Assembly (NCBI GenBank): GCA_965206595.1
Contig: OZ242214.1
Coordinates: forward strand, 2,656,001-2,720,000
Source of the DNA: Candidatus Latescibacterota bacterium
GTDB lineage: Bacteria > Latescibacterota > UBA2968 > UBA8231
DNA: 64,000 nucleotides
Direction: 5' to 3'
Shown here: piece after piece, positions 1-64,000 of the stretch
Numbering within the stretch: position 1 is the stretch's first letter
Layout of the letters: every line of letters starts with the position of its first letter
Translations under genes and position numbers: made by a program
The notes under the pieces: generated by a model
What the model was told of the DNA's origin: nothing
What the model saw: the letters and a program-made list of their open reading frames with translations, nothing else
Database searches by the model: none

Positions 1-1
1 A

Positions 2-1393
2 TCCCGCATCCCCCTCGTGTTCGAGGAAGATATCTCCCCTAAATCTGGCTTCATGGCGATGAACCCGGGGGAAGGCTACGGCCTGCTGCGGGTCATGGAA
101 CTGGACGAGCGTCCCACCCCCCGAGACATCGTGATCTACGAGGCGCTGCCCAACAATCTGCCCCGCGTCGCCGGCATCATCACCACCGTGCCCCAAACGC
201 CGCTGTCGCACGTCAACCTGCGCGCCGTGCAGGACGGCGTGCCCAACGCTTTCATCCGCGGCGCCCTCGACAAGCCCTACATCGACAATCGCGTCGGCAG
301 CTACGTCCGGTACGAAGTGATCGAGAACGGATACGTAATCCACGCCGCCACCCCTGCGGAAGTCGATGCCCACTACGCCGCGTCCCGCGCCGTGCAGGAA
401 CAGACCCCGCAACGCGACCTCTTGGAGATGTCGATCACTCCCCTCAGTGAGATCGTCTTTGCGGACTGGAAGGCGTTCGGCGTCAAGGCGGCGAACGTGG
501 CCGTGCTCGGGACGCTGGGGTTTCCGGAGGGGACCGTGCCCAACGGGTTTGCGATCCCGTTCTATTTCTACGACGAGTTCATGAAGGCCAACGGGTTGTA
601 TGACGACATTGAAGAGATGCTGGCTGATGAGGATTTCCAAACGGACTTCGCCATCCAGGAGTCCGAGCTCAAGAAGCTGCGTAAGAAGATCAAGGATGCG
701 GACACTCCCCAGTGGATCACCGACGCGCTCACCACAATGCACGCCACGTACCCCGAAGGGCAGTCGCTCCGCTACCGGTCGAGCACCAACAACGAAGACC
801 TGCCCGGTTTCAACGGGGCGGGCCTGTACGACTCCAAGACCCAGCATCCCGACGAGACCGAGGAGGACGGCATCGCCAAATCGCTCAAACAGGTGTACGC
901 CAGCCTGTGGAATTTCCGCGCGTTCATCGAACGCGACTTCCATCGCATCGATCACCTGGCGGCCGCGATGGGGGTGCTGGTGCATCCCAACTATTCCGAC
1001 GAGTTGGCCAACGGCGTCGCCGTCTCCTTCGATCCCGTCTTGGGCAGACAAGGGAGCTACTACGTCAACACGCAGCTCGGCGAAGATCTGGTCACTAATC
1101 CCGACGCCCACTCGGTGCCGGAGGAAATCCTGTTGGACCGGTTCGGTTTTTTCACCATTCTTGGCACCTCCAACCAAGTGCCGCCGGGGCAACTCCTGAT
1201 GAGCGACACCCAAATGACACAGTTGCGTGGGCACCTCACCGTGATCCATGACCACTTCGCAGGGCTGTACAACCCCGCACCCGATGAACCTTTCGCCATG
1301 GAGATCGAGTTCAAGATCACCAGCGACAATATCCTGGCGATCAAGCAGGCCCGCCCCTGGGTGTTCAGCGGCAGCGGCTCCGGTGATCCATGA
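2..1393 (+). CDS. PEP/pyruvate-binding (PPDK_N ATP-grasp) dikinase-like protein with upstream phospho-His motif; 5' end outside window
   Basis: Motifs QTPLSHVNLRA (His swivel), FGVKAAN, VPNGFAIPF, RYRSSTNNEDLPGFNGAGLYDS, EIEFK and IKQARP. The frame is open to the window edge. Confidence 0.85.
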   Translation, partial: SRIPLVFEEDISPKSGFMAMNPGEGYGLLRVMELDERPTPRDIVIYEALPNNLPRVAGIITTVPQTPLSHVNLRAVQDGVPNAFIRGALDKPYIDNRVGSYVRYEVIENGYVIHAATPAEVDAHYAASRAVQEQTPQRDLLEMSITPLSEIVFADWKAFGVKAANVAVLGTLGFPEGTVPNGFAIPFYFYDEFMKANGLYDDIEEMLADEDFQTDFAIQESELKKLRKKIKDADTPQWITDALTTMHATYPEGQSLRYRSSTNNEDLPGFNGAGLYDSKTQHPDETEEDGIAKSLKQVYASLWNFRAFIERDFHRIDHLAAAMGVLVHPNYSDELANGVAVSFDPVLGRQGSYYVNTQLGEDLVTNPDAHSVPEEILLDRFGFFTILGTSNQVPPGQLLMSDTQMTQLRGHLTVIHDHFAGLYNPAPDEPFAMEIEFKITSDNILAIKQARPWVFSGSGSGDP

Positions 1394-1464
1394 GCAGTTC
1401 GCGGTGCTGTACGGCATCGGCCCTGGTTCTCTACAGCGAAGAGGTGGAAGTCGATGGAATGGTT

Positions 1465-1595
1465 CAATTCTCTCAAAAAAACCATCTGTGGCCGGAATTT
1501 CGGCGAATACGGGGTATGCGATTGGGGCATGGCAGGACATCCTCCTTCTTTTCTCAAGCAATGAATGAAGTTTCCACAAAATCGGGTTGATGTGG
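1465..1595 (-). mobile_element. IS3-family left-end remnant (IR-like sequence plus first codons of OrfA)
   Basis: Minus-strand AGGAGG RBS followed by MPQSHTPYSPKFRPQMV at 1530, resembling IS3 OrfA N-termini. Upstream is CCCGATTTTGTGGAAAC, an IR-like sequence. Confidence 0.55.
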
Positions 1596-1605
1596 ATTCC
1601 GGAAT

Positions 1606-1639
1606 TCGGACGGTCACGTTAGTCGGACAGTCACGTTAG
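1606..1639. repeat. 17-bp tandem duplication TCGGAC(G/A)GTCACGTTAG x2
   Basis: Seen directly; one mismatch; it overlaps the left end of the mini-IS3. Confidence 0.85.
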
Positions 1640-2076
1640 GTGGATCCAACCCTCTATGGAAGGAATGGAGACATGGGAAAACGACGTAGCTTCTCCGCCC
1701 AATTCAAGGCCAAAGTCGCCTTGGAGGCCCTGTCTATCTGCACGACTTCCAGGATGGACGGCAGGCGCGTCAGATGATCGCTGACTGGCTTTCGCTAATA
1801 CAACGAAGAACGACCTCACTCCAGCTTGGCCGGGGACTGGACGCGATGGAGGCATACACCCGGCGCCGGGCGGCATTAACTTCAGAAGGGACGGGCGTGT
1901 GACAATTTGCCAAGGGCTGGTGGGTTATCTTGCGCCAGCAAAAAAACGGGTATCCCGCAGAGTCGGAAAGGAGGTCCCAGGGGAAACCCGGGAACAAGAA
2001 GAACAGGGCAGCAATCAACTCAATGAGTCCACCATAACTCTGCTGTTCGGCTGTCCAAAGAATGGGGTTCACCTCA
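1636..2076 (+). mobile_element. Internally deleted IS3-family element (MITE-like)
   Basis: Imperfect IRs: TTAGGTGGATCCAACCCTCTATGGA and CTGTCCAAAGAATGGGGTTCACCTCA. OrfA start MGKRRSFSAQFKAKVALEAL (1673) is joined directly to a degenerate OrfB C-terminus (YLHDFQDGRQARQMIADW..YNEERPHSSL). Confidence 0.75.
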
Positions 2077-2253
2077 CCCGAAAGTGTTTCATTTCTTTCG
2101 CGGCTCCATACCGCGGACCTACGCCTCCCCCTGCCAGCGCATGCGCCTGCACCGTTACCTGCGCACGCGCATGACTCGGGGCTGTCGTGGTTCGCTACAC
2201 CTTTGACACAGATGACTTTCACATCTTACACCTCGCCGGTTTAGCCGGCGCAC
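2077..2253 (-). ncRNA. Group II intron 5' fragment (domain I remnant)
   Basis: The minus strand begins GTGCGCCGGCTAAACCGGCGAGGTGTAAGATG and contains GTAGCGAACCAC..GCCCCGAGTCATGCG..CAGGGG..GAGCCGCGAAA, typical of bacterial group II intron 5' regions. It is cut by the IS3 end. Confidence 0.75.
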
Positions 2254-2263
2254 GGAGAAGTCC

Positions 2264-3613
2264 ATGAGACTCGTTTCCTCTTTTCTGCTCACCTGCGCCT
2301 TGACCCTGGGCGGCTGCTCCGACCACGATCCGGTTTCCTCCAACCAGCCGGAAGCGGCGGGCAAGCGGATATCCAGCAGCCTGACCTTGAGCGCCCCTGT
2401 CGCCGGGCTGGCCGAGTCCAGGCCCTCCAAGCCCCGCTTCGAGCCCGGACCGCTCGGCGCCGTCGAAGTCGAAGAGGGAGAGGCGGTACAGATCCGCTCG
2501 TTGCTCGCGCACACCGTAGCGCCATCCCTTGGCGTGCCATCCCGGCAAAGCATCGAGTTGGCCGTGGCGGACTTCGGACCCGTTCACGGCCGCGAGGTCG
2601 AGCTCGGAGAGCCTGTAGACGCCATGTGCTCGCCGGAAGGGGGAAGCGCGGGCGCAGGGCAGATCGTCGCCGACCCGCAGGTGCTCGGCGTCATCGGCAC
2701 CTCCTGCTCGGCCGCGGCGGTAGCTGCCTCCCCGGTGATCGACGAAGCGGGGCTGGTGATGATCTCGCCGTCCAACACCTCCCCTTCGCTCACTTCCGAT
2801 CTGGCCGGCAACGCGAATCCCGACTACCACCCCGGGTATTTCCGCGTTTCCATCAACGATCTCTACCAGGCGCAGGCAGTCGCCGACTTCGCCTACACCG
2901 TGCTGGGCCTGCGGAGCATGGCGGCCATCGACGACGGCGACCCGTACACGTCCGCCCTCGTCGGCGCCTTCGGGGACGCCTTCGAGGCCATCGGCGGAGC
3001 GATCGCGGCCACCGCCCGGATCGAGAAAGGGGAAACGGGCATGACCTCCGTCCTCGCGGAATTCGCGGCAGCCGGGCCGGACGGCATCTTCTTTCCGCTA
3101 TTCGAGGTGGAGGGCACCGCCTTCGCCGAGCAGGCGCTGGCGTTCGAGGGACTGGAAGACGCCACCCTCATTTCGGGTGCCGCCCTCCTTGTGTCCGAGT
3201 TCCTCGGCATGCCGCAGTCGGAGGGCATCTATTTCGCGGGGCCGGAGTCGGATCTCGGCTCGAACGTCAACGCGGCGACCGGCAAGAGCGCCGGGGAAGT
3301 GCTGGACGCATTCGCCGCGGCTCACGGCGGGTCTCCGGGGACTCCCTACTGGGCGCACTCCTACGACGCTGCGACGCTGCTGCTCGGCGCCGTCGAGTCC
3401 GTTGCCGTGGCCGAGGGCGGGAAGCTGTACGTCGACCGCGCCGCGCTACGGGAGGAGATCGCGGCCACGAACGGCTTCCAGGGCCTCGTCGGCACCCTCT
3501 CCTGCGACGAGTTCGGAGACTGCGGCACCGGGCGCATCAACATCTACCACCACACGGACACCGAAATCACCGATCCCGCGCAGCTGCCGCTGGTCTACCG
3601 GTTCGCTCCCTGA
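2264..3613 (+). CDS. Branched-chain amino acid-type (LivK/PBP1) substrate-binding lipoprotein
   Basis: Lipobox LGGC; motifs GVIGTSCS, MISPSNT, GYFRV and AHSYDA; GGAG RBS. Confidence 0.85.
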   Translation: MRLVSSFLLTCALTLGGCSDHDPVSSNQPEAAGKRISSSLTLSAPVAGLAESRPSKPRFEPGPLGAVEVEEGEAVQIRSLLAHTVAPSLGVPSRQSIELAVADFGPVHGREVELGEPVDAMCSPEGGSAGAGQIVADPQVLGVIGTSCSAAAVAASPVIDEAGLVMISPSNTSPSLTSDLAGNANPDYHPGYFRVSINDLYQAQAVADFAYTVLGLRSMAAIDDGDPYTSALVGAFGDAFEAIGGAIAATARIEKGETGMTSVLAEFAAAGPDGIFFPLFEVEGTAFAEQALAFEGLEDATLISGAALLVSEFLGMPQSEGIYFAGPESDLGSNVNAATGKSAGEVLDAFAAAHGGSPGTPYWAHSYDAATLLLGAVESVAVAEGGKLYVDRAALREEIAATNGFQGLVGTLSCDEFGDCGTGRINIYHHTDTEITDPAQLPLVYRFAP

Positions 3614-4289
3614 GCCTTGTCTCCCGGCTGCTGGGGCAGTTCCGCCAGGGACGGAGCTGGGAGGATTCGTCGATGCCGAGGGGCATCGGCCGCAGGACTC
3701 CAAAAGGCCCGGGATGGTGCTTCGTGAGCTGGGCATCCTACCCGATAGGGACCCGGCTGAACGGCATGCGGGTCCGCGTTCTCCCTGATCCACCCGAAGG
3801 GGAGCTCGTTCAGCGAGCGCCGTGCTGATTCCGCCACTGCGCCTGTAGCGGATAAATGGACCTTGTCGAGAACCAAGGATCTACTCGACCGCTCACCCAA
3901 CAGGACATGCCCGTGGGTGGGAAGACAGCCTACCGCGTTCGAAAGACTAGGAAAAGAAGAGGGATCAGGCAGGCGCGTTCAGCTCGAGGAATTACGCATC
4001 AACGCAACGCATTCCTCCGGTGTTCCAGTTGTAGAAGATGCCTCTTCAGGCAGGAAATCCTATTCTACGCTCTGAACCACTAACAGCCCGTTGATAAAGT
4101 TGCGCTGCAGGCGAGACCGAGTCATTGCGGTCGAAGACAAGGCGCGCGACCGAAGTGTAAAGCGGCTCGGGTAATTCCCATACGGTTCGGAAGTGGTGGT
4201 CACATCCCTGTCCCCCGGGGAGTCATCTTTCAACCGGTGCGTTTCGACCCGCGCAGAAATTCCAGCCCTCCAAGAGAGATCGCCGGAAA

Positions 4290-5039
4290 TCAACAAAGCC
4301 GAGGATCGGAATCCGGGGCCACTTCATGAGCGATGGCGGCAGCGAAATCCTCGTTGCCCAGATCCTCCAGCCGCCATCTGACTTCCGGCATCCGGGGAAA
4401 CCGGAATATGGTCGTCGTCATGCCGCGGCGCATGGCCAAGGGGATCTCGAATTCGGACATGCCCGAAGAAAGGCCTGTGCCAAGCGCCTTGAGCAGTGCT
4501 TCCTTCATTGTCCAGAGATTGTAGAACAGGTGGAGCTTGTGGCTTCCACGCGCCAATGCGAGCTCGGCCTTTTCGCCCGGGCCGAGCACGGTCCTTATCA
4601 GTCCGTCGAGGTCGCCACGGGGGACCCGTTCCTCGACATCCACGCCCAGCCGCCCTTCCGGCGCCACCGCGATCAATCCATGTCCGCCCCCGTGACTTAC
4701 GTTGAAGCTTATGGTCGCCGGCGCCCCATCCAACAGGGCAAACGGCTTTCCATAACTGGATACAGCGAATGCAAGTTGTTCGTTTCGGCAGCCGAGTCGC
4801 TTGCAGAGAATTGCGCGGAGCGCCGCACGGCACAAGGCGAATCGACGACGGGGACCGGCATGCAGGTAGCGTTGCCAGCGCGACTGTTCCTTTTCGTCAA
4901 GGTACTCAAGGGCGTCCGCCTCACGGGAAGCATGTGGCGAAAGATCGACGTATGTGACGGCGGCGTTGCCGATCTTTCTGAAGGGACGCCACCAGCACTC
5001 GGCAACGGAAGCTGGTATTGTTTGTCGGGGGAGCTGCAC
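4290..5039 (-). CDS. Sfp-type 4'-phosphopantetheinyl transferase (SupC-like position)
   Basis: Motifs YGKP, FNVSHG, LGVDVE and LWTMKEALLKALGTG. Confidence 0.9.
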   Translation of the reverse strand: MQLPRQTIPASVAECWWRPFRKIGNAAVTYVDLSPHASREADALEYLDEKEQSRWQRYLHAGPRRRFALCRAALRAILCKRLGCRNEQLAFAVSSYGKPFALLDGAPATISFNVSHGGGHGLIAVAPEGRLGVDVEERVPRGDLDGLIRTVLGPGEKAELALARGSHKLHLFYNLWTMKEALLKALGTGLSSGMSEFEIPLAMRRGMTTTIFRFPRMPEVRWRLEDLGNEDFAAAIAHEVAPDSDPRLC

Positions 5040-5101
5040 CAGTCCTTCACAAAGCCGCAGATCTTCGCTGGAGCAGCGGACGCCCCGTATCCAGGGGGCG
5101 T

Positions 5102-5290
5102 TCAGCCAGCGTGAGTATCGAGGTGCTCGATGAATTCCCGTACGCTGTTTTCATCCGCACAATCTTCGGGAGTAAACGTATCGTTGGATTCCTGAGCGAC
5201 CAGTTTCGCGAACGCAACGAGTTTCACGGAGGATACGCCGGCATCGATTAGGCTGAAATCCATATCCTCCCGCAGCCCTACGGGAATAAC
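5102..5290 (-). pseudogene. Free-standing ACP-like remnant, N-terminus lost
   Basis: Not in the ORF track. The minus frame reads DMDFSLIDAGVSSVKLVAFAKLVAQESNDTFTPEDCADENSVREFIEHLDTHAG*, with the ACP helix pattern and a GVSS serine motif. Confidence 0.7.
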
Positions 5291-5384
5291 GCCAACGTGG
5301 GCTCAGGATGGACAGCACCATCCATTCCCCGCACCCGTCCCCCGACTTCCGGCCAGGCCGTTGCCACCAACGGACCCGGCACTG

Positions 5385-5552
5385 CGCTGGGAGGTCAGCT
5401 GCCTTTGGGAATCGGCACGCCATGCCCACAATCGCTATCGGCTGTGCGGACCGGTTCCCCTTCTGTTGCCCGACCCCGGTTTCAGGAACGGGTTCTCCGG
5501 AAGGATCGAAGGACCCGTCCAGTCTCAACATGCTACCGGTTTCAGAATTCAT
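5385..5552 (-). pseudogene. N-terminal stub of a type I PKS ketosynthase
   Basis: MNSETG...QPIAIVGMACRFPKAADL is the canonical start of a KS domain; similarity is lost immediately afterwards. Confidence 0.8.
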
Positions 5553-6037
5553 CTCGGCAACCCTTTCTTCAAAATCAAAACACCGGTCGTTGCCCGGCCC
5601 CTCCATTTCTCCGACTCCAAACAATACCACGTGTATATGAAACCCACCAAGCGATACCGCCACCTCGTTGCGTGAGGATTCCGTCACGCCCTTGCCGGGG
5701 ATGGCGAAATACACTTGCGCGAAGACAAACCGCGCTACAATCAACGGGCTGCAATCGATTTGGTTATCTTTTCCGTCTTCGTGCGCACCTTACCGGTTTC
5801 TTTGGGAAACAGGAACCGCACCCACAAGAGCGGACGACTGCGAATACCTGAAAGCCAGTTCTTCGCCGGCACGGAATGATGCCGTGACCTTTGGCGCCGG
5901 TCCGAACTTCCATCCTCTGATCGACTGATGCGACCCTTGCCGCCGCGCAACGGCTGCCCTCTCGCGGGCCCTTCCCGCAACACCCCCCTACCACCCCGTC
6001 CGGTGACTTCCGGACCATACAAACCTGGAGCGCCTCG

Positions 6038-7195
6038 ATGGCCAAGATCCTAGTCGTAGACGACGAGCCGGACCTGGAGCTGCTGCTGCGGCAGAGATTC
6101 CGGCGCCGGACCCGGTCCGGAGAGCTCAGTCTCGTTTTCGCCCAGAACGGCGTCGAGGCCCTGCAGCAACTCGAGGAACACGACGACATCGACCTGGTGC
6201 TGTCGGACATCAACATGCCGGAAATGGACGGGCTCACCCTCCTGCAGCAGCTCGGCAGTCTGGACTACGACCTGCGGGCGGTGATGGTCACCGCGTACGG
6301 GGACATGAAGAACATCCGCACCGCCATGAACCGGGGGGCCTTCGATTTCGTGACCAAGCCGATCGACTTCGACGACCTCGAAGCGACGATCGCCAAGACC
6401 CTCGAGCACCTCGGGGTAATGCGGGAGGCGCTGCGGTCGCGGGACGAGCTGGTGGCCCTGCGGCAGGAGCTCGGGGTGGCGGCGCAGATGCAGGAGTCCA
6501 TTCTCCCCACGGACTTCCCCGTGAACCCCCGCTACGAGATACACGCCTCGATGACCCCGGCTCGCGAGGTCGGCGGCGACTTCTACGACTTCTTCCAGAT
6601 CGAGGGCGAGCGCATGGGGATCGTGGTGGCGGACGTGTCGGGGAAGGGAGTGCCGGCCGCCCTCTTCATGATGGTGAGCCGGACCCTCATGAAGGGGACC
6701 GCCATCGGCGAGAGCAACCCGGCGAAGTGCCTCAACGAGGTCAACGAGCTGCTGACCGAGTCGAACAAGGAGTCGATGTTCGTCACCGTGTTCTACACTA
6801 CCCTCGACCCGGTCACGGGGCGCGTCGAGTTCGCCAACGCCGGGCACAACCTGCCGTACGTGGTCAAGCAGTCCGGCGAGGTGCGGCAGATATCCTGCGA
6901 CCCGGGGCTGGTCCTGGGGGTGCTGCCCTCCTTCGAGTTCCCGGAGGGTAACATCGAGCTGGACCCGGGGGACGTGCTGTTCTTCTACACCGACGGCGTC
7001 AACGAGGCGATGGACGAGAACGGCGTCGAGTTCGGCGACGAAAGGCTGACCCAAGTCCTGGCGCAGGCCGCGGGTGCCAGCGCCGCCGAGTTCAGCAGCC
7101 GGGTGGTGCAGGCGGTGCAGGATCACGCCGGCGAAGCCCCCCAGTCCGACGACATAACCTGCATGGCCGTGCGCTACATCGGGGATCCTGCGTAG
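6038..7195 (+). CDS. Response regulator receiver fused to SpoIIE/RsbU-type PP2C phosphatase
   Basis: REC motifs ILVVDDE, LSDINMPEMDG and FVTKP. PP2C motifs EVGGDFYD, ADVSGKG, ANAGH, YTDGVNEA and SDDIT. Confidence 0.93.
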   Translation: MAKILVVDDEPDLELLLRQRFRRRTRSGELSLVFAQNGVEALQQLEEHDDIDLVLSDINMPEMDGLTLLQQLGSLDYDLRAVMVTAYGDMKNIRTAMNRGAFDFVTKPIDFDDLEATIAKTLEHLGVMREALRSRDELVALRQELGVAAQMQESILPTDFPVNPRYEIHASMTPAREVGGDFYDFFQIEGERMGIVVADVSGKGVPAALFMMVSRTLMKGTAIGESNPAKCLNEVNELLTESNKESMFVTVFYTTLDPVTGRVEFANAGHNLPYVVKQSGEVRQISCDPGLVLGVLPSFEFPEGNIELDPGDVLFFYTDGVNEAMDENGVEFGDERLTQVLAQAAGASAAEFSSRVVQAVQDHAGEAPQSDDITCMAVRYIGDPA

Positions 7196-8383
7196 ATGGG
7201 TCGTTTCGCCCTCCTCGCCGCGGCAGCGGCGGGACTGGCGCCTGTCGCCGCGTACGCCCCCCCCCCGGCCGTCAGCGACGGGGTGTTCCCCGACTCGATC
7301 CTCTTCGGACAGTCCGCGGCCCTGAGCGGTCCGGCCAGAGAACTGGGCCGCAACATGAACCTCGGGATCCGCGCCGCCTTCGAGGAAGCCAACCGCTCCG
7401 GCGGCATCCACGGCCGCCAGCTCCGGCTCCTCGTGCGGGACGACGGGTACGAGCCCGAGGCCGCGGTCGCCAACACCAGGGAGCTGATCGCGCTCGGCGT
7501 CTTCGGCCTGATCGGCGCCGTGGGCACCCCCACCTCCAACGCCGCCGAACCGATTGCCAGCGGCGCCTCGGTCCCCTACGTCGGCCCCTTCACCGGCGCC
7601 GACCTGCTCAGGGGCCGGGACCAGCGCTTCGTCGTCAACGTCCGCGCCTCGTACTACCAGGAGACCGAGGAGATGGTGGAGCGGCTGACCGCGGACCTGG
7701 GATTCCGTCGCATCGCCATCCTCTACCAGGACGACAGCTACGGAACGGCCGGCCTCACCGGCGTGCGCCGGGCCCTCGACCGGCGCGGCATGAAACTGGT
7801 CGGCGAAGTCACCTACATGCGCAACACCGTCGCCGTGAAGCGGGCCCTTCTCGGCCTCCTGGACAGCGATCCGGAAGCGGTCATCATCATCGGCGCCTAC
7901 CGGCCGGCCGCCCACTTCATCAAGTGGGCCCGGAAGATCGGCATGGAAGCGGTCTTCGTGAACATATCCTTCGTCGGCAGCAACGCCCTGCTCGAGGAGC
8001 TGGGCCGGGCGGGCGACGGGGTGGTGGTCACCCAGGTCGTGCCGTTCCCCCGCGACACCGGCATTCCGGTAGTTGCCCGATATCACGCCGCCCTGAAAGC
8101 GGTCGACGAGGCGGGGCAACCGGGGTTCGTCTCCCTCGAGGGGTACCTGGCAGGGCGCCTCGCCGCCGATGCCCTGCGCGCTTCCACCGCCCCCGCCGGG
8201 GGCGGTGAGGCGGCCCGGCCGACCCGTGAGGCTTTCCTGCGAACCCTCGAGGAGTCCGGCCCCATCGACCTGGGCGGCTTCGAGGTCGAGTACGGTCCCG
8301 GGGACAACCAGGGGTCCGACCGGGTGTTCCTGACCACGATCCGCGGCGGCGGTTTCGTCCCGGTGACGCGGCTGTTGCGATGA
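7196..8383 (+). CDS. Periplasmic binding protein type 1 (orphan, probably sensory)
   Basis: Signal peptide; motifs FGQSAALSGP, DDGYEP, GAVGTPT, NVRASY and SLEGYLAG; no ABC permease nearby. Confidence 0.88.
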   Translation: MGRFALLAAAAAGLAPVAAYAPPPAVSDGVFPDSILFGQSAALSGPARELGRNMNLGIRAAFEEANRSGGIHGRQLRLLVRDDGYEPEAAVANTRELIALGVFGLIGAVGTPTSNAAEPIASGASVPYVGPFTGADLLRGRDQRFVVNVRASYYQETEEMVERLTADLGFRRIAILYQDDSYGTAGLTGVRRALDRRGMKLVGEVTYMRNTVAVKRALLGLLDSDPEAVIIIGAYRPAAHFIKWARKIGMEAVFVNISFVGSNALLEELGRAGDGVVVTQVVPFPRDTGIPVVARYHAALKAVDEAGQPGFVSLEGYLAGRLAADALRASTAPAGGGEAARPTREAFLRTLEESGPIDLGGFEVEYGPGDNQGSDRVFLTTIRGGGFVPVTRLLR

Positions 8384-10611
8384 ACATCTCCGAGCAACGC
8401 ATCCAATCCACCTTCGAAAGCGTCCTGGCGCGGCTCCCCGGCCCCCTCGGCGAACGCCTCCGAAAAGCGACCGGGGGACGGTTCGGCATCGGCAGCAAGA
8501 TCGCCGTGGTCCTGGGCGGCGGCGTCACCCTGACCATCGGCGCCGTCGTTCTCGCGCTGGGGCTGATGAGAATCGTCAGCACCCGCCAGAGCGAGGTCAC
8601 CGAAGGGTACATGCCGGCCCTGGTCGCCGCCTTCGAGGTCGCCCGGAGCAGCTCCGAGTTGGTGCGGGCTTCCCCCCGGCTCCTCTCCGCCGACGATCCC
8701 GACGACCTCGGGTTGGTGATGTGGGACGTGGTGCGGGAGGAGGAGACTTTGCGGAAATGGCTTTCCGAAGTAAGGCGCGCCGAATCGAAGGGAGGTGCCG
8801 AGGGAGACATCGGAAGCGCGGTCGTGCCGCTGGCCGACAGCCTGGTGGAGAGCATCAGCCAGATCCAGGAGTCGGTCGGGCGCAGGATGCAGTACCGGGC
8901 CCTGCTCCGGAAGCTCGAAGGGCAGGTCGAGAGCCTCGGCCTCGAACTGCAGCTATTGCTCGAGGAGCTGGTCGACGATCAGCATTTCTTCATGCACACC
9001 GGGCTCCGCGGTCTCGACGATGCCCCGGCCTCCCCGGACCGGAGGACGTCGAGGGCCGAGCTCGATCACTACGCCGGCCTCCTCGACTTCCAGGCTTCGC
9101 AGAACGTCACCACCACCCTCATCCAGCAGGCGATGACGGAGAACGACCCGGAGCTGCTGCGGGCGAACCGGGAACGGGTGGAAACGGCCATGAGCGACGT
9201 GCGCCGGGCCCTGGGCGGGGTCAGGCCGGCGATCAGGTCCCTGCTGCAGCCGCAGGTGGAGAAGCTGACCGGCTTCTACGCCGCCCCGGACGGGGCCTTC
9301 GAAGCCCGCACCCGCGAGCTCGAGGAGATCCGCCGCTCCGAAGACCTCCTGGCCCGCAACCAGCAGACCACCGCCGACCTCGTGGCCATGGTGGAAGGGC
9401 TGGTGAAGGAGGCCGAGGTCTCCACCCAGAACGCCGCCAATCGCTCCCGCAACCTGGTGCGCCTCGGGTTCTGGTTTCTGCTCGGGGTCACCCTCCTCAC
9501 CCTCGTCGCCGCCTACTTCGTCTGGACGTTGTTCGGCAAGCGCCTGCTGGCCCGGTTGGGCAGGCTCTTCGACGCCACCCAACGGATGTCGAAGGGGGAT
9601 CTCGAAGTGCAGGTGGAGATCGAAGGGAACGACGAGGTGACCGACATGGCCGGGGCCCTGGAGGTCTTCCGGCAGCACGCCGTCGAGGTGCAGCGGCTCA
9701 ACCTCGTCGAGAAGCTGGCCGCGGAGGTCCAGGCCAAGAACGCCGCGCTCGAGACCACCAACTCCGAGCTGGAGACCACCCTGGAAGACCTCAAGCGCAC
9801 CCAGCAGCAGGTCATCAGCCAGGAAAAGCTCGCTTCCCTGGGGGCCCTCACCGCCGGCATCGCCCACGAGATCAGGAACCCCCTGAACTTCGTCAACAAC
9901 TTCGCCGGCCTTTCGTCCGACCTGATCGACGAGCTGAGGGAAGAGCTGAAGGGAGAGGGGGAGGGCGGCATGGACCAAGAGCTGATCGACGAGATCCTCG
10001 ACGACCTCGGCGGCAACGCGGGCAAGGTGAAGGAGCACGGGGAGCGGGCCAACCGCATCGTCGAGGGCATGCTGGCCCACTCCCGCAACGAGGCGGGACA
10101 GGTGGAATCAGTGGACATCAACCTGCTGGTCGACGAATACGCCAAGCTCGCCTACCACGGACTAAGGGGCACGGATTCGACCTTCAACGTCAACCTGGTC
10201 CAGGAGTACGACGAGGGCGCCGGGCGGGTCGAGGCGATCACCCGGGACCTGAGCCGGGTCTTCCTCAACGTGGTGACGAACGCCTGCCACGCCACTGCCG
10301 CCCGCGCCAGGGAGTCCGACGGCTCCTACAAGCCCAAGGTGTGGCTCAGGACCGAGGGCAGCGAGGACGGCGTTCGCGTTTCCATCCGCGACAACGGCAC
10401 CGGGATTCCCGACGAGATCGTCGACAGGATCTTCGACCCGTTCTTCACCACCAAGTCCGGCACCCAGGGGACCGGACTCGGACTTTCGATCTCCCACGAG
10501 ATCGTCCGCGAGCACGGGGGGGAGCTCCAGGTGGAGACCGAAGAGGGGGAATTCACCGAATTCAGGATAGTCCTGCCGAGGAAGAGCTTTTCCGCGGCTC
10601 CAGCTTCCTGA
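8380..10611 (+). CDS. Membrane sensor histidine kinase with large helical periplasmic domain and HAMP
   Basis: Two TM segments, HAMP (GNDEVTDM), H-box GIAHEIRNPLNF, N-box NVVTNACHA, G1 DNGTG, F-box FDPFFTTK, G2 GTGLGL; ATGA overlap with the upstream gene. Confidence 0.93.
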   Translation: MNISEQRIQSTFESVLARLPGPLGERLRKATGGRFGIGSKIAVVLGGGVTLTIGAVVLALGLMRIVSTRQSEVTEGYMPALVAAFEVARSSSELVRASPRLLSADDPDDLGLVMWDVVREEETLRKWLSEVRRAESKGGAEGDIGSAVVPLADSLVESISQIQESVGRRMQYRALLRKLEGQVESLGLELQLLLEELVDDQHFFMHTGLRGLDDAPASPDRRTSRAELDHYAGLLDFQASQNVTTTLIQQAMTENDPELLRANRERVETAMSDVRRALGGVRPAIRSLLQPQVEKLTGFYAAPDGAFEARTRELEEIRRSEDLLARNQQTTADLVAMVEGLVKEAEVSTQNAANRSRNLVRLGFWFLLGVTLLTLVAAYFVWTLFGKRLLARLGRLFDATQRMSKGDLEVQVEIEGNDEVTDMAGALEVFRQHAVEVQRLNLVEKLAAEVQAKNAALETTNSELETTLEDLKRTQQQVISQEKLASLGALTAGIAHEIRNPLNFVNNFAGLSSDLIDELREELKGEGEGGMDQELIDEILDDLGGNAGKVKEHGERANRIVEGMLAHSRNEAGQVESVDINLLVDEYAKLAYHGLRGTDSTFNVNLVQEYDEGAGRVEAITRDLSRVFLNVVTNACHATAARARESDGSYKPKVWLRTEGSEDGVRVSIRDNGTGIPDEIVDRIFDPFFTTKSGTQGTGLGLSISHEIVREHGGELQVETEEGEFTEFRIVLPRKSFSAAPAS

Positions 10612-10851
10612 CCCCCCGCCGTTGCCGAGGGGGGTGATTGGACCTCCCCGGACAACCCTCCCCCGAGGGGCGCGGCCCCGGTTTCGCTGCCTCCGGTCCC
10701 ACCTCGGACCGGGACCTGACTTTCATCGATCTACCCCAGCTGACCGGAACCGGTGTCGAAGCGGAAATTGCCACCGACCGTATCTGGCGAAAACAGCGTC
10801 GGACCATCTTTTCAGAACCGGAAAAACCAGACCTGGAACAGCGAGGACAGA

Positions 10852-11625
10852 ATGAAAAAACCATGCGCTGCGGGGATGGCCGCCGTACTGCTGTCCGTCT
10901 CGGCCTCTGCCCCCGCCCGCGCCGAGTTCCACCTGCAGTACGGCAAGCTGCTGAATCCATTCTCGGCCGCGGAGCAACCGACCCTTGTCTTCACCGTGCA
11001 GCAAGCGTCCGGGTGGAAATTCGGCGACAGCTTCTTCTTCATCGACTACCTCGACGACGGCGGAGAGGACGGCTTCAACGACCGGGAGTTCTACGCCGAG
11101 TGGTACCCGACCCTGAGCTTGGGCAAGCTGACCGGCAAGGAGTTCCGCTTCGGTCCGATCGGGGATTTTTCCCTGGTGGCCGGGTTCAACGCCAGCGGCG
11201 ACGGCAAAGTCGTGAAGTACCTGCCTGGTCTCAGGGCTTCCTGGAACCTGCCGGGGCTCCTGTTCCTGAATACGGACCTGACCGCCTATATAGACGACAA
11301 CACCGGCATCGACAGCGGAGGCCCCCCCGATACCGGCAACAGCTTCATGTGCGACGTCAGCTGGGCTTTCCCCTTCGAGGCCGGCAGCCAGTCGTTTGCC
11401 ATCGCCGGCCATGCCGAGTACGTCGGCGGCACCACTGACGAGCTTGGCGGCGACGTCAACGGGTGGATTCTCGCTCAGCCGCAGTTCACCTGGGATCTGG
11501 GCAAGGCCCTATTCGCAGCGCCCCACCGGCTCCTGGCCGGCATCGAGTATCAGTACTGGCTCAACAAGCTGGGAACGGACCAAGACGAGAGCACGGCGCA
11601 GCTGCTGCTGGTTTGGCGCCCTTGA
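10852..11625 (+). CDS. Tsx-like nucleoside-specific outer-membrane channel (DUF5020/Tsx family)
   Basis: Signal peptide; motifs GWKFGDSFFFID, FYAEWYP, QPQFTWDLG and GIEYQYWLNKLG; amphipathic C-terminal beta-strand. Confidence 0.8.
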   Translation: MKKPCAAGMAAVLLSVSASAPARAEFHLQYGKLLNPFSAAEQPTLVFTVQQASGWKFGDSFFFIDYLDDGGEDGFNDREFYAEWYPTLSLGKLTGKEFRFGPIGDFSLVAGFNASGDGKVVKYLPGLRASWNLPGLLFLNTDLTAYIDDNTGIDSGGPPDTGNSFMCDVSWAFPFEAGSQSFAIAGHAEYVGGTTDELGGDVNGWILAQPQFTWDLGKALFAAPHRLLAGIEYQYWLNKLGTDQDESTAQLLLVWRP

Positions 11626-11742
11626 AGGGCGTGTTATGGCGGGATCGGGGTTCGCAAAGCTTTCAGCATATCTTCGCCGGATCGTTCGTTCCAAACTTAA
11701 TTTTTTTCATTTTGGTTTTATCTTACAAGCTATTGGGAGACA

Positions 11743-13500
11743 ATGGGTTTGGATACAGTAAGAGCGAATGAAAACATCCGCTTCGAGCCCGACGAGCGCC
11801 CTCCCCACTCGGTCGCGGCCGGGGTCGGATTTCAGGCCGCGGTCGTCGTCCTGGCGCCGGTGGTGCTCAGTGCCGTCATAATTGCCCGGGCAGCCAACCA
11901 GCCGGCGAGCTACCTGACCTGGGTCGCCTTTGCGGCGCTGATGGTCAGCGGCGTGAGCACGGTGCTGCAAGCGGTCCGGATCGGGCGTATCGGGGCGGGG
12001 CACGTGCTCATCATGGGCACCTCCGGAGCCTTCATCGCGGTCTGCATCACGGCGCTGGTGAAGGGCGGACCCTCCCTGATGGCGAGCCTCATCGTCGTTT
12101 CGTCGCTGTTTCAGTTTCTCCTGGCGGCGCGGCTGTCGCTGGTGCGCCGGATCATCACCCCGGTCGTCTCCGGCACGGTGATCATGCTGATCGCCGTCAC
12201 CGTCATGCCGGTGGTCTTCGACCTCCTGGGGGACGTTCCGGATGGCACGCCTGCGGTTGCGGCACCGGCCGCGGCCGCGGCTACCCTCGCCGCCCTTCTG
12301 GTTCTGGCGCTGCGCGCCCCGGTGGCCTGGCGCCTTTGGGCACCGCTGGTCGCCATCGCGGTCGGCTGCGCCGTCTCCGCCCCCTTGGGGCTGTACGACG
12401 TTCAGCCTGTAGTCGAAGCCGCCTGGATCGGCTTTCCCGACTACGCCTGGCCGGGACTGGACCTGTCCCTCAGCGCCGAGTTCTGGGCGCTGCTGCCGGC
12501 GTTCGTGGTCGTCACCATGGTAGGGGCGATCGAGACCATCGGCGACGGCGTCGCCATTCAACGGATCTCGCGACGCCGGCCGCGGGCTACCGATTTCCGC
12601 CTCGTCCAGGGCGCCCTCAACGCCGACGGGGTGGGCAATCTGCTCTCCGGGCTCGTCGGCACGCCCCCCAATACGACCTACTCCACCAGCATATCCCTCG
12701 CCGAGCTGACCGGTGTCGCCGCACGCCGGGTCGGGGTGTACATCGGCGTCCTCTTCGTGCTGCTGGCCTTGTCGCCCAAGGTGACGGCCCTCATCATCGC
12801 CATTCCCAACCCGGTGGGGACCGCCTACGTAACCCTGCTGATAGGCATCCTCTTCGTGCAGGGAATGAAGATCGTCGTCGGGGACGGCCTCGATCACCGC
12901 AAGGCCGCGGTGGTGGGCCTGTCTTTCTGGATCGGCGTCGGCTTCCAGAACCAGGTGATCTTCGCCGACCTGCTCGGCGACACCTTGGGCACCTTGCTAG
13001 GCAACGGCATGACCGCCGGGGGGATCGTGGCGATCGCGCTTACCGCCTTCCTGGAGCTGACGGCGCCCCGCAGCCGGCGCCTGAAGGTCGAGCTGGCCGC
13101 CTCGGCGCTGCCGGAGATCGACGCCTTCCTGCGCGCCTTCGCCGCCAGGGCCGGCTGGAAGGAGCCGTCGGAGGGGCGGCTGCGCTCCGCGGGAGAGGAG
13201 ACACTGGCGGTCCTGCTGCAGCAGTTCGAAGGGGAAGGGGCGGAGCCCGAGGGGCGGAGCCTGATCGTCACCGCCCGCCTGGCCGAGAAGGGTGTGGAGC
13301 TGGATTTCCTCGCCGCCTCGAGTGCCGAGAACCTCGAGGACCGGCTCGCCTACCTCAGCGAGCAGCCCGAGCGGGTCGACGAGCACGAGATCTCCTACCG
13401 CCTGTTGCGGCATTACGCCGCTTCGGTGCGGCACCAGAAATACCACGACGTCGACATCGTCTCGGTCCTGGTCGAGGAGGCGCCCGAGTCCCGCCTGTGA
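11743..13500 (+). CDS. NCS2 (xanthine/uracil) permease fused to a C-terminal degenerate RsbW-like HATPase domain
   Basis: NCS2 motifs GTSGAFI, ITPVVSG, IETIGD, ADGVGN and PNTTYS..LTGVAAR. The roughly 140-aa tail (LPEIDAFL..AGEETL..LLRHYA..V) follows the RsbW pattern. Confidence 0.85.
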   Translation: MGLDTVRANENIRFEPDERPPHSVAAGVGFQAAVVVLAPVVLSAVIIARAANQPASYLTWVAFAALMVSGVSTVLQAVRIGRIGAGHVLIMGTSGAFIAVCITALVKGGPSLMASLIVVSSLFQFLLAARLSLVRRIITPVVSGTVIMLIAVTVMPVVFDLLGDVPDGTPAVAAPAAAAATLAALLVLALRAPVAWRLWAPLVAIAVGCAVSAPLGLYDVQPVVEAAWIGFPDYAWPGLDLSLSAEFWALLPAFVVVTMVGAIETIGDGVAIQRISRRRPRATDFRLVQGALNADGVGNLLSGLVGTPPNTTYSTSISLAELTGVAARRVGVYIGVLFVLLALSPKVTALIIAIPNPVGTAYVTLLIGILFVQGMKIVVGDGLDHRKAAVVGLSFWIGVGFQNQVIFADLLGDTLGTLLGNGMTAGGIVAIALTAFLELTAPRSRRLKVELAASALPEIDAFLRAFAARAGWKEPSEGRLRSAGEETLAVLLQQFEGEGAEPEGRSLIVTARLAEKGVELDFLAASSAENLEDRLAYLSEQPERVDEHEISYRLLRHYAASVRHQKYHDVDIVSVLVEEAPESRL

Positions 13501-13577
13501 CACTCACGTCGCGTAAAGAGATTCGACGCCGGAGCGGTCGGGGCTCGGTTCGGAAGCGCCCGGGCTCCTACCTTCAG

Positions 13578-15436
13578 CCTTTGTTATTCATTCAACCCGC
13601 GCATAAGCGGACATAGGCGCTTCCGAGACCCCTTCGCTTAGCCTCAGAGGCTTGCGTCCCTTCTATAGTCGGCTTTTTGGGTAGAGCCGTCTCCTTATCT
13701 CTACCGACCTTGTTGAAATTGTACGCGCCTTCTCGAAGACGCTTGCCTTTGCGAGCCCATCATCCCGACCGACCCGGCCTGCGCTTACGCCATCGCCGCG
13801 TCCACCGGTTTGAGCGTGGCCAGAAATCTCCACAGACGATCCCAGGCAGCCGCCGTCCCTTGGGTCAGGATGACGCCCACCCTGCGCCCATGCAAGGTGA
13901 CGCGGGACGGCAGGCGCAGGTAGCGCCGTCGAAAACTGTCCAGGCTCAGGGCCGTCGTCGAGCGTCCGTATGTGCGGGGCCGCCCGCGTCGGGCCTCGGC
14001 GCGTTCGGCGGCCTGGCGGCCCAGGTGAAGCAGGTTGTAGGCCAGCAGGTTCAAGGTCAGAAGCGCCTGGTTGGCAGCGAAGGCATCCCGGGACGGGGTG
14101 CGCTGACGCGGCTCTCGACCCCGGTAGTGTTGCTTGCGACGGGTGGTAGAGGAGAGCTGAGGCTGGAGGGTGGAGCTCAACTCGCCGAGCATGCGCTCGA
14201 AAAGGCCGCGCTGACGATAAAAGGCGACCAGGTCGCGGCCGCTCATCGTCTGGGGACTCTGGTCGGTGATCAGGAAGAAGTGGCGGGCGATGGGCAGCTC
14301 TTCCGTCTCGGAAGGGACCAGGACCAACACCACCCGCCGGGCTGCGCCCAGGACCTGGCTTGATAGCGCAGCTCGCGACAGCGAAAACCCTCTTCCCGCA
14401 GCTCTTCCGGGTGCTGCGCCAGCTCCTGCTGATAGCCTTCCACCCAGGCACGAGCCAGCTCCTCCAGGCGCGCATTCTTCTTGATGCGCGCCACGTACGA
14501 GGTGTCGGCCCGCGCTTCCAGCTCACTCAGGAAAGACCCGCTCACCGAGGCCGCGTCGAAGCGCAGGATGAGGCGCCGGGCCAGATGCGACTGAATCCAG
14601 TCCAAGCGCTTGCCGAGAGCCTCTGAGGCGCCCTCATGGGCGTGCACGTTGCCCGGCCGCAGCACGGCACCGAAGAAATCGCCCGTCTGCGCCGAGCCGA
14701 GGAGCAGGGGATGGTACCCCGAGGCGTGGAAGTAGCCGTTGTATTCGACCCCCGCCTGGTGCCCGTGCGCCGGCATCGGCAGGGCATCCATGTCGACGGC
14801 CAACTCCTCGTATTTCATCCGTCCTTCCAGCAGCCGGCAACGAGACCGGGCGCTGCGCAGGACGGCTTCCTCCAACACCTCGCGGTTATAGGCAGTCGAG
14901 GCTTGCTCGAGCAGGCGCGACAGCGTCGGCTGACTGGCCAGTCCCTGCGGCCGGTCTTCGTCGCCGCTGCGCAACGGCGCCTGCCCTTTGCGATCGCTGA
15001 CCGCCAGACGCAGGATCGGATCTTGGCGCAACGCGTCGGCGTCGGCGGCGTGGGTCCAGCCCTGTGCCAGCAGCACGATCTGTGTGCGCAGCAGCTCCGG
15101 CAGCGGGTGCGTGATCTGGTCTTGGGTACGGAGATCCTCGAAGTGGGCGTCGACCCAATCCAGAACCCGGCTGTGTTCGAGCAGTTGACGCAACATCAGC
15201 GCACCGGTGTCGCTGCCAAGGTGGGTGGGGCGGGCTTCGATGTGGATGGAGCGGTTGAAAGACGGCTGAATCGGCCCGGCTTGCTCGGACTCGGTGTGTG
15301 ACGGTAATTCACCCATTGGGTGTCCTACTGTGTGATGGGTTCAAAGGGCGATACTGCCTTGTGTTTCCCTCTGAAATCTAAGCATGGGAGGCACCCAGTA
15401 CAGCCCTCTCCACTAAAATTCCATGAATAACAAGGG
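13578..15436 (-). mobile_element. IS1380-family insertion sequence
   Basis: 14-bp IRs CCTTTGTTATTCAT and ATGAATAACAAGGG (1 mismatch); 5-bp target duplication TTCAG at 13573-13577 and 15437-15441. Confidence 0.92.
13785..15316 (-). pseudogene. IS1380 DDE transposase, frameshifted near 14340
   Basis: Motifs LGSDTG, LASQPTLSR, VDMDA, LRPGNVH, RFDAA and YRQRG.FE are split over ORFs 14270..15316 and 13785..14333. One extra C restores WAQPRRVV. Confidence 0.88.
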
Positions 15437-15498
15437 TTCAGACTGCCTGCCCCACTCCCACCATCTTTCGGCCAAAGCCGAAGGATCAGAACTGGAGG

Positions 15499-16644
15499 TC
15501 AAGCTCTGGTCCAGGGCTCCTTCAGGGACGGATGTTCAAGAACCAGCCGGACAGTTTCGTTTGTGTCGTTGTAGAACTTGCTGATCTGCTCTTCCGCATT
15601 CCGAGCACCCGCCAGAACTTCCACCAATGGACACCTTATGTGAAATGGGTGCCACTGGTTTGGCTCCCGTACTTTTTCATCCCCGAGATGATCGTAAAAC
15701 GTCCAGCCGTCCGGGAAACTCACGGACTTCAGATACGCCACGAGCTTTCGGTAAGCGGGAACTGCTGGCGCGGGATGCAGATCCTCGTCGAGACTGAGAA
15801 CAACACAAGCGTCCGGGCCGCGGTTGCGGTCCACTGGTTCCGTGCAATGATCCGATCCATCCAGGAGAACACCGACGAACAGGCCGGGGTCCCAACCGGT
15901 ACCACCCGACTTGCCGCGTACCTGGAAACCCAGACGACCCCATTTGTCCACAACCTTTCTCTCGACAGTACATGGCCATTCCTGACCAGACACGGCCCAC
16001 ATCATCTTCTTCAGGTTTTCGTGGAAGTCGGCTACAAGGAAGTAGCCCTCGATAACTTTCTGTTCCAACCTGTCCATCGGTCCGAGTCCTCTCCTCTCAA
16101 GCAAGTGTCTGAAATCCTCGACTACGAAATGCACCACCGGATCGTGGCTGTCGGACTGCAGCCGCAACCACTTCTCCAGAAGTTCATGAATATGATGCCA
16201 ACACAGCTTCAGATCCGGCTTCTGCTGATGTTGTCCGGGATACGCGGTAATGAGAACAACCGGTGCTTCATTGAACGGCGGGGGCGCGTGGTTCCTGTAA
16301 TCGCCAAGCTGATCTTCTCGCAGCCAAGACCAAACCTTGTGTTCGAAGACAATCCCACGCTTTCCATCCGAGCAGGTCATGTCGGGACGGACGGGCCACA
16401 TGCCTTCCCCCCGCGGGAACGATGTCTGGGTCTCCCATCGCAGCGCCTCCCTGTCAAGAGCCGACATACTGAGGCCCTCCTCGCTGAGGTAGTCGAGGAA
16501 GCATTCGTCAAAACCGGTGTTCGACAATATCCAGCAGAATGCATTCGTGATGAAGTCCTCGATCTTGCCCGGAGCCAAAGAATCGAGCAGACCCGGAGCG
16601 AGACCGGTTTTCAGCCGGTAACTCGCTGAGGATGTGGTGGTCAT
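15499..16644 (-). CDS. PD-(D/E)XK nuclease superfamily protein
   Basis: EDFITNAF, RPDM, IVFEHKV and QLGDY pattern typical of PDDEXK_4-like nucleases; strong AGGAG RBS. Confidence 0.7.
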   Translation of the reverse strand: MTTTSSASYRLKTGLAPGLLDSLAPGKIEDFITNAFCWILSNTGFDECFLDYLSEEGLSMSALDREALRWETQTSFPRGEGMWPVRPDMTCSDGKRGIVFEHKVWSWLREDQLGDYRNHAPPPFNEAPVVLITAYPGQHQQKPDLKLCWHHIHELLEKWLRLQSDSHDPVVHFVVEDFRHLLERRGLGPMDRLEQKVIEGYFLVADFHENLKKMMWAVSGQEWPCTVERKVVDKWGRLGFQVRGKSGGTGWDPGLFVGVLLDGSDHCTEPVDRNRGPDACVVLSLDEDLHPAPAVPAYRKLVAYLKSVSFPDGWTFYDHLGDEKVREPNQWHPFHIRCPLVEVLAGARNAEEQISKFYNDTNETVRLVLEHPSLKEPWTRA

Positions 16645-16729
16645 GACTTCTCCTTTCTCCCTTTATTTACTCTCCGGTCTTGCAGTCAACTCCCACCTGA
16701 ATGGATATCGTGCGGTTCTTCCTCATTCT

Positions 16730-17335
16730 TCAGATACCGAACTCAAATGAATTACCCAACGCACAGAGCCGTTCGACAAAATAACGAGCACTAGGGCAAT
16801 TGAGGTGCTGAGCCGCCCGTCTGACGTCAAACCCTTGATCGCGAATGAATTTTCTGGAAAAAATGAGTCGGTTTCTCCCTGGCCCTCTGCCTTTTGCGTC
16901 CCGGAGCTCCTTCAGCCGGTCCCAAGGCATTCCAGTTGCGGTTTCCGGGTCAACCTCACAGAAGGTGCTGTCTCCCAACCACTGCCGCATGGCCTTGGTA
17001 TCGGCGAGAAACCAGGATTCCATCGCCTTCTTCGCAATCGCGACCAGATCAATGCCCTGGGAACCAATGATTTTCTTGCGCGCTTGCACACATCGCGCAC
17101 AGGTCTCGGGATCGAGGTCGGCAAGCACAACCACCTTTTCCGGACTTGCCGTGTTCCTGAGATTCTTGACGAAGGTCCCGATGTTTCGACTACACATATT
17201 GCCATTGCCAGCCGCATCAACCACTGGATCGAGCACTTCAAGGTTGCATTCTTCACGCAGCCATTTTCGAAACAGTTCGCTTTCGACCAGTCGTTTTTCT
17301 GATGCCCCCTCCACCACGAACCCCACGGTCACCAT
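16730..17335 (-). CDS. DUF4276/Toprim-like protein (ATPase partner)
   Basis: Motifs FVVEGASE, LADLD and MESWFLAD; overlaps the ATPase stop codon. Confidence 0.75.
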   Translation of the reverse strand: MVTVGFVVEGASEKRLVESELFRKWLREECNLEVLDPVVDAAGNGNMCSRNIGTFVKNLRNTASPEKVVVLADLDPETCARCVQARKKIIGSQGIDLVAIAKKAMESWFLADTKAMRQWLGDSTFCEVDPETATGMPWDRLKELRDAKGRGPGRNRLIFSRKFIRDQGFDVRRAAQHLNCPSARYFVERLCALGNSFEFGI

Positions 17336-18477
17336 GGCAGCCCCCCGTCCAGAAGGTTGGAAAGCCAAGCCTCATCAAGACTCAATGAATCAAGGTTTTC
17401 TTGGGTGAAGTTCCCCGCATCGGCAGGCTTCATTCCCGTGCGGCCTTCGACCTTATCCACTAAAATGAGCTCATCGGGGTTTATCGCTCGAACAACGGAC
17501 TCGCTATGGGTGGTCAACCAGATAGGGTTTTCAGGCGACGCCCGCTGCCGCATCAAATCTATCAGCTCGCGGATGGCTTTTGCGTGAAGCCCTCTCTCAG
17601 GTTCCTCGATTAACGTCATTCCACCACCAGCAGGCTGGTCGAGAACGGCTACCAGCAAACAGAGCGCGTACATCGTCCCATCTGAAACCAAGTGGGCCGG
17701 GAACCGCTTCCTCGTCCCTTCCTCCTTGAAAAGGAGGGCAGCACTGCTATCCAGTCTCTGCTTTTCAGTCTGGATATTCTCGATTCCTGGTACAATCATT
17801 TCCATCCAATCCGAAATATCCCCCCGTACCAATCGATCTCCCTCCAAGCGATTCAAGACACTCGCCAGATTGTGCCCCTTGCGCTCTAACCTTGTTGGAT
17901 CAAGGTCGGATTTATCCGGCTCCTTTGCACCCGCAGGATCAATTCGGTATATATGCAAATTTCTCAGGAGTTCGGTGAGCGGCTCCTCCCCGAATATCGA
18001 GAGACCCGAATAGATGTTCGGAAGTCCTGAGAGTTGACGGGTATTGGACTCTTCTCCAACGACTATCGCGTTTTTTCCCCTTTTTCGCTTAAAGCGTTGT
18101 TTCCCGTTGACCCTCAAATATTCCTCGATTTCAGGTTCTTTCCCGAGATCGAAAATACTCAACAAATAGTGAGACGTTGCGAGCTCTTCTCCCTGCTCTT
18201 GGGAAAAATCGCCTTCGAGTTCAAAAGTGAACTTTCTGGAATTCGGCGCATAACGCTTCGCGGATTGTATATTGGCAAAGCCTCCATGCTCGCGCAGGGC
18301 GGTTTCAATCCCGTTACGCACAAACAGGCTGACAAAGTCCAACGCATCGAAAAAATTGCTCTTGCCCGAGCCATTCGCTCCAGCGAATACCGAGAAGGGG
18401 GAAAGCCCCTTTATCTCCAGAGCATCAATACTCTTGAAGTTCTCGATCCTCAAGGTTTGTATGGTTTTCTTCGTCAT
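17329..18477 (-). CDS. ABC/SMC-like ATPase (AAA_15/AAA_21 type)
   Basis: Motifs IENFKSI, Walker A GANGSGKS, signature VSDGT, Walker B LIEEPERGLH and H-loop TTHS. Confidence 0.9.
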   Translation of the reverse strand: MTKKTIQTLRIENFKSIDALEIKGLSPFSVFAGANGSGKSNFFDALDFVSLFVRNGIETALREHGGFANIQSAKRYAPNSRKFTFELEGDFSQEQGEELATSHYLLSIFDLGKEPEIEEYLRVNGKQRFKRKRGKNAIVVGEESNTRQLSGLPNIYSGLSIFGEEPLTELLRNLHIYRIDPAGAKEPDKSDLDPTRLERKGHNLASVLNRLEGDRLVRGDISDWMEMIVPGIENIQTEKQRLDSSAALLFKEEGTRKRFPAHLVSDGTMYALCLLVAVLDQPAGGGMTLIEEPERGLHAKAIRELIDLMRQRASPENPIWLTTHSESVVRAINPDELILVDKVEGRTGMKPADAGNFTQENLDSLSLDEAWLSNLLDGGLPW

Positions 18478-18811
18478 ATCAGGATCCGTTCCGTGCCTTT
18501 GCTGGGCTGGCGAAGACCGTCGAAAAACATTTCCTGCCTCCACATCGCACCTGTGAAAAGGCCACTTTCCACTCCGCAGAGGATCAATCCCGACGCAACT
18601 ACCGCCCTGCTACGGCGCAGATCCGCGGTTGCCCCTGCCGGTGGAAATCAAGGGTTTAAATTTCGAAGCTATGGCATCATGGGTAGTCCGCAACATGCAG
18701 GTAACAGAACCCGAGGAAAAGTCCGATCTTGAACGGTCCATGGGCTCGCATGACATCTCCTGTCGACCGCGGGGAGTTCGTGGGCTCGCTTCAACAGGCT
18801 GCCCCGCATCT

Positions 18812-19930
18812 CTACAAGCGGGACAGCCTGTGGGCGCGGTACGGGTTGCTGCAGGGCGGACCGTCGGCGACCTCGAGGGTGCCGGCGGAGACGTCCATGA
18901 CCACCGAGGCCAGGGTTTCCAGGACGAGCTCGTCCGGCTGGTCTTCCCGGTGCCGGCAGATCGATTCCGGCCGGTTCTCGTGATCGCGTAGGATGGCCTT
19001 CAGACGCTCGCTGCCCGCCTCCCCTTCCCCGATCAGCTCTCCGGCCCTGCGGGCGCGGTCGCAGAACCCGGGATACTGAACGGCCAGGCGGTCCTCGAGG
19101 CCGCGCTCCCGGGGAGGGCCGTCTTCACTGGCATCTGCAAAGACATTGCAATGCGACGCCCGCCCGCCCGGGGACGCGGCGACCACCGCGACGTCCACGG
19201 GACTCACCTCGAGCGAGGCTACATTCTCCTCGACTGAGCCCGGGGCACCCCGTTGCGCCATGGTGAAGTTGACCGAGGCCACCCGTTCGGCCGGCTCCAG
19301 AGTGCGGCGCGCCTCGTCGATGCTCGAGCAGTTCAGGGCGCTGCGCGCCAGCACCCAGACCGGCACCGCGGCCTCGAAGCGGTCGAGCTGCGATCCCATG
19401 GCGTTGGCGCACAGGGCGAGGCCCTCGGAGTTGAGCCCCTTGTGGCCGACGAACCCCGCCTCGACGTGGGTGAGGATGTCGGGGCGGTCCTCCTGCCGGA
19501 TCTCGAGCAGAATGCTGACCTCGGCGACCGGCACCGCCCAGTCCCAGTTCTGCCCGACCAGGGTGTGGCCGCTTTCGCTGGCCCGGGCGATTCCGAGGGA
19601 GGTGCATTCACCGCTTCCTGCCGGCGCTCCGGCGAAGAGGGTCGACAGCATGATCTCGTAGCGGCCGTTGACGATCAACACGTCGTCGACCGCGAGCCCG
19701 GAGCCGGCGGCGATCCCCTCGATCTCGGTCAGAATCTCCGCGTCGAAATCCCCAATCTTCCCGGCGAAACCGGAGATGATCTCGATCAGCTCCCCCCGGG
19801 TGCGGCCGCTCCCCTTCTCCCACATGTCGACGTAGAACTCGACCCCCTTGCGGATGAGGGGGCCGGCCTGCTCGCCGTACTGGCGGCCGCGTTCGAAAGG
19901 ACCGCCGCTGATGGTCACTTTGCGGGGCAT
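18812..19930 (-). CDS. Peptidase C45 family Ntn-hydrolase/acyltransferase
   Basis: Motifs RGRQYG, GEC(T) autocleavage Cys, GQNWDW, GLNSEG and SICRH. Confidence 0.88.
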   Translation of the reverse strand: MPRKVTISGGPFERGRQYGEQAGPLIRKGVEFYVDMWEKGSGRTRGELIEIISGFAGKIGDFDAEILTEIEGIAAGSGLAVDDVLIVNGRYEIMLSTLFAGAPAGSGECTSLGIARASESGHTLVGQNWDWAVPVAEVSILLEIRQEDRPDILTHVEAGFVGHKGLNSEGLALCANAMGSQLDRFEAAVPVWVLARSALNCSSIDEARRTLEPAERVASVNFTMAQRGAPGSVEENVASLEVSPVDVAVVAASPGGRASHCNVFADASEDGPPRERGLEDRLAVQYPGFCDRARRAGELIGEGEAGSERLKAILRDHENRPESICRHREDQPDELVLETLASVVMDVSAGTLEVADGPPCSNPYRAHRLSRL

Positions 19931-20030
19931 CGTTCTTCTCCGGACCCCCGGACCTGCATTGAGCGGTCAATCAGGTTGTGGCCCCGCGCGCCCGGCCCGA
20001 CTCCCCTGCACCTCGAATACGCGGACATCT

Positions 20031-20405
20031 CTACTCCTCCATCACCGTCTGCCTGTCCGCGGAGGAAAAGGAGATAAACAGGACCGCCTCCTCGGTTTCG
20101 GACAGGTTGCGGGCCTGGTGTGGGACTCCCGTGGGAATGGTGACGGTGTCGCCGGGGCCGAGCTCGGCGACACCGCCTGCGTCCAGCGTGTGGGAGATCC
20201 CGCCCGAAACGACGACGAGCACTTCCGAGCAGTTGGGATGGTAATGCCGGGGATTGGCCTGCCCCGGTTTCAACCGCGCCGTGCCCACGGTCATCTCTCC
20301 CGAATTGCCCAGCGCCCTGCTGGCGTGCCAGCGCAACTCCCCCCAGTCGGCGTCGGCGACCTCGCACTCGTTCGAGCGCAACACCGAAATTCCCGCTTCT
20401 TCCAT
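20031..20405 (-). CDS. Cupin domain protein
   Basis: HYHPNCSE and IPTGVPH metal-binding motifs. Confidence 0.88.
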   Translation of the reverse strand: MEEAGISVLRSNECEVADADWGELRWHASRALGNSGEMTVGTARLKPGQANPRHYHPNCSEVLVVVSGGISHTLDAGGVAELGPGDTVTIPTGVPHQARNLSETEEAVLFISFSSADRQTVMEE

Positions 20406-20497
20406 GGCAGCCTCCTTGGCTTCGTCTTGCTTTCCGCTGATAGCCGGCAGGCGTAGTATATGGCGGCCCCGAAACCGACACCACGCACCCCCTGCAT

Positions 20498-22549
20498 ATG
20501 ACAAAGCTGCACACCGCGCAGGAGCTGTCGCGGCTGCGCGGGCGCGCCTCGCAACCGGTCTTCGCGGCCGCGGTCGCCAAACTGCGTCAGGAGACGGACG
20601 AGTTCCTCGCCGGCGAACTCGCAGTCCCCGAGCGCTCCGCCGGCTTCTACCACCACTACTTCTGCCCCGACCACGCCGTCGAGCTCACCTTCGACCCGGC
20701 CTCTCCCACCCGGCACCGCTGCCCGAGCGACGGCCGTCTCTTCTCGGAGGAGCCTTTCGATTCGGCCTGGCTGTGGTTCGTCAACAACCGCCTCTCGACG
20801 ATGGCGTACTACCTGGCACTGCGCTGGGGCCTCGACCGGGAGCCGGGCCATCTCCGGCGCGCAGGAGAGATCCTCACCGGGTACGCCGCCCGTTACGGCA
20901 GCTACCGTCCGTTGCAGCCCCGGGAGTTCGGAAACGGCAAGGCGACCTTCCAGTCCCTCGACGAAGCGGTCTGGCTGATCCCCCTGGCGAGGGCCTACGA
21001 CCTGGTCCGGGACGGCCTGGCGGAAAGCGAACGAAACAAGGTCGAGGAACAGCTCCTCAGACCCGCGGCCGAACACATCCTCGGCCAGAAGTACCACCGG
21101 ATCCACAACATCGAGAACTGGCACAACGCCGCCATCGCCGCGGTCGGGTTGCTGCTCGGGGACGAACGCCTCCTCCGCATCGCCGTGGAGGAGGAGAACG
21201 GCTTCCACCACCAGCTCGCCGAAGGGGTGCGCGACGACGGGCTCTGGTGGGAGGGATCGTCGAGCTACCACTTCTACGCCCTGACCCCGATGATCGCCCT
21301 CGCCCAGGTCTGCGCCGGCCGCGGCCTCGAGCTGTGGAACCACGAGCGCTTCGAGAAGATGTTCCGCGCCCCGATCGATATGCTGCTTCCCGGTCTCAGG
21401 CTGCCGGCCAACAACGACTGCTGGTTCTTTTCCAGCCTCGTCGCCGATGTCTGTCACGGAGTTCCGGCCGCCGCGGCCTTCTACGAGGTCGCCCACGCCT
21501 GGTACGGCGACCCCGCCTTCGCCTGGGTTCTCACAGAGAACTACCGGCACGGGAAGCGCGACTCCCTGGAGGCCCTGCTCCACGGCCGCGACGAGGTGGC
21601 CGAAGCCTCGGCCCCTTGCCTGCGTAGCGTCAACTTCGAGCCGACCGGATGCGCCCTGTTCAGGTCTCCGGGGCCGCTGGAAAAACAGGACTGCCTGCTG
21701 CTCAAGTACGGCCCCGACGGGGGCGGACACGGCCACCCGGACAAGCTCGGCACCTTCGCCTACGCAAGGGGCATCGACCTCTCCGCGGATCTCGGCACGC
21801 CCGGGTACGGAATCGAGCTGAACGACACCTGGTACCGGCAGACGCTCAGTCACAACACCGTGCTCCTCGACGGCTGCTCCCAGCCCCCGGCCGAAGGCAG
21901 GCTGGTCCGTTTCGAAAGCGGCGATCGCTTGTTCGAGGTCGCCGACGCCGAGGTCGAATTCGACGAGCCGCCCTGGGAAGGGGTGTCGCTGCGGCGGGTC
22001 ATCCTGTGGATGCCGGGGTACTACCTCGACTTCACCCGGGTGAGGTGCGACCGCGAAAGGCAGATCGATCTCCCCTGCCGCATGCGAGGGGGTGCCTTCG
22101 ATGCCCGCGGCCTCGAGCCCTGCCCCGACCCGCCGCGGCTGCAGGGAGCGGGATACGAGCACGTGAGCGGGGCGCAGGTTTTCACCGCCCCCGGAGTGGC
22201 GGAGCTGCGCTGGCGACAGGAGACCGGCTCCACCGCCCTTCACCTGCCCGACGGAGGGGATTCCGAGATCATCCTCGGGCAGGTTCCCGGCAATCCCGCG
22301 GCCGACTGCAGCGCCATCGTCATCCGGCGGCGGCGAGCCCTGGAAACGGCGTTCCTTTCGGTGGTCGAGCTCTCCTGCGAGGAGCCGCTGGAGGTGGCCC
22401 CCTGGCCGGGGGTCACTGATGGTTTCCGGGGGGTCGTGGTGAAACAGGGGGGACGTCAGAGGGCCTGGGCTTTCTGCGAGTCCGGGTGCGAGCCGCCCCC
22501 GCTTCCGCCGGGGGCCGCCGGCGCAAAAATCGAGCGCTACCAGTTGTAG
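20498..22549 (+). CDS. Heparinase II/III / oligo-alginate lyase-like polysaccharide lyase
   Basis: Motifs QSLDEAVW, IHNIENWH, WWEGSSSYHFY, GHGHPDKL and WYRQTLSHNTV; no signal peptide seen. Confidence 0.82.
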   Translation: MTKLHTAQELSRLRGRASQPVFAAAVAKLRQETDEFLAGELAVPERSAGFYHHYFCPDHAVELTFDPASPTRHRCPSDGRLFSEEPFDSAWLWFVNNRLSTMAYYLALRWGLDREPGHLRRAGEILTGYAARYGSYRPLQPREFGNGKATFQSLDEAVWLIPLARAYDLVRDGLAESERNKVEEQLLRPAAEHILGQKYHRIHNIENWHNAAIAAVGLLLGDERLLRIAVEEENGFHHQLAEGVRDDGLWWEGSSSYHFYALTPMIALAQVCAGRGLELWNHERFEKMFRAPIDMLLPGLRLPANNDCWFFSSLVADVCHGVPAAAAFYEVAHAWYGDPAFAWVLTENYRHGKRDSLEALLHGRDEVAEASAPCLRSVNFEPTGCALFRSPGPLEKQDCLLLKYGPDGGGHGHPDKLGTFAYARGIDLSADLGTPGYGIELNDTWYRQTLSHNTVLLDGCSQPPAEGRLVRFESGDRLFEVADAEVEFDEPPWEGVSLRRVILWMPGYYLDFTRVRCDRERQIDLPCRMRGGAFDARGLEPCPDPPRLQGAGYEHVSGAQVFTAPGVAELRWRQETGSTALHLPDGGDSEIILGQVPGNPAADCSAIVIRRRRALETAFLSVVELSCEEPLEVAPWPGVTDGFRGVVVKQGGRQRAWAFCESGCEPPPLPPGAAGAKIERYQL

Positions 22550-22586
22550 CCGGGATGGACCTGTTCATGGCTGAGGGAGGCCGCCA

Positions 22587-23654
22587 ATGAGAGCATTCTT
22601 TTTCTGGGAAGACGGACGCGGCATCGCCATCAGGGGGCGCAGCAACCCGTACGCCGGGCTGCTGGGGCGCGCTCTCGAGAAGCGCGGCATCCATCTCGAC
22701 GAGGGGCTGTACCGGTTCGAGCGGGAGTGGCTGGAGGAGGGCCGCGAGGACCACGAGGTCCTGCACCTGCACTGGCTGCACGGCTTCTACCGCACCGGGG
22801 ACCTGCAGTCGACGATCGAGAGGTGCAACCGCTTCTGCGACACTCTCCGCTACGCCAAAGCGACCCTCGGGTACCGCATCGTCTGGACGATGCACAACTT
22901 CTACCCGCACGAGCGCCCCTTCCCCGAGGTCGACCACCTAGCGCGGCTGTTCGTCGCCCGCGAGGCGGACGCCGCAATCGCCCACTGCCGCTACGCCGCC
23001 GGGCTCTGCAGGAAGCAGTTCCATTTCGAGGGGGAGGTGAACGTCATCCCGCACGGCAACTTCATCGACGTCTTCCCCGACGAGGTCACCCGCGCCGAGG
23101 CCCGGGAGCGGCTCGGCCTTCCGCCCGCTTCCTTCGTCTACCTGTTCTTCGGCAACGCGCGCACCTACAAGGGGGTCGACGCCCTGATCGAGGCCTTCCG
23201 CGAGATCGACCCGGACGACGCCGAGCTGTTGCTGATGATGCGCGCCTCCTTCAACCCGCAGTACGCGCAGGAGCTGCGCGACCTCGCCGCCGGGGACGCG
23301 CGCGTGCGCATCCACACCTCCGACTTCTTCCCGGAGGAGGACTTCCAGGTCTTCCTCAACAGCGCCGACGTCGTGGTGATTCCCTTCTCCGAGGTGCTGA
23401 CCTCCGGATCGACCATCGCGGCGCTGGGGTTCGGCAAGCCGGTGGTGCTGCCGGCTCGCGGCTGCCTGCCCGAGCTGATCGACGACTCCATGGGCATCCT
23501 CTTCGACCCGGACCGGGAGGGGGCCCTGCAGGAGGCGATGCGGGAGATCCGGAACCGCGACCTCGAGGCGGCCGGACGCGCCGCCCGCGCCTGCGCCGAG
23601 AGCCTCGACTGGGAGGAGATCGCCGACCGGCACGCGAGCCTGTACAGGGGGTAG
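22587..23654 (+). CDS. Glycosyltransferase family 4
   Basis: Motifs NPY, HLHW, VWTMHN, IPHGNF, YKGVD, ADVVVIPF and ALGFGKPVV. Confidence 0.88.
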   Translation: MRAFFFWEDGRGIAIRGRSNPYAGLLGRALEKRGIHLDEGLYRFEREWLEEGREDHEVLHLHWLHGFYRTGDLQSTIERCNRFCDTLRYAKATLGYRIVWTMHNFYPHERPFPEVDHLARLFVAREADAAIAHCRYAAGLCRKQFHFEGEVNVIPHGNFIDVFPDEVTRAEARERLGLPPASFVYLFFGNARTYKGVDALIEAFREIDPDDAELLLMMRASFNPQYAQELRDLAAGDARVRIHTSDFFPEEDFQVFLNSADVVVIPFSEVLTSGSTIAALGFGKPVVLPARGCLPELIDDSMGILFDPDREGALQEAMREIRNRDLEAAGRAARACAESLDWEEIADRHASLYRG

Positions 23655-23799
23655 CCGCGGAGCAGGGCCCGCGCCGGACCCAGGGGTTGCCTGCCCGCGG
23701 CCGAGGCGAGGCAGAGGCGGCCCGGCGGTTTTCCCTGCAAGGCCAGGCCAAAACCAGCAGACGGACTGTCGTATCAGATTTCAGCTTATCGAAAAGGAG

Positions 23800-24934
23800 A
23801 TGCGAGTGCACATCTACGAAGAGCTTGGAGTGCGCACCCTGATCAACGCCGCCGGCGCCATGTCGCGCTACGGGGGATCCCTGATGGACCCCGGGTTGTT
23901 CGATGTAATGCGCGAGGCGGGCGGGAAGTTCTGCATGCTCGACGAGCTGCACGAGAAGGTCGGGGAGCGCATCGCCGGCCTGCTCGAGGTCGAGGCGGCC
24001 TACGTGACCGCCAGCGCCGCTTCCGGCCTGGTGCTGACCACCGCGGCCTGCATGGCCGGCACCGATACGGAGCGCATCGCACGGCTGCCCGACAGCAGCG
24101 GGATGAGATCGGAGGTCGTCATCCAGCGGCTGCACCGCATCGGCTACGACCAGGCGATCCGCCTGGCAGGGGCCACCCTGGTGGTGGTGGTCGACGACGA
24201 CGGGGTGCCTCCGCTCGCGGCGATGCGGGACGCGGTCGGCGGCGACACCGCAGCGATCTTCTGCATGGCCCACAGGCTCGAGGAGCCCGGGTCCCTGCGG
24301 ATCGAGGATTTCGTCGCCCTGTCGAGGGAGTCGGGAGTGCCGCTCGTGGTCGACGCCGCCTCCGAGTGCCCGCCGATGTCGACGCTGACAAGGTTCTGCC
24401 GGGAGGGGGCGAACCTGGTGATTTTCAGCGGCGGCAAGAGCCTGCTGGGGCCCCAGTCGACCGGACTGGTGGTAGGACGGCGCGACCTCATCGCCGCCTG
24501 CGCCGCCAACGGCAACCCGTTCGCGACCGTCGGACGGCCCATGAAGGTCAGCCGCGAGGAGGTGATCGGCTTCCTCAAGGCGCTCGAGAGCTACCTCGCC
24601 CGCGACCACGAGGCGGACCGCGCCCGCTGGCAGGCCCAGGTCCGGCACGTCGAGGAGGCCCTCGCCGGACTTCCCGGGCATCGAGCTGCAGCACCTGGTC
24701 AAGTGCGGGACCTACACCGTCCCCCTGCTCGGGGTGCGCCCGCTGCCCGGCGCCGGGTTCACCCGCTCCGACATCTTCGCGGCGCTGGAGGCGGGGGAGC
24801 CGCAGATCATGGTCTCCGAGGGGTACACCGACGACCACGTCATCATCAACCCGCACATGCTTCAGCCCGGCGAGGTGGAGATCGTGGCGGCGCGCTGCGC
24901 CGAGGTGATTCGGCAGCTCGGCCAGCGGGGGTAG
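23800..24934 (+). pseudogene. SelA/DgaE-like PLP-dependent enzyme, frameshift near 24675
   Basis: Motifs INAAG, VDAASE, FSGGK (PLP Lys) and GRPMKV. The C-terminus (INPHMLQPGEVEIV) continues in another frame after CCCGGG. Confidence 0.82.
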
Positions 24935-25037
24935 GTCGCGGACCGGCCTCACTCGGGATCTCGAAGCGGATCCGTCAGGGACCGAGGCGATCCTGAGGCA
25001 CGCCCAGACCGGGCACGCCGCGATGTCGCCCCGGATG

Positions 25038-26613
25038 TCAGGACTCTGGTTTCGGGCGCCGCAGTCCGTACTTGGACATGCGGTAACGCAGCTTCTCCGG
25101 ATGCATGCCCAACAGGCGAGCTGCCCCCCGGTCTCCATAGACGATCCAGTTGGTCGCCTTGAGCGCCTCGAGAATCCGCTGCTTTTCGTCCTTTTCTTCA
25201 GAAGCCCCCGGCGCAACCGGCTGGACAGGCGCGGGCGGTTCAGCCGAAAGCGGCAGATCCCCAACCTCGATGACACTGCCTTCGCACAGCCCGACCGCCC
25301 GCCGGATCAGGTGCTCCAGCTCGCGCACCTTCCCCGGCCAGGAATGTCCCTGCAAGTGCACAATCGCCTCTTTTCCCAGGCTCGGGACCGGCCGCTTGAG
25401 GTGGTGAGCGGACCTGGCAGCGAAATGCGCCGCCAGGATGGGGATCTCCTCCCGGCGGTCCCGCAACGGGGGAAGCACAACCGGGAACTCGCTCAATCGG
25501 TAGTACAGGTCCTGACGGAAGGTCCCTTCTTCGACAGCTCCTTCCAGGTCGCGGTTGGTCGCGGCAATCACCCGCACATCCACATGGATGGGCTCATTGG
25601 CACCGACGCGCCTGATCTGGCCATCCTCCAGGACGTGGAGCAACGCCCGTTGCGCTTCCAAGGAGAGATCGCTGATTCCATCGAGGAACAAGGTGCCGCC
25701 ATGGGCTCGTTCAAAGCATCCGATCTGCCCGGTCGCCGCACCTGAATAGACTCCCTGCTCCCGGCCGAACAGTTCGCTTTCCACCAGCCCCGAGGGCAGC
25801 GCCCCGCAGTTGATCTGAACGAAGAGGTGCTCTCTGCGTGGGCTCAGAGCGTGGATTTCCCGGGCGAGCATGCTCTTGCCCGTCCCCGTCTCGCCGGCCA
25901 GCATCAGGGTCATGTCAGTCCGGACCACCTGCCCGAGCTGCGACAGAACACGGGATATGGTCGGGGCTTGGCCAGCCACTGCCTGAACTGTTACTGCCCG
26001 CTCCTCCTCCAGGCTCTCGAGGCCGGCCACCTTTTGGCCTCGGACCACCTGCATTTCCAGGCGAGCCACCTCCGACACCAAGTCGTCCCGGTCCCGGGCC
26101 CGCACTTCAAAGCGGTATTCCCCGGCCGGCAAGCCGCGGTAGGCGACCTTGTTATCAGGCCTGAAATCGCTCCATTCCTTCGCAGAACCGTGACGGACGA
26201 GCCGGTGGCTGTAGCGCATCTGACCTGCCCCCCCGATCCGGAAACGGATGCCCTGGAAATGAAGGGCTATTTCAGGGGTGCCCTCCGGGAAGGATAGGAC
26301 TTTGGGTGCCTCCAGGAGCCGCCCCTTTTCCATCCGGCGGATCACGATGCCCGGAAGAGTATGGGGCGGCCCGGCCGTCCAGGCTGATGACCCCACGGTC
26401 CTGGGTTGCCAGCCAGGTAGTACCTGCCGAGTCCGTGGCCATGTTAAAAACACGCCCTATGGGGCGGCCATCGATGGCGGTCGTGCTCCTGGTGCACTGA
26501 CCGTCGGCGAACCACCCGATCCCGGCACTTGTCAGGACTCGCAGAAAGCCGTCAGCCTGCGGCTGCAAGCCCAGGATTTCATTGGACGGCAGTCCGTGCT
26601 CGGTAGTGTACAT
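25038..26613 (-). pseudogene. Sigma-54-dependent activator with truncated sensor propeller and Y_Y_Y domain; degenerate
   Basis: GETGTGKS, ESELFG, RVIAATNRDL, DLYYRL and an HTH are present. GAFTGA is changed to GVYSGA and Walker B DE to DG. The propeller piece YTTEHGLPSN is in another frame. Confidence 0.78.
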
Positions 26614-26614
26614 T

Positions 26615-26716
26615 GACGTAAGTGAAATTCTCGCCGGACATCGCCACCGCCACGTCCAGGCCGGCGGCGTGGATCTCTGCTTGCAGGGCGGCGATGTCGG
26701 CTCGGGGTCCGGGCAT
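26615..26716 (-). pseudogene. N-terminal stub resembling creatinase/M24 aminopeptidase
   Basis: GAGG RBS followed by MPGPRADIAALQAEIHAAGLDVAVAMSGENFTYV, then an abrupt junction. Confidence 0.5.
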
Positions 26717-26759
26717 TTTACCTCGCACCTACAAACCTGCGGCCGCGAACTCGCCAGCT

Positions 26760-28450
26760 TCAGCCGCCGCCAATCGTAAACTGCCGTAACGGAATCGACC
26801 TGTAACGCTTGTCGCCTTCCGCGATTTCAATCGACTGGTCCATCGGCACATCAGAGAAGGTCTGAGTCAAATCAGACGTGGGCCAGTACACTTCGATCGA
26901 CTCGATCCGTTCAGCTTTTCCTAGACCAATGTTCTGACGCAGCGGATTGCACCCGAAGCTGCCGCCACTGTTGACGTATCGGTAAATCGATCGCTCGCCG
27001 CTGTCTTCGACGATCCTGACGTGAATACGTGCACCGATCGCACAACGGTTTGATTGCCGACCCGTAAGTTTGACTGTGATCCAGTGGTGGTTGAACCCTG
27101 GATTCTCGAACAGCGCGTCGTGATAATGGTCACCTGGCAATTGCCCGCCAGTCTGAACGTAGAGGTCCTGGTCTCCATCATTGTCGATGTCGGCGAAGCT
27201 GACTCCATGCCCCTTCTGGAGGTGTCCGAACCCGCCTGCCATTGTGACGTTGGCAAACCGCTCACCCCCCTGACTGACGTACATGACATTTGGCCGCAAT
27301 TCCGAGTATGGGACGTCACCGGTCGCGAGATAGAAATCGAGCCAGCCATCGCCGTTTACGTCGCCAAAGTTTGCACCCATTGGATTCGTTGCATAGGTGA
27401 TCTTTCGTTCAATCGCTTCGTAAACAAAGCCGCCTTTCCCATCACCGTGATATAAGGCGGGCAGCCCGAATCCAATCTTCATCGGCGGCCCCCCCGCTCC
27501 GGACGATCTAACGCTAAACGTGACAACTCCATCATCATACGATCGGGCCGCAATAGGACTGTATGAAGACATAGGACTGTATGAAGACAATGACTCGATT
27601 GCGACGGGACCCATACTGCTACCGACGTACAGATCCAGGGCGCCATCGTTGTTGAAGTCCCAGAACCAAGAGGCCCATCCGTCCTTCGGCTTCGTGACAT
27701 TCATGGCCTCGGCCACATTCGTGAACGTGCCGTTCTGATTGTTGTGGTATAGACCGTGGCGGTCGCGGGGATAATCTCCACAAGCGAACAAGTCCGGATA
27801 ACGGTCGTTGTCGTAGTCACCCCAGACCACGGCCATAGTAAAACGACTGTCGTCAACACCGGCGGCGGCGGCCACATCGGTAAATGTCTCGTCACCGTTA
27901 TTGCGAAACAGCTGCGACGGAATCTCAAAACCATCGCGCGCTTCGTTTCCAATGAACAGATCCAGGTCGCCGTCGTTGTCGTAATCCGCCCAGCTGGCTG
28001 TCTTCGTCGGATAGTGAACTTCGCCCAGCCCCGCCTGGAATGTGACGTCAGTAAACGTAAGGTTGCCATTGTTCCGCAGCAGCGAATTCGGATGTCGGCC
28101 AGCGGGGCCCAGCCACGCGCCGCGCAGGATCAGGACGTCCAGATTGCCGTCGTTGTTATAGTCCGCCTGGACCACGTTCAGTCCGCCGTAGAGACCCGTC
28201 AGGCCGGCATCATCACTCAGGTCCGTGAACGTTCCATCGCGGTTGTTATGAAAAAATCGACACGGCAACGTTGGATCGGCGGTCGACACGAAGATGTCCA
28301 GGTAATCGTCGTTGTCGAAATCATCGACGATCGCGCCGCCCGCGGCATTCCAGGTGTTCAAATTCAGCTTGGGCGCCACATTCTCGAATCGAGGAAACTC
28401 AATCTCTGACTCGAAGAACTCAGTCGGTACGAGGTACTCCTTCGGGACCT
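26760..28450 (-). CDS. CRTAC1/ASPIC-UnbV FG-GAP repeat protein (C-terminal part, fused in frame to upstream MNT)
   Basis: Repeated DxNNDGxLD motifs, HLQKGHG, NRCAIGARI, SGGSFG and EVYWP. Confidence 0.85.
27553..27588. repeat. Perfect 18-bp in-frame tandem duplication (SSYSPM/SSYSPI)
   Basis: ATAGGACTGTATGAAGAC x2. Confidence 0.9.
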
Positions 28451-28739
28451 GGTCCGGGAGGTCGATGACGTCCACCTGCCGGTCGGTCGCCTCCTCCAGG
28501 GCATTCATCACCTCCAGGACGGCACGCGAACAGCCGCGGACCGCGACATCGACGTCGGATGAGCTGCGCCAGGCGCCGGGGGTTATGAGAGAACCCACGA
28601 TGTAGGCAGCCTCGATCCCATGCTTGCGGCGGATCCGCCGCAAGACCTCCTGCACCCGTTCCAGCAGTGCCTCCCGCTCCTGCTCCAGCTTCAGCCGCCG
28701 GCTCCTCAGGCCCTCGTCCAGTCTGTGCGTGTCGAACAT
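28451..28739 (-). CDS. Minimal nucleotidyltransferase (MNT antitoxin-like), stop lost by fusion
   Basis: GGAGG RBS; motifs YIVGSL, SDVDVAV and VDVIDL. Confidence 0.8.
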
Positions 28740-29095
28740 GGAACCTCCGGCAGATTCGCCTCGGTCGATCTCCACTTCCTTGGAATCTCAGGGGGTCGAG
28801 GGTCGGACTACAAGCTACTTGGCAGGTCGACCCCATGTGTGACAGGCAGGTTCACCTCCGCGGCCATCGTCCCCAAGTCCGAGCTTGATCTTTGGAGAGA
28901 TCGATCGCATTCCCCGCTCTATACTGGAAATGGTCGCCGGTCGGGTATGCCTGACAAGCTCGTGGAGAAGATCGTGGTCGAGTATCCAGGGGCAGATCCT
29001 GTATCGCTGAAGTTCTGAGACCCGCGGCTGCTCAGCCGATGTACGCCGGATTGGGAGGCCCTTCTGGCGGTCGTGCCCCGGTGGCGATCTGAGAA

Positions 29096-29710
29096 TCAAA
29101 CCGCAGCAATCATCTGCCCCAGTGCTGTAAACAACTCATCGCAGTGACCGCACCGTTTCATTGCCTTGTTCGCATCAATCCGTGCCAGCAGATCGCTCGC
29201 ATGCCTGATCTTGTGGTAGGGCCCCTTCTGCGTGCGCTCCGTCGCCTGGCTCAAGCGGCGTATCAAATTAACCTTTGACACTTTCTCGAGATTGGCCGCC
29301 CTCGGAAGGCCCTGGCCCCTGAAACCCTGCCCGTAGTAGCTTGCCAGAGTCTCCGGGTCAGCGACGATCCAAGCCTCCATCGACTGCACCATCAGGTGAA
29401 CGGCATCTTCGTTGGCAAAGCTCAGATCCCATTTGTCCCCGGATCGAAGGTGGTCCCGGGCAGACTGGCTCACCGGCGCCTCGGCGTCGACCAGAAGGAC
29501 ATTCACCACATCATTCCCGTTTATGACGGCATTTCGAAATCCTTGAAATGCCTCGTCGCGTGGGCCGCAACAGACCAGCTTCCAGCGTAGCACCTTGTTC
29601 CTGGCTGCCTCTTTGAGGGGCTGAAGAAACGAATCCATCCCCTGACGAAGAGCTGCCCGGTTTTCCTTGCCGACACCCCCGCCTTCCATGTAGATGGCGA
29701 TTCCGGTCAC
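29096..29710 (-). CDS. DUF4276 family protein
   Basis: Motifs IYMEGGG, LLVDAE, MVQSMEAWIVAD and YHKIRH; GTGA overlap with the ATPase. Confidence 0.82.
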   Translation of the reverse strand: MTGIAIYMEGGGVGKENRAALRQGMDSFLQPLKEAARNKVLRWKLVCCGPRDEAFQGFRNAVINGNDVVNVLLVDAEAPVSQSARDHLRSGDKWDLSFANEDAVHLMVQSMEAWIVADPETLASYYGQGFRGQGLPRAANLEKVSKVNLIRRLSQATERTQKGPYHKIRHASDLLARIDANKAMKRCGHCDELFTALGQMIAAV

Positions 29711-30888
29711 GGGTTGGCGCCAAGCTCCCCCATCCGCCAAAGGTCGCCAAGCCTGTATTCGTCCAGCCAATCGGCGAGCTTTTCGGGATCGAGGCGGCGC
29801 AGCACAGTGCCGGACCCTGGCCGCTCGCAGGCGACGATGGAGGCCGGCTGATGGGTCAGCGCCGACACAAAGGCATCGGAATGCGTCGTGACCACCAGCT
29901 GCATACGCCCGGAGGCTTCGACGACAAGGTCGGCGAGCAGCGCCACGGCATCGGGATGCAGTCCGAGCTCCGGTTCTTCCATGCAGACGAGCGAGGGCGG
30001 CGATGGGTTCAACAGGGTCGCCAGCATAGCAATAAATCGGATGGTGCCGTCAGACAGCCGGGTTGCGGGAATCGGGGTACTGAAGCCGGATTCGTGCAGG
30101 AAAAACTGCAAGGTCCCCCCGGAAATCGAGGTGGACATTCGTTCGAACCGGGGGAAAAAACGTTTCAGATGCTTGTTGAATACCGGACCAGCCTGGTGTT
30201 CAATCTGGTTGAGCACCAAGGCCAGATTGCTGCAGTCGGGAAGCAGCCATTTCTCCGGAAGATCCGCTCGTTGCGGCTGCCGCAACGCACCGTAACGGCC
30301 GAACGTCCACTCGCGGAACGTTTGGATTTCCTGAAACTGGAACCCTAGCCCGAATAGCTCTGGATAGATATCCGGATCCTTTCGCTGCGCGAGAACGGAT
30401 TGATTCAGCGAGTGCTCTTTCGACGGAACAGTTATCTCCTCGGTTGATCCACCCGGCGGTATCCTCCTGCGAATGTTGATTTCTGGGTGACCCTGCTGGA
30501 AGATGAAATAACAAGTTGGCTCTACTCCCTTGGGAGACCCTTCCTCGATTTCCTCCTGGATGATGTTGACAAAAGGTCCAATAGTGTTAAACGAGATGCG
30601 ATACCTCAACGGCTCGTCCGTCATCATATTCGGACCTGTTTCTACTTCTACAGTCGCAGGTGACGAACGTTCATCCCCTTTCCACAGCCACTCCTTCGCA
30701 CCGCCGCCGTCCCGGATCGCAGCGGCGAAGTCCGTCGGCGTGGCGCGCAGGAGCTCCAGCACCTCGATGAAGTTCGATTTCCCCGACGCATTCGGACCAA
30801 TAAGAACGTTCAATGGCTGCAGCTCGAAGAACTCCATATCGGGGGAAAACGACAGCAGCCCACCCATGCGAAGCCGTTGGATGAACAT
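29707..30888 (-). CDS. ABC/SMC-like ATPase (AAA_21 type)
   Basis: Motifs GPNASGKS, LSDGT, MEEPELGLHP and TTHSD; C-terminal LGDLWRMGELG. Confidence 0.9.
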   Translation of the reverse strand: MFIQRLRMGGLLSFSPDMEFFELQPLNVLIGPNASGKSNFIEVLELLRATPTDFAAAIRDGGGAKEWLWKGDERSSPATVEVETGPNMMTDEPLRYRISFNTIGPFVNIIQEEIEEGSPKGVEPTCYFIFQQGHPEINIRRRIPPGGSTEEITVPSKEHSLNQSVLAQRKDPDIYPELFGLGFQFQEIQTFREWTFGRYGALRQPQRADLPEKWLLPDCSNLALVLNQIEHQAGPVFNKHLKRFFPRFERMSTSISGGTLQFFLHESGFSTPIPATRLSDGTIRFIAMLATLLNPSPPSLVCMEEPELGLHPDAVALLADLVVEASGRMQLVVTTHSDAFVSALTHQPASIVACERPGSGTVLRRLDPEKLADWLDEYRLGDLWRMGELGANP

Positions 30889-30909
30889 CGGATTTACCCT
30901 CCTCCTGAT

Positions 30910-32526
30910 TCAGGCATCGAGCACGCCGATGGTCGGACCGAAGCTGTCCTGGTACGCCTGCGCGTCGAGGCGGCAATCGATCAGCGTCCCGACCTCCGCG
31001 GCGAACGCCTCCCTCAGCGCTTCCCGAAGCCCCTCCGGGGTATCGACGGTCGCCCCGGCGAGTCCGCAGCACCTCGCCACCTCGGCGTAATCGACCCTCT
31101 GCAGCTGCAGCTTGTACTCCGGCATTCCGCGCGCCTTCTGCCGCCACTTCATGGTACCGAGGGCATCGTCGTTCAGGATAACCAGGGGCACCGCCACGCC
31201 GGCGCGCGCCAGGGTCTCCAGCTCGCCGAGCCGCATCAGCAGGCTGCCGTCGGCGCCCAGTCCCATCATCGGGGTCTCCGGGGCTGCCAGTTTCGCCCCG
31301 AGAATCGCCGGTATCGTCAGCCCCATGGTGCGCCCGCCGCTGGTGCCCCGGTAACTTGCCGGATCGTCGACCTTCCACAGGCGCTCGAGAATGGTGATGT
31401 AGATCCCGGTTTCCGAGAACAGCACCCCCCCGGGCGGCATCAGCTCCCTGGCGATCTCGATGATGTCTTGCGCCGCCAGCCGGGCGTGCGGGGGCCGCGC
31501 GAAGTGCGGCTCCACCGCGGCGTCGATCGCGGCCAGCTCGGCCTGGGAAAAGCCCTCCCCCGTTGTCGTCAGCTGCGCGATGGAGGCCTTGAGGTCGCCG
31601 TCCACTCTCACCTCCGGTTCGGGTGTGAAGGAGAGGTACCCGGGCCGGGCGACGAGCTCGCAGACCGGCAGTGGAGAGCTCCACGGAACGTGCGCCATCA
31701 TCGCGTCCGCCCCGGCGAAGAGCACGGCGTCGGCGCACTCGAGCACCTCCATTTCGACGGTGTTGGCCACCCAGCTCCCGGTCATCACTCCTGCCCAGCG
31801 GGGGTGGGACTCGGGAAAGGCGCCGCGGCCGTCCATCGTCGACAGCACCACCCCGCCGATGCGCTCGACCAGCTCGACCAGCTCCGGGGTGGCCCCGGCC
31901 CGGGTGACGTCCGCGCCGGCGACGACCGCTGGCTTGGCGGAGCGCTCGAGAAAGGCGCGGGCGGCTTCGAGGGAAGCGGCCTCAGCCTGCCCGTCGGTAC
32001 CGACCGGCAGAGGGGCAAGCGGTCCGTCGCAGTCGGCGGCTCCGAGGTCGGAAGGCAGGTCGAGGAGCACTGGCCCGGGGCGGCCGTCGAGCGCCAGAAA
32101 CGAGGCCTCGCGCAGCATCCCGGGCGCGGCATCGGGACTCAGGGTGCCGCTGTACTTGACCACCGAGCCGAACAGCTCCTCGTGGGCGCACTGCTGCACG
32201 AGCTCTCCCCGGGTCACCGTCGACGCGGAGGACTCGCACAGGCAGATGACCGGCGCCCGCTCGAAGTAGGCGTTGACGGCCCCGCCGGCGAGGTTTCCCG
32301 CGCCCACCCCCTTCACCGACAGCGCCAGCCCCGCGGTCTCCTTCATCAGGCCGTTGCAGGCCCCCGCTATCCCCGCGGCCGACTCGTGCGCCACGGAGAC
32401 GAACTCGACCCCGAGCCGGCGGCCGTACTCCATCAGGTCGAGAGGACAGCCACCCCCGGGAATCCCGAAGAAGTGGCGTATCCCCCTCTCCCGCGCTTCG
32501 CTGATGATCAGTTCCGCAAGTTTCAC
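30910..32526 (-). CDS. Thiamine pyrophosphate-dependent enzyme (acetolactate synthase-like)
   Basis: Motifs FGIPGG, HESAA, GRPGPVLLDLP and TPP motif ADGS..ILND; GTG start after GGAGG. Confidence 0.88.
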   Translation of the reverse strand: MKLAELIISEARERGIRHFFGIPGGGCPLDLMEYGRRLGVEFVSVAHESAAGIAGACNGLMKETAGLALSVKGVGAGNLAGGAVNAYFERAPVICLCESSASTVTRGELVQQCAHEELFGSVVKYSGTLSPDAAPGMLREASFLALDGRPGPVLLDLPSDLGAADCDGPLAPLPVGTDGQAEAASLEAARAFLERSAKPAVVAGADVTRAGATPELVELVERIGGVVLSTMDGRGAFPESHPRWAGVMTGSWVANTVEMEVLECADAVLFAGADAMMAHVPWSSPLPVCELVARPGYLSFTPEPEVRVDGDLKASIAQLTTTGEGFSQAELAAIDAAVEPHFARPPHARLAAQDIIEIARELMPPGGVLFSETGIYITILERLWKVDDPASYRGTSGGRTMGLTIPAILGAKLAAPETPMMGLGADGSLLMRLGELETLARAGVAVPLVILNDDALGTMKWRQKARGMPEYKLQLQRVDYAEVARCCGLAGATVDTPEGLREALREAFAAEVGTLIDCRLDAQAYQDSFGPTIGVLDA

Positions 32527-32652
32527 GGCCGCTTCGACCTCCTGTCGTCCGGACTCTTGAGTATCCCTTTGCGAACCGGTAGGTTCGCCCCGCCCCGGCC
32601 GGGGCGGAAGGCAGAATGTAGGATTGGAAGAAGGGGGATGTAACCTTTGGCG

Positions 32653-33258
32653 ATGGACCCTGACCCAGCGGGGCTGCGGGTGGGCAATGACGTCGTCTAC
32701 CGGCGCGACCCGCACATAGCCGCCCACCACCTGAAGCGGCGTTTCGTCGACCGGGTCTGCAGCGCCGGGGAGGCCGGCCGGGTGCGGGCGAGCCGGGAGC
32801 CCGGCCTTCTGCTGTGGTCGCTGTGGGCGGCGAAGGAGGCGGCCTACAAGGCGGTCGTAAAACTACGGCCCGGCACCCCGTTCGCGCACCGGCGCTTCGT
32901 CGTCGACGAGTCCCTCTCCGCGGTCCGCTACGAGGATCTGCAACTGTCGTTGGCGGTGGAAGCGAACGAGGAGCGGGTGCACGCGGTCGCCTGCACCGGT
33001 GAAGCCGACATCCTGTCGTCAGTGGAGCGGAAGGAAGACGGGGCGAGCCAGAAGGAAGCGGTCCGCGCCCTCGCTCTCGGGGCCGTGGCGGCGCGCTTCG
33101 ACCTGCCGCGAGACCGTCTCGATATCCTCCGCCGGCCGCTTGCCGAAGGCCGCCCCGGCCCTCCCGAGCTGCTCCTCGACGGCCTGGCAACCGGCGTCGA
33201 CATCAGCCTGTCGCACGACGGCCCGTTCGTCGCCTGTGCCGCGGTCTGCCGCGGCTAG
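32653..33258 (+). CDS. 4'-phosphopantetheinyl transferase
   Basis: Motifs [18 protein letters not shown] and ISLSHDG. Confidence 0.85.
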
Positions 33259-34343
33259 TGTCCTGTCGCAGAGATTCGTTCACAAAGTCTCTTGATTTTG
33301 GCGAGGATGGAATCCGCCGTAGCCGTCCAGACGAAAGGGTGTGCGTTGGCGTTCCATTTGGCCGTGTAGCGTTCGATTCGCTCGATGAGCTCCGACACCT
33401 TGCGGAACGAATCGCGCCGAACCGCCTGGCGGGTGAGGATATTGAACCAGATCTCCACCTGATTGAGCCACGAAGCATACGTGGGAGTGTAGTGAAGGTG
33501 AAATCGGGGACGCCGTGCCAGCCATCGCTTGACCTTGGCATGCTTATGCGTGGCGTAGTTGTCGACGACGAGATGAATATCGAGGTCAGCGGGCACGTTG
33601 GCCTCGATGTGGCGCAGGAACTGGAGGAACTCCTGGTGACGATGACGGGGCTTGCACTGGGTCATCACTTCCCCGGTGGCGATGTCCAGGGCGGCAAACA
33701 GGGTGGTGGTGCCGTGCCGCTTGTAGTCGTGCGTAATCCCTTCCACGTATCCCAGTCCCAGGGGCAGCATGGGCTGACTTCGTTCCAACGCCTGGATCTG
33801 GCTCTTCTCGTCCACGCACAGCACCAGGGCGTGCTCGGGGGGATTCAGGTATAAGCCGACGATATCCCGTACTTTGTCGACAAAGAAAGGATCGGTGGAA
33901 AGCTTGAAGCGCTTGTGTCGATGGGGCTGCAAACCATACGTGCGCCAAATGCGATGAACCGCGTCCTTGGTCAGGCCGGTTTCTTCGCCCATGGAGCGCA
34001 CCGACCACTGTGTTTCGTCTTTGGGCTTGGTCTTCAGGGTCTTGTATACCACCTCGGCTACCTGCTCGTCCGTGATCGATCGCGGCGCCCCTGAACGTAG
34101 TTCATCATACAAGCCATTGAGTCCGTTGTCGAGAAAACGCCGGCGCCATTTGCCCACCGTAGCTCGCGTCACACCCACCGCGGAAGCGACCGCTTCATTG
34201 GGCCAGCCATCGGCGGCCAGCAGCACCATCTCGGCTCGCCGCACCAATCCGTGGGGAAGACTTCGTGATTTGGCCATCGATTCCAGTCGTTCCCGGTCCG
34301 ACGGACTCAGCTCTAACGGCGTTAATGGACGCCCCGTCACCAT
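33255..34343 (-). CDS. IS630 transposase (intact)
   Basis: HTH; motifs [17 protein letters not shown] and SWLNQVE. Confidence 0.93.
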
Positions 34344-34426
34344 AGGTCTCTCCTTTCAGAAGGGGGATAAGGGAAACCTACGGCACTTTCAATTGTTTGT
34401 ACAGTTAATTACACGACATGACACTA
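33256..34426 (-). mobile_element. IS630-family insertion sequence
   Basis: IRs TAGTGTCCTGTCG and CGACATGACACTA; CTAG at both ends (TA duplication). Confidence 0.92.
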
Positions 34427-34433
34427 GTGCCTC

Positions 34434-35255
34434 TCAGTCCCTGGTCAGCCGCTCCCGCTCCAGACGCTCGATCTCGCCGAGCCGGGCAACTTCCTTCAGG
34501 ACCTTGCGTCCCACCTGCACCTGGTTGCGGAACAGCCTCGGGTCGACCCCGTCGAACTCCGCCATGTCGACCGGGTCCCCGTACACGACGATCACGGGCC
34601 GGGCGCGTCCGAAGTTCCGGCGCGCTTCCTCCGCCGGGTTGTCGCTCAGGCCGTTGATGAAAATCGGGATGACGATCGGGCGGGCGTGCAGGACGACGCG
34701 GCCGAACCCCGGCTCGGCAGGCAGCAGCTCGTAGGGATCTTCGTTCTTGTTGCGCGTTCCCTCCGGGTGGATGCCGACCAGGGTCCGCGGCGACTTCAGG
34801 CGCTCGGCGAGGAAGTCGAGCCCTGCCCGCGTCACCCCCCGCTTGTGGCGCGGCCGGAAGATCGGCGGGAACATCGACATGGTGCTGAAGGCGAGGTTGG
34901 AGAGGATCCCCGGCACCGTGTCGTACAGGAATGCCGAGCGCACCGGGAAGAAGAACTGGTCCCAGTGCACGACGTGTCGGTACAGGTAGCTGGCGATGAT
35001 GTACTGGTCGAAGTAGGTGCGGTGGTTGGAGGCGATCAGGACGCCCCGGTCGGGACGCAGGCCGACCACCTTGTCCATGCCGACGAGGTGGATGCGACGG
35101 CTGGTCAGCAGGGTGACGAAGTGCCGGTGGACGTTTCTGTTGATCCAGTGGGTGGCGGTGCGGAGGCGCGGGGATTCGTTGATCCAGCTCGCGAACGCCA
35201 GGGCCGTGCGCTCTACCCGGGTGAGGGTGGCCAGATCCTCGGGGGGTATCTCCAT
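34434..35255 (-). CDS. plsC: Lysophospholipid (1-acyl-sn-G3P) acyltransferase, PlsC family
   Basis: NHRTYFD (HX4D) and HPEGTR motifs. Confidence 0.85.
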   Translation of the reverse strand: MEIPPEDLATLTRVERTALAFASWINESPRLRTATHWINRNVHRHFVTLLTSRRIHLVGMDKVVGLRPDRGVLIASNHRTYFDQYIIASYLYRHVVHWDQFFFPVRSAFLYDTVPGILSNLAFSTMSMFPPIFRPRHKRGVTRAGLDFLAERLKSPRTLVGIHPEGTRNKNEDPYELLPAEPGFGRVVLHARPIVIPIFINGLSDNPAEEARRNFGRARPVIVVYGDPVDMAEFDGVDPRLFRNQVQVGRKVLKEVARLGEIERLERERLTRD

Positions 35256-35312
35256 GAAGTCACGGCAGAACGGCGGTGAGGCGGGGGGGAGTCCGCCTCG
35301 CGGCTTCGGGTA

Positions 35313-35558
35313 TCAGCTGGTCGTGGCGATCAGGTTGACGGCATCCCCGACGGTCGTCACCTGGTCGGCGGCGTCGTCGGAGATCTCGATGTCGAAGCCG
35401 TCCTCGATTTCGAGAACGATGTCGACCAGCCTCGCGGAGTTGACCTCGAGATCTTCCTGAATCGAGGTCTCCATGGTGACGTTCGAGAGCGCTTCCTCGT
35501 TCTTGGCGAACGGGGTCAGTATCTCGACGATTCTTTTGAAAACTTCCTGCGTGTCCAT
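35313..35558 (-). CDS. Acyl carrier protein
   Basis: Acidic 81-aa protein, DLEVNSARLVDIVLEIEDGFDIEISD..TVGD. Confidence 0.9.
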   Translation of the reverse strand: MDTQEVFKRIVEILTPFAKNEEALSNVTMETSIQEDLEVNSARLVDIVLEIEDGFDIEISDDAADQVTTVGDAVNLIATTS

Positions 35559-35708
35559 TGCAGCGATCCTTTTATCCGTTTCTTTGGCGGTGACGGCCGG
35601 ACCGCGACAGAGCCGATCCGGTTCTGCATCGCTTTCGGTGCGGCCGGCATCGCCGGCAAATTTTGCGGCCTTTCCCAAGCGGGTATCACCGCAGGCCCAC
35701 ATATAAAG

Positions 35709-36989
35709 TTACGGGATTTTTCGGAAAATCACACAGCCGTTCACGTCTCCGAAGCCGAAGCTGGCCTTGGCGACCGCCTTCAGGCCGGGGAGGTCGACGC
35801 ACTCGTGGGGTATGCGGCCGGCGTAGGCTTCGAGATCGGGGTGCAGGTCTTCGCAGTTGATGGAGGGGTGAACGAAGCCGTGGTGGAGCTCGAGGACCGA
35901 GGCGACGCACTCGATCCCGCCGGCGGCCCCGAGGGCGTGTCCTATCAGCGACTTGGTCGAATGGATGTAGGGCATGTCCGCAGGGTCGAGCCGCAGCGCC
36001 CGTGACCAGTTCCCGACCTCGTGCGGGTCGGCGAAGGTGGCGGTGAGGTGGCCGTTGATCGCGCCGATCTCGCCGGGGTCGAGCCCCGACATCTCCAGGG
36101 CGCCGCGCAGGCAGCGCTCGACGCTGTTGGGGTTGGGGGCGGTCATGCTGCCCCCTTGGCGATGGCCGCCGCAGTTGAGGAAGACGCCGGCCACCTCGGC
36201 GTAGATGCGGGCGCCCCGCTCGCGGGCGGACTCCATCTCTTCGAGCATCAGCATGCCGGCCCCCGACCCGGGGATGAAGCCGGCGGCGCTGGCGCTCATC
36301 GGCCGCGACGCCGCTTCCGGGTCGTCGTTGCTGTTGCGGTTGAGGACGCGCATGGCGTCGAACCCGGCCCATATATAATGGCTGTGGCCCTCCGAGCCCC
36401 CGGCGAGCATGCGCCTGGCCAGCCCGTCCCTGATGCGGTAGTAGGCCTGCACGACCGCCTCGGTGCCGGTGTTGCAGGCGCTCGAGTTGGTGCTCACCTG
36501 GTTGCCGAGGGCGAGCTTGCCGGCGATGCGGGCGCTGTTGCCGCTCGACATGATCTGCTCGACCATGGTACTGCCGAGCCGCCTCACCCGCCCCGCCTGC
36601 GTCTTCGGCGCCAGGGTTTCGGCGATGGTGTCGATGCCCCCGATCCCGGTGCCGATGATGCCCCCGGTGTCCCAGTCGGGCTCGTCGCCGCCTCCGCGCA
36701 TCTCCAGGCCGGCGTCGTTCCAAGCGTCGATGGCGGCGATCGCCGCGAACACCATGTTGGCGTTCATCGCGAACAGCTCTTCCTCGCTCAGGTAGGCGGC
36801 CTGCAGCTCCTCGACGCCGTCGGGGATGCCGCCGACCTGGCAGCCGAACTTCAGCTCGGCGAGCTGCTCGTGAAAGCCGATCCCGCTGCGGCCCCGGCGC
36901 AGGGCCTCGGCGAACTGCTCGAGACCGTGGCCGTTGGGCGCCAGCACTCCCAGGCCGGTGACAACGACCCTGGTGTCATTTCCGTTCAC
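35709..36989 (-). CDS. fabF: Beta-ketoacyl-ACP synthase (FabF/FabB type)
   Basis: Motifs RVVVTGLG, SACNTG (Cys), INGHLT, KSLIGHALGAAG and SFGFG. Confidence 0.88.
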   Translation of the reverse strand: MNGNDTRVVVTGLGVLAPNGHGLEQFAEALRRGRSGIGFHEQLAELKFGCQVGGIPDGVEELQAAYLSEEELFAMNANMVFAAIAAIDAWNDAGLEMRGGGDEPDWDTGGIIGTGIGGIDTIAETLAPKTQAGRVRRLGSTMVEQIMSSGNSARIAGKLALGNQVSTNSSACNTGTEAVVQAYYRIRDGLARRMLAGGSEGHSHYIWAGFDAMRVLNRNSNDDPEAASRPMSASAAGFIPGSGAGMLMLEEMESARERGARIYAEVAGVFLNCGGHRQGGSMTAPNPNSVERCLRGALEMSGLDPGEIGAINGHLTATFADPHEVGNWSRALRLDPADMPYIHSTKSLIGHALGAAGGIECVASVLELHHGFVHPSINCEDLHPDLEAYAGRIPHECVDLPGLKAVAKASFGFGDVNGCVIFRKIP

Positions 36990-37434
36990 GGGGCACTCCC
37001 ATTCCCGAAACGGTCCCGCCGGCGACCCAGGTGCCGTCGGCGAGCCTCAGTTCCACTTTCGATTTCAGTTTCCGGCGCCTCCAGAACAGCTTCTCCGCGG
37101 TGATGCGCACCGTGGCTCCGGGCGGGACTACCCGGGCGAACTCCACCTCGGCGTCGGTGAACAGGCTGATGGTCCCGGCGACCTCCTCCTCGGGAACCTC
37201 CATGCCGAGCAGGTGGATCCCCAAAGCGACCAGCCCGGTCTGGCACATCGCCTCGATCAGGATCACTCCCGGGGTCACCGGGTTGCCGGGGAAGTGGCCC
37301 TCGTAAAAAGTCTCGTCCTCGCGGAAGGTGTACTCGCCGACCGCGGTCGACTCCCCGAGCTCGACGAGGCGGTCGATGAAGCGGAACGGCCGCTGCTGCG
37401 GGATCAGGGCAAGCACTTGCTCCGGGGTCAGCAT
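36976..37434 (-). CDS. fabZ: 3-hydroxyacyl-ACP dehydratase FabZ-like
   Basis: Motifs PQQRPFRFID and GHFPGNPVTPGVILIEAMCQ. Confidence 0.85.
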   Translation of the reverse strand: MLTPEQVLALIPQQRPFRFIDRLVELGESTAVGEYTFREDETFYEGHFPGNPVTPGVILIEAMCQTGLVALGIHLLGMEVPEEEVAGTISLFTDAEVEFARVVPPGATVRITAEKLFWRRRKLKSKVELRLADGTWVAGGTVSGMGVPRERK

Positions 37435-38027
37435 CAGGCGCTCCGGTCCATGATGCCGCCGACGCTGTTCGGCGAGCGCTCCGGGTAGTCCGGGTAGCCG
37501 ATCCCGAGGAACGTGCCGACCTTGGCGTCCTTGACGGTGTAGATGTGCTCGCCGTCGACGAGCACCCGGGCGCTGCCGATCGCCACCGCGGAACCGGACT
37601 CCTTCAGCTGCGAGAAGCGGCGGATGTCGACCTCGTAGCGCACCACCTCGTTGTAGGGCCGGATCTGGCCGGCGAACTCGACCTCCTTGCAGCCGAGGGC
37701 CCGCCCCGAGCCGGGGGCGCCGTTGGCGGCTATGTAGAGCCCGACGAGCTGCCAGATCGCGTCGACTCCGAGGCACCCCGGCTGCACCGGGTCGCCGCGA
37801 AAATGACAGTGAAAGAACCAGTCTGCGACGCCGATGTCCTGTTCCCCGACGATGCGCCCGCGCGGCCCCCGGCGGTGCAGCTCGACGACGCGCGAGATCA
37901 TCAGCATCGGCGGCGCCGGCAGGCGGATGAATTCGTCCGGCGGATCCTCGACCAGGGTGCCCTGCGAGATGCCGAGCAGCTCCTCGGAGGTGAAGTGGCC
38001 GCGCTCTGTGAACTCGGAGTAGAGCAT
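37434..38027 (-). CDS. fabA: 3-hydroxydecanoyl-ACP dehydratase/isomerase
   Basis: Motifs LPAPPMLM and WFFHCHFRGDPVQPGCLGVDAIWQL (His/Asp dyad of FabA); GRALG. Confidence 0.9.
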   Translation of the reverse strand: MLYSEFTERGHFTSEELLGISQGTLVEDPPDEFIRLPAPPMLMISRVVELHRRGPRGRIVGEQDIGVADWFFHCHFRGDPVQPGCLGVDAIWQLVGLYIAANGAPGSGRALGCKEVEFAGQIRPYNEVVRYEVDIRRFSQLKESGSAVAIGSARVLVDGEHIYTVKDAKVGTFLGIGYPDYPERSPNSVGGIMDRSA

Positions 38028-38030
38028 GGC

Positions 38031-39026
38031 TCAGGAGACCTCGATGCGCAGGCTCGACCACGTCAGCCCGGAACCGACGACGGCGAGGATGAGGCTGTCG
38101 CCGGAGGCCAGCTCGTCCCAGCGCTGGGAGAGGACAACCGGGGCCCCGGCGGCGCCGGTGTTGCCGAACTCGGCGACGTTGTGCCAGTGGGACTCGCCAT
38201 CGAGGCCGGCCCGCCTGGCGACCCCCTGCAGCATCAGCAGGTTGGCCTGGTGGCCTATGAACCGCAGGGTCCCGCCCGCGGCCTCGGCGTGCCCGCAAGC
38301 CTCGGGAAGCATCTCCCTGACCAGGGAGATCGTCGTCTTGATGGCGAAGCGCTGCACCGCGTTCCCCTCCTGGAAGAAGTGGCCGTGGCGCGGGATGCGG
38401 ACCGCGTCCCAGCGCTTGGAGTCGGCCCCCAAAGTGCTGGCGACCACCCGGACCGGGGCCGCCTCCCGGGAGGAGAGGACCGCGGCGCTGGTGCCGTCCC
38501 CCCAGAGCACGGCGTTGGCGCGGTCGGAGTAGTCGATCGCCCGCGTCGTGTTCTCGGGGTTGACGACGAGGACGAAGCGCGGCAGCGCCTCCATCGAGCT
38601 CAGCATGTGCAGCTGGGCCCCGAAGCTGCAGCAGGCGGAGTTGATGTCGATCCCGGGGGCGTCGATATCCGCGGCCGCGGCGATGCGGCTGGCGTCGGCC
38701 GGGATCGCCATGTCGGGATAGCACCCCCCGGATACCACCAGGCCGATATCGGCGGCGGCGACGCCGGCGCGCTCGAGAGCCATGGCCGCGGCCCGGGCCG
38801 CGGTGGCGGCGTTGTCGTACAGGGCCGCCTCCTCGGCGCCGCGGGGGTCCCGGTTGTGCGTGCTGCGGATGTAGTCGAGGGGCAGCACCGTGCGCCGCCG
38901 GCGAATCCCCACGCGCTCGAGGATCCACTCGTCGCTGGTACCGATGTCGAGGTCCTCGAGAAAGCCGTTGTCGATGACGTTCTCGGGATGGAAGTGACCC
39001 ATGCCGTGGAGGTATAGGGAAGCCAA
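38031..39026 (-). CDS. fabH: Beta-ketoacyl-ACP synthase III
   Basis: Cys-His-Asn triad: SACCSF, HQAN and FGNTGAA. Confidence 0.88.
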   Translation of the reverse strand: MASLYLHGMGHFHPENVIDNGFLEDLDIGTSDEWILERVGIRRRRTVLPLDYIRSTHNRDPRGAEEAALYDNAATAARAAAMALERAGVAAADIGLVVSGGCYPDMAIPADASRIAAAADIDAPGIDINSACCSFGAQLHMLSSMEALPRFVLVVNPENTTRAIDYSDRANAVLWGDGTSAAVLSSREAAPVRVVASTLGADSKRWDAVRIPRHGHFFQEGNAVQRFAIKTTISLVREMLPEACGHAEAAGGTLRFIGHQANLLMLQGVARRAGLDGESHWHNVAEFGNTGAAGAPVVLSQRWDELASGDSLILAVVGSGLTWSSLRIEVS

Positions 39027-39029
39027 CGA

Positions 39030-39989
39030 TTAGCCCGCGATATGCTCGCCGCCGTCGGCACGGACGATGGTGCCGTTGATCCAGCGCGCCTCGTCCGTGC
39101 TCAGCAGGAAGATGACGTCCGCCACCTCCGCGGCCGTGGTCAGCCGCCCGAAGGGATTGCGCAGGGCCGCGGCGGCTTTCAGGTGGTCGCTGCCGGGAAT
39201 CAGCCGCAGGGCGGCCGAGTCGGTCACTCCCGCCTGAACGACGTTGGAGCGGATTCCGTGGGGGGCGTACTCCGCGGCGATGGCGCGGCTCACCGACTCG
39301 AGCGCCACCTTGGCCGCGGCCACCGCGGCGTACCCGCGCCAGGCGACCTCGTTCCCCTCGCTCGTCATCGCCAGCACGCGCGCGTCCCCGGCGAACAGTC
39401 CCGCGCCCGCGGCGAACACCTCCCGGGTCCAGGTCGCCAGGCTCGTGCCCATGCTGTACACGGTGCGCTCGAAATCCTCGTCCTCGAGCACGGCCTTCGC
39501 GTCGTACGGGGGCGGGTTGGCGAGATGGACGAGGCTCCTGGCATCGTCGCTCGAGAAAGCCGCATTCACGGCCTCGGCGAGCCGCTCCGGGTCGACGCCT
39601 AGCTTTTCGGCCAGCAGCCCGCGGTCCCGGGCCCCGGTTTCTCCGAAGGACTCGGTGAGGGGCGCCATGAGCCGCAGGTTGCCGAAGGCTATCGAGTGCA
39701 GCATGGTGCGCACGCGGCCGCGGTCGCCGAGGCGCTCCACGAGGGCGCCGATCACGGTCTGGCGCCCTTCCTGCGACAGGGCGTCGAGGTTGAAGGAGAG
39801 GAAGTCCCCCTCGAAGCGGCGGATCGCATCGAACTCCGGCTCGATCCCCTTCATGGCGCCGCGCCGGTCGCGGTGGACGACGGCGACACTCATCCCGTGG
39901 CGGGCGAGCTTCCTGGCGGCGGCGAGGCCGAAGCCGCTGGAGCCCCCGAGGATCAGCGCCCACTGGTCGGTGTCGAAACGAATGCTCAA
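39030..39989 (-). CDS. SDR enoyl-ACP reductase (FabI/FabL-like)
   Basis: Motifs GGSSGFG, Y-X6-K (YAAVAAAK), NPFGRL and DGG. Confidence 0.78.
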   Translation of the reverse strand: MSIRFDTDQWALILGGSSGFGLAAARKLARHGMSVAVVHRDRRGAMKGIEPEFDAIRRFEGDFLSFNLDALSQEGRQTVIGALVERLGDRGRVRTMLHSIAFGNLRLMAPLTESFGETGARDRGLLAEKLGVDPERLAEAVNAAFSSDDARSLVHLANPPPYDAKAVLEDEDFERTVYSMGTSLATWTREVFAAGAGLFAGDARVLAMTSEGNEVAWRGYAAVAAAKVALESVSRAIAAEYAPHGIRSNVVQAGVTDSAALRLIPGSDHLKAAAALRNPFGRLTTAAEVADVIFLLSTDEARWINGTIVRADGGEHIAG

Positions 39990-40189
39990 AACGGGTTGAG
40001 ATTCTCTCTGGCAGGTGTGAATTGAAAGGGAGAAATCTGTGGGACCAGGGGGCGACTGTCAAAGCCCGGATCGCCTGTCCTCGTCTGCTTCCACCGGTGG
40101 CCGGACATTGCACCCTCGCCCGGCATGCCGGAATATTGATCCGCTTTTCCGCTGCCGCCGGAGGCAGTGGTCGCCCTTGGGAAGAGACC

Positions 40190-41197
40190 ATGAAAATCAC
40201 CCGCATCGAGCAGTTCATCACCGCGGTCCCCCACATACCCGAAATCGAGAAGAGCCGCCCGGGAGACTACCGCGAGCGGCCGATCCCCATCATCAGGGTG
40301 CATACCGACGAGGGGATTCACGGCATCGGCGAAGGGGGCCGCGGCGACAGGTTGGAGAACGTGGAAGAGTGGCTCGGGGTCGATCCGCTGAGCCTCAACC
40401 TGACGACGATGGGGGGCGCCATCGCCATGGCGATGTTCGACATCGTCGGCAAGGCCCTCGGGGTGCCGGCCAACAAGCTGATGGGGAGCAGACACTGGGA
40501 CGAGGTCCCGGTCGGCTGGTGGTCCCCCCCGCTCGAGCCGGCCGAGTTCGCCGCCATGGCCGAGACCGGTGTCCGGCTCGGCTACAAGACCCACAAGCTC
40601 AAGGCGCGGCCCTGGAACATCGTCGAGACCGTCGAGCTGATGACCGCGGCCGCGGGTCCCGACTACGGCATCATCGTCGATCCCAACATGACCTTCGAAA
40701 CCCTGCAGGCGACCCTGCGCATCGCCGGCAAGCTGGAGCGCTACAACATCCAGGCATTCGAAGACCCCTTCCCACGGCTTCCCGGGTGGCACCAGTACCG
40801 CGACTTCCGCCGCCACTCCACCATCCCGCTGGCACCCCACATCGCCGATCCCCAGCTGATCATGAGCGCCATCCGGGCGGAGGCGGCCGACATGTTCAAC
40901 ACCGCCGGCGAGGTCGAGCGCGCCAAGGGGAACGCCGCCATCGCCGAGGCCGCGGGCATGCCGGTCTGGCTGCAGGTGGTCGGCCTCGGACTGGGGGTCT
41001 CGGGAGCCTACGGAACGCACGTGCACTCGGTGATCCCGAACGCGACGATCCCTTCCGACAGCCTGCACTTCACGCGCGAGAACGACCTGATCTCCGGCGC
41101 CCTGACGCCAGAGAACGGGCTCGTCAAGGTCCCCGACACCCCCGGCCTGGGGGTCGAGCTCGACATGGACGCAGTCGAGAAGTACCGCGTCGGCTAA
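40190..41197 (+). CDS. Mandelate racemase/muconate lactonizing (enolase superfamily) enzyme
   Basis: Motifs TDEGIHGIGE, KLK, VDPN, FEDP and PGLGVELD. Confidence 0.88.
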   Translation: MKITRIEQFITAVPHIPEIEKSRPGDYRERPIPIIRVHTDEGIHGIGEGGRGDRLENVEEWLGVDPLSLNLTTMGGAIAMAMFDIVGKALGVPANKLMGSRHWDEVPVGWWSPPLEPAEFAAMAETGVRLGYKTHKLKARPWNIVETVELMTAAAGPDYGIIVDPNMTFETLQATLRIAGKLERYNIQAFEDPFPRLPGWHQYRDFRRHSTIPLAPHIADPQLIMSAIRAEAADMFNTAGEVERAKGNAAIAEAAGMPVWLQVVGLGLGVSGAYGTHVHSVIPNATIPSDSLHFTRENDLISGALTPENGLVKVPDTPGLGVELDMDAVEKYRVG

Positions 41198-41334
41198 GAG
41201 CAAGGAATCCGCGGCGACGAAATCGGGGAAACGGGAAAACCGAGGCGGATCCCCGACTGCTGAAGACGGACCCCGTCTCGACAATTTGCCCCGCGACGTA
41301 AACACGGACGACAGGAGCCGGTAACAGGACGCCG

Positions 41335-42129
41335 ATGGATGAAATGCAGAAATACCTGTTCGACCTCAACGGCTACCTCGTCGTCGAGGACGTGCTGAAC
41401 GCCGCGGAGCTCGCCGTCCTCAACGGCATCGTCGACGGCCGCGAGCTCCCTGCCGATTCCCGCCTTGTCTCCTACGCGGGAGGCCGGCACACCTGCCCCG
41501 GATTCCTCGAATGGGGGCAGCCGTTCGTCGACCTCCTCGACCACCCCGCCGTCATGCCGGTCCTGCGCTTCCGCCTCGGGGACTGCTTCCGGCTCGACAG
41601 GCTCTACAGCATTGTCACGAGCCCCGGGCAGCCGATGGGAAAGTTGCATTCCGACTACGGCGCCTCGTCGCCGCTGGCCGGTTCGGTTCCCGGCGAGTAC
41701 TACCCCTTCCCTCTCAACGAGATTCACAGCGGCTTCGTCGTGGTCTCCTGGAACCTCACCGATTCCGGGCCCGGTCGCGGCGGTTTCTGCTGCCTTCCCG
41801 GCAGCCACAAGAGCAACTACCGGCTGCCGGGACAGATCGCCGAGGAGGGGGAGGACTCCCCCCACGTCGTCGTCCCCGAGGCACCGGCCGGATCGGTCAC
41901 CCTGTTCACCGAGGCCCTCACCCACGGAACCTCGGCCTGGCGCGGCCCCCACCAGCGCCGCACCCTGCTGTTCAAGTACTGCGTGTCGCAGATGGCATGG
42001 GGAAGCGGCCGTGTCCGGCCCCCTGACGGCTGCCCACTGACCGCGCGCCAGCAGCAGCTGCTGGCCGAACCCGCGGAGCCGTACCGGTTCTTCCCGTCCC
42101 TGTTCGAGGTGGAGGAAACAAGCGCATGA
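41335..42129 (+). CDS. Phytanoyl-CoA dioxygenase family protein
   Basis: Motifs FDLNGYLV, LHSD, PGSHK and EALTHGT..W...RR. Confidence 0.88.
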   Translation: MDEMQKYLFDLNGYLVVEDVLNAAELAVLNGIVDGRELPADSRLVSYAGGRHTCPGFLEWGQPFVDLLDHPAVMPVLRFRLGDCFRLDRLYSIVTSPGQPMGKLHSDYGASSPLAGSVPGEYYPFPLNEIHSGFVVVSWNLTDSGPGRGGFCCLPGSHKSNYRLPGQIAEEGEDSPHVVVPEAPAGSVTLFTEALTHGTSAWRGPHQRRTLLFKYCVSQMAWGSGRVRPPDGCPLTARQQQLLAEPAEPYRFFPSLFEVEETSA

Positions 42130-42650
42130 GTCTCGCCGCTCTCGGAGCCCCCGCAGGAGCCCTTCTCAAGGAGCGCGGCCACACCATCGCCGTGGCGGAG
42201 TCATCCGCCGGAGGTGTGATTGGCGCCGCCCTGCTCGCCGTTCCCGGGGCATCGGCCTATTTCAAGGGAGGTGGGGTCGTCTACACCGGCGCTTCCAAGC
42301 AGACCCTGATTGCGGTGCCGGACGAGGCCATGGCGGAGGCGCGCGCCGCCACCGAAACGCACGCCCTCCACCTCGCCCGCGCCGCCAGGCAGAGGCTCGG
42401 CGCCGACTGGGGCATCGGGGAAACCGGCGCGGCAGGACCTGCCGGCAACCGCTACGGCGACCCCCCGGGGCACACCTGCATCGCGGTTTCAGGACCCGTG
42501 GAGAAAGCGATCACGGTGGCGACCGGAAGCGACAGGCGAGAGGAAAACATGTGGGCGTTCGCGAGCGCCGCTCTGGACCTGCTCGCGGAGTGCATCAGCC
42601 AAGAGCTTCTTTCCCGAGGCGGGGACGGAAGGAACTTGACCCCCTCGTAA
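42126..42650 (+). CDS. CinA C-terminal/PncC family protein
   Basis: Motifs AVAESSAGG, PGASAYF and ETGAAGP. Confidence 0.85.
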   Translation: MSLAALGAPAGALLKERGHTIAVAESSAGGVIGAALLAVPGASAYFKGGGVVYTGASKQTLIAVPDEAMAEARAATETHALHLARAARQRLGADWGIGETGAAGPAGNRYGDPPGHTCIAVSGPVEKAITVATGSDRREENMWAFASAALDLLAECISQELLSRGGDGRNLTPS

Positions 42651-42841
42651 AAAACCAATTCAGGAAAATCGGCGATTCAGCACGGTGAATCGCCACTGAA
42701 TGTTGGGGTTGGAAGGCAGCAATACACCTTATGATGTATCACCACATCGGCCGTTCTGGACGACCCAGGTTTTTACGAGCGGATCAAACTTCGGTTAAAA
42801 GAAAATCGGAGAGCGGGCGGGACTGAGGAGAAAGTGATGCG

Positions 42842-42870
42842 GGCCGCGGCGGACCTTGTCCGCCGCGGCC
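42842..42870 (-). terminator. Perfect 13-bp GC hairpin, probable terminator downstream of the YtxH-like gene
   Basis: GGCCGCGGCGGAC-CTT-GTCCGCCGCGGCC; only a weak T-tract follows. Confidence 0.5.
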
Positions 42871-42916
42871 GCTATTGAGAATCTCCGCCCCCGGTGCCTG
42901 AGGGCGAAGGGTCTAT

Positions 42917-43150
42917 CTAATGTTCAACAACATCCTCCACCGAGTCGTTCCCGTGGTGGCGAACCCGATCGACGTACGACTGGCCCTTGTTCCAGGCCTC
43001 GCCGACTCCGCGGCGCACCGATTCGCGGGATTCCCGGCCGGCCTTGGGAGCCAACAGCATGCCGGCTGCCAGTCCCACGGCCAGGCCGCCGACCGCGCCG
43101 ACACCCAGAAGTCCTAAAGAAATCCCTATGGTTTTCATGTAGCTGTTCAT
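42917..43150 (-). CDS. YtxH-like small membrane protein
   Basis: Gly-rich TM segment followed by GMLLAPKAGRESR; GGAG RBS. Confidence 0.8.
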   Translation of the reverse strand: MNSYMKTIGISLGLLGVGAVGGLAVGLAAGMLLAPKAGRESRESVRRGVGEAWNKGQSYVDRVRHHGNDSVEDVVEH

Positions 43151-43456
43151 TTGGATTCTCCCTTTGTGAAAAGTGAAGTTTCACGAGTTCTCGAACTATA
43201 GCGAGGGAAATCAATCTGCCCATGCCGAAGTCGGTTTCCCGTCGCCATTCGACAGTCTCGATTGTCTTCAATGATATAGGGAACGGGGTCGATTAGTCAA
43301 TTAAGGATTCTCTCGAAAAACTTGCTCCTTCATTAAGGATCGATTTTAATACACCATATAGCATATTTCCTCTCCGTTAACCCCAACAAATAGTAGCACA
43401 GCAAGGTGCTGACTCGCTGAAATTCCCTGCACCAGGTGCCTGCCAGGAGTCGAAAA

Positions 43457-43595
43457 TTGAAAATCACCGGCATCGATACTGTCATGATCGATTCCCCGGG
43501 CCGCAAATGGACCATCGTCCAGGTGTTCACCGACGAGGGGATCACCGGCTTCGGGGTAGAGCTCGACATGGACGGCGTCGAGGGGCACCGTTGGC
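43457..43595 (+). pseudogene. Enolase-superfamily gene collapsed to N- plus C-terminus
   Basis: AGGAG RBS; LKITGIDT..VFTDEGITG is joined directly to FGVELDMDGVE. Confidence 0.78.
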
Positions 43596-43655
43596 GGCCA
43601 CGATGCCCGCCATCAAACGCCGGAAACGGACCGGTGAACACAGCAAGGGGTTGCA

Positions 43656-44204
43656 ATGATGGAGATGGAAATCAACGCGGCATCCCTCGCCCTGGTGCGA
43701 GGGGACATCACGAAGGAACAGGTCGATGCGATCGTCAACGCCGCCAATGATCGGCTCATGGGAGGCGGCGGGGTCGACGGCGCCATTCACCGCGCCGGGG
43801 GACAGGCTATCGCCGCCGAGTGCAGGGAGATCCGCGCCCACCAGGGCGGTTGCCCAACCGGCCGGGCGGTGATAACCAGCGCGGGTAACCTTCCCGCAAG
43901 GCACGTCATCCACACGGTCGGGCCGGTATGGCGAGGCGGAAGCGCCGGGGAACCGGAGCTGCTCGCCAGTTGCTACCGGGAAAGCCTGGTGCTGGCAGTG
44001 GCGCACGGCATCAGGACGACCGCCTTCCCTTCGATCAGCACAGGCGTGTACGGCTACCCGCTGGGGGCAGCCGCGGCCGTCGCTCTCGGCACGGTCAGGC
44101 AATTCCTCGAAATGCGCGCCGGCATCGGCGAGGTGCGTTTCGTCCTCTTCAACGACGAGGCCTGCCGCTGTTTTTCAGATGCCCTCGCGAAGATGGATTT
44201 GTAA
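43656..44204 (+). CDS. ymdB: Macro-domain O-acetyl-ADP-ribose deacetylase
   Basis: Motifs GDIT, AIVNAAN, GGGGVDGAIHRA, VIHTVGP and AFPSISTGVYGYP. Confidence 0.9.
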   Translation: MMEMEINAASLALVRGDITKEQVDAIVNAANDRLMGGGGVDGAIHRAGGQAIAAECREIRAHQGGCPTGRAVITSAGNLPARHVIHTVGPVWRGGSAGEPELLASCYRESLVLAVAHGIRTTAFPSISTGVYGYPLGAAAAVALGTVRQFLEMRAGIGEVRFVLFNDEACRCFSDALAKMDL

Positions 44205-44386
44205 GGAACCGCCAGACGGAGCCAGGGGCAGCAATTCAGTGGCAGGGGAATTCCGTCCCTGACTGGGCGGCTTTGGCCTCTCCAGAGAAACCGCGGTTCA
44301 ATCCTCCCCGGAACATCGGCGCCAGTTCTACCCCCAGTACGTTCTCGGCGCCCGCGGTTTTCAGATGCCCTCGCAAGGATGGATTT
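44172..44386. repeat. 29-bp direct repeat (44172-44200 and 44358-44386)
   Basis: TTTTCAGATGCCCTCGC(G/A)A(A/G)GATGGATTT, 2 mismatches. Confidence 0.85.
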
Positions 44387-46052
44387 TTCTGGCACCCCCT
44401 GCGGGGCGAACTCGGGGGCCGTTCAGCAATCTTCCCAACCAGGTGTAGCGGACCAGGAACCGGTAGGCCAGCAACAGCAGGCCGGTGACTGCTGCAATCA
44501 CCAGGGCGAACTTCAGCGCGGAGGGAAGCGGCCAGTCCCGCACCGCCAATTGGGCGCCGATGATCAGCGGCAGATGCGTCACGTACAGCCAGTACGACGA
44601 ATCCGACACATAGCGAATCGTACTGTTTTCGCGGGCGCAGAGTTTGCGAACCAGGCCGATGCAGGCGAAGGCCATCGTCCAGGGATAGACGGCCTGCAAC
44701 GCCACCGCCGCCGCCCGGGCCGTTGCCGGGTCGAATATCTCATGGCGGAATCCGAATGCACCCGTTGAGAATTCGAGGCCGAGCGGAAAGAGGATCAACA
44801 GCCCCGGGGGAAGCGCCAGCCACCACCATTTCCCCACCCTGCCGTCCCGGTCGTCGCAGTCGAAATACAGGGCGCCGAAGGCGAAAAAGAGGGCGTAGAA
44901 AAGCATGACGTGCGGCATGGGCAGCAGACCCAGGGAGGTATCCGGCCCGAAGCCGGGCACCACCAGTCCCATGAGCGACTGCGGGATCATCGTCAGGGGG
45001 ATCAACCAGAGAAACCGAACCGGCGACAGAACCAGCCACTCCGGGGACCTCGGCCATTTCATCCAGCCGACGAGGCCGGCGCTCAGTGCATAAAGGAGGA
45101 CCAGCCACCAGAGGAACCACAGGAACCACAAGTGGTGGAACAGCGGGGCTGCAAAGACCGGTGCCCCCATGGCTTTGGTAAACTCGAGGGCCGCCGATTG
45201 CTCCTTTGCCTTGCCTGTTTCTTCCCGATCGTCCCCAGTGGATGATCGTTCGAGCATTCCGGCGATCTGGACCCGGCCGGCCTCGACTTCTTCTTGGTCG
45301 ATCTCAATCTGCAACAAGCCTGCCAGGTACCGGGTCAGTTCCCAGCCCGCCTCCAGGGCACCCCGGGGCGTATCGCCGTTGTGGTTCTTCGCCTCGGGAT
45401 CCGCCCCATGCTGAAGCAACAGTTGGGCGACTTCCGCACGTCCCAGGAAAGCGGCCGCGTGCAGGGGCGTTGCGCCATCCCTGGCGCGGCCGTTGACCGC
45501 GGCACCGTTTTCAAGCAGCCACTCGACCGCTTCCGCCCGGCCGGTTAAGCCCGCCCAAACCAGGGGAGTCAGCCCGGACGCCGGGTCCATCCCATCGACA
45601 TCGGCCCCGTCCCGCAGGTGCCGTTCCATGGCGGCGAGGTCCCCGTTCCGGGCGGCGCTCCAGATACTGTCTTTTGCGGCCTTGTCCGCGTCGACTTCGA
45701 ATGCAGATGCAATAGCCCAGCCGCTGATCCAGTTGACCGCGGGAACGATGGTCACCAGCCCGAGCAGGAACGGCAGCAACACGCGGCGAAAGCGGTGGGA
45801 GAGCATGGATCTCAGGCCGCGGCGGCGCCAGAGCATGGCGGTGAAGAAGCCGCTCAGCAGGAAGAACACCGGCATGCGGAAGCCGTGGATCGCAGCGAAC
45901 AGCAGCCAGTAGAACCCGCTCTGCCGCTCATCCTGCACCGGCCAGGGAAACGGAGTGAAGGACAACCCCGCGTGCAGGACGATGCCGAGCAGCATGACCG
46001 CGGCGCGCAGGGCGTCGAGGTCGCAGCGGCGAGGGTGGGGGGCGCTGGTCAT
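44361..46052 (-). CDS. Acyltransferase_3 (OpgC/MdoC-like) membrane protein with ankyrin-repeat insertion
   Basis: Motifs LDALRA, FRMPVFFLLSG, HLWFL and SYWLYVTH; ankyrin motifs GLTPL, GATPLHAA and GDTP. Confidence 0.88.
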   Translation of the reverse strand: MTSAPHPRRCDLDALRAAVMLLGIVLHAGLSFTPFPWPVQDERQSGFYWLLFAAIHGFRMPVFFLLSGFFTAMLWRRRGLRSMLSHRFRRVLLPFLLGLVTIVPAVNWISGWAIASAFEVDADKAAKDSIWSAARNGDLAAMERHLRDGADVDGMDPASGLTPLVWAGLTGRAEAVEWLLENGAAVNGRARDGATPLHAAAFLGRAEVAQLLLQHGADPEAKNHNGDTPRGALEAGWELTRYLAGLLQIEIDQEEVEAGRVQIAGMLERSSTGDDREETGKAKEQSAALEFTKAMGAPVFAAPLFHHLWFLWFLWWLVLLYALSAGLVGWMKWPRSPEWLVLSPVRFLWLIPLTMIPQSLMGLVVPGFGPDTSLGLLPMPHVMLFYALFFAFGALYFDCDDRDGRVGKWWWLALPPGLLILFPLGLEFSTGAFGFRHEIFDPATARAAAVALQAVYPWTMAFACIGLVRKLCARENSTIRYVSDSSYWLYVTHLPLIIGAQLAVRDWPLPSALKFALVIAAVTGLLLLAYRFLVRYTWLGRLLNGPRVRPAGGARKIHPCEGI

Positions 46053-46164
46053 GAGGGGCGGTCCGGGTGGAGGAGCGGTCCACTTGTGCCTGAGCAGACA
46101 GCACGGGGCGCTCCGCTTCCGTCGATTCGATGCATTCCCCCTGCGGCAAGCCGCGGCCCCTCCC

Positions 46165-48729
46165 TCAGTTCGCGGGAAAGGCCTCGCGATACCGCTCGAA
46201 TGCTGCCGCGGTCCCGCAGAGGTAGATCGCGTCCCCCTCGGCAAGCCGGAACGAGGGGGAAAACTCCATGACCACCTCGCCTCCCCGCTCGACGGCGACG
46301 ACGGAGCAGCCGGTGCGCTCGCGGACCCGCGTCCGCGACAGCTCCTGCCCCGCCAGTTTCCCAACCTCCTTCCTGGTGAGCCGGATGCGGGGCTGGTGGG
46401 AGACGACCTCGTCGAGGACGTAGCGCGACAGCAGCTGGGCGGAAACCTGGCTCACCGACAGGGCGAAGTCGGCCCCGGCCTGCTGGATGCGGCCGGCGTT
46501 CTCGACCAGCAGGGCGCTGGCGATGATCGGCACCTCCGGGGCGAAATCCCTGATCACCCTGGCCGCCAGCAGCGCGGCGCTGTCGCTGGCCGCGGTCAGC
46601 ACCACCACCCGCGCCTCGGTTACGCCGGCGCGCTCGAGGACCCGGGTGTCGAGGACGTCGCCGACGACAGTGACTTCCGGGCCCTCGGTCTCGGCGATGA
46701 CGCGCACCTCCTCGCCGGCATCTGTCAGCATCCCGACGAGGTTCTTTCCCACCTCCCCGGTGCCGGCGACGACGATGGGGCCTTCGGCGGCGATGGGCCG
46801 GCTGATCTCGCTGAGGCGGCGGATGCTGGCGGGATTCCCGGCGGCGATCAGGATGGTCCCCGGCTCGAGGGAGCGGTCGGACGGAGGCGGCGAATCGAGG
46901 ACGTCTCCCGCCCACCGACCGACGATATGGGCACCGGTGCGGGAGTGGATTCCGGTCTCGGACAGGGTCCTGTTGGCGAGGGGACCGCCTTCCCGCACCC
47001 GGACCTCCGCGATCTCGAGCAATCCCTCCAGCGCCTGGGCCCCGGTCAGGCGCGGGCTGATCCTGCTGCTGGCGCGCACCGCCAGGGCCCCGGCCAGCAG
47101 GTGCGTCGGTGTGAACGCCGCGGTCGCCCCGGCCAGCTGCATGGCGGCGCGCCGGTTGGGATTGTCGACCAGGGCCACCAGCGGACCGGAGAAGCCGTGC
47201 TCGCGCGCTCCCGCGGCAAGCAGGGCGTTGAGCTCGTCCTGACCGTTGGCGATCACCGCCCGCGCCAGGGCGAGGGGCTCGAAGTCGAGGGCCTCCTCGG
47301 CCAGCGAGGTGTACACGACCTGTTGCCCACGCGCCTGCAGCCGCCTGGCCTCCTCCTCGTCCTCCTCGATGACGACGGTGGGCTGATCCCGGCTCGCCAG
47401 CTCCCCCATCAGGGCGTCGACCTCGGGGCCGTACCCGTAGATGACCACCGCGTCCGGTTCGGCGGGAAGTGCCGAGGGAAGCCTGCCGTCGGAAAGCTCG
47501 GCGACGAGCGGCGAACCGAACTTGTCGATCTGCACCACCCCGCGGGTGGCGTCCCTGTCGCGGGCCGCCTTTCCCTCGAGCAGCACAGCGCACCCCTTGA
47601 GAGCCAGCGGCGTGAACAGGTTCATCAGGAAGGCGGAGAAGATCAGGGCGGAGAAGACGGGCTGGTCGATGGCGCCCTGGGCAAGCGCCAGGGAGGCGAG
47701 GATGAAGGCCACCTCGGCGCGGCCGCACATGCCCACCCCGACGGTGAACGCTTCGCGCGCCGGAATCCCCATGCGCAGGGCCATGGCCCCGGCGCTGAGG
47801 ATCTGTCCGGCGATCACGGCGACCGTGAGCAGGACCATGAAACCGACCCAGGAGGCGCTGATGTCGAAGGTGACCGAGAACCCCAGGGAGATGAAGAAGA
47901 TCGGCCCGAGGAAGGAGTAGGCGATTCCGTAGGCGCGGTCCTTGACCACCCTGACGAGGTTGGGGTGGGCGACCTTCTCCTCGAAGAAAAGGCCGGCGAG
48001 GTAGGCGCCGAGGATCATGTGCAGGCCGATCGCCTCGGCGAAGAGGCCGGCGGCGAAGGCCGTCAGCAGGACGAAGGTGAACCCCTTGCCCCCCTCCGAG
48101 CGGAACGGCAGCGACAGGCGCGGATAGAGGAAGCGGCCGACCAGCACCGAGACGGCGAAGAACCCGGTCACCTTGCCGGCGGTGAGGGCGATGACGGCCG
48201 GCTCGAACCCCCCGCCCGACAGCAGGCCGAGGACGAGGCTGAAGAGCACCAGGGTCAGCAGGTCGTTTATGACGCAGCTGGCGAGGATGAGGCGGGCGAC
48301 CCGGGTGTTGTCCAGCCGCAGGTCCTTGAGGCACTTGAGGGTGACGACCACCGCGGTCGCCGTGCCGATGGTCAGCCCGACGAAGGTAGCGCCGACGAGG
48401 TCGAGGCCGAACAGGATCGCAACCCCGAAGCTGATCGCGAACGGCACCGCGGCCCCGGCCAGGGCGATCCCGAGGGAGCGCTTGAGGGCGTCGAAGAACT
48501 GCACCGGCTGGGTCTCGACGCCGGCGTGGAACATCAGGAAGAAGATGCCGATCTCGGCGAGCAGCTCGATCGCATGGCCGGGGGCGATCAGCCCGAGGAC
48601 CGCCGGCCCCACCAGCACCCCGACGATCAGCTCCCCCATCACCGTCGGCAGTCCGAGAGGGCGCAGGGTGACGGCGACGAGCCAGATGCCGGCGAGCAGG
48701 ATCAGCAGATCGAGGGCGACTTCATGCAT
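46165..48729 (-). CDS. CPA2 cation:proton antiporter with tandem RCK (TrkA-N/TrkA-C) modules
   Basis: Multi-TM N-terminal half (GELIVG, INDL, GRAEV); Rossmann motifs IYGYG and VAGTG, each followed by a TrkA-C-like segment. Confidence 0.87.
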   Translation of the reverse strand: MHEVALDLLILLAGIWLVAVTLRPLGLPTVMGELIVGVLVGPAVLGLIAPGHAIELLAEIGIFFLMFHAGVETQPVQFFDALKRSLGIALAGAAVPFAISFGVAILFGLDLVGATFVGLTIGTATAVVVTLKCLKDLRLDNTRVARLILASCVINDLLTLVLFSLVLGLLSGGGFEPAVIALTAGKVTGFFAVSVLVGRFLYPRLSLPFRSEGGKGFTFVLLTAFAAGLFAEAIGLHMILGAYLAGLFFEEKVAHPNLVRVVKDRAYGIAYSFLGPIFFISLGFSVTFDISASWVGFMVLLTVAVIAGQILSAGAMALRMGIPAREAFTVGVGMCGRAEVAFILASLALAQGAIDQPVFSALIFSAFLMNLFTPLALKGCAVLLEGKAARDRDATRGVVQIDKFGSPLVAELSDGRLPSALPAEPDAVVIYGYGPEVDALMGELASRDQPTVVIEEDEEEARRLQARGQQVVYTSLAEEALDFEPLALARAVIANGQDELNALLAAGAREHGFSGPLVALVDNPNRRAAMQLAGATAAFTPTHLLAGALAVRASSRISPRLTGAQALEGLLEIAEVRVREGGPLANRTLSETGIHSRTGAHIVGRWAGDVLDSPPPSDRSLEPGTILIAAGNPASIRRLSEISRPIAAEGPIVVAGTGEVGKNLVGMLTDAGEEVRVIAETEGPEVTVVGDVLDTRVLERAGVTEARVVVLTAASDSAALLAARVIRDFAPEVPIIASALLVENAGRIQQAGADFALSVSQVSAQLLSRYVLDEVVSHQPRIRLTRKEVGKLAGQELSRTRVRERTGCSVVAVERGGEVVMEFSPSFRLAEGDAIYLCGTAAAFERYREAFPAN

Positions 48730-48757
48730 GGCGTTTCAGCCGCTGTGGGCGCCGGCG

Positions 48758-50215
48758 TCACGGGACCGGTTGGTGGCCGCTGATCTCCGTTATGCGGCCG
48801 CTGATGGCGCCGGTCAGCAGCTCGAGGCAGCCGGGGGCCAGGCAGGAGGGATCCTCCTGGTACAACCCCAGGCCGTAGCGGTCCTCCGGAAGCAGGTAGG
48901 CCAGCTGGGGATCCCCGGCGACCGGAGAAAGAAGCAGCACGAGGCCGGGAAAACGACGGCGCAGCTCCCGCGTCATTTCGTTGTACGGTTCCCCGGAACA
49001 GGTGATCCAGACGGCGTCGCCGAGGCGGAAAACCGAGTACCGGTACGGAAACGACGCGCCCTCCGGCAGGTCGGCCAGGCGCCCCAGCCAGCGGCGGCAG
49101 CGTTCCGCCCTGGCCCCGGCATCGCGCGCCGCGGCGGCGTCGCCGGCGGCCTCCGCCTCTTCCTGCTCTTCGCTGTGGCGCTCGAGATCGAGGCGCAGCC
49201 CTTCCTTGTCGGGCAGCTGCCGGTACGGCAGATCCACGCAAAACGCACCCCCCGCCCACTGTGAGGCAGCGGCGGTGCGGCTGCCGGCGAACGGAGTCCA
49301 GGCCCAGGTCCCGAGGGTGGCGCCGGATTCAACCGGACCCTGGTAGGTGAAGTCGCAACGCGCCGGACCGAGCGACCAGTACGCCGACAGGGCCGCGTGC
49401 CCCAGCTGCCTGCCGTTGCGATCGGCGGTTCCGGTATCCCCCGTGAACCCGTCCCGGGGCCCGAGCTCGCCGCAGGCGCCCTGGAAGAACACGCACGGCG
49501 CCCCGGTTCCGGCTTCGAAGACTTCCCGCATGGCCCCGGCGAAGTCGGGGCTCAGAAGGCTGTTCTCCCACGCCAGCGTGGTGGGATGACAGGCGTAATG
49601 GATGATGCCGAGCCGCTGCTTTCCCGCCTCGTCCTCGACACGGGCCACGAGCACGGTGTCGGCGGCGGGACCGTCGGGGTTGTACCCGGTGACGTAGATC
49701 TGCCTTTCTTCGTCGCGGTAGTCGCGGTTCGCCGCCATGTCGCAGCGGCCCGCGGCGTAGGAGATGGTGGCGGGCCGCAGATCGTCGAGGGCCTGCCGCG
49801 TCAGCTCCTCGACTCGAGCCTTGAGCGAGTCGAGGTACGGGGCAATCAGCTCGCCGCCGGGCAGCGGCATGCGATCCGGCAGGAAGAAGCCGGCGGCATG
49901 GGAGTGCGAGTGCGTCACCAGCACGCGGTCCGGCTCGATACCGGAGACCGAGGCGATGCTCTCGACCAGCGCGTCGGACTGGGCGTTGCCGAGCAGTACC
50001 AGGTCGAGCTGCAGGCGCGCCATGCCCTGGCCGCGGCCCTCGGCCGGCTGCAGGAAAATCAGGTCGACAACCAGGGGGCGGTGCACGCCCGAGGCCCGGT
50101 CGTGCCGGGCGGCCCCCCACATGCGGTGATATATCCCGACCGGCGGCGTGATGTCGGCGCGGGCGTACCCCAGCCGTAGAATCGACGTGGGGGTCGGCAC
50201 AATCCGGGTTGACAT
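48758..50215 (-). CDS. Neutral/alkaline ceramidase-like metallohydrolase
   Basis: Motifs ADITPP, THSHSHA, HYACHPT, SPDFAG and FFQGACG. Confidence 0.75.
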   Translation of the reverse strand: MSTRIVPTPTSILRLGYARADITPPVGIYHRMWGAARHDRASGVHRPLVVDLIFLQPAEGRGQGMARLQLDLVLLGNAQSDALVESIASVSGIEPDRVLVTHSHSHAAGFFLPDRMPLPGGELIAPYLDSLKARVEELTRQALDDLRPATISYAAGRCDMAANRDYRDEERQIYVTGYNPDGPAADTVLVARVEDEAGKQRLGIIHYACHPTTLAWENSLLSPDFAGAMREVFEAGTGAPCVFFQGACGELGPRDGFTGDTGTADRNGRQLGHAALSAYWSLGPARCDFTYQGPVESGATLGTWAWTPFAGSRTAAASQWAGGAFCVDLPYRQLPDKEGLRLDLERHSEEQEEAEAAGDAAAARDAGARAERCRRWLGRLADLPEGASFPYRYSVFRLGDAVWITCSGEPYNEMTRELRRRFPGLVLLLSPVAGDPQLAYLLPEDRYGLGLYQEDPSCLAPGCLELLTGAISGRITEISGHQPVP

Positions 50216-50249
50216 CTCGTCTCGACCTCCGTCGGCGTCGGCAGCTCCG

Positions 50250-51833
50250 CTAGCTTTCCGCTCCGCTGTATTCCGCATACCGGATCGACAGGCGGACACC
50301 GCTCAGCCAGACCGGGTCCCCCTTCTCCAGGGCGATCTCCACCCTGTTCGCTCCCGCTGCCAGCAGCGACGGCGGGAGCGCGAACTCGAGCTGCTCCTCC
50401 CCTTCCAGCGGCGTCTCCGCCAGGCGGGAGGGGTACTCGTTCCAGTCGGCGTTGTAGCGGGTGTCCGTCCACGTGGCCGCGGGGGCCGCCCCCTCCTTCC
50501 AGTCGAGAGGGTGGCCGTTGATCGCCAGGGAAACGGCGCGCTGCTGCGCGGGGATCCGATCGCCCGAGGGCTCGAAGCCGAGCCCGAGCACCGCGGAAGC
50601 GGCCGCGGCCGTATCCTCCCCGGAGAGGTCGATGACGAGAGCGGCCCCGCTTCCCGGGACCGTCTCCTGCAGGCGGACCGGCAGCGGCGCTCGCGGGATC
50701 GCGTTGAAGAAGGAGAACCCGAGCTGGGAGTTGGGAAGCTCCCGGCCGGAGCTGTCGACCAGGTAGCGCTTGCTCCTGCCGGCCAGCTTTGCCGGGTCGG
50801 CGAGCTCGGCCACGAACTCCCGCTTCCACTCGTTCGGCATGCTGTAGTAGTTGAAGAAATACAGCCCGTCGACCCCGGCGGCCCAGTAGCGCGCCGCAAC
50901 CGCCCTCATCGTCTCCGGGTTCAGCATCGGCCGCAGGGCCTCGAAACAGCCGAGCACCCGGCAGCCGGTCCCCTCGGCGGCCTCGACGAAGGAGGCGACC
51001 GGCGTCTCGAACGGTATGAACCCGCCCCCGGCGATCAGGATGTCGGCCAGCCCTTCCCGCATCCAGAGTTCGGCGTCCAGCCCGATGCGGCGGCTGTCGG
51101 CCAGGGTGGGAGGGACGCGCACGGCGAGCTCGAGGCGGCGCCCGCGGGCGGCCGCGGCGGCGTCGAGCCGGGAGCGCACCCGGCGCACCAGGTCGGTGGC
51201 GAGGTAGCGGTGCGCGAACGCCTGCTCGATGCGGAAGAAGGCCGGGTGGCGCATGAAGTCGAGCTCGATGCCGTCGATGTCGAAGCGGTCGATCAGCTCG
51301 AAGAGGATCTTCAGCTTGTGGGCCCGGGCCCCGGCCTCGGCGTAGTTCAGGCCGGTGCGGATCCCCCACTCGAGGGTGCCGGGCGGCAGCTCTCCGCCGG
51401 CGTGGCCGATCAGCAGCTCGGGATGCTCGCGGCGCAGGCGCCCGAAGTTGGGGGCGGACTCCTCGATATCGTAGTGCTCGTTCATGCGCACCGACGGGAA
51501 GAAGCGCATCCCCGCCTCGCGGCAGAGCCGGGAGATCACGGTGACCGGACCTCCGTGGTTCTCGGTGAGCCAGCGCAGGTTGTCCCGCTGCAGGCGCTGT
51601 CTATCGTCGAGGTCCTCGTCGCCGTACCCGTCGCCGAGGCGCTCCCCGACCTCGGTTTCGTAGTCGTACACCTCGTGGCCCCCGACCGACCACAGGAAGA
51701 CGCCGACCGGAGAGCCCTCGTAGGGGGCGATCATCTTCTCATGCATGATCTCCGGGGTGATGGGAGGTCCGTACGTGCTCATGATCCAGCCATCGTCGTT
51801 GAACAGGATGAGAGGCGGTTGCGATCTGGTCAT
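50250..51833 (-). CDS. Glycoside hydrolase-like TIM-barrel protein (GHL10/DUF187-like)
   Basis: Motifs FNDDG, SVRMNEH, GLNYA, DGIELDFMRH and GVDGLYFFN. Confidence 0.7.
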   Translation of the reverse strand: MTRSQPPLILFNDDGWIMSTYGPPITPEIMHEKMIAPYEGSPVGVFLWSVGGHEVYDYETEVGERLGDGYGDEDLDDRQRLQRDNLRWLTENHGGPVTVISRLCREAGMRFFPSVRMNEHYDIEESAPNFGRLRREHPELLIGHAGGELPPGTLEWGIRTGLNYAEAGARAHKLKILFELIDRFDIDGIELDFMRHPAFFRIEQAFAHRYLATDLVRRVRSRLDAAAAARGRRLELAVRVPPTLADSRRIGLDAELWMREGLADILIAGGGFIPFETPVASFVEAAEGTGCRVLGCFEALRPMLNPETMRAVAARYWAAGVDGLYFFNYYSMPNEWKREFVAELADPAKLAGRSKRYLVDSSGRELPNSQLGFSFFNAIPRAPLPVRLQETVPGSGAALVIDLSGEDTAAAASAVLGLGFEPSGDRIPAQQRAVSLAINGHPLDWKEGAAPAATWTDTRYNADWNEYPSRLAETPLEGEEQLEFALPPSLLAAGANRVEIALEKGDPVWLSGVRLSIRYAEYSGAES

Positions 51834-52156
51834 CTTTTCGTTTCCCCTGAATGCCGGTGAGAAGCTCGTTTCGCGGTTGCTGTATCCGTCCTTGCAGCCG
51901 GCTGCGGTGCCCCGTTCCGGGCAACCCGCAGAACCCAGGGCCCCTGGCGCTTGAACGGTGCTTCCCGCTGTAGCGCCGCATGGCGGGAACATGGACCTCC
52001 GCTTCACGGTACGGGAAATCCGGGGTGAATACCAAGGTATTCGCGGGACCGCCCCCGGCTTTTATTCCATTATTGAAAAAGATAGCAGTCTTCATATTCC
52101 GCAGCGGTTCCCGACAACCGACCGGCTCCGGTGCCGGCCAGCAAAGGCGCGCAGCC

Positions 52157-52891
52157 ATGACCATTCCCCTCGACCAGATCACCTCCATGCCGGCGTACTC
52201 CCCGTATTTTCCACCGCCCCCGGCGCGTTACCGCAACGTCCGCTTCCAGTACGTCTGCTTCCGCGCCGACGCCGACGCGGTCGACCGCCTGCTGCCGGCC
52301 TGCTTCGAGCCCGCGGCGGACGGCTTCTGCGCCGCCATCGGCCTGACCGTGCCCTGGTCGGCGAACTACGGCGCCTTCGACGAGTCCGTTCTCGTGGTCA
52401 AATGCCTGTTCGAAGGCCGGGTGGGGTACTTCGCTCCCGTCGTTTTCCTCAACTCGCGCAGCAGCATTCCGGCCGGGCGTGAGATCTACGGCACCCCGAA
52501 GGTGTACGCCGACCTCAAAGTATGGATGGATGAGCGGGTCATGGTGACCGACACCTTCGTCGGCGGCGGCAACGCCCTCTCCATTCGCTCGACCATGCAT
52601 TCCGAGGCGGCCCCGGAAGAGCTGCCCGACCTCTCCCCTTCCTGGCGGCTCAAGGCGATCCCCAGGGCGGACGGCACCGGGTGCGACGTCCTGCAGCTGA
52701 TCGACGGGGCCGGGGCGAGCCGCGACGTGACCGTCCACGTCCGCCGCAAGGGGGACGGGGTCGTGCGCTTCGAGCCGGTGCCGGTGTACGACCTGTCGGG
52801 ACTGGAGCCGCTGGAGTACTTCGGGGCCTTCTACGTCGAGCAGGATTACACCGAGGGGTACGCCGAGATCGTGCGCGACTTCCTCGCCTGA
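52157..52891 (+). CDS. Acetoacetate decarboxylase family protein
   Basis: PPPPARY and GREIYGTPK (Schiff-base Lys). Confidence 0.85.
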   Translation: MTIPLDQITSMPAYSPYFPPPPARYRNVRFQYVCFRADADAVDRLLPACFEPAADGFCAAIGLTVPWSANYGAFDESVLVVKCLFEGRVGYFAPVVFLNSRSSIPAGREIYGTPKVYADLKVWMDERVMVTDTFVGGGNALSIRSTMHSEAAPEELPDLSPSWRLKAIPRADGTGCDVLQLIDGAGASRDVTVHVRRKGDGVVRFEPVPVYDLSGLEPLEYFGAFYVEQDYTEGYAEIVRDFLA

Positions 52892-53034
52892 GGCGCTCGC
52901 TGCTGGGGATTGATTTCCCGGCCCACCCCGGCGGCGGCGCTTCGGCTCGGTGCCGCCAAGGTTTACATGCAACGGGATTGTTTTTGTTCCCCATTTGTGG
53001 CACATTTCGTCGATTGACAAGGACGGAGGAAGCC

Positions 53035-53292
53035 ATGGCAAAAACGGAAACGATCCGGGCCCGCGTTGAACCGGAGTTGAAGAACCTGGCCGAGCAGGTC
53101 TTCTCGGAGCTGGGGCTGTCCCCCACCGAGGCGATCACCCTGTTCTATACCCAGGTGACCCTGCATCGGGGGTTGCCATTCGAGGTCCGGGTTCCCAATG
53201 CCGAGACTCTCGAGGCGATGCGCCAGGCCCGCGCCGGAGAGGGGTTGACCGAATACGCCGACCTGAAGGCGATCAAAGCCGGACATCGCTGA
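53035..53292 (+). CDS. dinJ: Type II TA antitoxin, RelB/DinJ family
   Basis: Motifs IRARVEPELK, GLPFEV and PNAETLEAM. Confidence 0.88.
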   Translation: MAKTETIRARVEPELKNLAEQVFSELGLSPTEAITLFYTQVTLHRGLPFEVRVPNAETLEAMRQARAGEGLTEYADLKAIKAGHR

Positions 53293-53295
53293 TGC

Positions 53296-53562
53296 ATGCG
53301 CCTTCTCACCACGACCCGATTCGAAAGGGACCTCAAGCGGGCCGGTAGACGCGGTAAGGATCTCAATGCGCTCTGGCGGGTGGTTGAGCGACTCTTGTCT
53401 CGGCAGCCCCTCGACCCCAGGCACAGACCGCACCGTTTATCGGGTGAATGGTCTGCCTGCTGGGAATGCCACCTCGAACCGGATTGGCTGTTGATCTGGG
53501 ACCAGCGCCCGGATGTCCTCATCCTGGTGCGCACCGGAACCCACGCCGATCTGTTCGACTGA
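53296..53562 (+). CDS. yafQ: Type II TA toxin, YafQ family mRNA interferase
   Basis: Motifs FERDLK, HRLSGEW, ECHLEPDWLLI and RTGTHADLF. Confidence 0.9.
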   Translation: MRLLTTTRFERDLKRAGRRGKDLNALWRVVERLLSRQPLDPRHRPHRLSGEWSACWECHLEPDWLLIWDQRPDVLILVRTGTHADLFD

Positions 53563-53625
53563 TCCTGCCGGGGGGAATGTTCCCACCGCAGTACCTGGCA
53601 TGACCGCGCCCGGCGCCGCGAACCC

Positions 53626-55188
53626 TCAATCGAGCTCGTCGAAGAAGGTGACGTCCGCCCCGAAGCTGTCCATCGCCGCGACCTCGTCTCCGCGCAGGCG
53701 CACCCGTATGTCGCGGGTGCGGTGCTCCATCACGATCTCCTCTTCGGTCAGCGGGAAGTCGATGGCGACCTCGCGGTTGACCGGGGGCTCGGCGATCAGC
53801 AGGTACCCGTCCGACCACCTCGGCTCTCCGGTTGCCCCCGCGACCCGCACCTCCTCCCGGTTCACCCAGGCCGGGATGCGGACGAACAGGGGGGCTGGCT
53901 TCTTCACGCGCACCGCGAGACGGCCGCACGTGTAGGGGGACTTCACCTCGACATGGTCGTTCTCGTGGTCGAACAGCAGGTTGATCCAGTGGCCTGACTC
54001 CTCGAACCGCGCCGCCTCCCGCAGGGCCTCGCACAAGGACCCGACCGAGCCGCCGACCACGTCGGTGTTGAAGCGCAGGAACCGGTTCCCGATCGGCTCG
54101 TGGCCGTACGGGGCAGGAAAGCCCCAGGAGCCGCGGATGCGGTTGCGCACGTCGCGCAGGTGGTCGGACCCGTCCGGGTTCTCCGGATCGCGGATCCAGG
54201 AGACGTCCCTGAGCTGCGACGGCAGCAGGTGGCAGCGTAGAATCCGTTCGGCGTCCTGGTAGCACTCGCTGAACCCCCGGCGCCCGAGGATGAGGGCGGT
54301 CTCGAGGATGTCGCCGGTGTTGTTCATCTCCCCCTCGTCGGCGCGGGACTCGTCGAATCGCGCTCCCTCTATCGACCAGCCAACCTCGTCCCGCAGCTCC
54401 CGGAGCCCGTTGTCGAAGAACGCCTTCACGCGGGCGAGCAGGGAGCCGTCCCCGGTCAGGTCGGCGAGCTGGGCCAGCGACGACATCACGCAGGTCGTCG
54501 AGTGCACGTGGGCGCCGAAGCGCTCGACGTCGTAGGAGCCGTCCTCGAGGTAGACCTCGGAGACCAGCTTCTCCTTCAGGGCCGTCGCCAGCTCCAGGGC
54601 CGGACCGGACCCGGTGACGCGGAAATACTTGACCAGCGGCCCGATGCAACGGCCGACCCCTTCAACCACGGTGTGGTCGCCGTCGACCTGGACACCGTGC
54701 TCTCGTTCCATGCGCTCGACATCCCAGCGGCCCCCGGGAACGAAGTACTCGAGAACCGCGGCAATGCTCGCCTCGGCCAGGTCCCGGGCCCGCTCGGAGT
54801 TGCGGTACTTCACCAGCGGGTACAGGGCGTGAAACCCCTCGCGCACGTTGTGGTCGTTGAACTTCACCGGCTCGCCCTCGTAGTCGGCCCGCTGCTTCGG
54901 CAGGGCGAGGGTGCCGCCGAACGAGAAGAAGGCGGCGCGCGCGTGTTTGTCGATTGCGTCCTCGTCGATCTCGACGCCGGCCGCATCCTCGGCGTTCAGC
55001 AGGCCGTTGAGGTGCCGCCCCGGGATGTGGTCCTCGATACTCATGCCGAGGTAGCAGTCGGGCCGCACCGCCACCCGGAAGAAGGGGATGTCCCCGTCGT
55101 CGGCGTTGAAGACGTTCTGCATGGCGTGACAGCCGAGGCGGATCGCCGCGGCGATGTCGGTGGTGTTGACGTCACTCAGTCTGGCCAT
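53626..55188 (-). CDS. GH127/six-hairpin glycosidase-like protein
   Basis: AHVHS and the C-terminal beta-sandwich signature SPY..GRL.V..LFVRIPAW..IDFP. Confidence 0.6.
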   Translation of the reverse strand: MARLSDVNTTDIAAAIRLGCHAMQNVFNADDGDIPFFRVAVRPDCYLGMSIEDHIPGRHLNGLLNAEDAAGVEIDEDAIDKHARAAFFSFGGTLALPKQRADYEGEPVKFNDHNVREGFHALYPLVKYRNSERARDLAEASIAAVLEYFVPGGRWDVERMEREHGVQVDGDHTVVEGVGRCIGPLVKYFRVTGSGPALELATALKEKLVSEVYLEDGSYDVERFGAHVHSTTCVMSSLAQLADLTGDGSLLARVKAFFDNGLRELRDEVGWSIEGARFDESRADEGEMNNTGDILETALILGRRGFSECYQDAERILRCHLLPSQLRDVSWIRDPENPDGSDHLRDVRNRIRGSWGFPAPYGHEPIGNRFLRFNTDVVGGSVGSLCEALREAARFEESGHWINLLFDHENDHVEVKSPYTCGRLAVRVKKPAPLFVRIPAWVNREEVRVAGATGEPRWSDGYLLIAEPPVNREVAIDFPLTEEEIVMEHRTRDIRVRLRGDEVAAMDSFGADVTFFDELD

Positions 55189-55215
55189 CGGGTGGTTCTC
55201 CTTGGATTTGAGGAG

Positions 55216-57267
55216 CTACAGCGAAGTATCCCCGGGCGGGCGGTAGATCTCGAACTGCCCGGAGGGGCTGCCGAAACTCTCCGGCTTCCAGTACCAGACG
55301 TGCCCGAAATCGGCGCCGGCCAGCAGCTCCCAGCCCCCGTCCCCGTCCCAGTCGACCGCGGTGGGATGGGCGCCGTGGCGGAAGAACTCCTGCGGCTTTC
55401 CCTCCGCCTCGAACAGCAGCACTTGCGGCCGCGAGAAGAGGGGCTCGGGGTTCGTGCCGACGTTTCGACAAAGGAGGACGAAGCTGCCGCGGAAGGTGCT
55501 GCCCGGCTGCGGGCCGACTCCGAGCAGCAGGTCGAGCAGGCCGTTCCGGTCCCAGTCGACGATCTGGACCTTGGTGCGGCCGCGGCCGTCGCCGCCCTGT
55601 GGCGTGTACGGTCCGTGGGTCTTGATGGTGTCGCCGTCCTCGAAGCGCAGCTTCTCCCCCGGCAGCAGGCAACAGAGGTCGCCGCTACCGGCGCGCCGGT
55701 AGAGGGCCAGGTCGACGTCGAGATCCATGGTGACGACGTCGGGCAGGCCGTTGCCGCTGAAGTCGCCGAGTCCGGGCTGCACGCGCCACGGCGCCAAGAG
55801 GGGCTCATCCCCTACGCGCAGGCGATGCGGCGAGTCGAGCTTGGGCTCGCGCGCCGTGCCCCGGTTGGGGTACCAGTCGTAGAGCCCGAGCATGCTGCCG
55901 GCGACGAGGTCGAGCAGGCCGTCGCCGTCGAAGTCGACGAGCACGGGGTTGCTGTAGCCGCCGATGTTGCCGTCGAGCGGCCCCTGCGAGCCGCCCCAGT
56001 GATGGCCGGCCGCGGGGTTGGGCCTGGCGGTGTAGCGGATCTCGTCCCCTGCCGCCCGCACCCGTTCCGGCGGCGCGAAGCGCAGCGGATCGGTGGACAG
56101 CGTTTTGTACCAGAAGACGTACCCCTCGACGCTGCCGACGAGGAGGTCGGCGCGGCCGGTGGCGCGCCAGTCCCCGGTGGTCGGGACGCTGAAACAGCCG
56201 CCGTTCACGTGGGGGTCCCGCTGCCGGAGCTTGAGCGGCTCGCCGTACACGGGGCGCCCCCCGGAGTCGCGGCCGTAGCAGCGGCACCTGTGGACGTTGT
56301 TGGCGATGTCGCCGGCGAACAGGTCGGCGCGCTCCCCTTCGAGAGCCGCGGTGGTGATCGAGAGGAAGTTGGCGCGGCGCGAGAACGGGGCGCCGTGCAG
56401 GGTGAACAGCTCGGCCGGCTCTCCCCACTTGGGGACCTCCCCGGGCTGCCGCAGCGGCAGGTGCCAGACCGGCCCGTAGTAGTCGAGGATGAGCAGACCC
56501 GCGGACGGGTCGCGGCCGTCGACCGGGCAGAGCGGCCCGCCCGGCACCTCGACGTCGAGCTTGCCGCAGTACTCGAACTCGAAGCTCCCGGCGGAGCAGG
56601 CGTTGCGCAGCAGGTGCAGGGACCAGGGGCCGACGATCCCCTTCCAGGTGCCGTCGAGGCGGTAGCGGTCGCGCTGGTCCTCGGCCGCGGTGTCGACCCC
56701 GGGAGGCAGCCAGTAGTCGCCGTTCTCGTGGACCGCGGCGACCAGATCGAGGCGGCCGTCGCCGTCCCAGTCGCAGGGGGCCAGGGCCGTGGCCCAGTCG
56801 ATGCCGTCGCCGCTCCCTTCCGGGCCGCCGCTGAATGCAACCGGCTTTCCCTGAGAGCGGTGCGTGGGAGGGCCGCCGGCAAGAGACAGCATGACCGCGG
56901 GCATGCGGGAGTAGGGACGCGGCCCCAGCAGGACTTCGGGGAACCCGTCGCCGTCGAAGTCGCCGGCGACCTCGATGCGGCCGCAGAGTCCCTGGTCGTT
57001 CTCGTCCCGCTGGTGGGAGCGCGACATCTCCCCCCAGCGCTGGCCGCGGTCGAGCACCGGCGTGCCGTCGGCGAGCGGCTCCTCGAAGCCGTACACGAAG
57101 ACCGCTCCCCCGGAGTCGACGAGCTCGAGGCGGCCGTCGCCGTTCCAGTCGATCAGATGGGGGTTGCCGTTGGCGAGGAAGGCGTCCCCGAAGACGCCGG
57201 GATCGTTGAGCCGCAGGGGTGCGCCGTCGCCGCTGTTTCCGCCTTCGACCGGCCTGGGAAAGCTCAT
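55216..57267 (-). CDS. FG-GAP/VCBS repeat beta-propeller protein
   Basis: Repeated DWNGDGRL, DFDGDG, DWDGDGRLD and DWDRNGLLD motifs. Confidence 0.85.
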   Translation of the reverse strand: MSFPRPVEGGNSGDGAPLRLNDPGVFGDAFLANGNPHLIDWNGDGRLELVDSGGAVFVYGFEEPLADGTPVLDRGQRWGEMSRSHQRDENDQGLCGRIEVAGDFDGDGFPEVLLGPRPYSRMPAVMLSLAGGPPTHRSQGKPVAFSGGPEGSGDGIDWATALAPCDWDGDGRLDLVAAVHENGDYWLPPGVDTAAEDQRDRYRLDGTWKGIVGPWSLHLLRNACSAGSFEFEYCGKLDVEVPGGPLCPVDGRDPSAGLLILDYYGPVWHLPLRQPGEVPKWGEPAELFTLHGAPFSRRANFLSITTAALEGERADLFAGDIANNVHRCRCYGRDSGGRPVYGEPLKLRQRDPHVNGGCFSVPTTGDWRATGRADLLVGSVEGYVFWYKTLSTDPLRFAPPERVRAAGDEIRYTARPNPAAGHHWGGSQGPLDGNIGGYSNPVLVDFDGDGLLDLVAGSMLGLYDWYPNRGTAREPKLDSPHRLRVGDEPLLAPWRVQPGLGDFSGNGLPDVVTMDLDVDLALYRRAGSGDLCCLLPGEKLRFEDGDTIKTHGPYTPQGGDGRGRTKVQIVDWDRNGLLDLLLGVGPQPGSTFRGSFVLLCRNVGTNPEPLFSRPQVLLFEAEGKPQEFFRHGAHPTAVDWDGDGGWELLAGADFGHVWYWKPESFGSPSGQFEIYRPPGDTSL

Positions 57268-58256
57268 AGCGTCCTCCCGGAGCGGATACGCGCGATGAAG
57301 CGCTTGCCGTTGCCGGAGAAGTGGTCCTCGATCTCGCCGGACGTGAGCCCGAGCATGTCGGCGACCTGCTTCTCCTGGCGCAGCTGCTCGTAGATGACGA
57401 GGGTGGCGCGCGGGTCGCAGTGCGGCAGGTCGGGGATGCCGTAGAACTGCGACCAGGCCCGGGCCCAGGTGACGTACTTACCGCGCTCGCAGCCGGCGAC
57501 GATGTTGTCCGACCCGAACATCACCCGCGAGCGGTCCTCGTGCTTCATCAGCAGGAAGTGGCTGTACAGGTCGTTCACCGCGGAGGTGTCGTACCAGATG
57601 TTCGGCAGCCCGGTGAGGAACTCGATCGCCTCCTCCATCATGAAGGAGTTGAAGGAGCGGGCGCAGTGGGCGAGGATCCACTGCGCTCCCGGGTAGTCGC
57701 GGGTGTAGCGCTCGAGGTCCTGCTGGTTGGCGGGGTCCGCGGGCCCTGTCGGCATCGACAGGTGCATGGTGATCGCCAGCTTCATGTGGTGGGCGAGCTC
57801 GATCAGGTGCTCCGGCAGGAAATCGCGGATGCGGGCGTTGGCCGGGTCGGCGGCGAACAGGCGGTACGGTTTGAGGCCGAGGAAGCGGTGCTTCCTCACC
57901 TGCGCCTCCACGTACTCGGCGCTCATCTGGGGGGTGACCAGCATGTTGACGGCGGAGGCCGGGTCGGCGCTGAGCTCGGACACCATCCAGTCGTTGTGCC
58001 CCTCGGCGTCGCAGCCGACCACCGGGGTGCCGAGCACCAGGTAATGGATCTCGCGCCCGGGGTAGAGCTTTTGCGCCCATCCCAGGTGGTCGCGGTAGTC
58101 GTGCTCGGCGCGCAGGCCGGTCGACGACTCCTCCAGGGAGCCGCGGTGTTCCTCCGACCAGATGTGGGTGTGCATGTCGTAGATGACCGGGGGCACGAAC
58201 CCCTCCAGCTCCCGGTCCCAGATGTCGCGGTCGAACTCGGTGTAAGAGAATCTCAA
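57264..58256 (-). CDS. Amidohydrolase family protein
   Basis: Motifs DMHTH, GLKPY, TMH, ILAH, WYDTSA and MFGSD. Confidence 0.87.
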   Translation of the reverse strand: MRFSYTEFDRDIWDRELEGFVPPVIYDMHTHIWSEEHRGSLEESSTGLRAEHDYRDHLGWAQKLYPGREIHYLVLGTPVVGCDAEGHNDWMVSELSADPASAVNMLVTPQMSAEYVEAQVRKHRFLGLKPYRLFAADPANARIRDFLPEHLIELAHHMKLAITMHLSMPTGPADPANQQDLERYTRDYPGAQWILAHCARSFNSFMMEEAIEFLTGLPNIWYDTSAVNDLYSHFLLMKHEDRSRVMFGSDNIVAGCERGKYVTWARAWSQFYGIPDLPHCDPRATLVIYEQLRQEKQVADMLGLTSGEIEDHFSGNGKRFIARIRSGRTL

Positions 58257-59365
58257 GACCCTTCCTCCTTCTCCTCAAGGCGGCAGCAGCGCACGTACGT
58301 GACCTGCTCCTCGGTAACGTAGAACGCCGCGGCGATGGTGCCGTCGGACAGCTGTGTGACCGACGGCGTTCCGAAAGTGAAATGGTGGTACGACTGAAGG
58401 ACGTCGGCGACGGTGTCGCGCCTCATCGCCAGCACCGGGGCGCTGCGCACGCGGGCAGGCTCGATTCCCCACAGCTCGAGGTGAGCGGCCTCGTCGAAGC
58501 TCGCGCCCCCGTCCTCGGAAAGCAGGGCGCGCACCCCCAGCGGCTCGCGGCGGTGGTTGGTCACGGCTATGACGCGGCCGCTCTGCAGGCCGAGGACGTC
58601 GGTCACCTGGCCCCAGAACCCGGCATCGGCCGGTTCGCTCCAGGTCTCGCCGGCGTCCTCCGAGCGGGAGGTGTGGACGTTGACCCCGATGTCCCGCTCC
58701 ATGTCATGGGTCCAGTAGACGGCCAGCAGCCGGTCCCCTGAAAGCCGCGTCAGGCGCAGGTCGAAGAAGTAGAGGCCGCCCTCGCCCGGCCCCTGGATGC
58801 GGCGCCACCGCTCCCACGAACGGCCGCCGTCCCGGGAGCGGGTGATTGCAGCGGCCCAGTCGGGAAGCCGGTCGTCGCTGCCTTCATCCCCCCACTCGCC
58901 CGCGGCGATCAGACTTCCGTCCGACAGGGTCGCCAGGTTGCCCCCGGGTCCCATGTTTTCGAAAGGGCGGCTGCTTACGGCCTGCAGCGGTGACCAGGTG
59001 GCGCCGCCGTCCAGGGAGCGGGCCGCCAGCAGTCCCCACTCCTCCCGGCCGGTCGGATAGTGCACGCAGGCGACCACCTCCCCGTCCGCGGCGATCCCGA
59101 ACCCTCCGGGCAGCCGCACTCCCTCGGGGGCCTCCTCCGGCTCCCGGAGCTGTCCGGCGCGGTCCCAGGTCTCGCCGCGGTCCCGCGAACGGTGGATGAC
59201 CACCTTGCCGTCGCCGCTCTCGCGCGCGCTCCCGTGCCGGCACATGCACAGGAGGGTGTCGTCGGGCAACGCCTGAATCGAGGGAAAGGCGACGTACTCG
59301 CTGGCGAGGTTGGGGTGGGGATTGCGATAGATCGTGCCGTGCCCGAGGACTTCAAGACGTGCCAT
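58253..59365 (-). CDS. Sialidase-like BNR (Asp-box) protein
   Basis: Five Asp-boxes: SRDRGETW, SLDGGATW, SRDGGRSW, SEDAGETW and SEDGGASF. Confidence 0.85.
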   Translation of the reverse strand: MARLEVLGHGTIYRNPHPNLASEYVAFPSIQALPDDTLLCMCRHGSARESGDGKVVIHRSRDRGETWDRAGQLREPEEAPEGVRLPGGFGIAADGEVVACVHYPTGREEWGLLAARSLDGGATWSPLQAVSSRPFENMGPGGNLATLSDGSLIAAGEWGDEGSDDRLPDWAAAITRSRDGGRSWERWRRIQGPGEGGLYFFDLRLTRLSGDRLLAVYWTHDMERDIGVNVHTSRSEDAGETWSEPADAGFWGQVTDVLGLQSGRVIAVTNHRREPLGVRALLSEDGGASFDEAAHLELWGIEPARVRSAPVLAMRRDTVADVLQSYHHFTFGTPSVTQLSDGTIAAAFYVTEEQVTYVRCCRLEEKEEGS

Positions 59366-59367
59366 GT

Positions 59368-60945
59368 TCACATCCCGCTGTGTTCGTAGTGGCCGAGGTC
59401 GGGGTCGACGTAGTCGCGGTGGAAGCTCTTCCCCATGAGGTACTTGATCTCGAGCTCGAGGTCGCGCAGGAGAACCTCCCCGAGCAGGTGCGGGTCCCTG
59501 TGGGTCAGGGTCGCGGCGAGCCGGTTCTCCCCCCGGACCGGCCACTGCTCCGGCTCGAGGCGGAACACGAACCAGCAGGTCGGGCCGCTGCGGTTGCGCG
59601 GCGCGTTCATGCGGTAGGCCTGGTTGATCCTGCGGCAGATCCTGCCGGGCAGCCCGGCGCCGTTGAGGTCGAAGCGGATCCGGTCGATCTCGGTGACGTT
59701 GGAGATGCCGGCGCGCAGCAGCACCTCGTGGACGCGGCCGCGCTCGTGCCAGTGCGGCAGGTCGTCGCTGATGACGAAGCGCGCCTCCGCCGGCTCGTTC
59801 AGCTCCATGACCGCGGGCAGGGCCGTGGGAGTCAGCGGATTCCACGGCGTGTCGATCTCGGTCGGCACGTAATAGTATTTGTCTTTTGCCGCCATGATGT
59901 CCGGGTGCGGCAGCTCGCGCAGCTTCTCGTAGAACTGCCCGCCGTACGGCCACTGCTGGAACCACTGCGCCACGTAGAGCCCGTCGACCCCCTGGTCCCA
60001 GTAGTTGCAGGCCGCCGCCCGCGTCATCGCGACCGGGCCGTCCCCGATGCGGTCGTTGGCCACGCGGGCGTGCAGCACCGCGAGCACCCGCGTCTTCGTC
60101 CCCGCCGCCGCTTTCAGGTACGGGGTGAAGTCGAGGTTGGGATCGAGGCGGTGGGGGCCGGTTATCGGCTCCGGGGCGAGGACGTCGACGATGCCGAGGC
60201 GGATCCACTCCTCCGGGTCGAAGCCGAGGCCGGCGCAGTCCTCGAGGCTGAGCGGGACCCGGATCGCCAGCTCGCGTCCGTCGCCGCCGCGCTTGACCTC
60301 CTCGTGGATGCGTCCGATCCAGTCGGTCATGGTGGCGCGCCCGGCCTCGACCTCGTCGGGGTGGAAGAAGAGGAGGGCGTCCTGGTAGTTGAGGTTGAGC
60401 TCGAAGCCGTCGACGGGGTACTCGTTGACCGCCTCCTCGACGATGGCGAAGCGCTCGTCCCGCACCTCCGGGTGCTTGAAGTCGAGGCCGGTGACTCCTG
60501 GCAGGCCGGGGTCGAGGTCCCCCCGGGCGCCGATCTCGAGGTGGGGGTTGTCGAAGCGGAAGTTCGAGCAGCGGACCGGGCAGAACTCCCCGCCGCCGTT
60601 CTGCACCAGCAGGGTCGGGTAGATCAGCACCCCCTTCTCCCGGCCGCGGTCGCAGACCAGGCGCAGCGGGTCGAAGCCGGCATCGATCAGGCCTTTGGCG
60701 TTCTGGTGGGCGCGCTTGAAGACGAGGTGTTCCCACTTGTCGACGTTGTGCCCCCAGAGCTCCCCGGCCCGGGTGTCGTGGAGCATGGTGCGCCCCTCGG
60801 CGAGGCCGAACATCAGCGCCTCGACCGAGGTGGTGGCCAGCTCGTCGACGCAGGCCTGGTACTCCTCCGGGTACATCGGCGGCTCGTACCGGTAGATGTG
60901 CGGGTGCCGGCCGTCGTGGTAGTAGACGATCTGCGGTTTCGCCAT
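59368..60945 (-). CDS. Glycoside hydrolase-like TIM-barrel protein (GHL10-like), paralog of 50250..51833
   Basis: Motifs YYHDGRH, GLDFKHPEVR, VDGFELN and GVDGLY. Confidence 0.68.
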   Translation of the reverse strand: MAKPQIVYYHDGRHPHIYRYEPPMYPEEYQACVDELATTSVEALMFGLAEGRTMLHDTRAGELWGHNVDKWEHLVFKRAHQNAKGLIDAGFDPLRLVCDRGREKGVLIYPTLLVQNGGGEFCPVRCSNFRFDNPHLEIGARGDLDPGLPGVTGLDFKHPEVRDERFAIVEEAVNEYPVDGFELNLNYQDALLFFHPDEVEAGRATMTDWIGRIHEEVKRGGDGRELAIRVPLSLEDCAGLGFDPEEWIRLGIVDVLAPEPITGPHRLDPNLDFTPYLKAAAGTKTRVLAVLHARVANDRIGDGPVAMTRAAACNYWDQGVDGLYVAQWFQQWPYGGQFYEKLRELPHPDIMAAKDKYYYVPTEIDTPWNPLTPTALPAVMELNEPAEARFVISDDLPHWHERGRVHEVLLRAGISNVTEIDRIRFDLNGAGLPGRICRRINQAYRMNAPRNRSGPTCWFVFRLEPEQWPVRGENRLAATLTHRDPHLLGEVLLRDLELEIKYLMGKSFHRDYVDPDLGHYEHSGM

Positions 60946-60954
60946 GGGATCCCC

Positions 60955-62064
60955 TTACCTGTGCCAGTCGTACTCGAGCCCGAGGGTGCGGTCGGCCAGC
61001 GGCAGGTCGACCCGCTCCCCACCGGAAGCGGCCGAGAGCTTGAGCCCCGCCTCCACCTCGATGGCCCGGGCGACGCGGCGCCCCGAGTTCTTCGGCTCTT
61101 CCATCCTGCCCTCGATGCAGTCGACGACGTCGGCGAGGCCGAAGACCGCCCCCAGGCCGACGATGTCCTGCTGCGGCTCCGGCCACGGCATCTCCACCAG
61201 GCATTCCGCCCCGTCGGCCTGCCGCTTCTGAAACAGCTGCCACCGTCCGTACGGATCCTGGTGCAGGATCTCCCCCCCGCTTCCGCTGAGGCGGACGAAG
61301 GGGGCGCCCCTGCGGAACTGCACCACGAGGCCGCTGCCGGTCGCCATCACCCCCTGGCCGCGGAACTCGCCGCTGCCGGACTCGCGCGGCGGCTCGTCGC
61401 CGCTGCCGGCAACCCACTGCGGCTCGCTGTCGACGAACCAGGACCAGTTCTGGTGCTGCGACAGGTTGCGGTCCGAGACCGTGTCGATGGAGAGCAGCTC
61501 CCCGATGGCGCCGTCGAGCAGCAGCTGCTTGGCCCTGCCGAAGGCCGGGTGGTTGGTCGAGATCGCCCCGCAGCAGAGCGGCACCCCGGCCTCGGCGCAG
61601 GCGGCGACCATGGCGTCGCACTGCTCGAGCCGCTCCGCCATCGGCTTCTCGGTGACGATCCCGCGGGCGCCGTGCTCGACCGCGGCCAGGGTCAGCTCCG
61701 GGCGCATCTTCGTGTTCGTCGAGATGGCGACGATCTCCGGCCTTTCGCGGCGCAGCATCTCGACGGCGTCGGTGTAGAGGGCCTCGACGCCGTAGCGCTC
61801 GCCGAAGGCGGCCAGGCGCCGCGGGTCGCGTTCCGCGGCCGCCGCCAGGTCGATCTCCGGGCGGTCGGCCAGCGCCTCGGAGTAGCTGCTCGGCCTCCCC
61901 TTGCGGTCGGTGAACATGGTGTGGAAATGGAAGCGGCGGTGGACGTCGAGGTCCGGGGTCGGGCGCTCGATGTCGTCGACGTGCCAGACCCCCATGCGGT
62001 CGGCGAGGTCGTAGAGCAGGCCCATCCAGCCGAGGCCGATGACGGCGCCGCGGTATCCCGCCAT
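60955..62064 (-). CDS. Gfo/Idh/MocA family oxidoreductase
   Basis: Motifs VIGLGWMG, PEIVAIST and TEKPMA. Confidence 0.88.
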   Translation of the reverse strand: MAGYRGAVIGLGWMGLLYDLADRMGVWHVDDIERPTPDLDVHRRFHFHTMFTDRKGRPSSYSEALADRPEIDLAAAAERDPRRLAAFGERYGVEALYTDAVEMLRRERPEIVAISTNTKMRPELTLAAVEHGARGIVTEKPMAERLEQCDAMVAACAEAGVPLCCGAISTNHPAFGRAKQLLLDGAIGELLSIDTVSDRNLSQHQNWSWFVDSEPQWVAGSGDEPPRESGSGEFRGQGVMATGSGLVVQFRRGAPFVRLSGSGGEILHQDPYGRWQLFQKRQADGAECLVEMPWPEPQQDIVGLGAVFGLADVVDCIEGRMEEPKNSGRRVARAIEVEAGLKLSAASGGERVDLPLADRTLGLEYDWHR

Positions 62065-62065
62065 C

Positions 62066-62653
62066 TCAGGCGCTCCTGCGCACGAAGCTCTCGGCCAGGG
62101 CGAAGACGCAGGAGCTGCGGTCCCCCCCTATGGTCGAGCGCCAGTTATCGCGGGTGTACGGGGCGCCGGCGACCGGCTCGTCGTCGATCCCGATGGCCGC
62201 CCGGCCGCAGAAATGCAGCAGCGAGAACACGTAGTCGCCCGACGGGCTGTCGGGCCAGGGGCCGTTGCAGACGACGGGCGCCTCGACCGCCGCCCAAGCC
62301 GACAGGATCACATGGTCCCCGGTGTCGATGCGCCAGGCCGGATCGGTGCGCAGGTCCCCCCACTCGCTGAACTCGGCGTCGACGACGGGGACCTCCTCTT
62401 GCGGCCAGGAGCGGGTCATCGTCGCCTGCGCGTACTCCAGCACCTCGCGGTTGTCGGTGCAGAGCCCGGTGAAGCGCCCCGGGACGTCGACGAGGGCGGC
62501 AACCCCGGCCCCGGCCGGGCACCAGCGGAAGCTGAACAGGCTGACGCGGCCGCTGTCCGTTTCCCGGCCGGGTTCTCGCAGGTAGTTGATCCAGTGCTCC
62601 CCGGTCCAGGTCAGCTCCCCCTCGACCCGGGGCCGGTTTCCCTCGGCGTTCAT
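62066..62653 (-). CDS. Hypothetical protein
   Basis: GAGG RBS, GC3-biased frame MNAEGNRPRVEGELTWTGEHW..., tightly coupled within the operon. Confidence 0.7.
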   Translation of the reverse strand: MNAEGNRPRVEGELTWTGEHWINYLREPGRETDSGRVSLFSFRWCPAGAGVAALVDVPGRFTGLCTDNREVLEYAQATMTRSWPQEEVPVVDAEFSEWGDLRTDPAWRIDTGDHVILSAWAAVEAPVVCNGPWPDSPSGDYVFSLLHFCGRAAIGIDDEPVAGAPYTRDNWRSTIGGDRSSCVFALAESFVRRSA

Positions 62654-62697
62654 CCTCGATGCCTCGCGCGGTTCCGGTGCGAATTCCGCCGCGGCTG

Positions 62698-64000
62698 CTA
62701 GCGGACCAGGCGGCGGAAGGAGTCCTCCTGAAGGCCGGCCTCCAGCAGGCTGTCGATGTCGCCGGTGCGCAGGCCCCCGGCGATGACCTCGAAGGTCTCG
62801 CGCACCCCCGCGGCCGTGGCCGCCACCGCCTCCTCGTCGTGGGCCATGTTGAAGAAGAAACCGGTCGCCAGTATGAGGCCGCGGCGGGCGTTCTCCTGGA
62901 CGAACAGGGTCGACACCTTCTTCGCCAGCTCGGCGTCCTCGATGTTGAAGCGGATGCCCGGGTGAGCGGCGACGCCGGCGCACTCGGCGTCGAGGCCGGC
63001 GTCCCGGGCCGCCTCGTTGATCCGCCCCATCAGGTCGGTGCCGATCTTCTCGAAATACGCTGGAGCGTCGAGTCGCCGCAGCTCCTTCAGGGTGGCGATG
63101 GAGGCGCTGATGCCGACGTTGTCGTCCCAGTAGGCGCTCGAGATGAACATGCCGGCGGCGGCCTGCATCACCTCGCGCCTGCCGACCACCGCCCCCATGG
63201 GGTAGCCGTTGGAGATCGCCTTGGCGAAGGCGGTCAGATCCGGGGTCACCCCGGTGAACTCCTGGACCCCGCCGAGGGAGATGCGCCAGCCGCAGGAGAC
63301 CTCGTCGAAGATGAGGACGACGCCGTAGCGGTTGGCGAGGTCGCGCACCCCTTCGAGGTACCCTTCCGGCGGCAGCTCCGAGCGCATCGGCTCCATGATG
63401 ATGCAGGCCACCTCGCCCTCGTTCTGCTTCAGCAGGTCCTCGAGCATGTCGAGATCGCCGTACTCGAAGGGGATCGAGGTCCCCTCGAGGGCCGCGGGAA
63501 CGCCGACCGGATCGATCCCGGAGAACAGGTGGTCCTGCAGCTTCTCGCGCCCGAGGTTGGCGGCCAGGTACCAGTCGTGCCAGCCGTGGTAGCCGCACAA
63601 CAGCACCTTGTCGCGGCCGCTGGCGCCGCGCGCGATGCGCACCGCCACGGCGCAGGCCTCGCCGCCCCCCTTGCAGTAGCGGACCATCTCCGCGGAGGGG
63701 ACGATGTCGACGAGCAGCTCGGCGAGCTCCACCGAATTCTCGTGGATGATGCTGTAGATCGATCCCCTGTCGATGGCCTCGACGACCGCGGCGTCGACCG
63801 TGGGATTGGCGTACCCGAGGATGATCGGGCCGACGGCGCTGCCCCAGTCGATGTACTCGTTGCCGTCGACGTCGCGGATGCGGCAGCCCTTTGCCTTCTC
63901 GGCGTAGATCGGGCTGACCCCGAAAGCGGCGCGCGAAGGACGCCGGCTGATCAGCTGCGAAATCCCGGGAATCAGCTCGGCGGCGCGCGCGTGGATCTCC
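62698..64000 (-). CDS. Class III aminotransferase (glutamate-1-semialdehyde aminomutase-like), 5' end outside window
   Basis: Motifs DVDGNEYID, GYHGWHD, IMEP, LIFDEV and AFAKAISNG (PLP Lys). Confidence 0.88.
   Translation of the reverse strand, partial: EIHARAAELIPGISQLISRRPSRAAFGVSPIYAEKAKGCRIRDVDGNEYIDWGSAVGPIILGYANPTVDAAVVEAIDRGSIYSIIHENSVELAELLVDIVPSAEMVRYCKGGGEACAVAVRIARGASGRDKVLLCGYHGWHDWYLAANLGREKLQDHLFSGIDPVGVPAALEGTSIPFEYGDLDMLEDLLKQNEGEVACIIMEPMRSELPPEGYLEGVRDLANRYGVVLIFDEVSCGWRISLGGVQEFTGVTPDLTAFAKAISNGYPMGAVVGRREVMQAAAGMFISSAYWDDNVGISASIATLKELRRLDAPAYFEKIGTDLMGRINEAARDAGLDAECAGVAAHPGIRFNIEDAELAKKVSTLFVQENARRGLILATGFFFNMAHDEEAVAATAAGVRETFEVIAGGLRTGDIDSLLEAGLQEDSFRRLVR

Follow-up and report, generated by a model that had tools for sequence, protein, structure and literature searches.

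A block of five contiguous genes within the window, the 64,000-nucleotide stretch of Candidatus Latescibacterota DNA analysed here, is a real and lineage-specific module. We somewhat favor a reading in which the block combines a binding-protein-dependent sensor that has a phosphatase output with an uptake route, the two being co-inherited in a lineage labelled Gemmatimonadota or Latescibacterota. In the first unit, an orphan Peripla_BP_6 protein would capture a small molecule in the periplasm, and the loaded protein would dock on a histidine kinase through the kinase's helical periplasmic domain, which is of the TorS type. The kinase would then phosphorylate the receiver (REC) domain of a REC-PP2C regulator, whose output would be protein dephosphorylation and not transcription. 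In the second unit, a Tsx-type outer-membrane channel would feed an NCS2-fold inner-membrane permease from a subfamily that appears to be defined by a changed substrate motif in TM10 and by a C-terminal tail of RsbW/SpoIIAB fold without ATP-binding motifs. This tail might be a built-in part of the transporter that serves regulation or partner binding, with a role like that of STAS domains on SulP/SLC26 proteins.

Gene order and boundaries of the block

Open reading frame (ORF) calling and searches with Pfam and NCBIfam place five co-oriented genes on the forward strand between positions 6,038 and 13,500. In order, these specify a REC-PP2C regulator, a periplasmic binding protein (PBP) of the Peripla_BP_6 family, a histidine kinase with a HAMP domain, a porin resembling Tsx and a tailed NCS2 permease, in agreement with the orientation and domains given in an earlier note on this DNA. 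The tight packing that the note described for the first three genes is likewise evident: the PBP gene begins at 7,196, the next base after the REC-PP2C stop codon ends at 7,195, and the kinase and PBP genes overlap by four bases (8,380 to 8,383). Non-coding gaps of ∼240 and ∼117 bases lie upstream of the porin and permease genes, respectively, and the permease ATG is preceded by an AT-rich stretch and by GGGAG. The gaps and the AT-rich stretch suggest that the porin and the permease are separate transcription units.

The downstream boundary is marked by an IS1380-family transposase that lies outside the module on the reverse strand (13,785 to 15,316). The earlier placement of an IS1380 element right after the module is upheld by matches to NF033539, although two separate ORFs make up the transposase (14,270 to 15,316, 176.9 bits; 13,785 to 14,333, 45.5 bits). 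L001 and L002, the closest relatives, lack it at the equivalent site. Upstream, at 2,264 to 3,613 on the forward strand, is a gene for a second Peripla_BP_6 protein (107.4 bits) with a lipoprotein-like N-terminus. This possible accessory protein is also encoded upstream of the block in L001 and L003, and it has no significant BLASTP similarity to the PBP of the module (best E 0.066).

The same five-gene block is present in seven related genomes, L001 to L007, whose proteins are 77–99% identical to those of the window. The block is kept while the downstream flanks differ between the window, L001 and L002 on one side and L003 to L007 on the other. Because the block recurs in seven genomes despite these differing flanks, its arrangement is beyond chance. 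The seven loci form one clade (SH-like support of 100) and therefore represent one evolutionary event, such that the synteny of sensor and transporter genes could be explained by shared descent alone.

The porin and the tailed permease

The porin is a Tsx-type outer-membrane channel of 257 amino acids (10,852 to 11,625, forward strand), encoded in an ORF that is open from 10,753. Its likely start is the ATG at 10,852, which has GAGGA 5 nt upstream and opens a signal-peptide-like N-terminus. The match to Channel_Tsx (23.2–23.6 bits) is under the cut-off of 27.2, and the ESM Atlas puts the protein with Channel_Tsx clusters (0.98, 230 of 256 features shared).

The permease gene (11,743 to 13,500, forward strand) encodes an NCS2/NAT-fold membrane domain (residues ∼20–440) followed by a C-terminal cytoplasmic tail. 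Residues 28–401 match Xan_ur_permease (PF00860, 168.3 bits), and an AlphaFold2 model of the permease (pLDDT 86.6) finds its best Foldseek matches in UapA, SVCT1 and UraA (E ∼1e-15), with SLC26 transporters next. The permease thus shares its Pfam family and fold with UapA, XanQ/PbuX and UraA, has a Tsx-like channel encoded beside it, and keeps the Glu/Asp pair of TM8 (‘aietigd’, compared with ‘acecigd’ in UapA). However, it lacks the NAT motif of TM10, with ‘ystsisl’ aligning where UapA has ‘faqnngv’, and the consensus at this site across the family of tailed permeases is YSxSxSL. Scores are under the NCBIfam cut-offs for xanthine permeases and NCS2 transporters (192 bits for TIGR00801, cut-off 291.8). 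Since the TM10 motif is changed and these cut-offs are not reached, nucleobases are no more than putative substrates. A role in sensing nucleobases or nucleosides, which the earlier note had derived from family names, is not supported: the TM10 motif is missing, relatives of the PBP accompany chemoreceptors, and no riboswitch was found.

The tail comprises residues 441–585 (∼145 amino acids; 13,063 to 13,497, forward strand). No Pfam family matches it, even at E≤10, and its description as RsbW-like is sustained instead by its predicted fold. A tail-only AlphaFold2 model (pLDDT 88.3, with lowest confidence in the region of the ATP lid) has the topology b-a-a-b-b-loop-a-b-b. Its best Foldseek match is RsbW (6m37, E 1e-6), accompanied by UsfX (8ih8) and SpoIIAB (1tid and 1l0o), with TMq values of 0.61–0.68, a probability of 1.0 and identities of 10–16%. 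The ESM Atlas gives a weak lead toward the same fold, and one family member, P0202, narrowly misses the cut-off for HATPase_c_2 (PF13581; E 8.9e-6, 26.2 bits, cut-off 27.4). Fold and size therefore match the anti-sigma serine kinases RsbW, SpoIIAB and UsfX, from which the tail differs in being a C-terminal extension of a 14-TM permease, in lacking conserved helix-2 Asn and Gly-rich loops in the family alignment, and in having no known cognate STAS protein or sigma factor. On the basis of these absent motifs, the tail is probably a pseudokinase.

SulP/SLC26 transporters offer a parallel. They have the same 7+7 TM fold and a C-terminal cytoplasmic domain that is likewise borrowed from the partner-switching toolkit (PMC8256260). 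In the module, however, the membrane domain is NCS2 and not SulP, and the tail has the anti-sigma-factor fold, the side that binds STAS, and is not itself a STAS domain.

The family of tailed permeases yields 1,352 matches, with PF00860 as the only Pfam family in all 120 among the matches listed, and the tail family comprises at least 519 protein clusters (representatives at 50% identity). We located 79 genomic loci in metagenome-assembled genomes labelled with six phyla. The tail is present in every family member listed, whatever the neighboring genes. This constancy is compatible with a tail that acts without a protein partner, either as a metabolite-sensing, degenerate nucleotide pocket that feeds back on transport or as a dimerization domain like the STAS domain of SLC26. 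Positions of the former pocket, as placed by topology and not by residue-level structural alignment, are very highly conserved: two glutamates of helix 2 (E485 and E486), the N530 that follows strand 3, and the segment RLLRHYA..VRHQKYH. H564 is also conserved. Moreover, RsbW and SpoIIAB act as dimers, as do NCS2 transporters. A dimer of UraA is described in PMC5539350. Nonetheless, neither a ligand nor an interface was identified for the tail, and we regard such autonomous action as possible but rather unlikely.

The sensor genes and their possible link to transport

The response regulator (385 amino acids; 6,038 to 7,195, forward strand) carries a receiver (Response_reg, 92.9 bits) and a SpoIIE-type PP2C output domain (186.6 bits), and no DNA-binding domain was found in it. 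Its translation contains the acidic pocket of the receiver (DDE.. and SDINMP) and the metal motifs of PP2C (GGDFYD, DVSGKG, TDG and DDIT). Because the three sensor genes abut or overlap and both domains are intact, the proposal that the signal would be relayed to a phosphatase instead of a DNA-binding regulator is strengthened. The closest known REC-PP2C regulators are RsbK/RsbY of Bacillus cereus and the PP2C-type RssB of Pseudomonas. There too, a receiver is fused to a SpoIIE/PPM phosphatase, presumably under a cognate kinase. The REC-PPM architecture is already established (PMC12143880). The module differs from both in having no STAS, anti-sigma or sigma genes nearby among the ORFs scanned, and in a kinase that would sense the periplasm through a binding protein.

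The orphan PBP (395 amino acids with a signal peptide; 7,196 to 8,383, forward strand) is assigned to Peripla_BP_6 with 191.3 bits, and among solved structures 4kv7 is closest to it (E 4e-62). The amino-acid contacts of LivJ are missing, and no gene for an ABC permease or ATPase adjoins the PBP gene. The best plasmid relatives are 52–55% identical, and a chemoreceptor gene directly follows in four of the six plasmids examined (those of Terrarubrum, Ruegeria TM1040, Phaeobacter inhibens and Thioclava). The remaining relatives, from Ralstonia and Eleftheria (39.5–41.5% identical), stand beside no receptor gene and no ABC transporter gene in PLSDB gene tables, which are incomplete. With an ABC permease of matching type adjacent in none of the six plasmid contexts, the alternative that the PBP serves an ABC transporter gains no support.

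The sensor histidine kinase (743 amino acids; 8,380 to 10,611, forward strand) consists of a TM segment, a helical periplasmic domain of ∼300 residues, a second TM segment, HAMP, HisKA and HATPase_c. Its residues 50–503 align to residues 15–480 of the NCBIfam TorS model (whole-protein E 5.7e-45, well short of the equivalog cut-off), and the Pfam TorS_sensor_domain scores 14.6 bits, below the threshold of 27. Distant plasmid homologs of the sensor pass this cut-off in an Azospirillum kinase (33.4 bits) and a Terrarubrum chemoreceptor (29.1 bits), and in both cases the receptor gene shares four bases with the binding-protein gene just before it; the Terrarubrum PBP is 54% identical to that of the module. 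Comparative data independent of the window's lineage thus support the putative pairing of PBP and sensor, consistent with the TorT/TorS-like logic proposed earlier. Binding-protein-stimulated receptors include TorT/TorS and the Peripla_BP_6 pair BasB/BasT (PMC8050422). As in these pairs and in LuxP/LuxQ, an orphan PBP gene in the module abuts or overlaps that of a receptor with a long TorS-type helical periplasmic domain (PMC8050422). However, TorT belongs to Peripla_BP_1 according to the same paper, whereas the module PBP is a Peripla_BP_6 protein; the module kinase, unlike TorS, is non-hybrid, with no REC or HPt domain found by Pfam; and the regulator is a phosphatase where TorR binds DNA.

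The neighborhood analysis that the earlier note called for is mostly negative: only seven of the 79 loci, all in one clade, have genes for SpoIIE, PBP, kinase and porin next to that of the tailed permease, and the five-gene synteny is missing outside this clade. The sensor and transport genes might therefore be functionally unrelated neighbors kept together by close kinship, with the sensor controlling something else through its phosphatase. A single origin of the association, the 72 tailed permeases without sensor genes, the gaps upstream of porin and permease, and the pairing of PBP relatives with chemoreceptors whose annotated neighbors in the four plasmids include neither Tsx nor NCS2 genes are all in keeping with this explanation. 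Conversely, replacement of the downstream flank between two sub-clades left the five genes contiguous and in the same orientation, and the IS-bearing insertion of the window fell just outside the block and not inside it. The juxtaposition of a regulator without DNA-binding output and a transporter with a regulatory tail would also be suggestive of a link. We consider unrelated neighbors unlikely.

Proposed partner switching and the tailed-permease subfamily

A more elaborate and speculative reading is a membrane-anchored partner switch, in which REC-PP2C would dephosphorylate a STAS protein encoded elsewhere, and STAS would bind the tail and gate or report on the transporter. The tail has the fold of proteins that bind STAS, and phospho-STAS is the classical target of such PP2C phosphatases (PMC11418112 and PMC12143880). 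In addition, L009 and L018 have a STAS gene (112 amino acids; 68.5 and 65.3 bits) directly after the gene for the tailed permease. These two of 79 loci are near-copies of one another from one other lineage, however, so that the adjacency amounts to one event and could be due to chance; a third STAS gene, in L061, is 5 kb away. No STAS match was obtained by Pfam among 109 selected ORFs of the window (16 + 40 + 53 small), as the earlier note had observed, or among 39 ORFs scanned in the flanks of L001 to L006. A phmmer search with the window REC-PP2C as query (E≤1e-5) found no relative of the PP2C close to the permease in the remaining 72 loci, and two plasmid relatives of REC-PP2C have no adjacent STAS gene, one of them adjoining a Hanks-type kinase. 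Furthermore, the note's casting of the tail as the opposing partner-switch domain holds for its anti-sigma kinase fold but not for the ATP-binding residues. The tail is probably unable to phosphorylate a STAS protein and would leave the phosphatase with no source of phospho-STAS, which removes the antagonism of kinase and phosphatase central to that model. Partner switching is accordingly improbable, and no PP2C substrate emerged from the analysis.

Least credible, and in our view very improbable, is that the tail itself is the phosphatase substrate, phosphorylated by a Ser/Thr kinase at, for example, S551 or S561 and relieved by REC-PP2C upon ligand sensing: these serines are nearly invariant, the phosphatase is adjacent in the window's lineage and one of its relatives pairs with a Hanks-type kinase and not with STAS, but the serines are also conserved in the 72 loci without the phosphatase, and no kinase gene for them was identified in the block.

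The favored reading, a sensor with phosphatase output co-inherited with an uptake route, concerns one lineage. The tail extends well beyond it: it marks a large, undescribed subfamily of transporters and is itself an undescribed domain.

Gene order and flanks of the module

The five genes of the module lie on the plus strand of the window, in a region with a GC content of 0.62–0.70. The first (6038–7195, +) encodes the REC-PP2C regulator, whose receiver and SpoIIE/PPM domains both score above the Pfam cut-offs (Response_reg, 92.9 bits; SpoIIE, 186.6 bits). The gene for the binding protein, or PBP (7196–8383, +; Peripla_BP_6, 191.3 bits), starts at the base directly after the regulator stop codon and shares four bases with the histidine kinase gene (8380–10611, +), whose product carries HAMP, HisKA and HATPase_c domains. 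A gap of ~240 bases leads to the porin gene, which has its ATG at 10852 (+) with GAGGA 5′ of the start and encodes a 257-aa protein with a signal-peptide-like N-terminus. The match of this porin to Channel_Tsx (PF03502; 23.2–23.6 bits) is below the cut-off of 27.2, and the ESM Atlas groups it, at 0.98, with clusters in which 45–86% of members carry Channel_Tsx. The permease gene (11743–13500, +; 585 aa) is preceded by a 117-base gap with an AT-rich stretch in it. Promoter and terminator predictions across 5600–13900 are no more frequent than in shuffled sequence.

Downstream of the module is a split transposase gene of the IS1380 family (13785–15316, −; NF033539). Its two ORFs cover model positions 2–285 and 309–412, with a best score of 176.9 against a cut-off of 180, and the gene is not intact. 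ORF and domain calls confirm throughout what the earlier note had observed, namely five co-oriented genes followed by an IS1380, with no STAS gene in the window: gene order, domains and the downstream element agree, and neither STAS nor HATPase_c_2 occurs among the 109 scanned ORFs of the window, which covers only 64 kb of the genome. We lean somewhat toward the interpretation that the first three genes form a sensor that depends on a binding protein and acts through a phosphatase, situated beside an uptake route. The permease of that route would carry an intrinsic regulatory tail with a predicted RsbW fold.

The flanks of the module hold several further features. Relative to its closest relatives L001 and L002, two genome loci with a tailed permease, the window has an insertion at 13500–18800, between the permease and AAT/cupin genes, where GC falls to 0.54–0.59. 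Besides the split transposase, this insertion carries an unannotated 381-aa ORF (15499–16644, −) and a pair formed by a DUF4276 gene (16730–17368, −) and an AAA_21 ATPase gene (17329–18543, −), the latter resembling anti-phage ATPase models, MAD3 and the retron Eco8 effector among them, at sub-threshold scores. A second DUF4276 and AAA_21 pair of the same domain content lies at 29096–30888 (−), and the pair may be a defence-type module present in two copies within 64 kb. Upstream, a lower-GC stretch of ~2.4 kb (3614–6037) contains a 4′-phosphopantetheinyl transferase gene (4290–5039, −), which is also found upstream of the module in L001, and an ORF that includes a fragment resembling a ketoacyl synthase (5151–5744, −). 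Farther upstream, between a PPDK-like gene and a second PBP gene, an Rfam match to group II intron D1-D4-6 (2063–2219, −) scores 70.1 bits (gathering score, 49), with no sign of an adjacent intron-encoded protein.

A permease subfamily with a predicted RsbW-fold tail

Residues 28–401 of the permease match Xan_ur_permease (PF00860) with 168.3 bits, against a curated cut-off of 27. The NCBIfam match to TIGR00801 (192 bits) is below a stricter cut-off of 291.8, and NCBIfam scores fall under both the xanthine-permease and the NCS2 cut-offs. An AlphaFold2 model of the whole protein (33-sequence alignment, pLDDT 86.6) predicts a 14-TM core/gate fold that best matches UapA 5i6c, SVCT1 and UraA (E ~1e-15, TMt 0.70–0.86), with SLC26 transporters as the next structural matches. 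The NAT signature in TM10 reads [Q/E/P]-N-x-G-x-x-x-x-T-[R/K/G]. This signature is not kept: in a phmmer alignment UapA ‘ttfaqnngvialtr’ is paired with ‘ttystsislaeltg’ of the permease, and across 33 family members TM10 has the consensus YSxSxSLxxLTG. The acidic pair of TM8 is kept (‘aietigd’ in the permease versus ‘acecigd’ in UapA). The module had been proposed to sense and transport nucleobases or nucleosides. With the TM10 signature changed, the NCBIfam scores below their cut-offs, and neither a riboswitch nor any other RNA element that points to the ligand in the window or seven diverse loci, nothing shows this. The sole neighbourhood hint toward nucleobase salvage comes from phosphoribosyltransferase-domain genes, one adjoining a tailed permease (L059:10517–11053, −) and one near another (L035:5810–6325, +).

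The tail of the permease, residues 441–585, was modelled separately (AlphaFold2, 34-sequence alignment, pLDDT 88.3). Its predicted topology is strand, helix, helix, strand, strand, loop, helix, strand, strand, and Foldseek places the model in the GHKL/Bergerat fold of ~140 aa. The top 13 rows listed are all RsbW, UsfX or SpoIIAB (E 1e-6 to 1e-4; TMq 0.61–0.68, probability 1.0, identity 10–16%), the best PDB matches of the model being RsbW 6m37 (E 1e-6), UsfX 8ih8, and SpoIIAB 1tid, 1l0o and 1th8. Histidine-kinase catalytic domains match it far less well (TMq ~0.4). The ~145-residue window tail has no Pfam match even at E≤10, no Pfam or NCBIfam model covers it, and a profile of 34 tails retrieved no RsbW-type chain from PDB sequences, only GAL4 and RpoD at chance level (E≥0.02). 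The family fragment P0202 matches HATPase_c_2 (PF13581; E 8.9e-6, profile positions 5–123 of 127) with 26.2 bits, under the cut-off of 27.4, and in an Atlas search the rank-4 cluster, of which 15% of members carry HATPase_c_2, is a weak lead. These sequence matches agree weakly with an RsbW-type fold; it is the Foldseek match that bears out the earlier description of the tail as RsbW-like.

Columns conserved in at least 90% of 34 tails are F22, W32, R39, E45, E46, L51, L67, E81, F82, N90, S111, R113, L114, L115, A119, V122, H124, Y127 and V137, of which E45/E46, N90 and H124 correspond to permease residues 485/486, 530 and 564. The ATP-binding motifs of GHKL proteins are the N box, with an Asn in helix 2, and the G1 and G2 glycine loops. 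The conserved columns include no Gly, and helix 2 (tail residues 36–57) contributes no Asn to them. Therefore, the N, G1 and G2 boxes are absent from the tail, as judged by topology rather than by residue-level superposition, and its earlier designation as a pseudokinase holds on that footing.

The tail alone matches 1352 proteins at E≤0.001 in a 90%-identity collection; all 120 of those listed carry PF00860 and no other domain, and in databases they are named ‘hypothetical protein’ or simply NCS2/xanthine permease. At 50% identity the family has at least 519 representatives. Among the 150 listed, 25 are 542–650 aa long with a C-terminal tail match, most others being fragment-like, and the end of the permease domain is visible in 5 of 19 representatives checked. 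Two proteins with other arrangements were set aside: P0157, in which the tail is internal, looks like a frameshifted or chimeric ORF call and was not counted as another architecture, and P0193, a 246-aa metagenomic protein in which a TRAP DctM fragment is joined to the tail via a low-complexity stretch, is probably the same kind of artefact. If real, P0193 would represent a second transporter family with the tail.

A genome scan recovered 79 loci with a tailed permease, whose record titles name Chloroflexota (chiefly Dehalococcoidia), Gemmatimonadota, Latescibacterota, Actinomycetota, Acidobacteriota and Pseudomonadota. All 79 are MAG records, with no isolate among them, and the family thus seems limited to uncultivated lineages. 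No common operon partner of the permease emerged across these loci, in which genes were simple longest-ORF calls. The largest neighbour cluster, a generic short-chain dehydrogenase, occurs in 19 of the 79, and clusters of an ABC ATPase, an amidohydrolase, an aminotransferase and DUF1330 occur in at most 10 each. Perhaps the tail works by itself, sensing a ligand or mediating dimerisation, a reading that we entertain tentatively.

Outside the clade of the window, DUF1330 is the most specific conserved neighbour. In six loci, Pfam confirms a gene of this family (95–104 aa) as the next one downstream of the tailed permease (L021:2301–2588, L023:10593–10880, L027:10582–10869, L029:3308–3595, L030:1624–1911 and L042:10462–10776), and clustering puts the number at seven; the loci are labelled Gemmatimonadota, Latescibacterota and Chloroflexota. 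Paralogue expansion is seen as arrays of tailed permeases, with four tandem copies at L011:8693–16225, two adjacent copies in L073, and two each within 10 kb in L040 and L025. A Dehalococcoidia subclade has a single ~790-aa protein that combines GAF, PAS, HisKA, HATPase_c and REC with a Trans_reg_C DNA-binding domain (L015:5925–8309, −; L009:16492–18864; also L024, L026 and L028). Its gene is divergent from the tailed permease in four loci, and Peripla_BP_6 fusion proteins of 800–890 aa are encoded ~3 kb downstream in this subclade.

The sensor genes and porin are found near the tailed permease in 7 of the 79 loci, and none of these neighbours is present in the other 72. Searches with the window proteins (phmmer) place the three sensor genes and the porin gene next to the permease in L001–L006, and in L007 up to the contig end, with proteins 77–99% identical to those of the window. 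In a FastTree phylogeny of 74 permeases, from which rows shorter than 520 or longer than 700 aa were left out (including L004, a mis-called ORF), the permease of the window groups with six syntenic ones in a single clade (SH-like support, 100); the association of the sensor genes with the tailed permease thus arose once. The sensor and transport genes might thus be unrelated neighbours retained by descent, which we consider rather unlikely; the block shares a single origin, and it is kept though the downstream flank differs between the window, L001 and L002 on one side and L003–L007 on the other. Under the favoured reading, of a binding-protein-dependent sensor beside an uptake route, coupling between the sensor unit and the transport unit is plausible. 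The blocks in L001–L007 are near-identical (~80% or more protein identity), and submitters label them inconsistently, as Candidatus Latescibacterota or Gemmatimonadaceae. The porin of L003 is broken up, with two weak ORF matches.

A binding protein paired with a TorS-like sensor

In the kinase translation, two hydrophobic segments flank a helical region of ~300 residues; the predicted periplasmic domain spans residues ~65–362. Kinase residues 50–503 align with positions 15–480 of the NCBIfam TorS model, and the Pfam TorS_sensor_domain (PF21689) scores 14.6 bits, against a cut-off of 27. The sensor region has no match among PDB sequences. A tblastn search of plasmids with this region yielded two relatives with more than 80% coverage, both of which exceed the Pfam cut-off: an Azospirillum kinase (26.5% identity, E 1e-9; 33.4 bits) and a Terrarubrum chemoreceptor (23.8%, E 3e-7; 29.1 bits). 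In both, the receptor gene and the binding-protein gene before it share 4 bases, and the Terrarubrum binding protein is a Peripla_BP_6 protein with 54% identity to the window PBP.

The corresponding plasmid search with the window PBP returned 202 records, and six contexts were examined. The next gene encodes a chemoreceptor in four of them, from Terrarubrum, Ruegeria TM1040 (54.4% identity to the window PBP), Phaeobacter inhibens (51.9%) and Thioclava (53.0%). In Ralstonia (39.5%) and Eleftheria (41.5%) it encodes neither a receptor nor an ABC transporter, the PLSDB gene tables being incomplete. An ABC permease of matching type is beside the PBP gene in none of the six. The window PBP gene likewise adjoins the kinase gene, with no ABC transporter genes alongside. 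These contexts suggest that the PBP subfamily is dedicated to partnering receptors, and the pair of PBP and TorS-like sensor is a module found with different outputs.

Binding-protein-stimulated receptors have been reviewed (PMC8050422), and the table of that review includes TorT/TorS, with TorT as a Peripla_BP_1 protein, and one Peripla_BP_6 case, BasB/BasT. The present module differs from TorT/TorS in that its PBP is of the Peripla_BP_6 type rather than the TorT family, and in that its kinase has only HAMP, HisKA and HATPase_c, whereas the TorS type is a hybrid with REC and HPt. By analogy with such precedents, and from gene adjacency, the PBP would dock on the kinase and the kinase would pass its phosphoryl group to the REC domain of the regulator.

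In an alignment with E. coli LivJ, at 21% identity, the positions of the LivJ ligand contacts Y18, S79, T102 and E226 are occupied in the PBP subfamily by Leu, Thr, Gly and Ser. This comparison argues weakly against a standard (alpha-)amino-acid ligand and says nothing for a nucleobase. Ahead of the module in L003 (L003:29–2941), an ammonium transporter gene and a 103-aa ORF come before a second Peripla_BP_6 gene, an arrangement that may hint at a nitrogen-related context.

The regulator translation contains a phospho-acceptor Asp context and PP2C Asp motifs, the acidic motifs expected of REC and PP2C. Two plasmid relatives of the regulator have no STAS neighbours: one in Parabacteroides (44% identity) comes after three HAMP kinases, and one in Aureimonas (32%) adjoins a Hanks-type kinase within a type VI secretion cluster. 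The REC-PP2C architecture as such is already established (PMC12143880).

Proposed partner switching and possible roles of the tail

The earlier note had envisaged a partner switch in which the REC-PP2C phosphatase and the RsbW-like tail act antagonistically through a STAS protein. No STAS domain is present in 39 scanned flank ORFs of L001–L006. For the non-syntenic loci, the scan covered 147 small ORFs lying ≤3.5 kb from the permease in 61 of the 72. A STAS gene adjoins the tailed permease in 2 of the 79 loci, L009 and L018, which are near-copies of one lineage. In both Dehalococcoidia records it encodes 112 aa and is convergent with, and directly after, the permease gene (L009:10519–10857, −; L018:1414–1752, −), and the protein contains the segment YVSSAGLRV. 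A third STAS gene is 5 kb from the permease in L061. SpoIIE is near the tailed permease in 7 of the 79 loci, all of one clade; across the family, the fusion does not travel with SpoIIE and STAS as would be expected of a partner switch. Because STAS neighbours are rare and the tail is without ATP-binding motifs, antagonism between kinase and phosphatase via the tail is unsupported. The full partner switch, for which the predicted fold and the phosphatase gene speak, is thus improbable. That the tail might be a direct substrate of this phosphatase, encoded beside it in only the one clade, is very improbable. The weights that we attach to these alternatives overlap, because a tail that acts alone is a statement on the tail only.

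A non-catalytic role of the tail in docking STAS proteins is possible, with the STAS protein of L009 and L018 as lead and candidate partner. In a combined scheme, which we regard as speculative and quite improbable, the tail would dock STAS proteins throughout the family and, in the lineage of the window, the TorS-like kinase and REC-PP2C would set STAS phosphorylation and so gate ligand uptake. If this were true, a periplasmic ligand would control, at the post-translational level, whether the route of its own uptake is open, and an NCS2-fold permease subfamily in at least six phyla would be wired into partner-switching networks without kinase activity. A tail that docks STAS proteins would also mirror the arrangement in the structurally related SulP/SLC26 transporters, a sister family that carries a STAS domain, the classical partner of anti-sigma kinases.

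Every component family of the module is already known. What appears undescribed is the predicted RsbW-fold tail as a hallmark of a large NCS2 subfamily, together with the recurrent pairing of Peripla_BP_6 and TorS-type sensor and its combination with REC-PP2C. Searches of openly available full texts yielded no description of an NCS2/NAT permease fused to an RsbW, GHKL or anti-sigma-type domain. Post-translational regulation of bacterial NCS2/NAT transporters is little understood. The pairing of Peripla_BP_6 with a TorS-type sensor, which has a chemoreceptor output in Alphaproteobacteria and a putative kinase-phosphatase output here, widens the catalogue of binding-protein-stimulated receptors. 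Among the permeases, a conserved cytoplasmic domain with a predicted anti-sigma-kinase fold runs through a subfamily that comprises 519 or more clusters at 50% identity, and this tail offers a testable handle on transporter regulation and on the reuse of partner-switching parts.

Follow-up and report, generated by a model that had tools for sequence, protein, structure and literature searches.

An accessory type II fatty-acid synthesis cassette with its own carrier protein, phosphopantetheinyl transferase and acyltransferase is patchily distributed across bacterial phyla

Within the window, the whole 64,000-nucleotide stretch of DNA that was analysed, a tightly packed minus-strand operon (39989..34434) encodes in order an enoyl reductase, FabH, FabA, FabZ, a KAS I/II ketosynthase (KS), an acyl carrier protein (ACP) and a PF01553 acyltransferase, and a phosphopantetheinyl transferase (PPTase) gene converges on it. 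Assignments were based on Pfam and NCBIfam profile matches, which recovered every gene named by the first-pass annotation in its place. Neighbouring operon genes abut or overlap, with remaining gaps of 3-60 nt; the FabA stop and the FabZ start have one base in common in a TGATG junction, and FabZ and KS overlap by 14 nt. All eight open reading frames are intact with their catalytic residues, and their GC3 (0.87-0.94) is like that of the other genes in the window. All components except FabA score under the curated NCBIfam cut-offs of the housekeeping families. Neither FabD nor FabG was found within the cassette by Pfam, NCBIfam or the genome profile search, which bears out their absence as noted earlier.

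The first gene (39030..39989, minus strand, TTG start, GC3 0.92) encodes a 319-aa SDR that is a candidate FabI/FabL-like enoyl-ACP reductase (PF13561, 124.5 bits). Its top NCBIfam match is FabL with 93.1 bits, under the cut-off of 328. The Y-x6-K motif of the first-pass annotation was seen as YAAVAAAK, Y-x3-K is absent, and Y-x6-K is retained in 64/65 cassette SDR matches. The FabH-like KAS III that follows (38031..39026, minus strand, 331 aa; PF08541 and PF08545) scores 178.5 bits with NF006829 (cut-off 249), and the Cys/His/Asn triad is retained in all 73 cassette FabHs. The position of E. coli Phe87, also Phe in the housekeeping FabH, is occupied by Ile in this cassette and by Ile, Ser or Thr across loci. 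This replacement suggests that the primer may differ from acetyl-CoA, which may lead to a special chain.

FabA (37434..38027, minus strand, 197 aa) is the only component above a cut-off, with 191.8 bits against 124 for NF003509; the TIGR01749 score is 160.9 bits, under the cut-off of 238. Structures of FabA from E. coli and P. aeruginosa can be aligned with the full length of the protein. With E. coli FabA it shares 75 of 167 aligned residues, and its His75 and Asp89 match the positions of the catalytic His and Asp there. FabA and FabZ are distinguished by the shape of the tunnel and not by the catalytic residues; isomerase activity, which cannot be read off sequence, is presumed for the cassette FabA. 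The FabZ-like dehydratase (36976..37434, minus strand, 152 aa; PF07977, 57.8 bits) scores 72.4 bits with NF000582, under the cut-off of 113, and its His/Glu motif, GHFP...PGV..IE, can be aligned with that of the housekeeping FabZ. The KAS I/II-class ketoacyl-ACP synthase (35709..36989, minus strand, 426 aa; PF00109 and PF02801) was rejected both as FabF (285 bits, cut-off 494) and as FabB (235 bits, cut-off 630). Its identity to FabB and to FabF is 34-36%, the tree places it in a clade of its own with a long branch, and its Cys172, His314, His351 and Lys346 align with the catalytic residues of E. coli FabF/FabB.

The dedicated ACP (35313..35558, minus strand; PF00550) has 81 aa from the probable start MDTQEV, with the longest reading frame spanning 35702..35313, and its top ACP model gives 57.8 bits, under the cut-off of 66. 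The serine site reads DLEVNSARLVD versus DLGADSLDTVE in AcpP, in agreement with the non-canonical VNSA attachment motif described earlier. Among 46 related loci with at least 5 kb on each side of FabA, which define the gene-retention counts given here, 45 keep the ACP. The site is NSAR in 69/71 cassette copies and SSSR in two. NSAR is kept even at 47% overall identity. The PPTase of the ACPS superfamily (32647..33258, plus strand, 203 aa; PF01648, 37.3 bits), whose first ATG at 32653 is the start used in the first-pass annotation, is accompanied by just one other PPTase in the genome. Across 64 cassette PPTases, GxD, W..AAKE...K and SLSH.G are conserved motifs, and the gene adjoins the ACP or the acyltransferase in 44 of the 46 untruncated loci. 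With NSAR in place of DSLD at its serine site, the cassette ACP is probably modified poorly by the housekeeping AcpS; we infer that this carrier is orthogonal.

The last operon gene encodes a 273-aa acyltransferase of the GPAT/LPLAT superfamily (34434..35255, minus strand; PF01553, 56.2 bits), one of three PF01553 acyltransferases in the genome. Its score of 19 bits with the PlsC model TIGR00530 is far under the cut-off of 103, and no sequence match was found in the PDB. The cassette acyltransferases fall into two subfamilies of ~18-20% mutual identity, both of which retain the NHxxxxD (HX4D) and PEGTR blocks; a member of one or the other is always found nearby. The top fold matches of the AF2 model (pLDDT 86.5) are the plastid glycerol-3-phosphate acyltransferase structures 1iuq/1k30 (E 1.4e-6, TM 0.57 normalised to query, sequence identity 15%), then PlsC 5kym, and LpxM and PatA also match. 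The plastid enzyme, which belongs to the prokaryotic pathway, is soluble and uses acyl-ACP as donor; at about 360 aa it is longer than the cassette enzyme. The distance from the PlsC cut-off and the fold that is also LpxM/PatA-like suggest that the acceptor might be other than a glycerolipid, and the acceptor lipid named below is putative.

Of 80 related loci examined, 79 have the same genes in the same order, so the arrangement is far beyond chance. Retention across the 46 loci is 45 for FabZ and for KS, 44 for the PPTase, 43 for FabH, 40 for an acyltransferase and 37 for the reductase; five cassettes have no reductase gene (L010, L013, L014, L016 and L017). A FabD-like gene is present in 21/46 and a FabG-like gene in 10/46, and the full 10-gene order with both is found in L045, L065, L070, L074 and L075. 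The genes flanking the cassette vary from locus to locus. The hosts comprise Latescibacterota-labelled bacteria, Myxococcota, Gemmatimonadota and Spirochaetota, and FabA is 58-99% identical among the phyla sampled. FabA above the cut-off occurs in 13/153 genomes of the phylum of this bacterium (genus g1 3/3, g17 8/8, g11 2/7); in the samples from two other phyla it occurs in 44/301 Myxococcota and 2/201 Gemmatimonadota. This patchy distribution points to horizontal spread. In the comparison with Labilithrix and a Myxococcaceae-labelled MAG, the cassette KS is 72% and FabA 75-76% identical, against just 50-55% for the housekeeping FabF. The cassette is thus a widespread, patchily distributed module that is not peculiar to this genome; our literature search found no description of it.

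A complete canonical FAS II is present elsewhere in the genome, with fabH, fabD, fabG, acpP and fabF at C1 ~6.803-6.808 Mb, fabZ in a bamA cluster, and FabI at 4.685 Mb (283.5 bits versus at most 85.6 for every other SDR). Each enzyme tested at the housekeeping locus is above its NCBIfam cut-off, and acpP was recognised by its sequence (DSLD) only. The cassette is therefore accessory to the host FAS II, as the first-pass annotation had proposed. A housekeeping FabF, 50-76% identical to that of this genome, is also present in all five other cassette-bearing genomes tested. The further description of the cassette as self-contained stands in part: it has its own ACP, PPTase and acyltransferase and the only FabA of the genome (tblastn), but insulation is incomplete, since FabD and FabG are missing from it and only one FabD is encoded in the genome. 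Two fatty-acid desaturase genes were also found, so a shortage of unsaturated chains is not apparent.

Our best reading is that the cassette is a partly orthogonal, portable FAS II. The fuller proposal, to which we give an even chance of being right, is an accessory and horizontally mobile system that builds chains, probably cis-unsaturated, on its own ACP and then passes them to a glycerolipid. The cassette PPTase would put the phosphopantetheine arm on the ACP. In this genome malonate would be loaded by the host FabD and keto reduction carried out by a host FabG-type reductase, steps that FabD-like and FabG-like copies of their own may perform in the fuller cassettes. FabH would start the chain on the cassette ACP, the KS would extend it, and FabZ and FabA would dehydrate the intermediates. 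FabA is expected to convert a medium-chain trans-2 intermediate to cis-3, and its elongation by the co-evolved KS would yield cis-monounsaturated chains without oxygen, while the matched FabI/FabL-type reductase would finish each saturated cycle. Finally, the GPAT/LPLAT-fold acyltransferase may take the acyl group off the cassette ACP and pass it to glycerol-phosphate or a lysolipid, placing the product in a membrane glycerolipid. Through the cassette, the bacterium can probably produce unsaturated membrane lipids in the absence of oxygen.

The type of chain, unsaturated or unusually primed, is putative too, and the product may instead be a specialised lipid or lipid-like metabolite rather than bulk membrane fatty acid, with an unusual primer or with an acceptor outside the glycerolipids, for example an aminolipid, glycolipid, lipid A-like molecule or signal. 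We consider this unlikely, though a serious contender. The dedicated ACP would then shield intermediates from primary metabolism, as in the aryl-polyene, NodF/NodE and AcpXL systems, and its invariant non-canonical site and partner PPTase are consistent with such a role. The replaced Phe87 in the FabH pocket, the sub-cut-off scores of all components but FabA, the great sequence distance of the acyltransferase from PlsC with its fold that is also LpxM/PatA-like, and the patchy accessory distribution typical of specialised metabolism point in the same direction. Against this reading, the top fold match of the acyltransferase is a glycerol-3-phosphate acyltransferase. The enzyme set is moreover exactly what an ordinary E. 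coli-type FAS II for saturated and monounsaturated chains comprises, the conservation of FabA among phyla is unusual for specialised metabolism, and no tailoring gene (methyltransferase, oxygenase, thioesterase, ligase, glycosyltransferase or exporter) was found in or conserved beside the cassette.

Several known systems share parts of this organisation. In the rhizobial acpXL-fabZXL-fabF2XL-fabF1XL-adhA2XL-lpxXL cluster, a dedicated ACP, elongation enzymes and an acyltransferase place the product in one lipid; an existing chain is extended to a very long hydroxy acid, and an LpxL-family transferase acts on lipid A. The cassette shares this logic but differs in having FabH for a de novo start, FabA, a reductase, a PPTase and a PF01553 GPAT/LPLAT-fold transferase. 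In aryl-polyene clusters and with the AGPAT domain of myxobacterial Pfa3, a carrier-bound chain goes directly to a co-encoded lysophospholipid-type acyltransferase. Such a handover is also proposed for the cassette, which, in contrast, has no KS/CLF pair, second ACP, ammonia-lyase, CoA-ligase, exporter or type I megasynthase; the NCBIfam matches listed include no aryl-polyene or Pfa model save a weak PfaA KS match (64 bits, cut-off 1010).

The E. coli FabA/FabB pathway resembles the cassette in FabA (His/Asp), FabZ, FabH, the KAS I/II Cys-His-His residues and the Y-x6-K reductase. Unlike that pathway, the cassette unites its genes in one operon with an NSAR ACP, a PPTase and an acyltransferase, its KS is neither FabB nor FabF, and it is found alongside a complete housekeeping FAS II. 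Its hosts are also not alpha- or gamma-proteobacteria, from which alone FabA/FabB were known according to a passage of PMC2700279; the first-pass annotation had likewise called FabA mainly alpha- and gamma-proteobacterial. The E. faecalis fabI-fabN-fabO (PMC9671860) and S. meliloti fabA-fabB-fabI2 (PMC11616126) modules, as described in excerpts of these papers, also co-encode a dehydratase/isomerase, a ketosynthase and an enoyl reductase; going by these excerpts, they use the general ACP and are not known to have a FabH, FabZ, ACP, PPTase or acyltransferase of their own, unlike the cassette. Such known units lend some weight to the view that the cassette is just the general anaerobic, FabA-type route to unsaturated fatty acids, working on the shared AcpP pool, with ACP, PPTase and acyltransferase as redundant passengers and no insulation, as do the single FabA of the genome and the sharing of the host FabD and FabG regardless. 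Passengers would be lost, yet these three genes persist in most of the 46 loci and the NSAR site is nearly invariant, and a mere unsaturation branch has no need of its own FabH and FabZ; we regard this explanation as improbable.

An IS630-family insertion sequence of 1167 bp (33258..34424, minus strand; NF033545 274.7 bits, cut-off 100), which is absent from the first-pass annotation, lies between the acyltransferase and PPTase genes and outside the cassette proper. It has terminal inverted repeats and is flanked by a TA duplication at 33256-57 and 34425-26. Together with the missing FabD-like and FabG-like genes of fuller relatives, the element might suggest a decaying or non-functional remnant of horizontal transfer broken by IS630, which we judge very improbable: the insertion lies in an intergenic gap with both stop codons left in place, the reading frames are intact, GC3 is 0.87-0.94, and the nearest relative, L002, has the same genes with 97.7% DNA identity over 6.8 kb. 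Contigs from the RNA libraries of two studies, which match the window at 95-99% identity, cover the acyltransferase, ACP, KS, FabZ, FabA, FabH and reductase genes and bridge the FabZ/KS and FabA/FabH junctions, which also speaks against a remnant; they are a weak hint of expression, as the runs were picked via the cassette itself and DNA carry-over is possible. L002 does not have this insertion, and the acyltransferase and PPTase stops are 36 bp apart there. The genome carries 12 copies of the element, this one included, with an identical 362-aa transposase in all, and a DNA contig linking 33254 to 34424 at a depth of 8 versus about 26 represents an empty-site allele.

Seven close-set genes on the minus strand, running from 39989 to 34434 with a third-position GC of 0.92–0.94 in a window that is itself GC-rich (0.54–0.71 in 2-kb bins), were assigned by family profile search. 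They encode an SDR as the enoyl reductase candidate (39989..39030), a FabH-like KAS III (39026..38031), FabA (38027..37434), a FabZ-like dehydratase (37434..36976), a KAS I/II ketosynthase (KS, 36989..35709), an ACP (ORF 35702..35313, the ACP proper starting at 35558) and a PF01553 acyltransferase (35255..34434). The FabA stop and the FabZ start have one base in common (TGATG), the FabZ and KS genes overlap by 14 nt, and the remaining intergenic gaps measure 3–60 nt. As far as gene arrangement tells, this is the layout of a single operon. A PPTase gene on the plus strand (32647..33258), also identified by family profile search, converges on it. The first-pass annotation had described this gene set as a self-contained, insulated accessory type II FAS; the genes were recovered at their described place, the observed absence of FabD and FabG genes from the cassette included, and the overall interpretation is supported in part, its accessory status standing firmly and its insulation as a tentative reading. 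A promoter and terminator scan of 32400..40500 returned two promoter-like sites, both intragenic, and terminator-like sites at chance level.

RNA libraries of two studies yielded contigs 95–99% identical to the window that cover all seven operon genes and span two gene junctions. The underlying runs were picked using the cassette sequence itself and DNA carry-over is possible, and the contigs give no more than a hint of cassette expression. The PPTase and most flanks are uncovered, which is uninformative on expression for contigs from runs chosen by cassette words. Runs labelled sponge metagenome are among the RNA libraries containing 95–99% identical pieces of the cassette region. The TPP-enzyme gene next to the cassette (30910..32730) was rejected as a member, for it adjoins the cassette only in L002 and L003, the two closest related loci, which probably represent one genus. 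Adjoining that TPP-enzyme gene, in a stretch of lower GC (0.59–0.61), lies a candidate two-gene anti-phage system, HEC-01 (29096..30888, minus strand), with an AAA_21 ATPase (HEC-01A, 487.8 bits) and a DUF4276 protein (HEC-01B, 217.3 bits).

The genome (7.05 Mb, a single contig, 92.9% complete) carries a housekeeping fabH-fabD-fabG-acpP-fabF locus at ~6.803–6.808 Mb, whose acpP has the canonical DSLD, together with a housekeeping fabZ in a bamA-skp-fabZ cluster and FabI at 4.685 Mb (283.5 bits versus at most 85.6 for other SDRs). A separate housekeeping locus had been singled out beforehand as the feature to look for, and with its presence the cassette does not hold the genome's only fab genes. 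The genome encodes a single FabD, two desaturases, two PPTases and three PF01553 acyltransferases. No paralogue of FabA, the cassette ACP, the acyltransferase or the PPTase was found in it at E 1e-5 or better. The FabV profile PF12241 matched neither this genome nor the control genomes and is therefore uninformative, and a search for FabK gave only weak matches (at most 29 bits). All cassette components except FabA score under the curated cut-off of their housekeeping family, a threshold that their housekeeping counterparts in this genome pass.

The arrangement is widely conserved. A FabA-seeded scan with one genome per species yielded 252 relatives, and the analysis kept the 80 best of them (58–99% identity); in 79 of these 80 loci, L056 being the exception, FabA is adjoined by other cassette genes. 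A gene was counted if it lay no more than 6.5 kb from FabA and its tblastn match, at E 1e-8 or better, spanned 50% of the query or more. Many of the loci are cut by contig ends, and 46 have at least 5 kb on either side of FabA. The counts among all 80 loci and among these 46, respectively, are 76 and 45 for FabZ, 73 and 45 for the KS, 71 and 45 for the ACP, 66 and 44 for the PPTase, 72 and 43 for FabH, 58 and 40 for the acyltransferase, 64 and 37 for the reductase, 29 and 21 for a FabD-like gene, and 17 and 10 for a FabG-like gene, some of which may be unrelated SDRs. The complete arrangement, with FabD-like, reductase, FabH, FabA, FabG-like, FabZ, KS, ACP, acyltransferase and PPTase in this order, is found in five loci (L045, L065, L070, L074 and L075). 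Outside the cassette, the neighbouring genes vary between loci. A cassette sublineage (L010, L013, L014, L016 and L017) is missing the reductase gene; in L016, the one locus examined, DnaG and ~690 bp with no assigned gene lie upstream of FabH instead.

The serine site of the cassette ACP reads DLEVNSARLVD, which bears out the non-canonical attachment site noted in the first-pass annotation and places N-S-A-R where AcpP has D-S-L-D. The protein belongs to the PF00550 fold family and falls outside the canonical AcpP type, its best ACP model reaching 57.8 bits with a cut-off of 66. Of 71 cassette ACPs, 69 have NSAR and the other two SSSR, while overall identity drops to 47%. Structures of AcpS with ACP show that recognition involves two acidic positions beside the serine, and the Asp-to-Asn and Asp-to-Arg replacements at those positions would therefore be expected to weaken recognition of the cassette ACP by AcpS. 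The cassette PPTase retains the motifs GxD, W..AAKE...K and SLSH.G (64 cassette sequences); its best match in a PDB sequence search reached only E 0.46, so it was left untyped between the AcpS and Sfp types. The sole other PPTase of the genome is AcpS-like (4329..4652, minus strand; PF01648, 62 bits, full-length profile match) and lies ~28 kb from it. An alternative is that the cassette acts as a general branch for unsaturated fatty acids with no insulation from the host pathway; next to the near-invariant NSAR site and the accompanying PPTase, we consider it unlikely.

FabA exceeds the cut-off of NF003509 (191.8 bits versus 124) and misses that of the stricter TIGR01749 (160.9 versus 238). 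It aligns over its full length with the FabA structures of E. coli and P. aeruginosa. The catalytic pair of the E. coli enzyme corresponds to His75 and Asp89, the second residue being Asp and not the Glu of FabZ. Isomerization of trans-2 to cis-3 intermediates is a predicted activity, one that is not readable from sequence. The FabZ-like protein retains its His...Glu motif. In the KS, Cys172, His314 and His351 (with Lys346) align with the active-site residues of E. coli FabF and FabB, which places it in the KAS I/II class. It scores 235 bits against the FabB model NF005935 (cut-off 630) and 285 bits against the FabF model TIGR03150 (cut-off 494), the latter giving 607 for the host's housekeeping FabF. 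The cassette KS is 36% identical to this FabF, 34% to E. coli FabB and 32% to E. coli FabF, and the KSs of the cassettes group apart as a clade with a branch length of 4.26 in a tree that has only four outgroup references (FabB and FabF of E. coli plus two KSs from this genome) and carries a long-branch warning. Given the sub-cut-off scores, the low identities and this clade, the KS is classed as a KAS I/II enzyme that is neither a FabB nor a FabF.

The catalytic Cys, His and Asn of FabH are kept in all 73 cassette copies. At the position of E. coli Phe87, a residue that restricts primer size, the cassette enzymes carry Ile (51), Ser (18), Thr (2), Asn (1) or Leu (1), and hence a non-acetyl primer and a special chain are possible. 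The housekeeping FabH of the same genome has Phe at this position, and a role of the cassette as source of straight chains for a branched-chain host is accordingly unsupported here. The reductase contains YAAVAAAK, the Y-x6-K reported in the first-pass annotation, and no Y-x3-K; the motif is retained in 64 of 65 cassette SDR hits. The Y-x6-K spacing marks FabI and FabL, and Y-x3-K is that of ketoreductases. The protein stays below the curated cut-offs for FabL (93 bits versus 328) and FabI (63–67 versus 299–337), and its best PDB sequence matches are assorted SDRs.

The acyltransferase has the blocks NHRTYFD (HX4D) and HPEGTR of the LPLAT fold, and N77, H78, D83, E165 and R168 are invariant across 31 sequences. 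That the cassette is a dead remnant seems highly improbable beside residues kept to this degree. The PlsC/AGPAT model TIGR00530 gave 19 bits (cut-off 103) and a PDB sequence search zero matches. In its confidently predicted structure (pLDDT 86.5), the fold comes closest to the plastid acyl-ACP:glycerol-3-phosphate acyltransferase (1iuq, 1k30), followed by PlsC, LpxM, PatA and GPAT1. On this structural model, the protein is classed as a GPAT/LPLAT-fold enzyme with no acceptor assigned. Matches in the ESM Atlas are PF01553 clusters only, most often from Myxococcota. Across cassettes there are two acyltransferase subfamilies with ~18–20% mutual identity, which vary in position and strand, and nearly all cassettes have one of the two. 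A membrane acyltransferase of the Acyl_transf_3 family interrupted by ankyrin repeats is encoded at 44361..46364 (minus strand), and a weak neutral/alkaline ceramidase-like ORF (27 bits, sub-cut-off) at 48758..50299.

Together, the genes supply the chemistry of a FAS II of the E. coli type, FabA branch included, which would be arranged round a private ACP. The cassette PPTase would activate this ACP; FabH may then start chains, which the KS, FabZ, FabA and the reductase may cycle, with host FabD loading and host FabG performing keto reduction in this genome. The FabA isomerase would give a cis-3 intermediate and the co-evolved KS would elongate it, producing cis-unsaturated chains independently of O2, and the acyltransferase would finally unload the chain. 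We regard the chances as evenly balanced that the cassette serves bulk synthesis of unsaturated glycerolipids. Several observations stand against it: the FabH residue differs at Phe87, the KS is not a FabB, desaturases are present in the genome, the acyltransferase is distant in sequence from PlsC, and isomerase activity is not deducible from sequence. A specialised lipid as the product, for which the altered FabH primer residue leaves room, is in our estimate rather doubtful.

Carriers among the best 80 of 252 relatives bear the record titles Candidatus Latescibacterota, Polyangiaceae, Myxococcales, Kofleriaceae, Gemmatimonadota, Spirochaetes and Oligoflexia, although taxon labels of MAGs may be imprecise; the closest of these 80 are both Candidatus Latescibacterota (L002, 99%; L003, 94%). 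One carrier, Labilithrix luteola DSM 27648, is cultured. Within the window's own phylum, FabA exceeds the cut-off in 13 of 153 genomes, namely in three of three of genus g1, eight of eight of g17 and two of seven of g11. It does so in 44 of 301 sampled genomes of Labilithrix's phylum and in 2 of 201 of the phylum of a Longimicrobiales carrier, the carrier itself included. The two g11 proteins (genomes G100 and G101, the same family) score 249–261 bits versus ~190–200 for the cassette type, which suggests that the phylum has another FabA lineage of a more canonical type. The cassette KS is 72% identical to those of both Labilithrix and a Myxococcaceae-labelled MAG and FabA 75–76%, while the housekeeping FabF shares 50–52% identity with its Labilithrix counterpart and 55% with the one in the MAG. 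The corresponding gap (housekeeping FabF versus cassette) is small toward both the Gemmatimonadota carrier (58% versus 62%) and the Spirochaetales carrier (50% versus 62%). The patchy distribution and the excess similarity to Myxococcota argue that this lineage owes the cassette to horizontal transfer, which may have run in either direction. Housekeeping FabF is kept in all five other carriers tested.

FabA-type anaerobic desaturation has hitherto been treated as an alpha- and gamma-proteobacterial trait working on the cell's single ACP pool, and a passage of a 2009 paper (PMC2700279) has FabA and FabB homologues encoded solely in these two groups. In the present loci, which span at least four further groups of phylum rank, FabA belongs to a conserved mobile cassette that brings along a carrier protein, the enzyme to activate it and a lipid acyltransferase. 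The fabI-fabN-fabO genes of E. faecalis and fabA-fabB-fabI2 of S. meliloti use the general ACP, whereas the cassette has a private one. Systems with a dedicated ACP that end in a dedicated acyltransferase include AcpXL/LpxXL, aryl polyenes and the Pfa3 AGPAT domain. They are not known to contain FabA, and their transferase or synthase type is unlike that of the cassette. The cassette differs from the AcpXL/LpxXL type in that its transferase belongs to PF01553 and not to the LpxL family PF03279, and in having the initiation enzyme FabH. No published description of the cassette was found in open-access papers and preprints, subscription journals lying outside the scope of the search. The cassette is an accessory FAS II whose ACP and transferase are private to it, notable for FabA beyond the proteobacteria, the invariant NSAR site and cross-phylum mobility.

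We also put forward, tentatively and as somewhat improbable, a broader reading in which an ancestor with the ten genes from FabD-like to PPTase moved across phyla as one piece, as an orthogonal FAS. Its NSAR ACP would be invisible to host AcpS and poorly used by host FAS, creating two acyl-ACP pools, the second of which would be directed by the GPAT-like transferase to a defined position or class of membrane lipid; a recipient would gain O2-independent unsaturated lipids whatever its native chemistry. If the pools are truly separate, the cassette would be a natural orthogonal type II FAS. It would account for lineages gaining O2-independent unsaturated lipids by a single transfer. The interpretation of fatty-acid biomarkers could be affected for Myxococcota, Gemmatimonadota and bacteria associated with sponges, and the ACP, PPTase, KS, FabA and acyltransferase would offer a compact parts set for engineered insulated lipid synthesis. 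The cultured Labilithrix strain makes the cassette testable.

Overlooked in the first-pass annotation, an IS630-family element of 1167 bp (33258..34424) lies within the cluster, between the acyltransferase and the PPTase. Its transposase ORF (34343..33255, minus strand) scores 274.7 bits against NF033545 (cut-off 100), and the DDE transposase together with a TA target duplication on both ends identifies the family. The ORF has no internal stop, and its TAG consists of the TA duplication and one flanking base (boundary ±1–2 nt). In L002, which shares 97.7% DNA identity with the window across 6.8 kb, the insertion site is a 36-bp gap between two convergent stop codons, and the insertion disrupts no gene. 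A contig of one DNA run joins 33254 to 34424 at a depth of 8 versus ~26, corresponding to an empty-site allele. This allele and the intergenic gap in L002 point to a recent insertion. The identical 362-aa transposase occurs in 12 copies in the genome, this one included, with one further copy at 99.7% and many at 93–95% or fragmentary; the element is highly active. Another transposase, DDE_Tnp_1_4 (13785..15316, minus strand), is split into two ORFs of 348 and 182 aa and probably represents a frameshifted or decaying IS element. Two FG-GAP/ASPIC-UnbV repeat proteins are encoded at 26760..28775 and 55216..57267.
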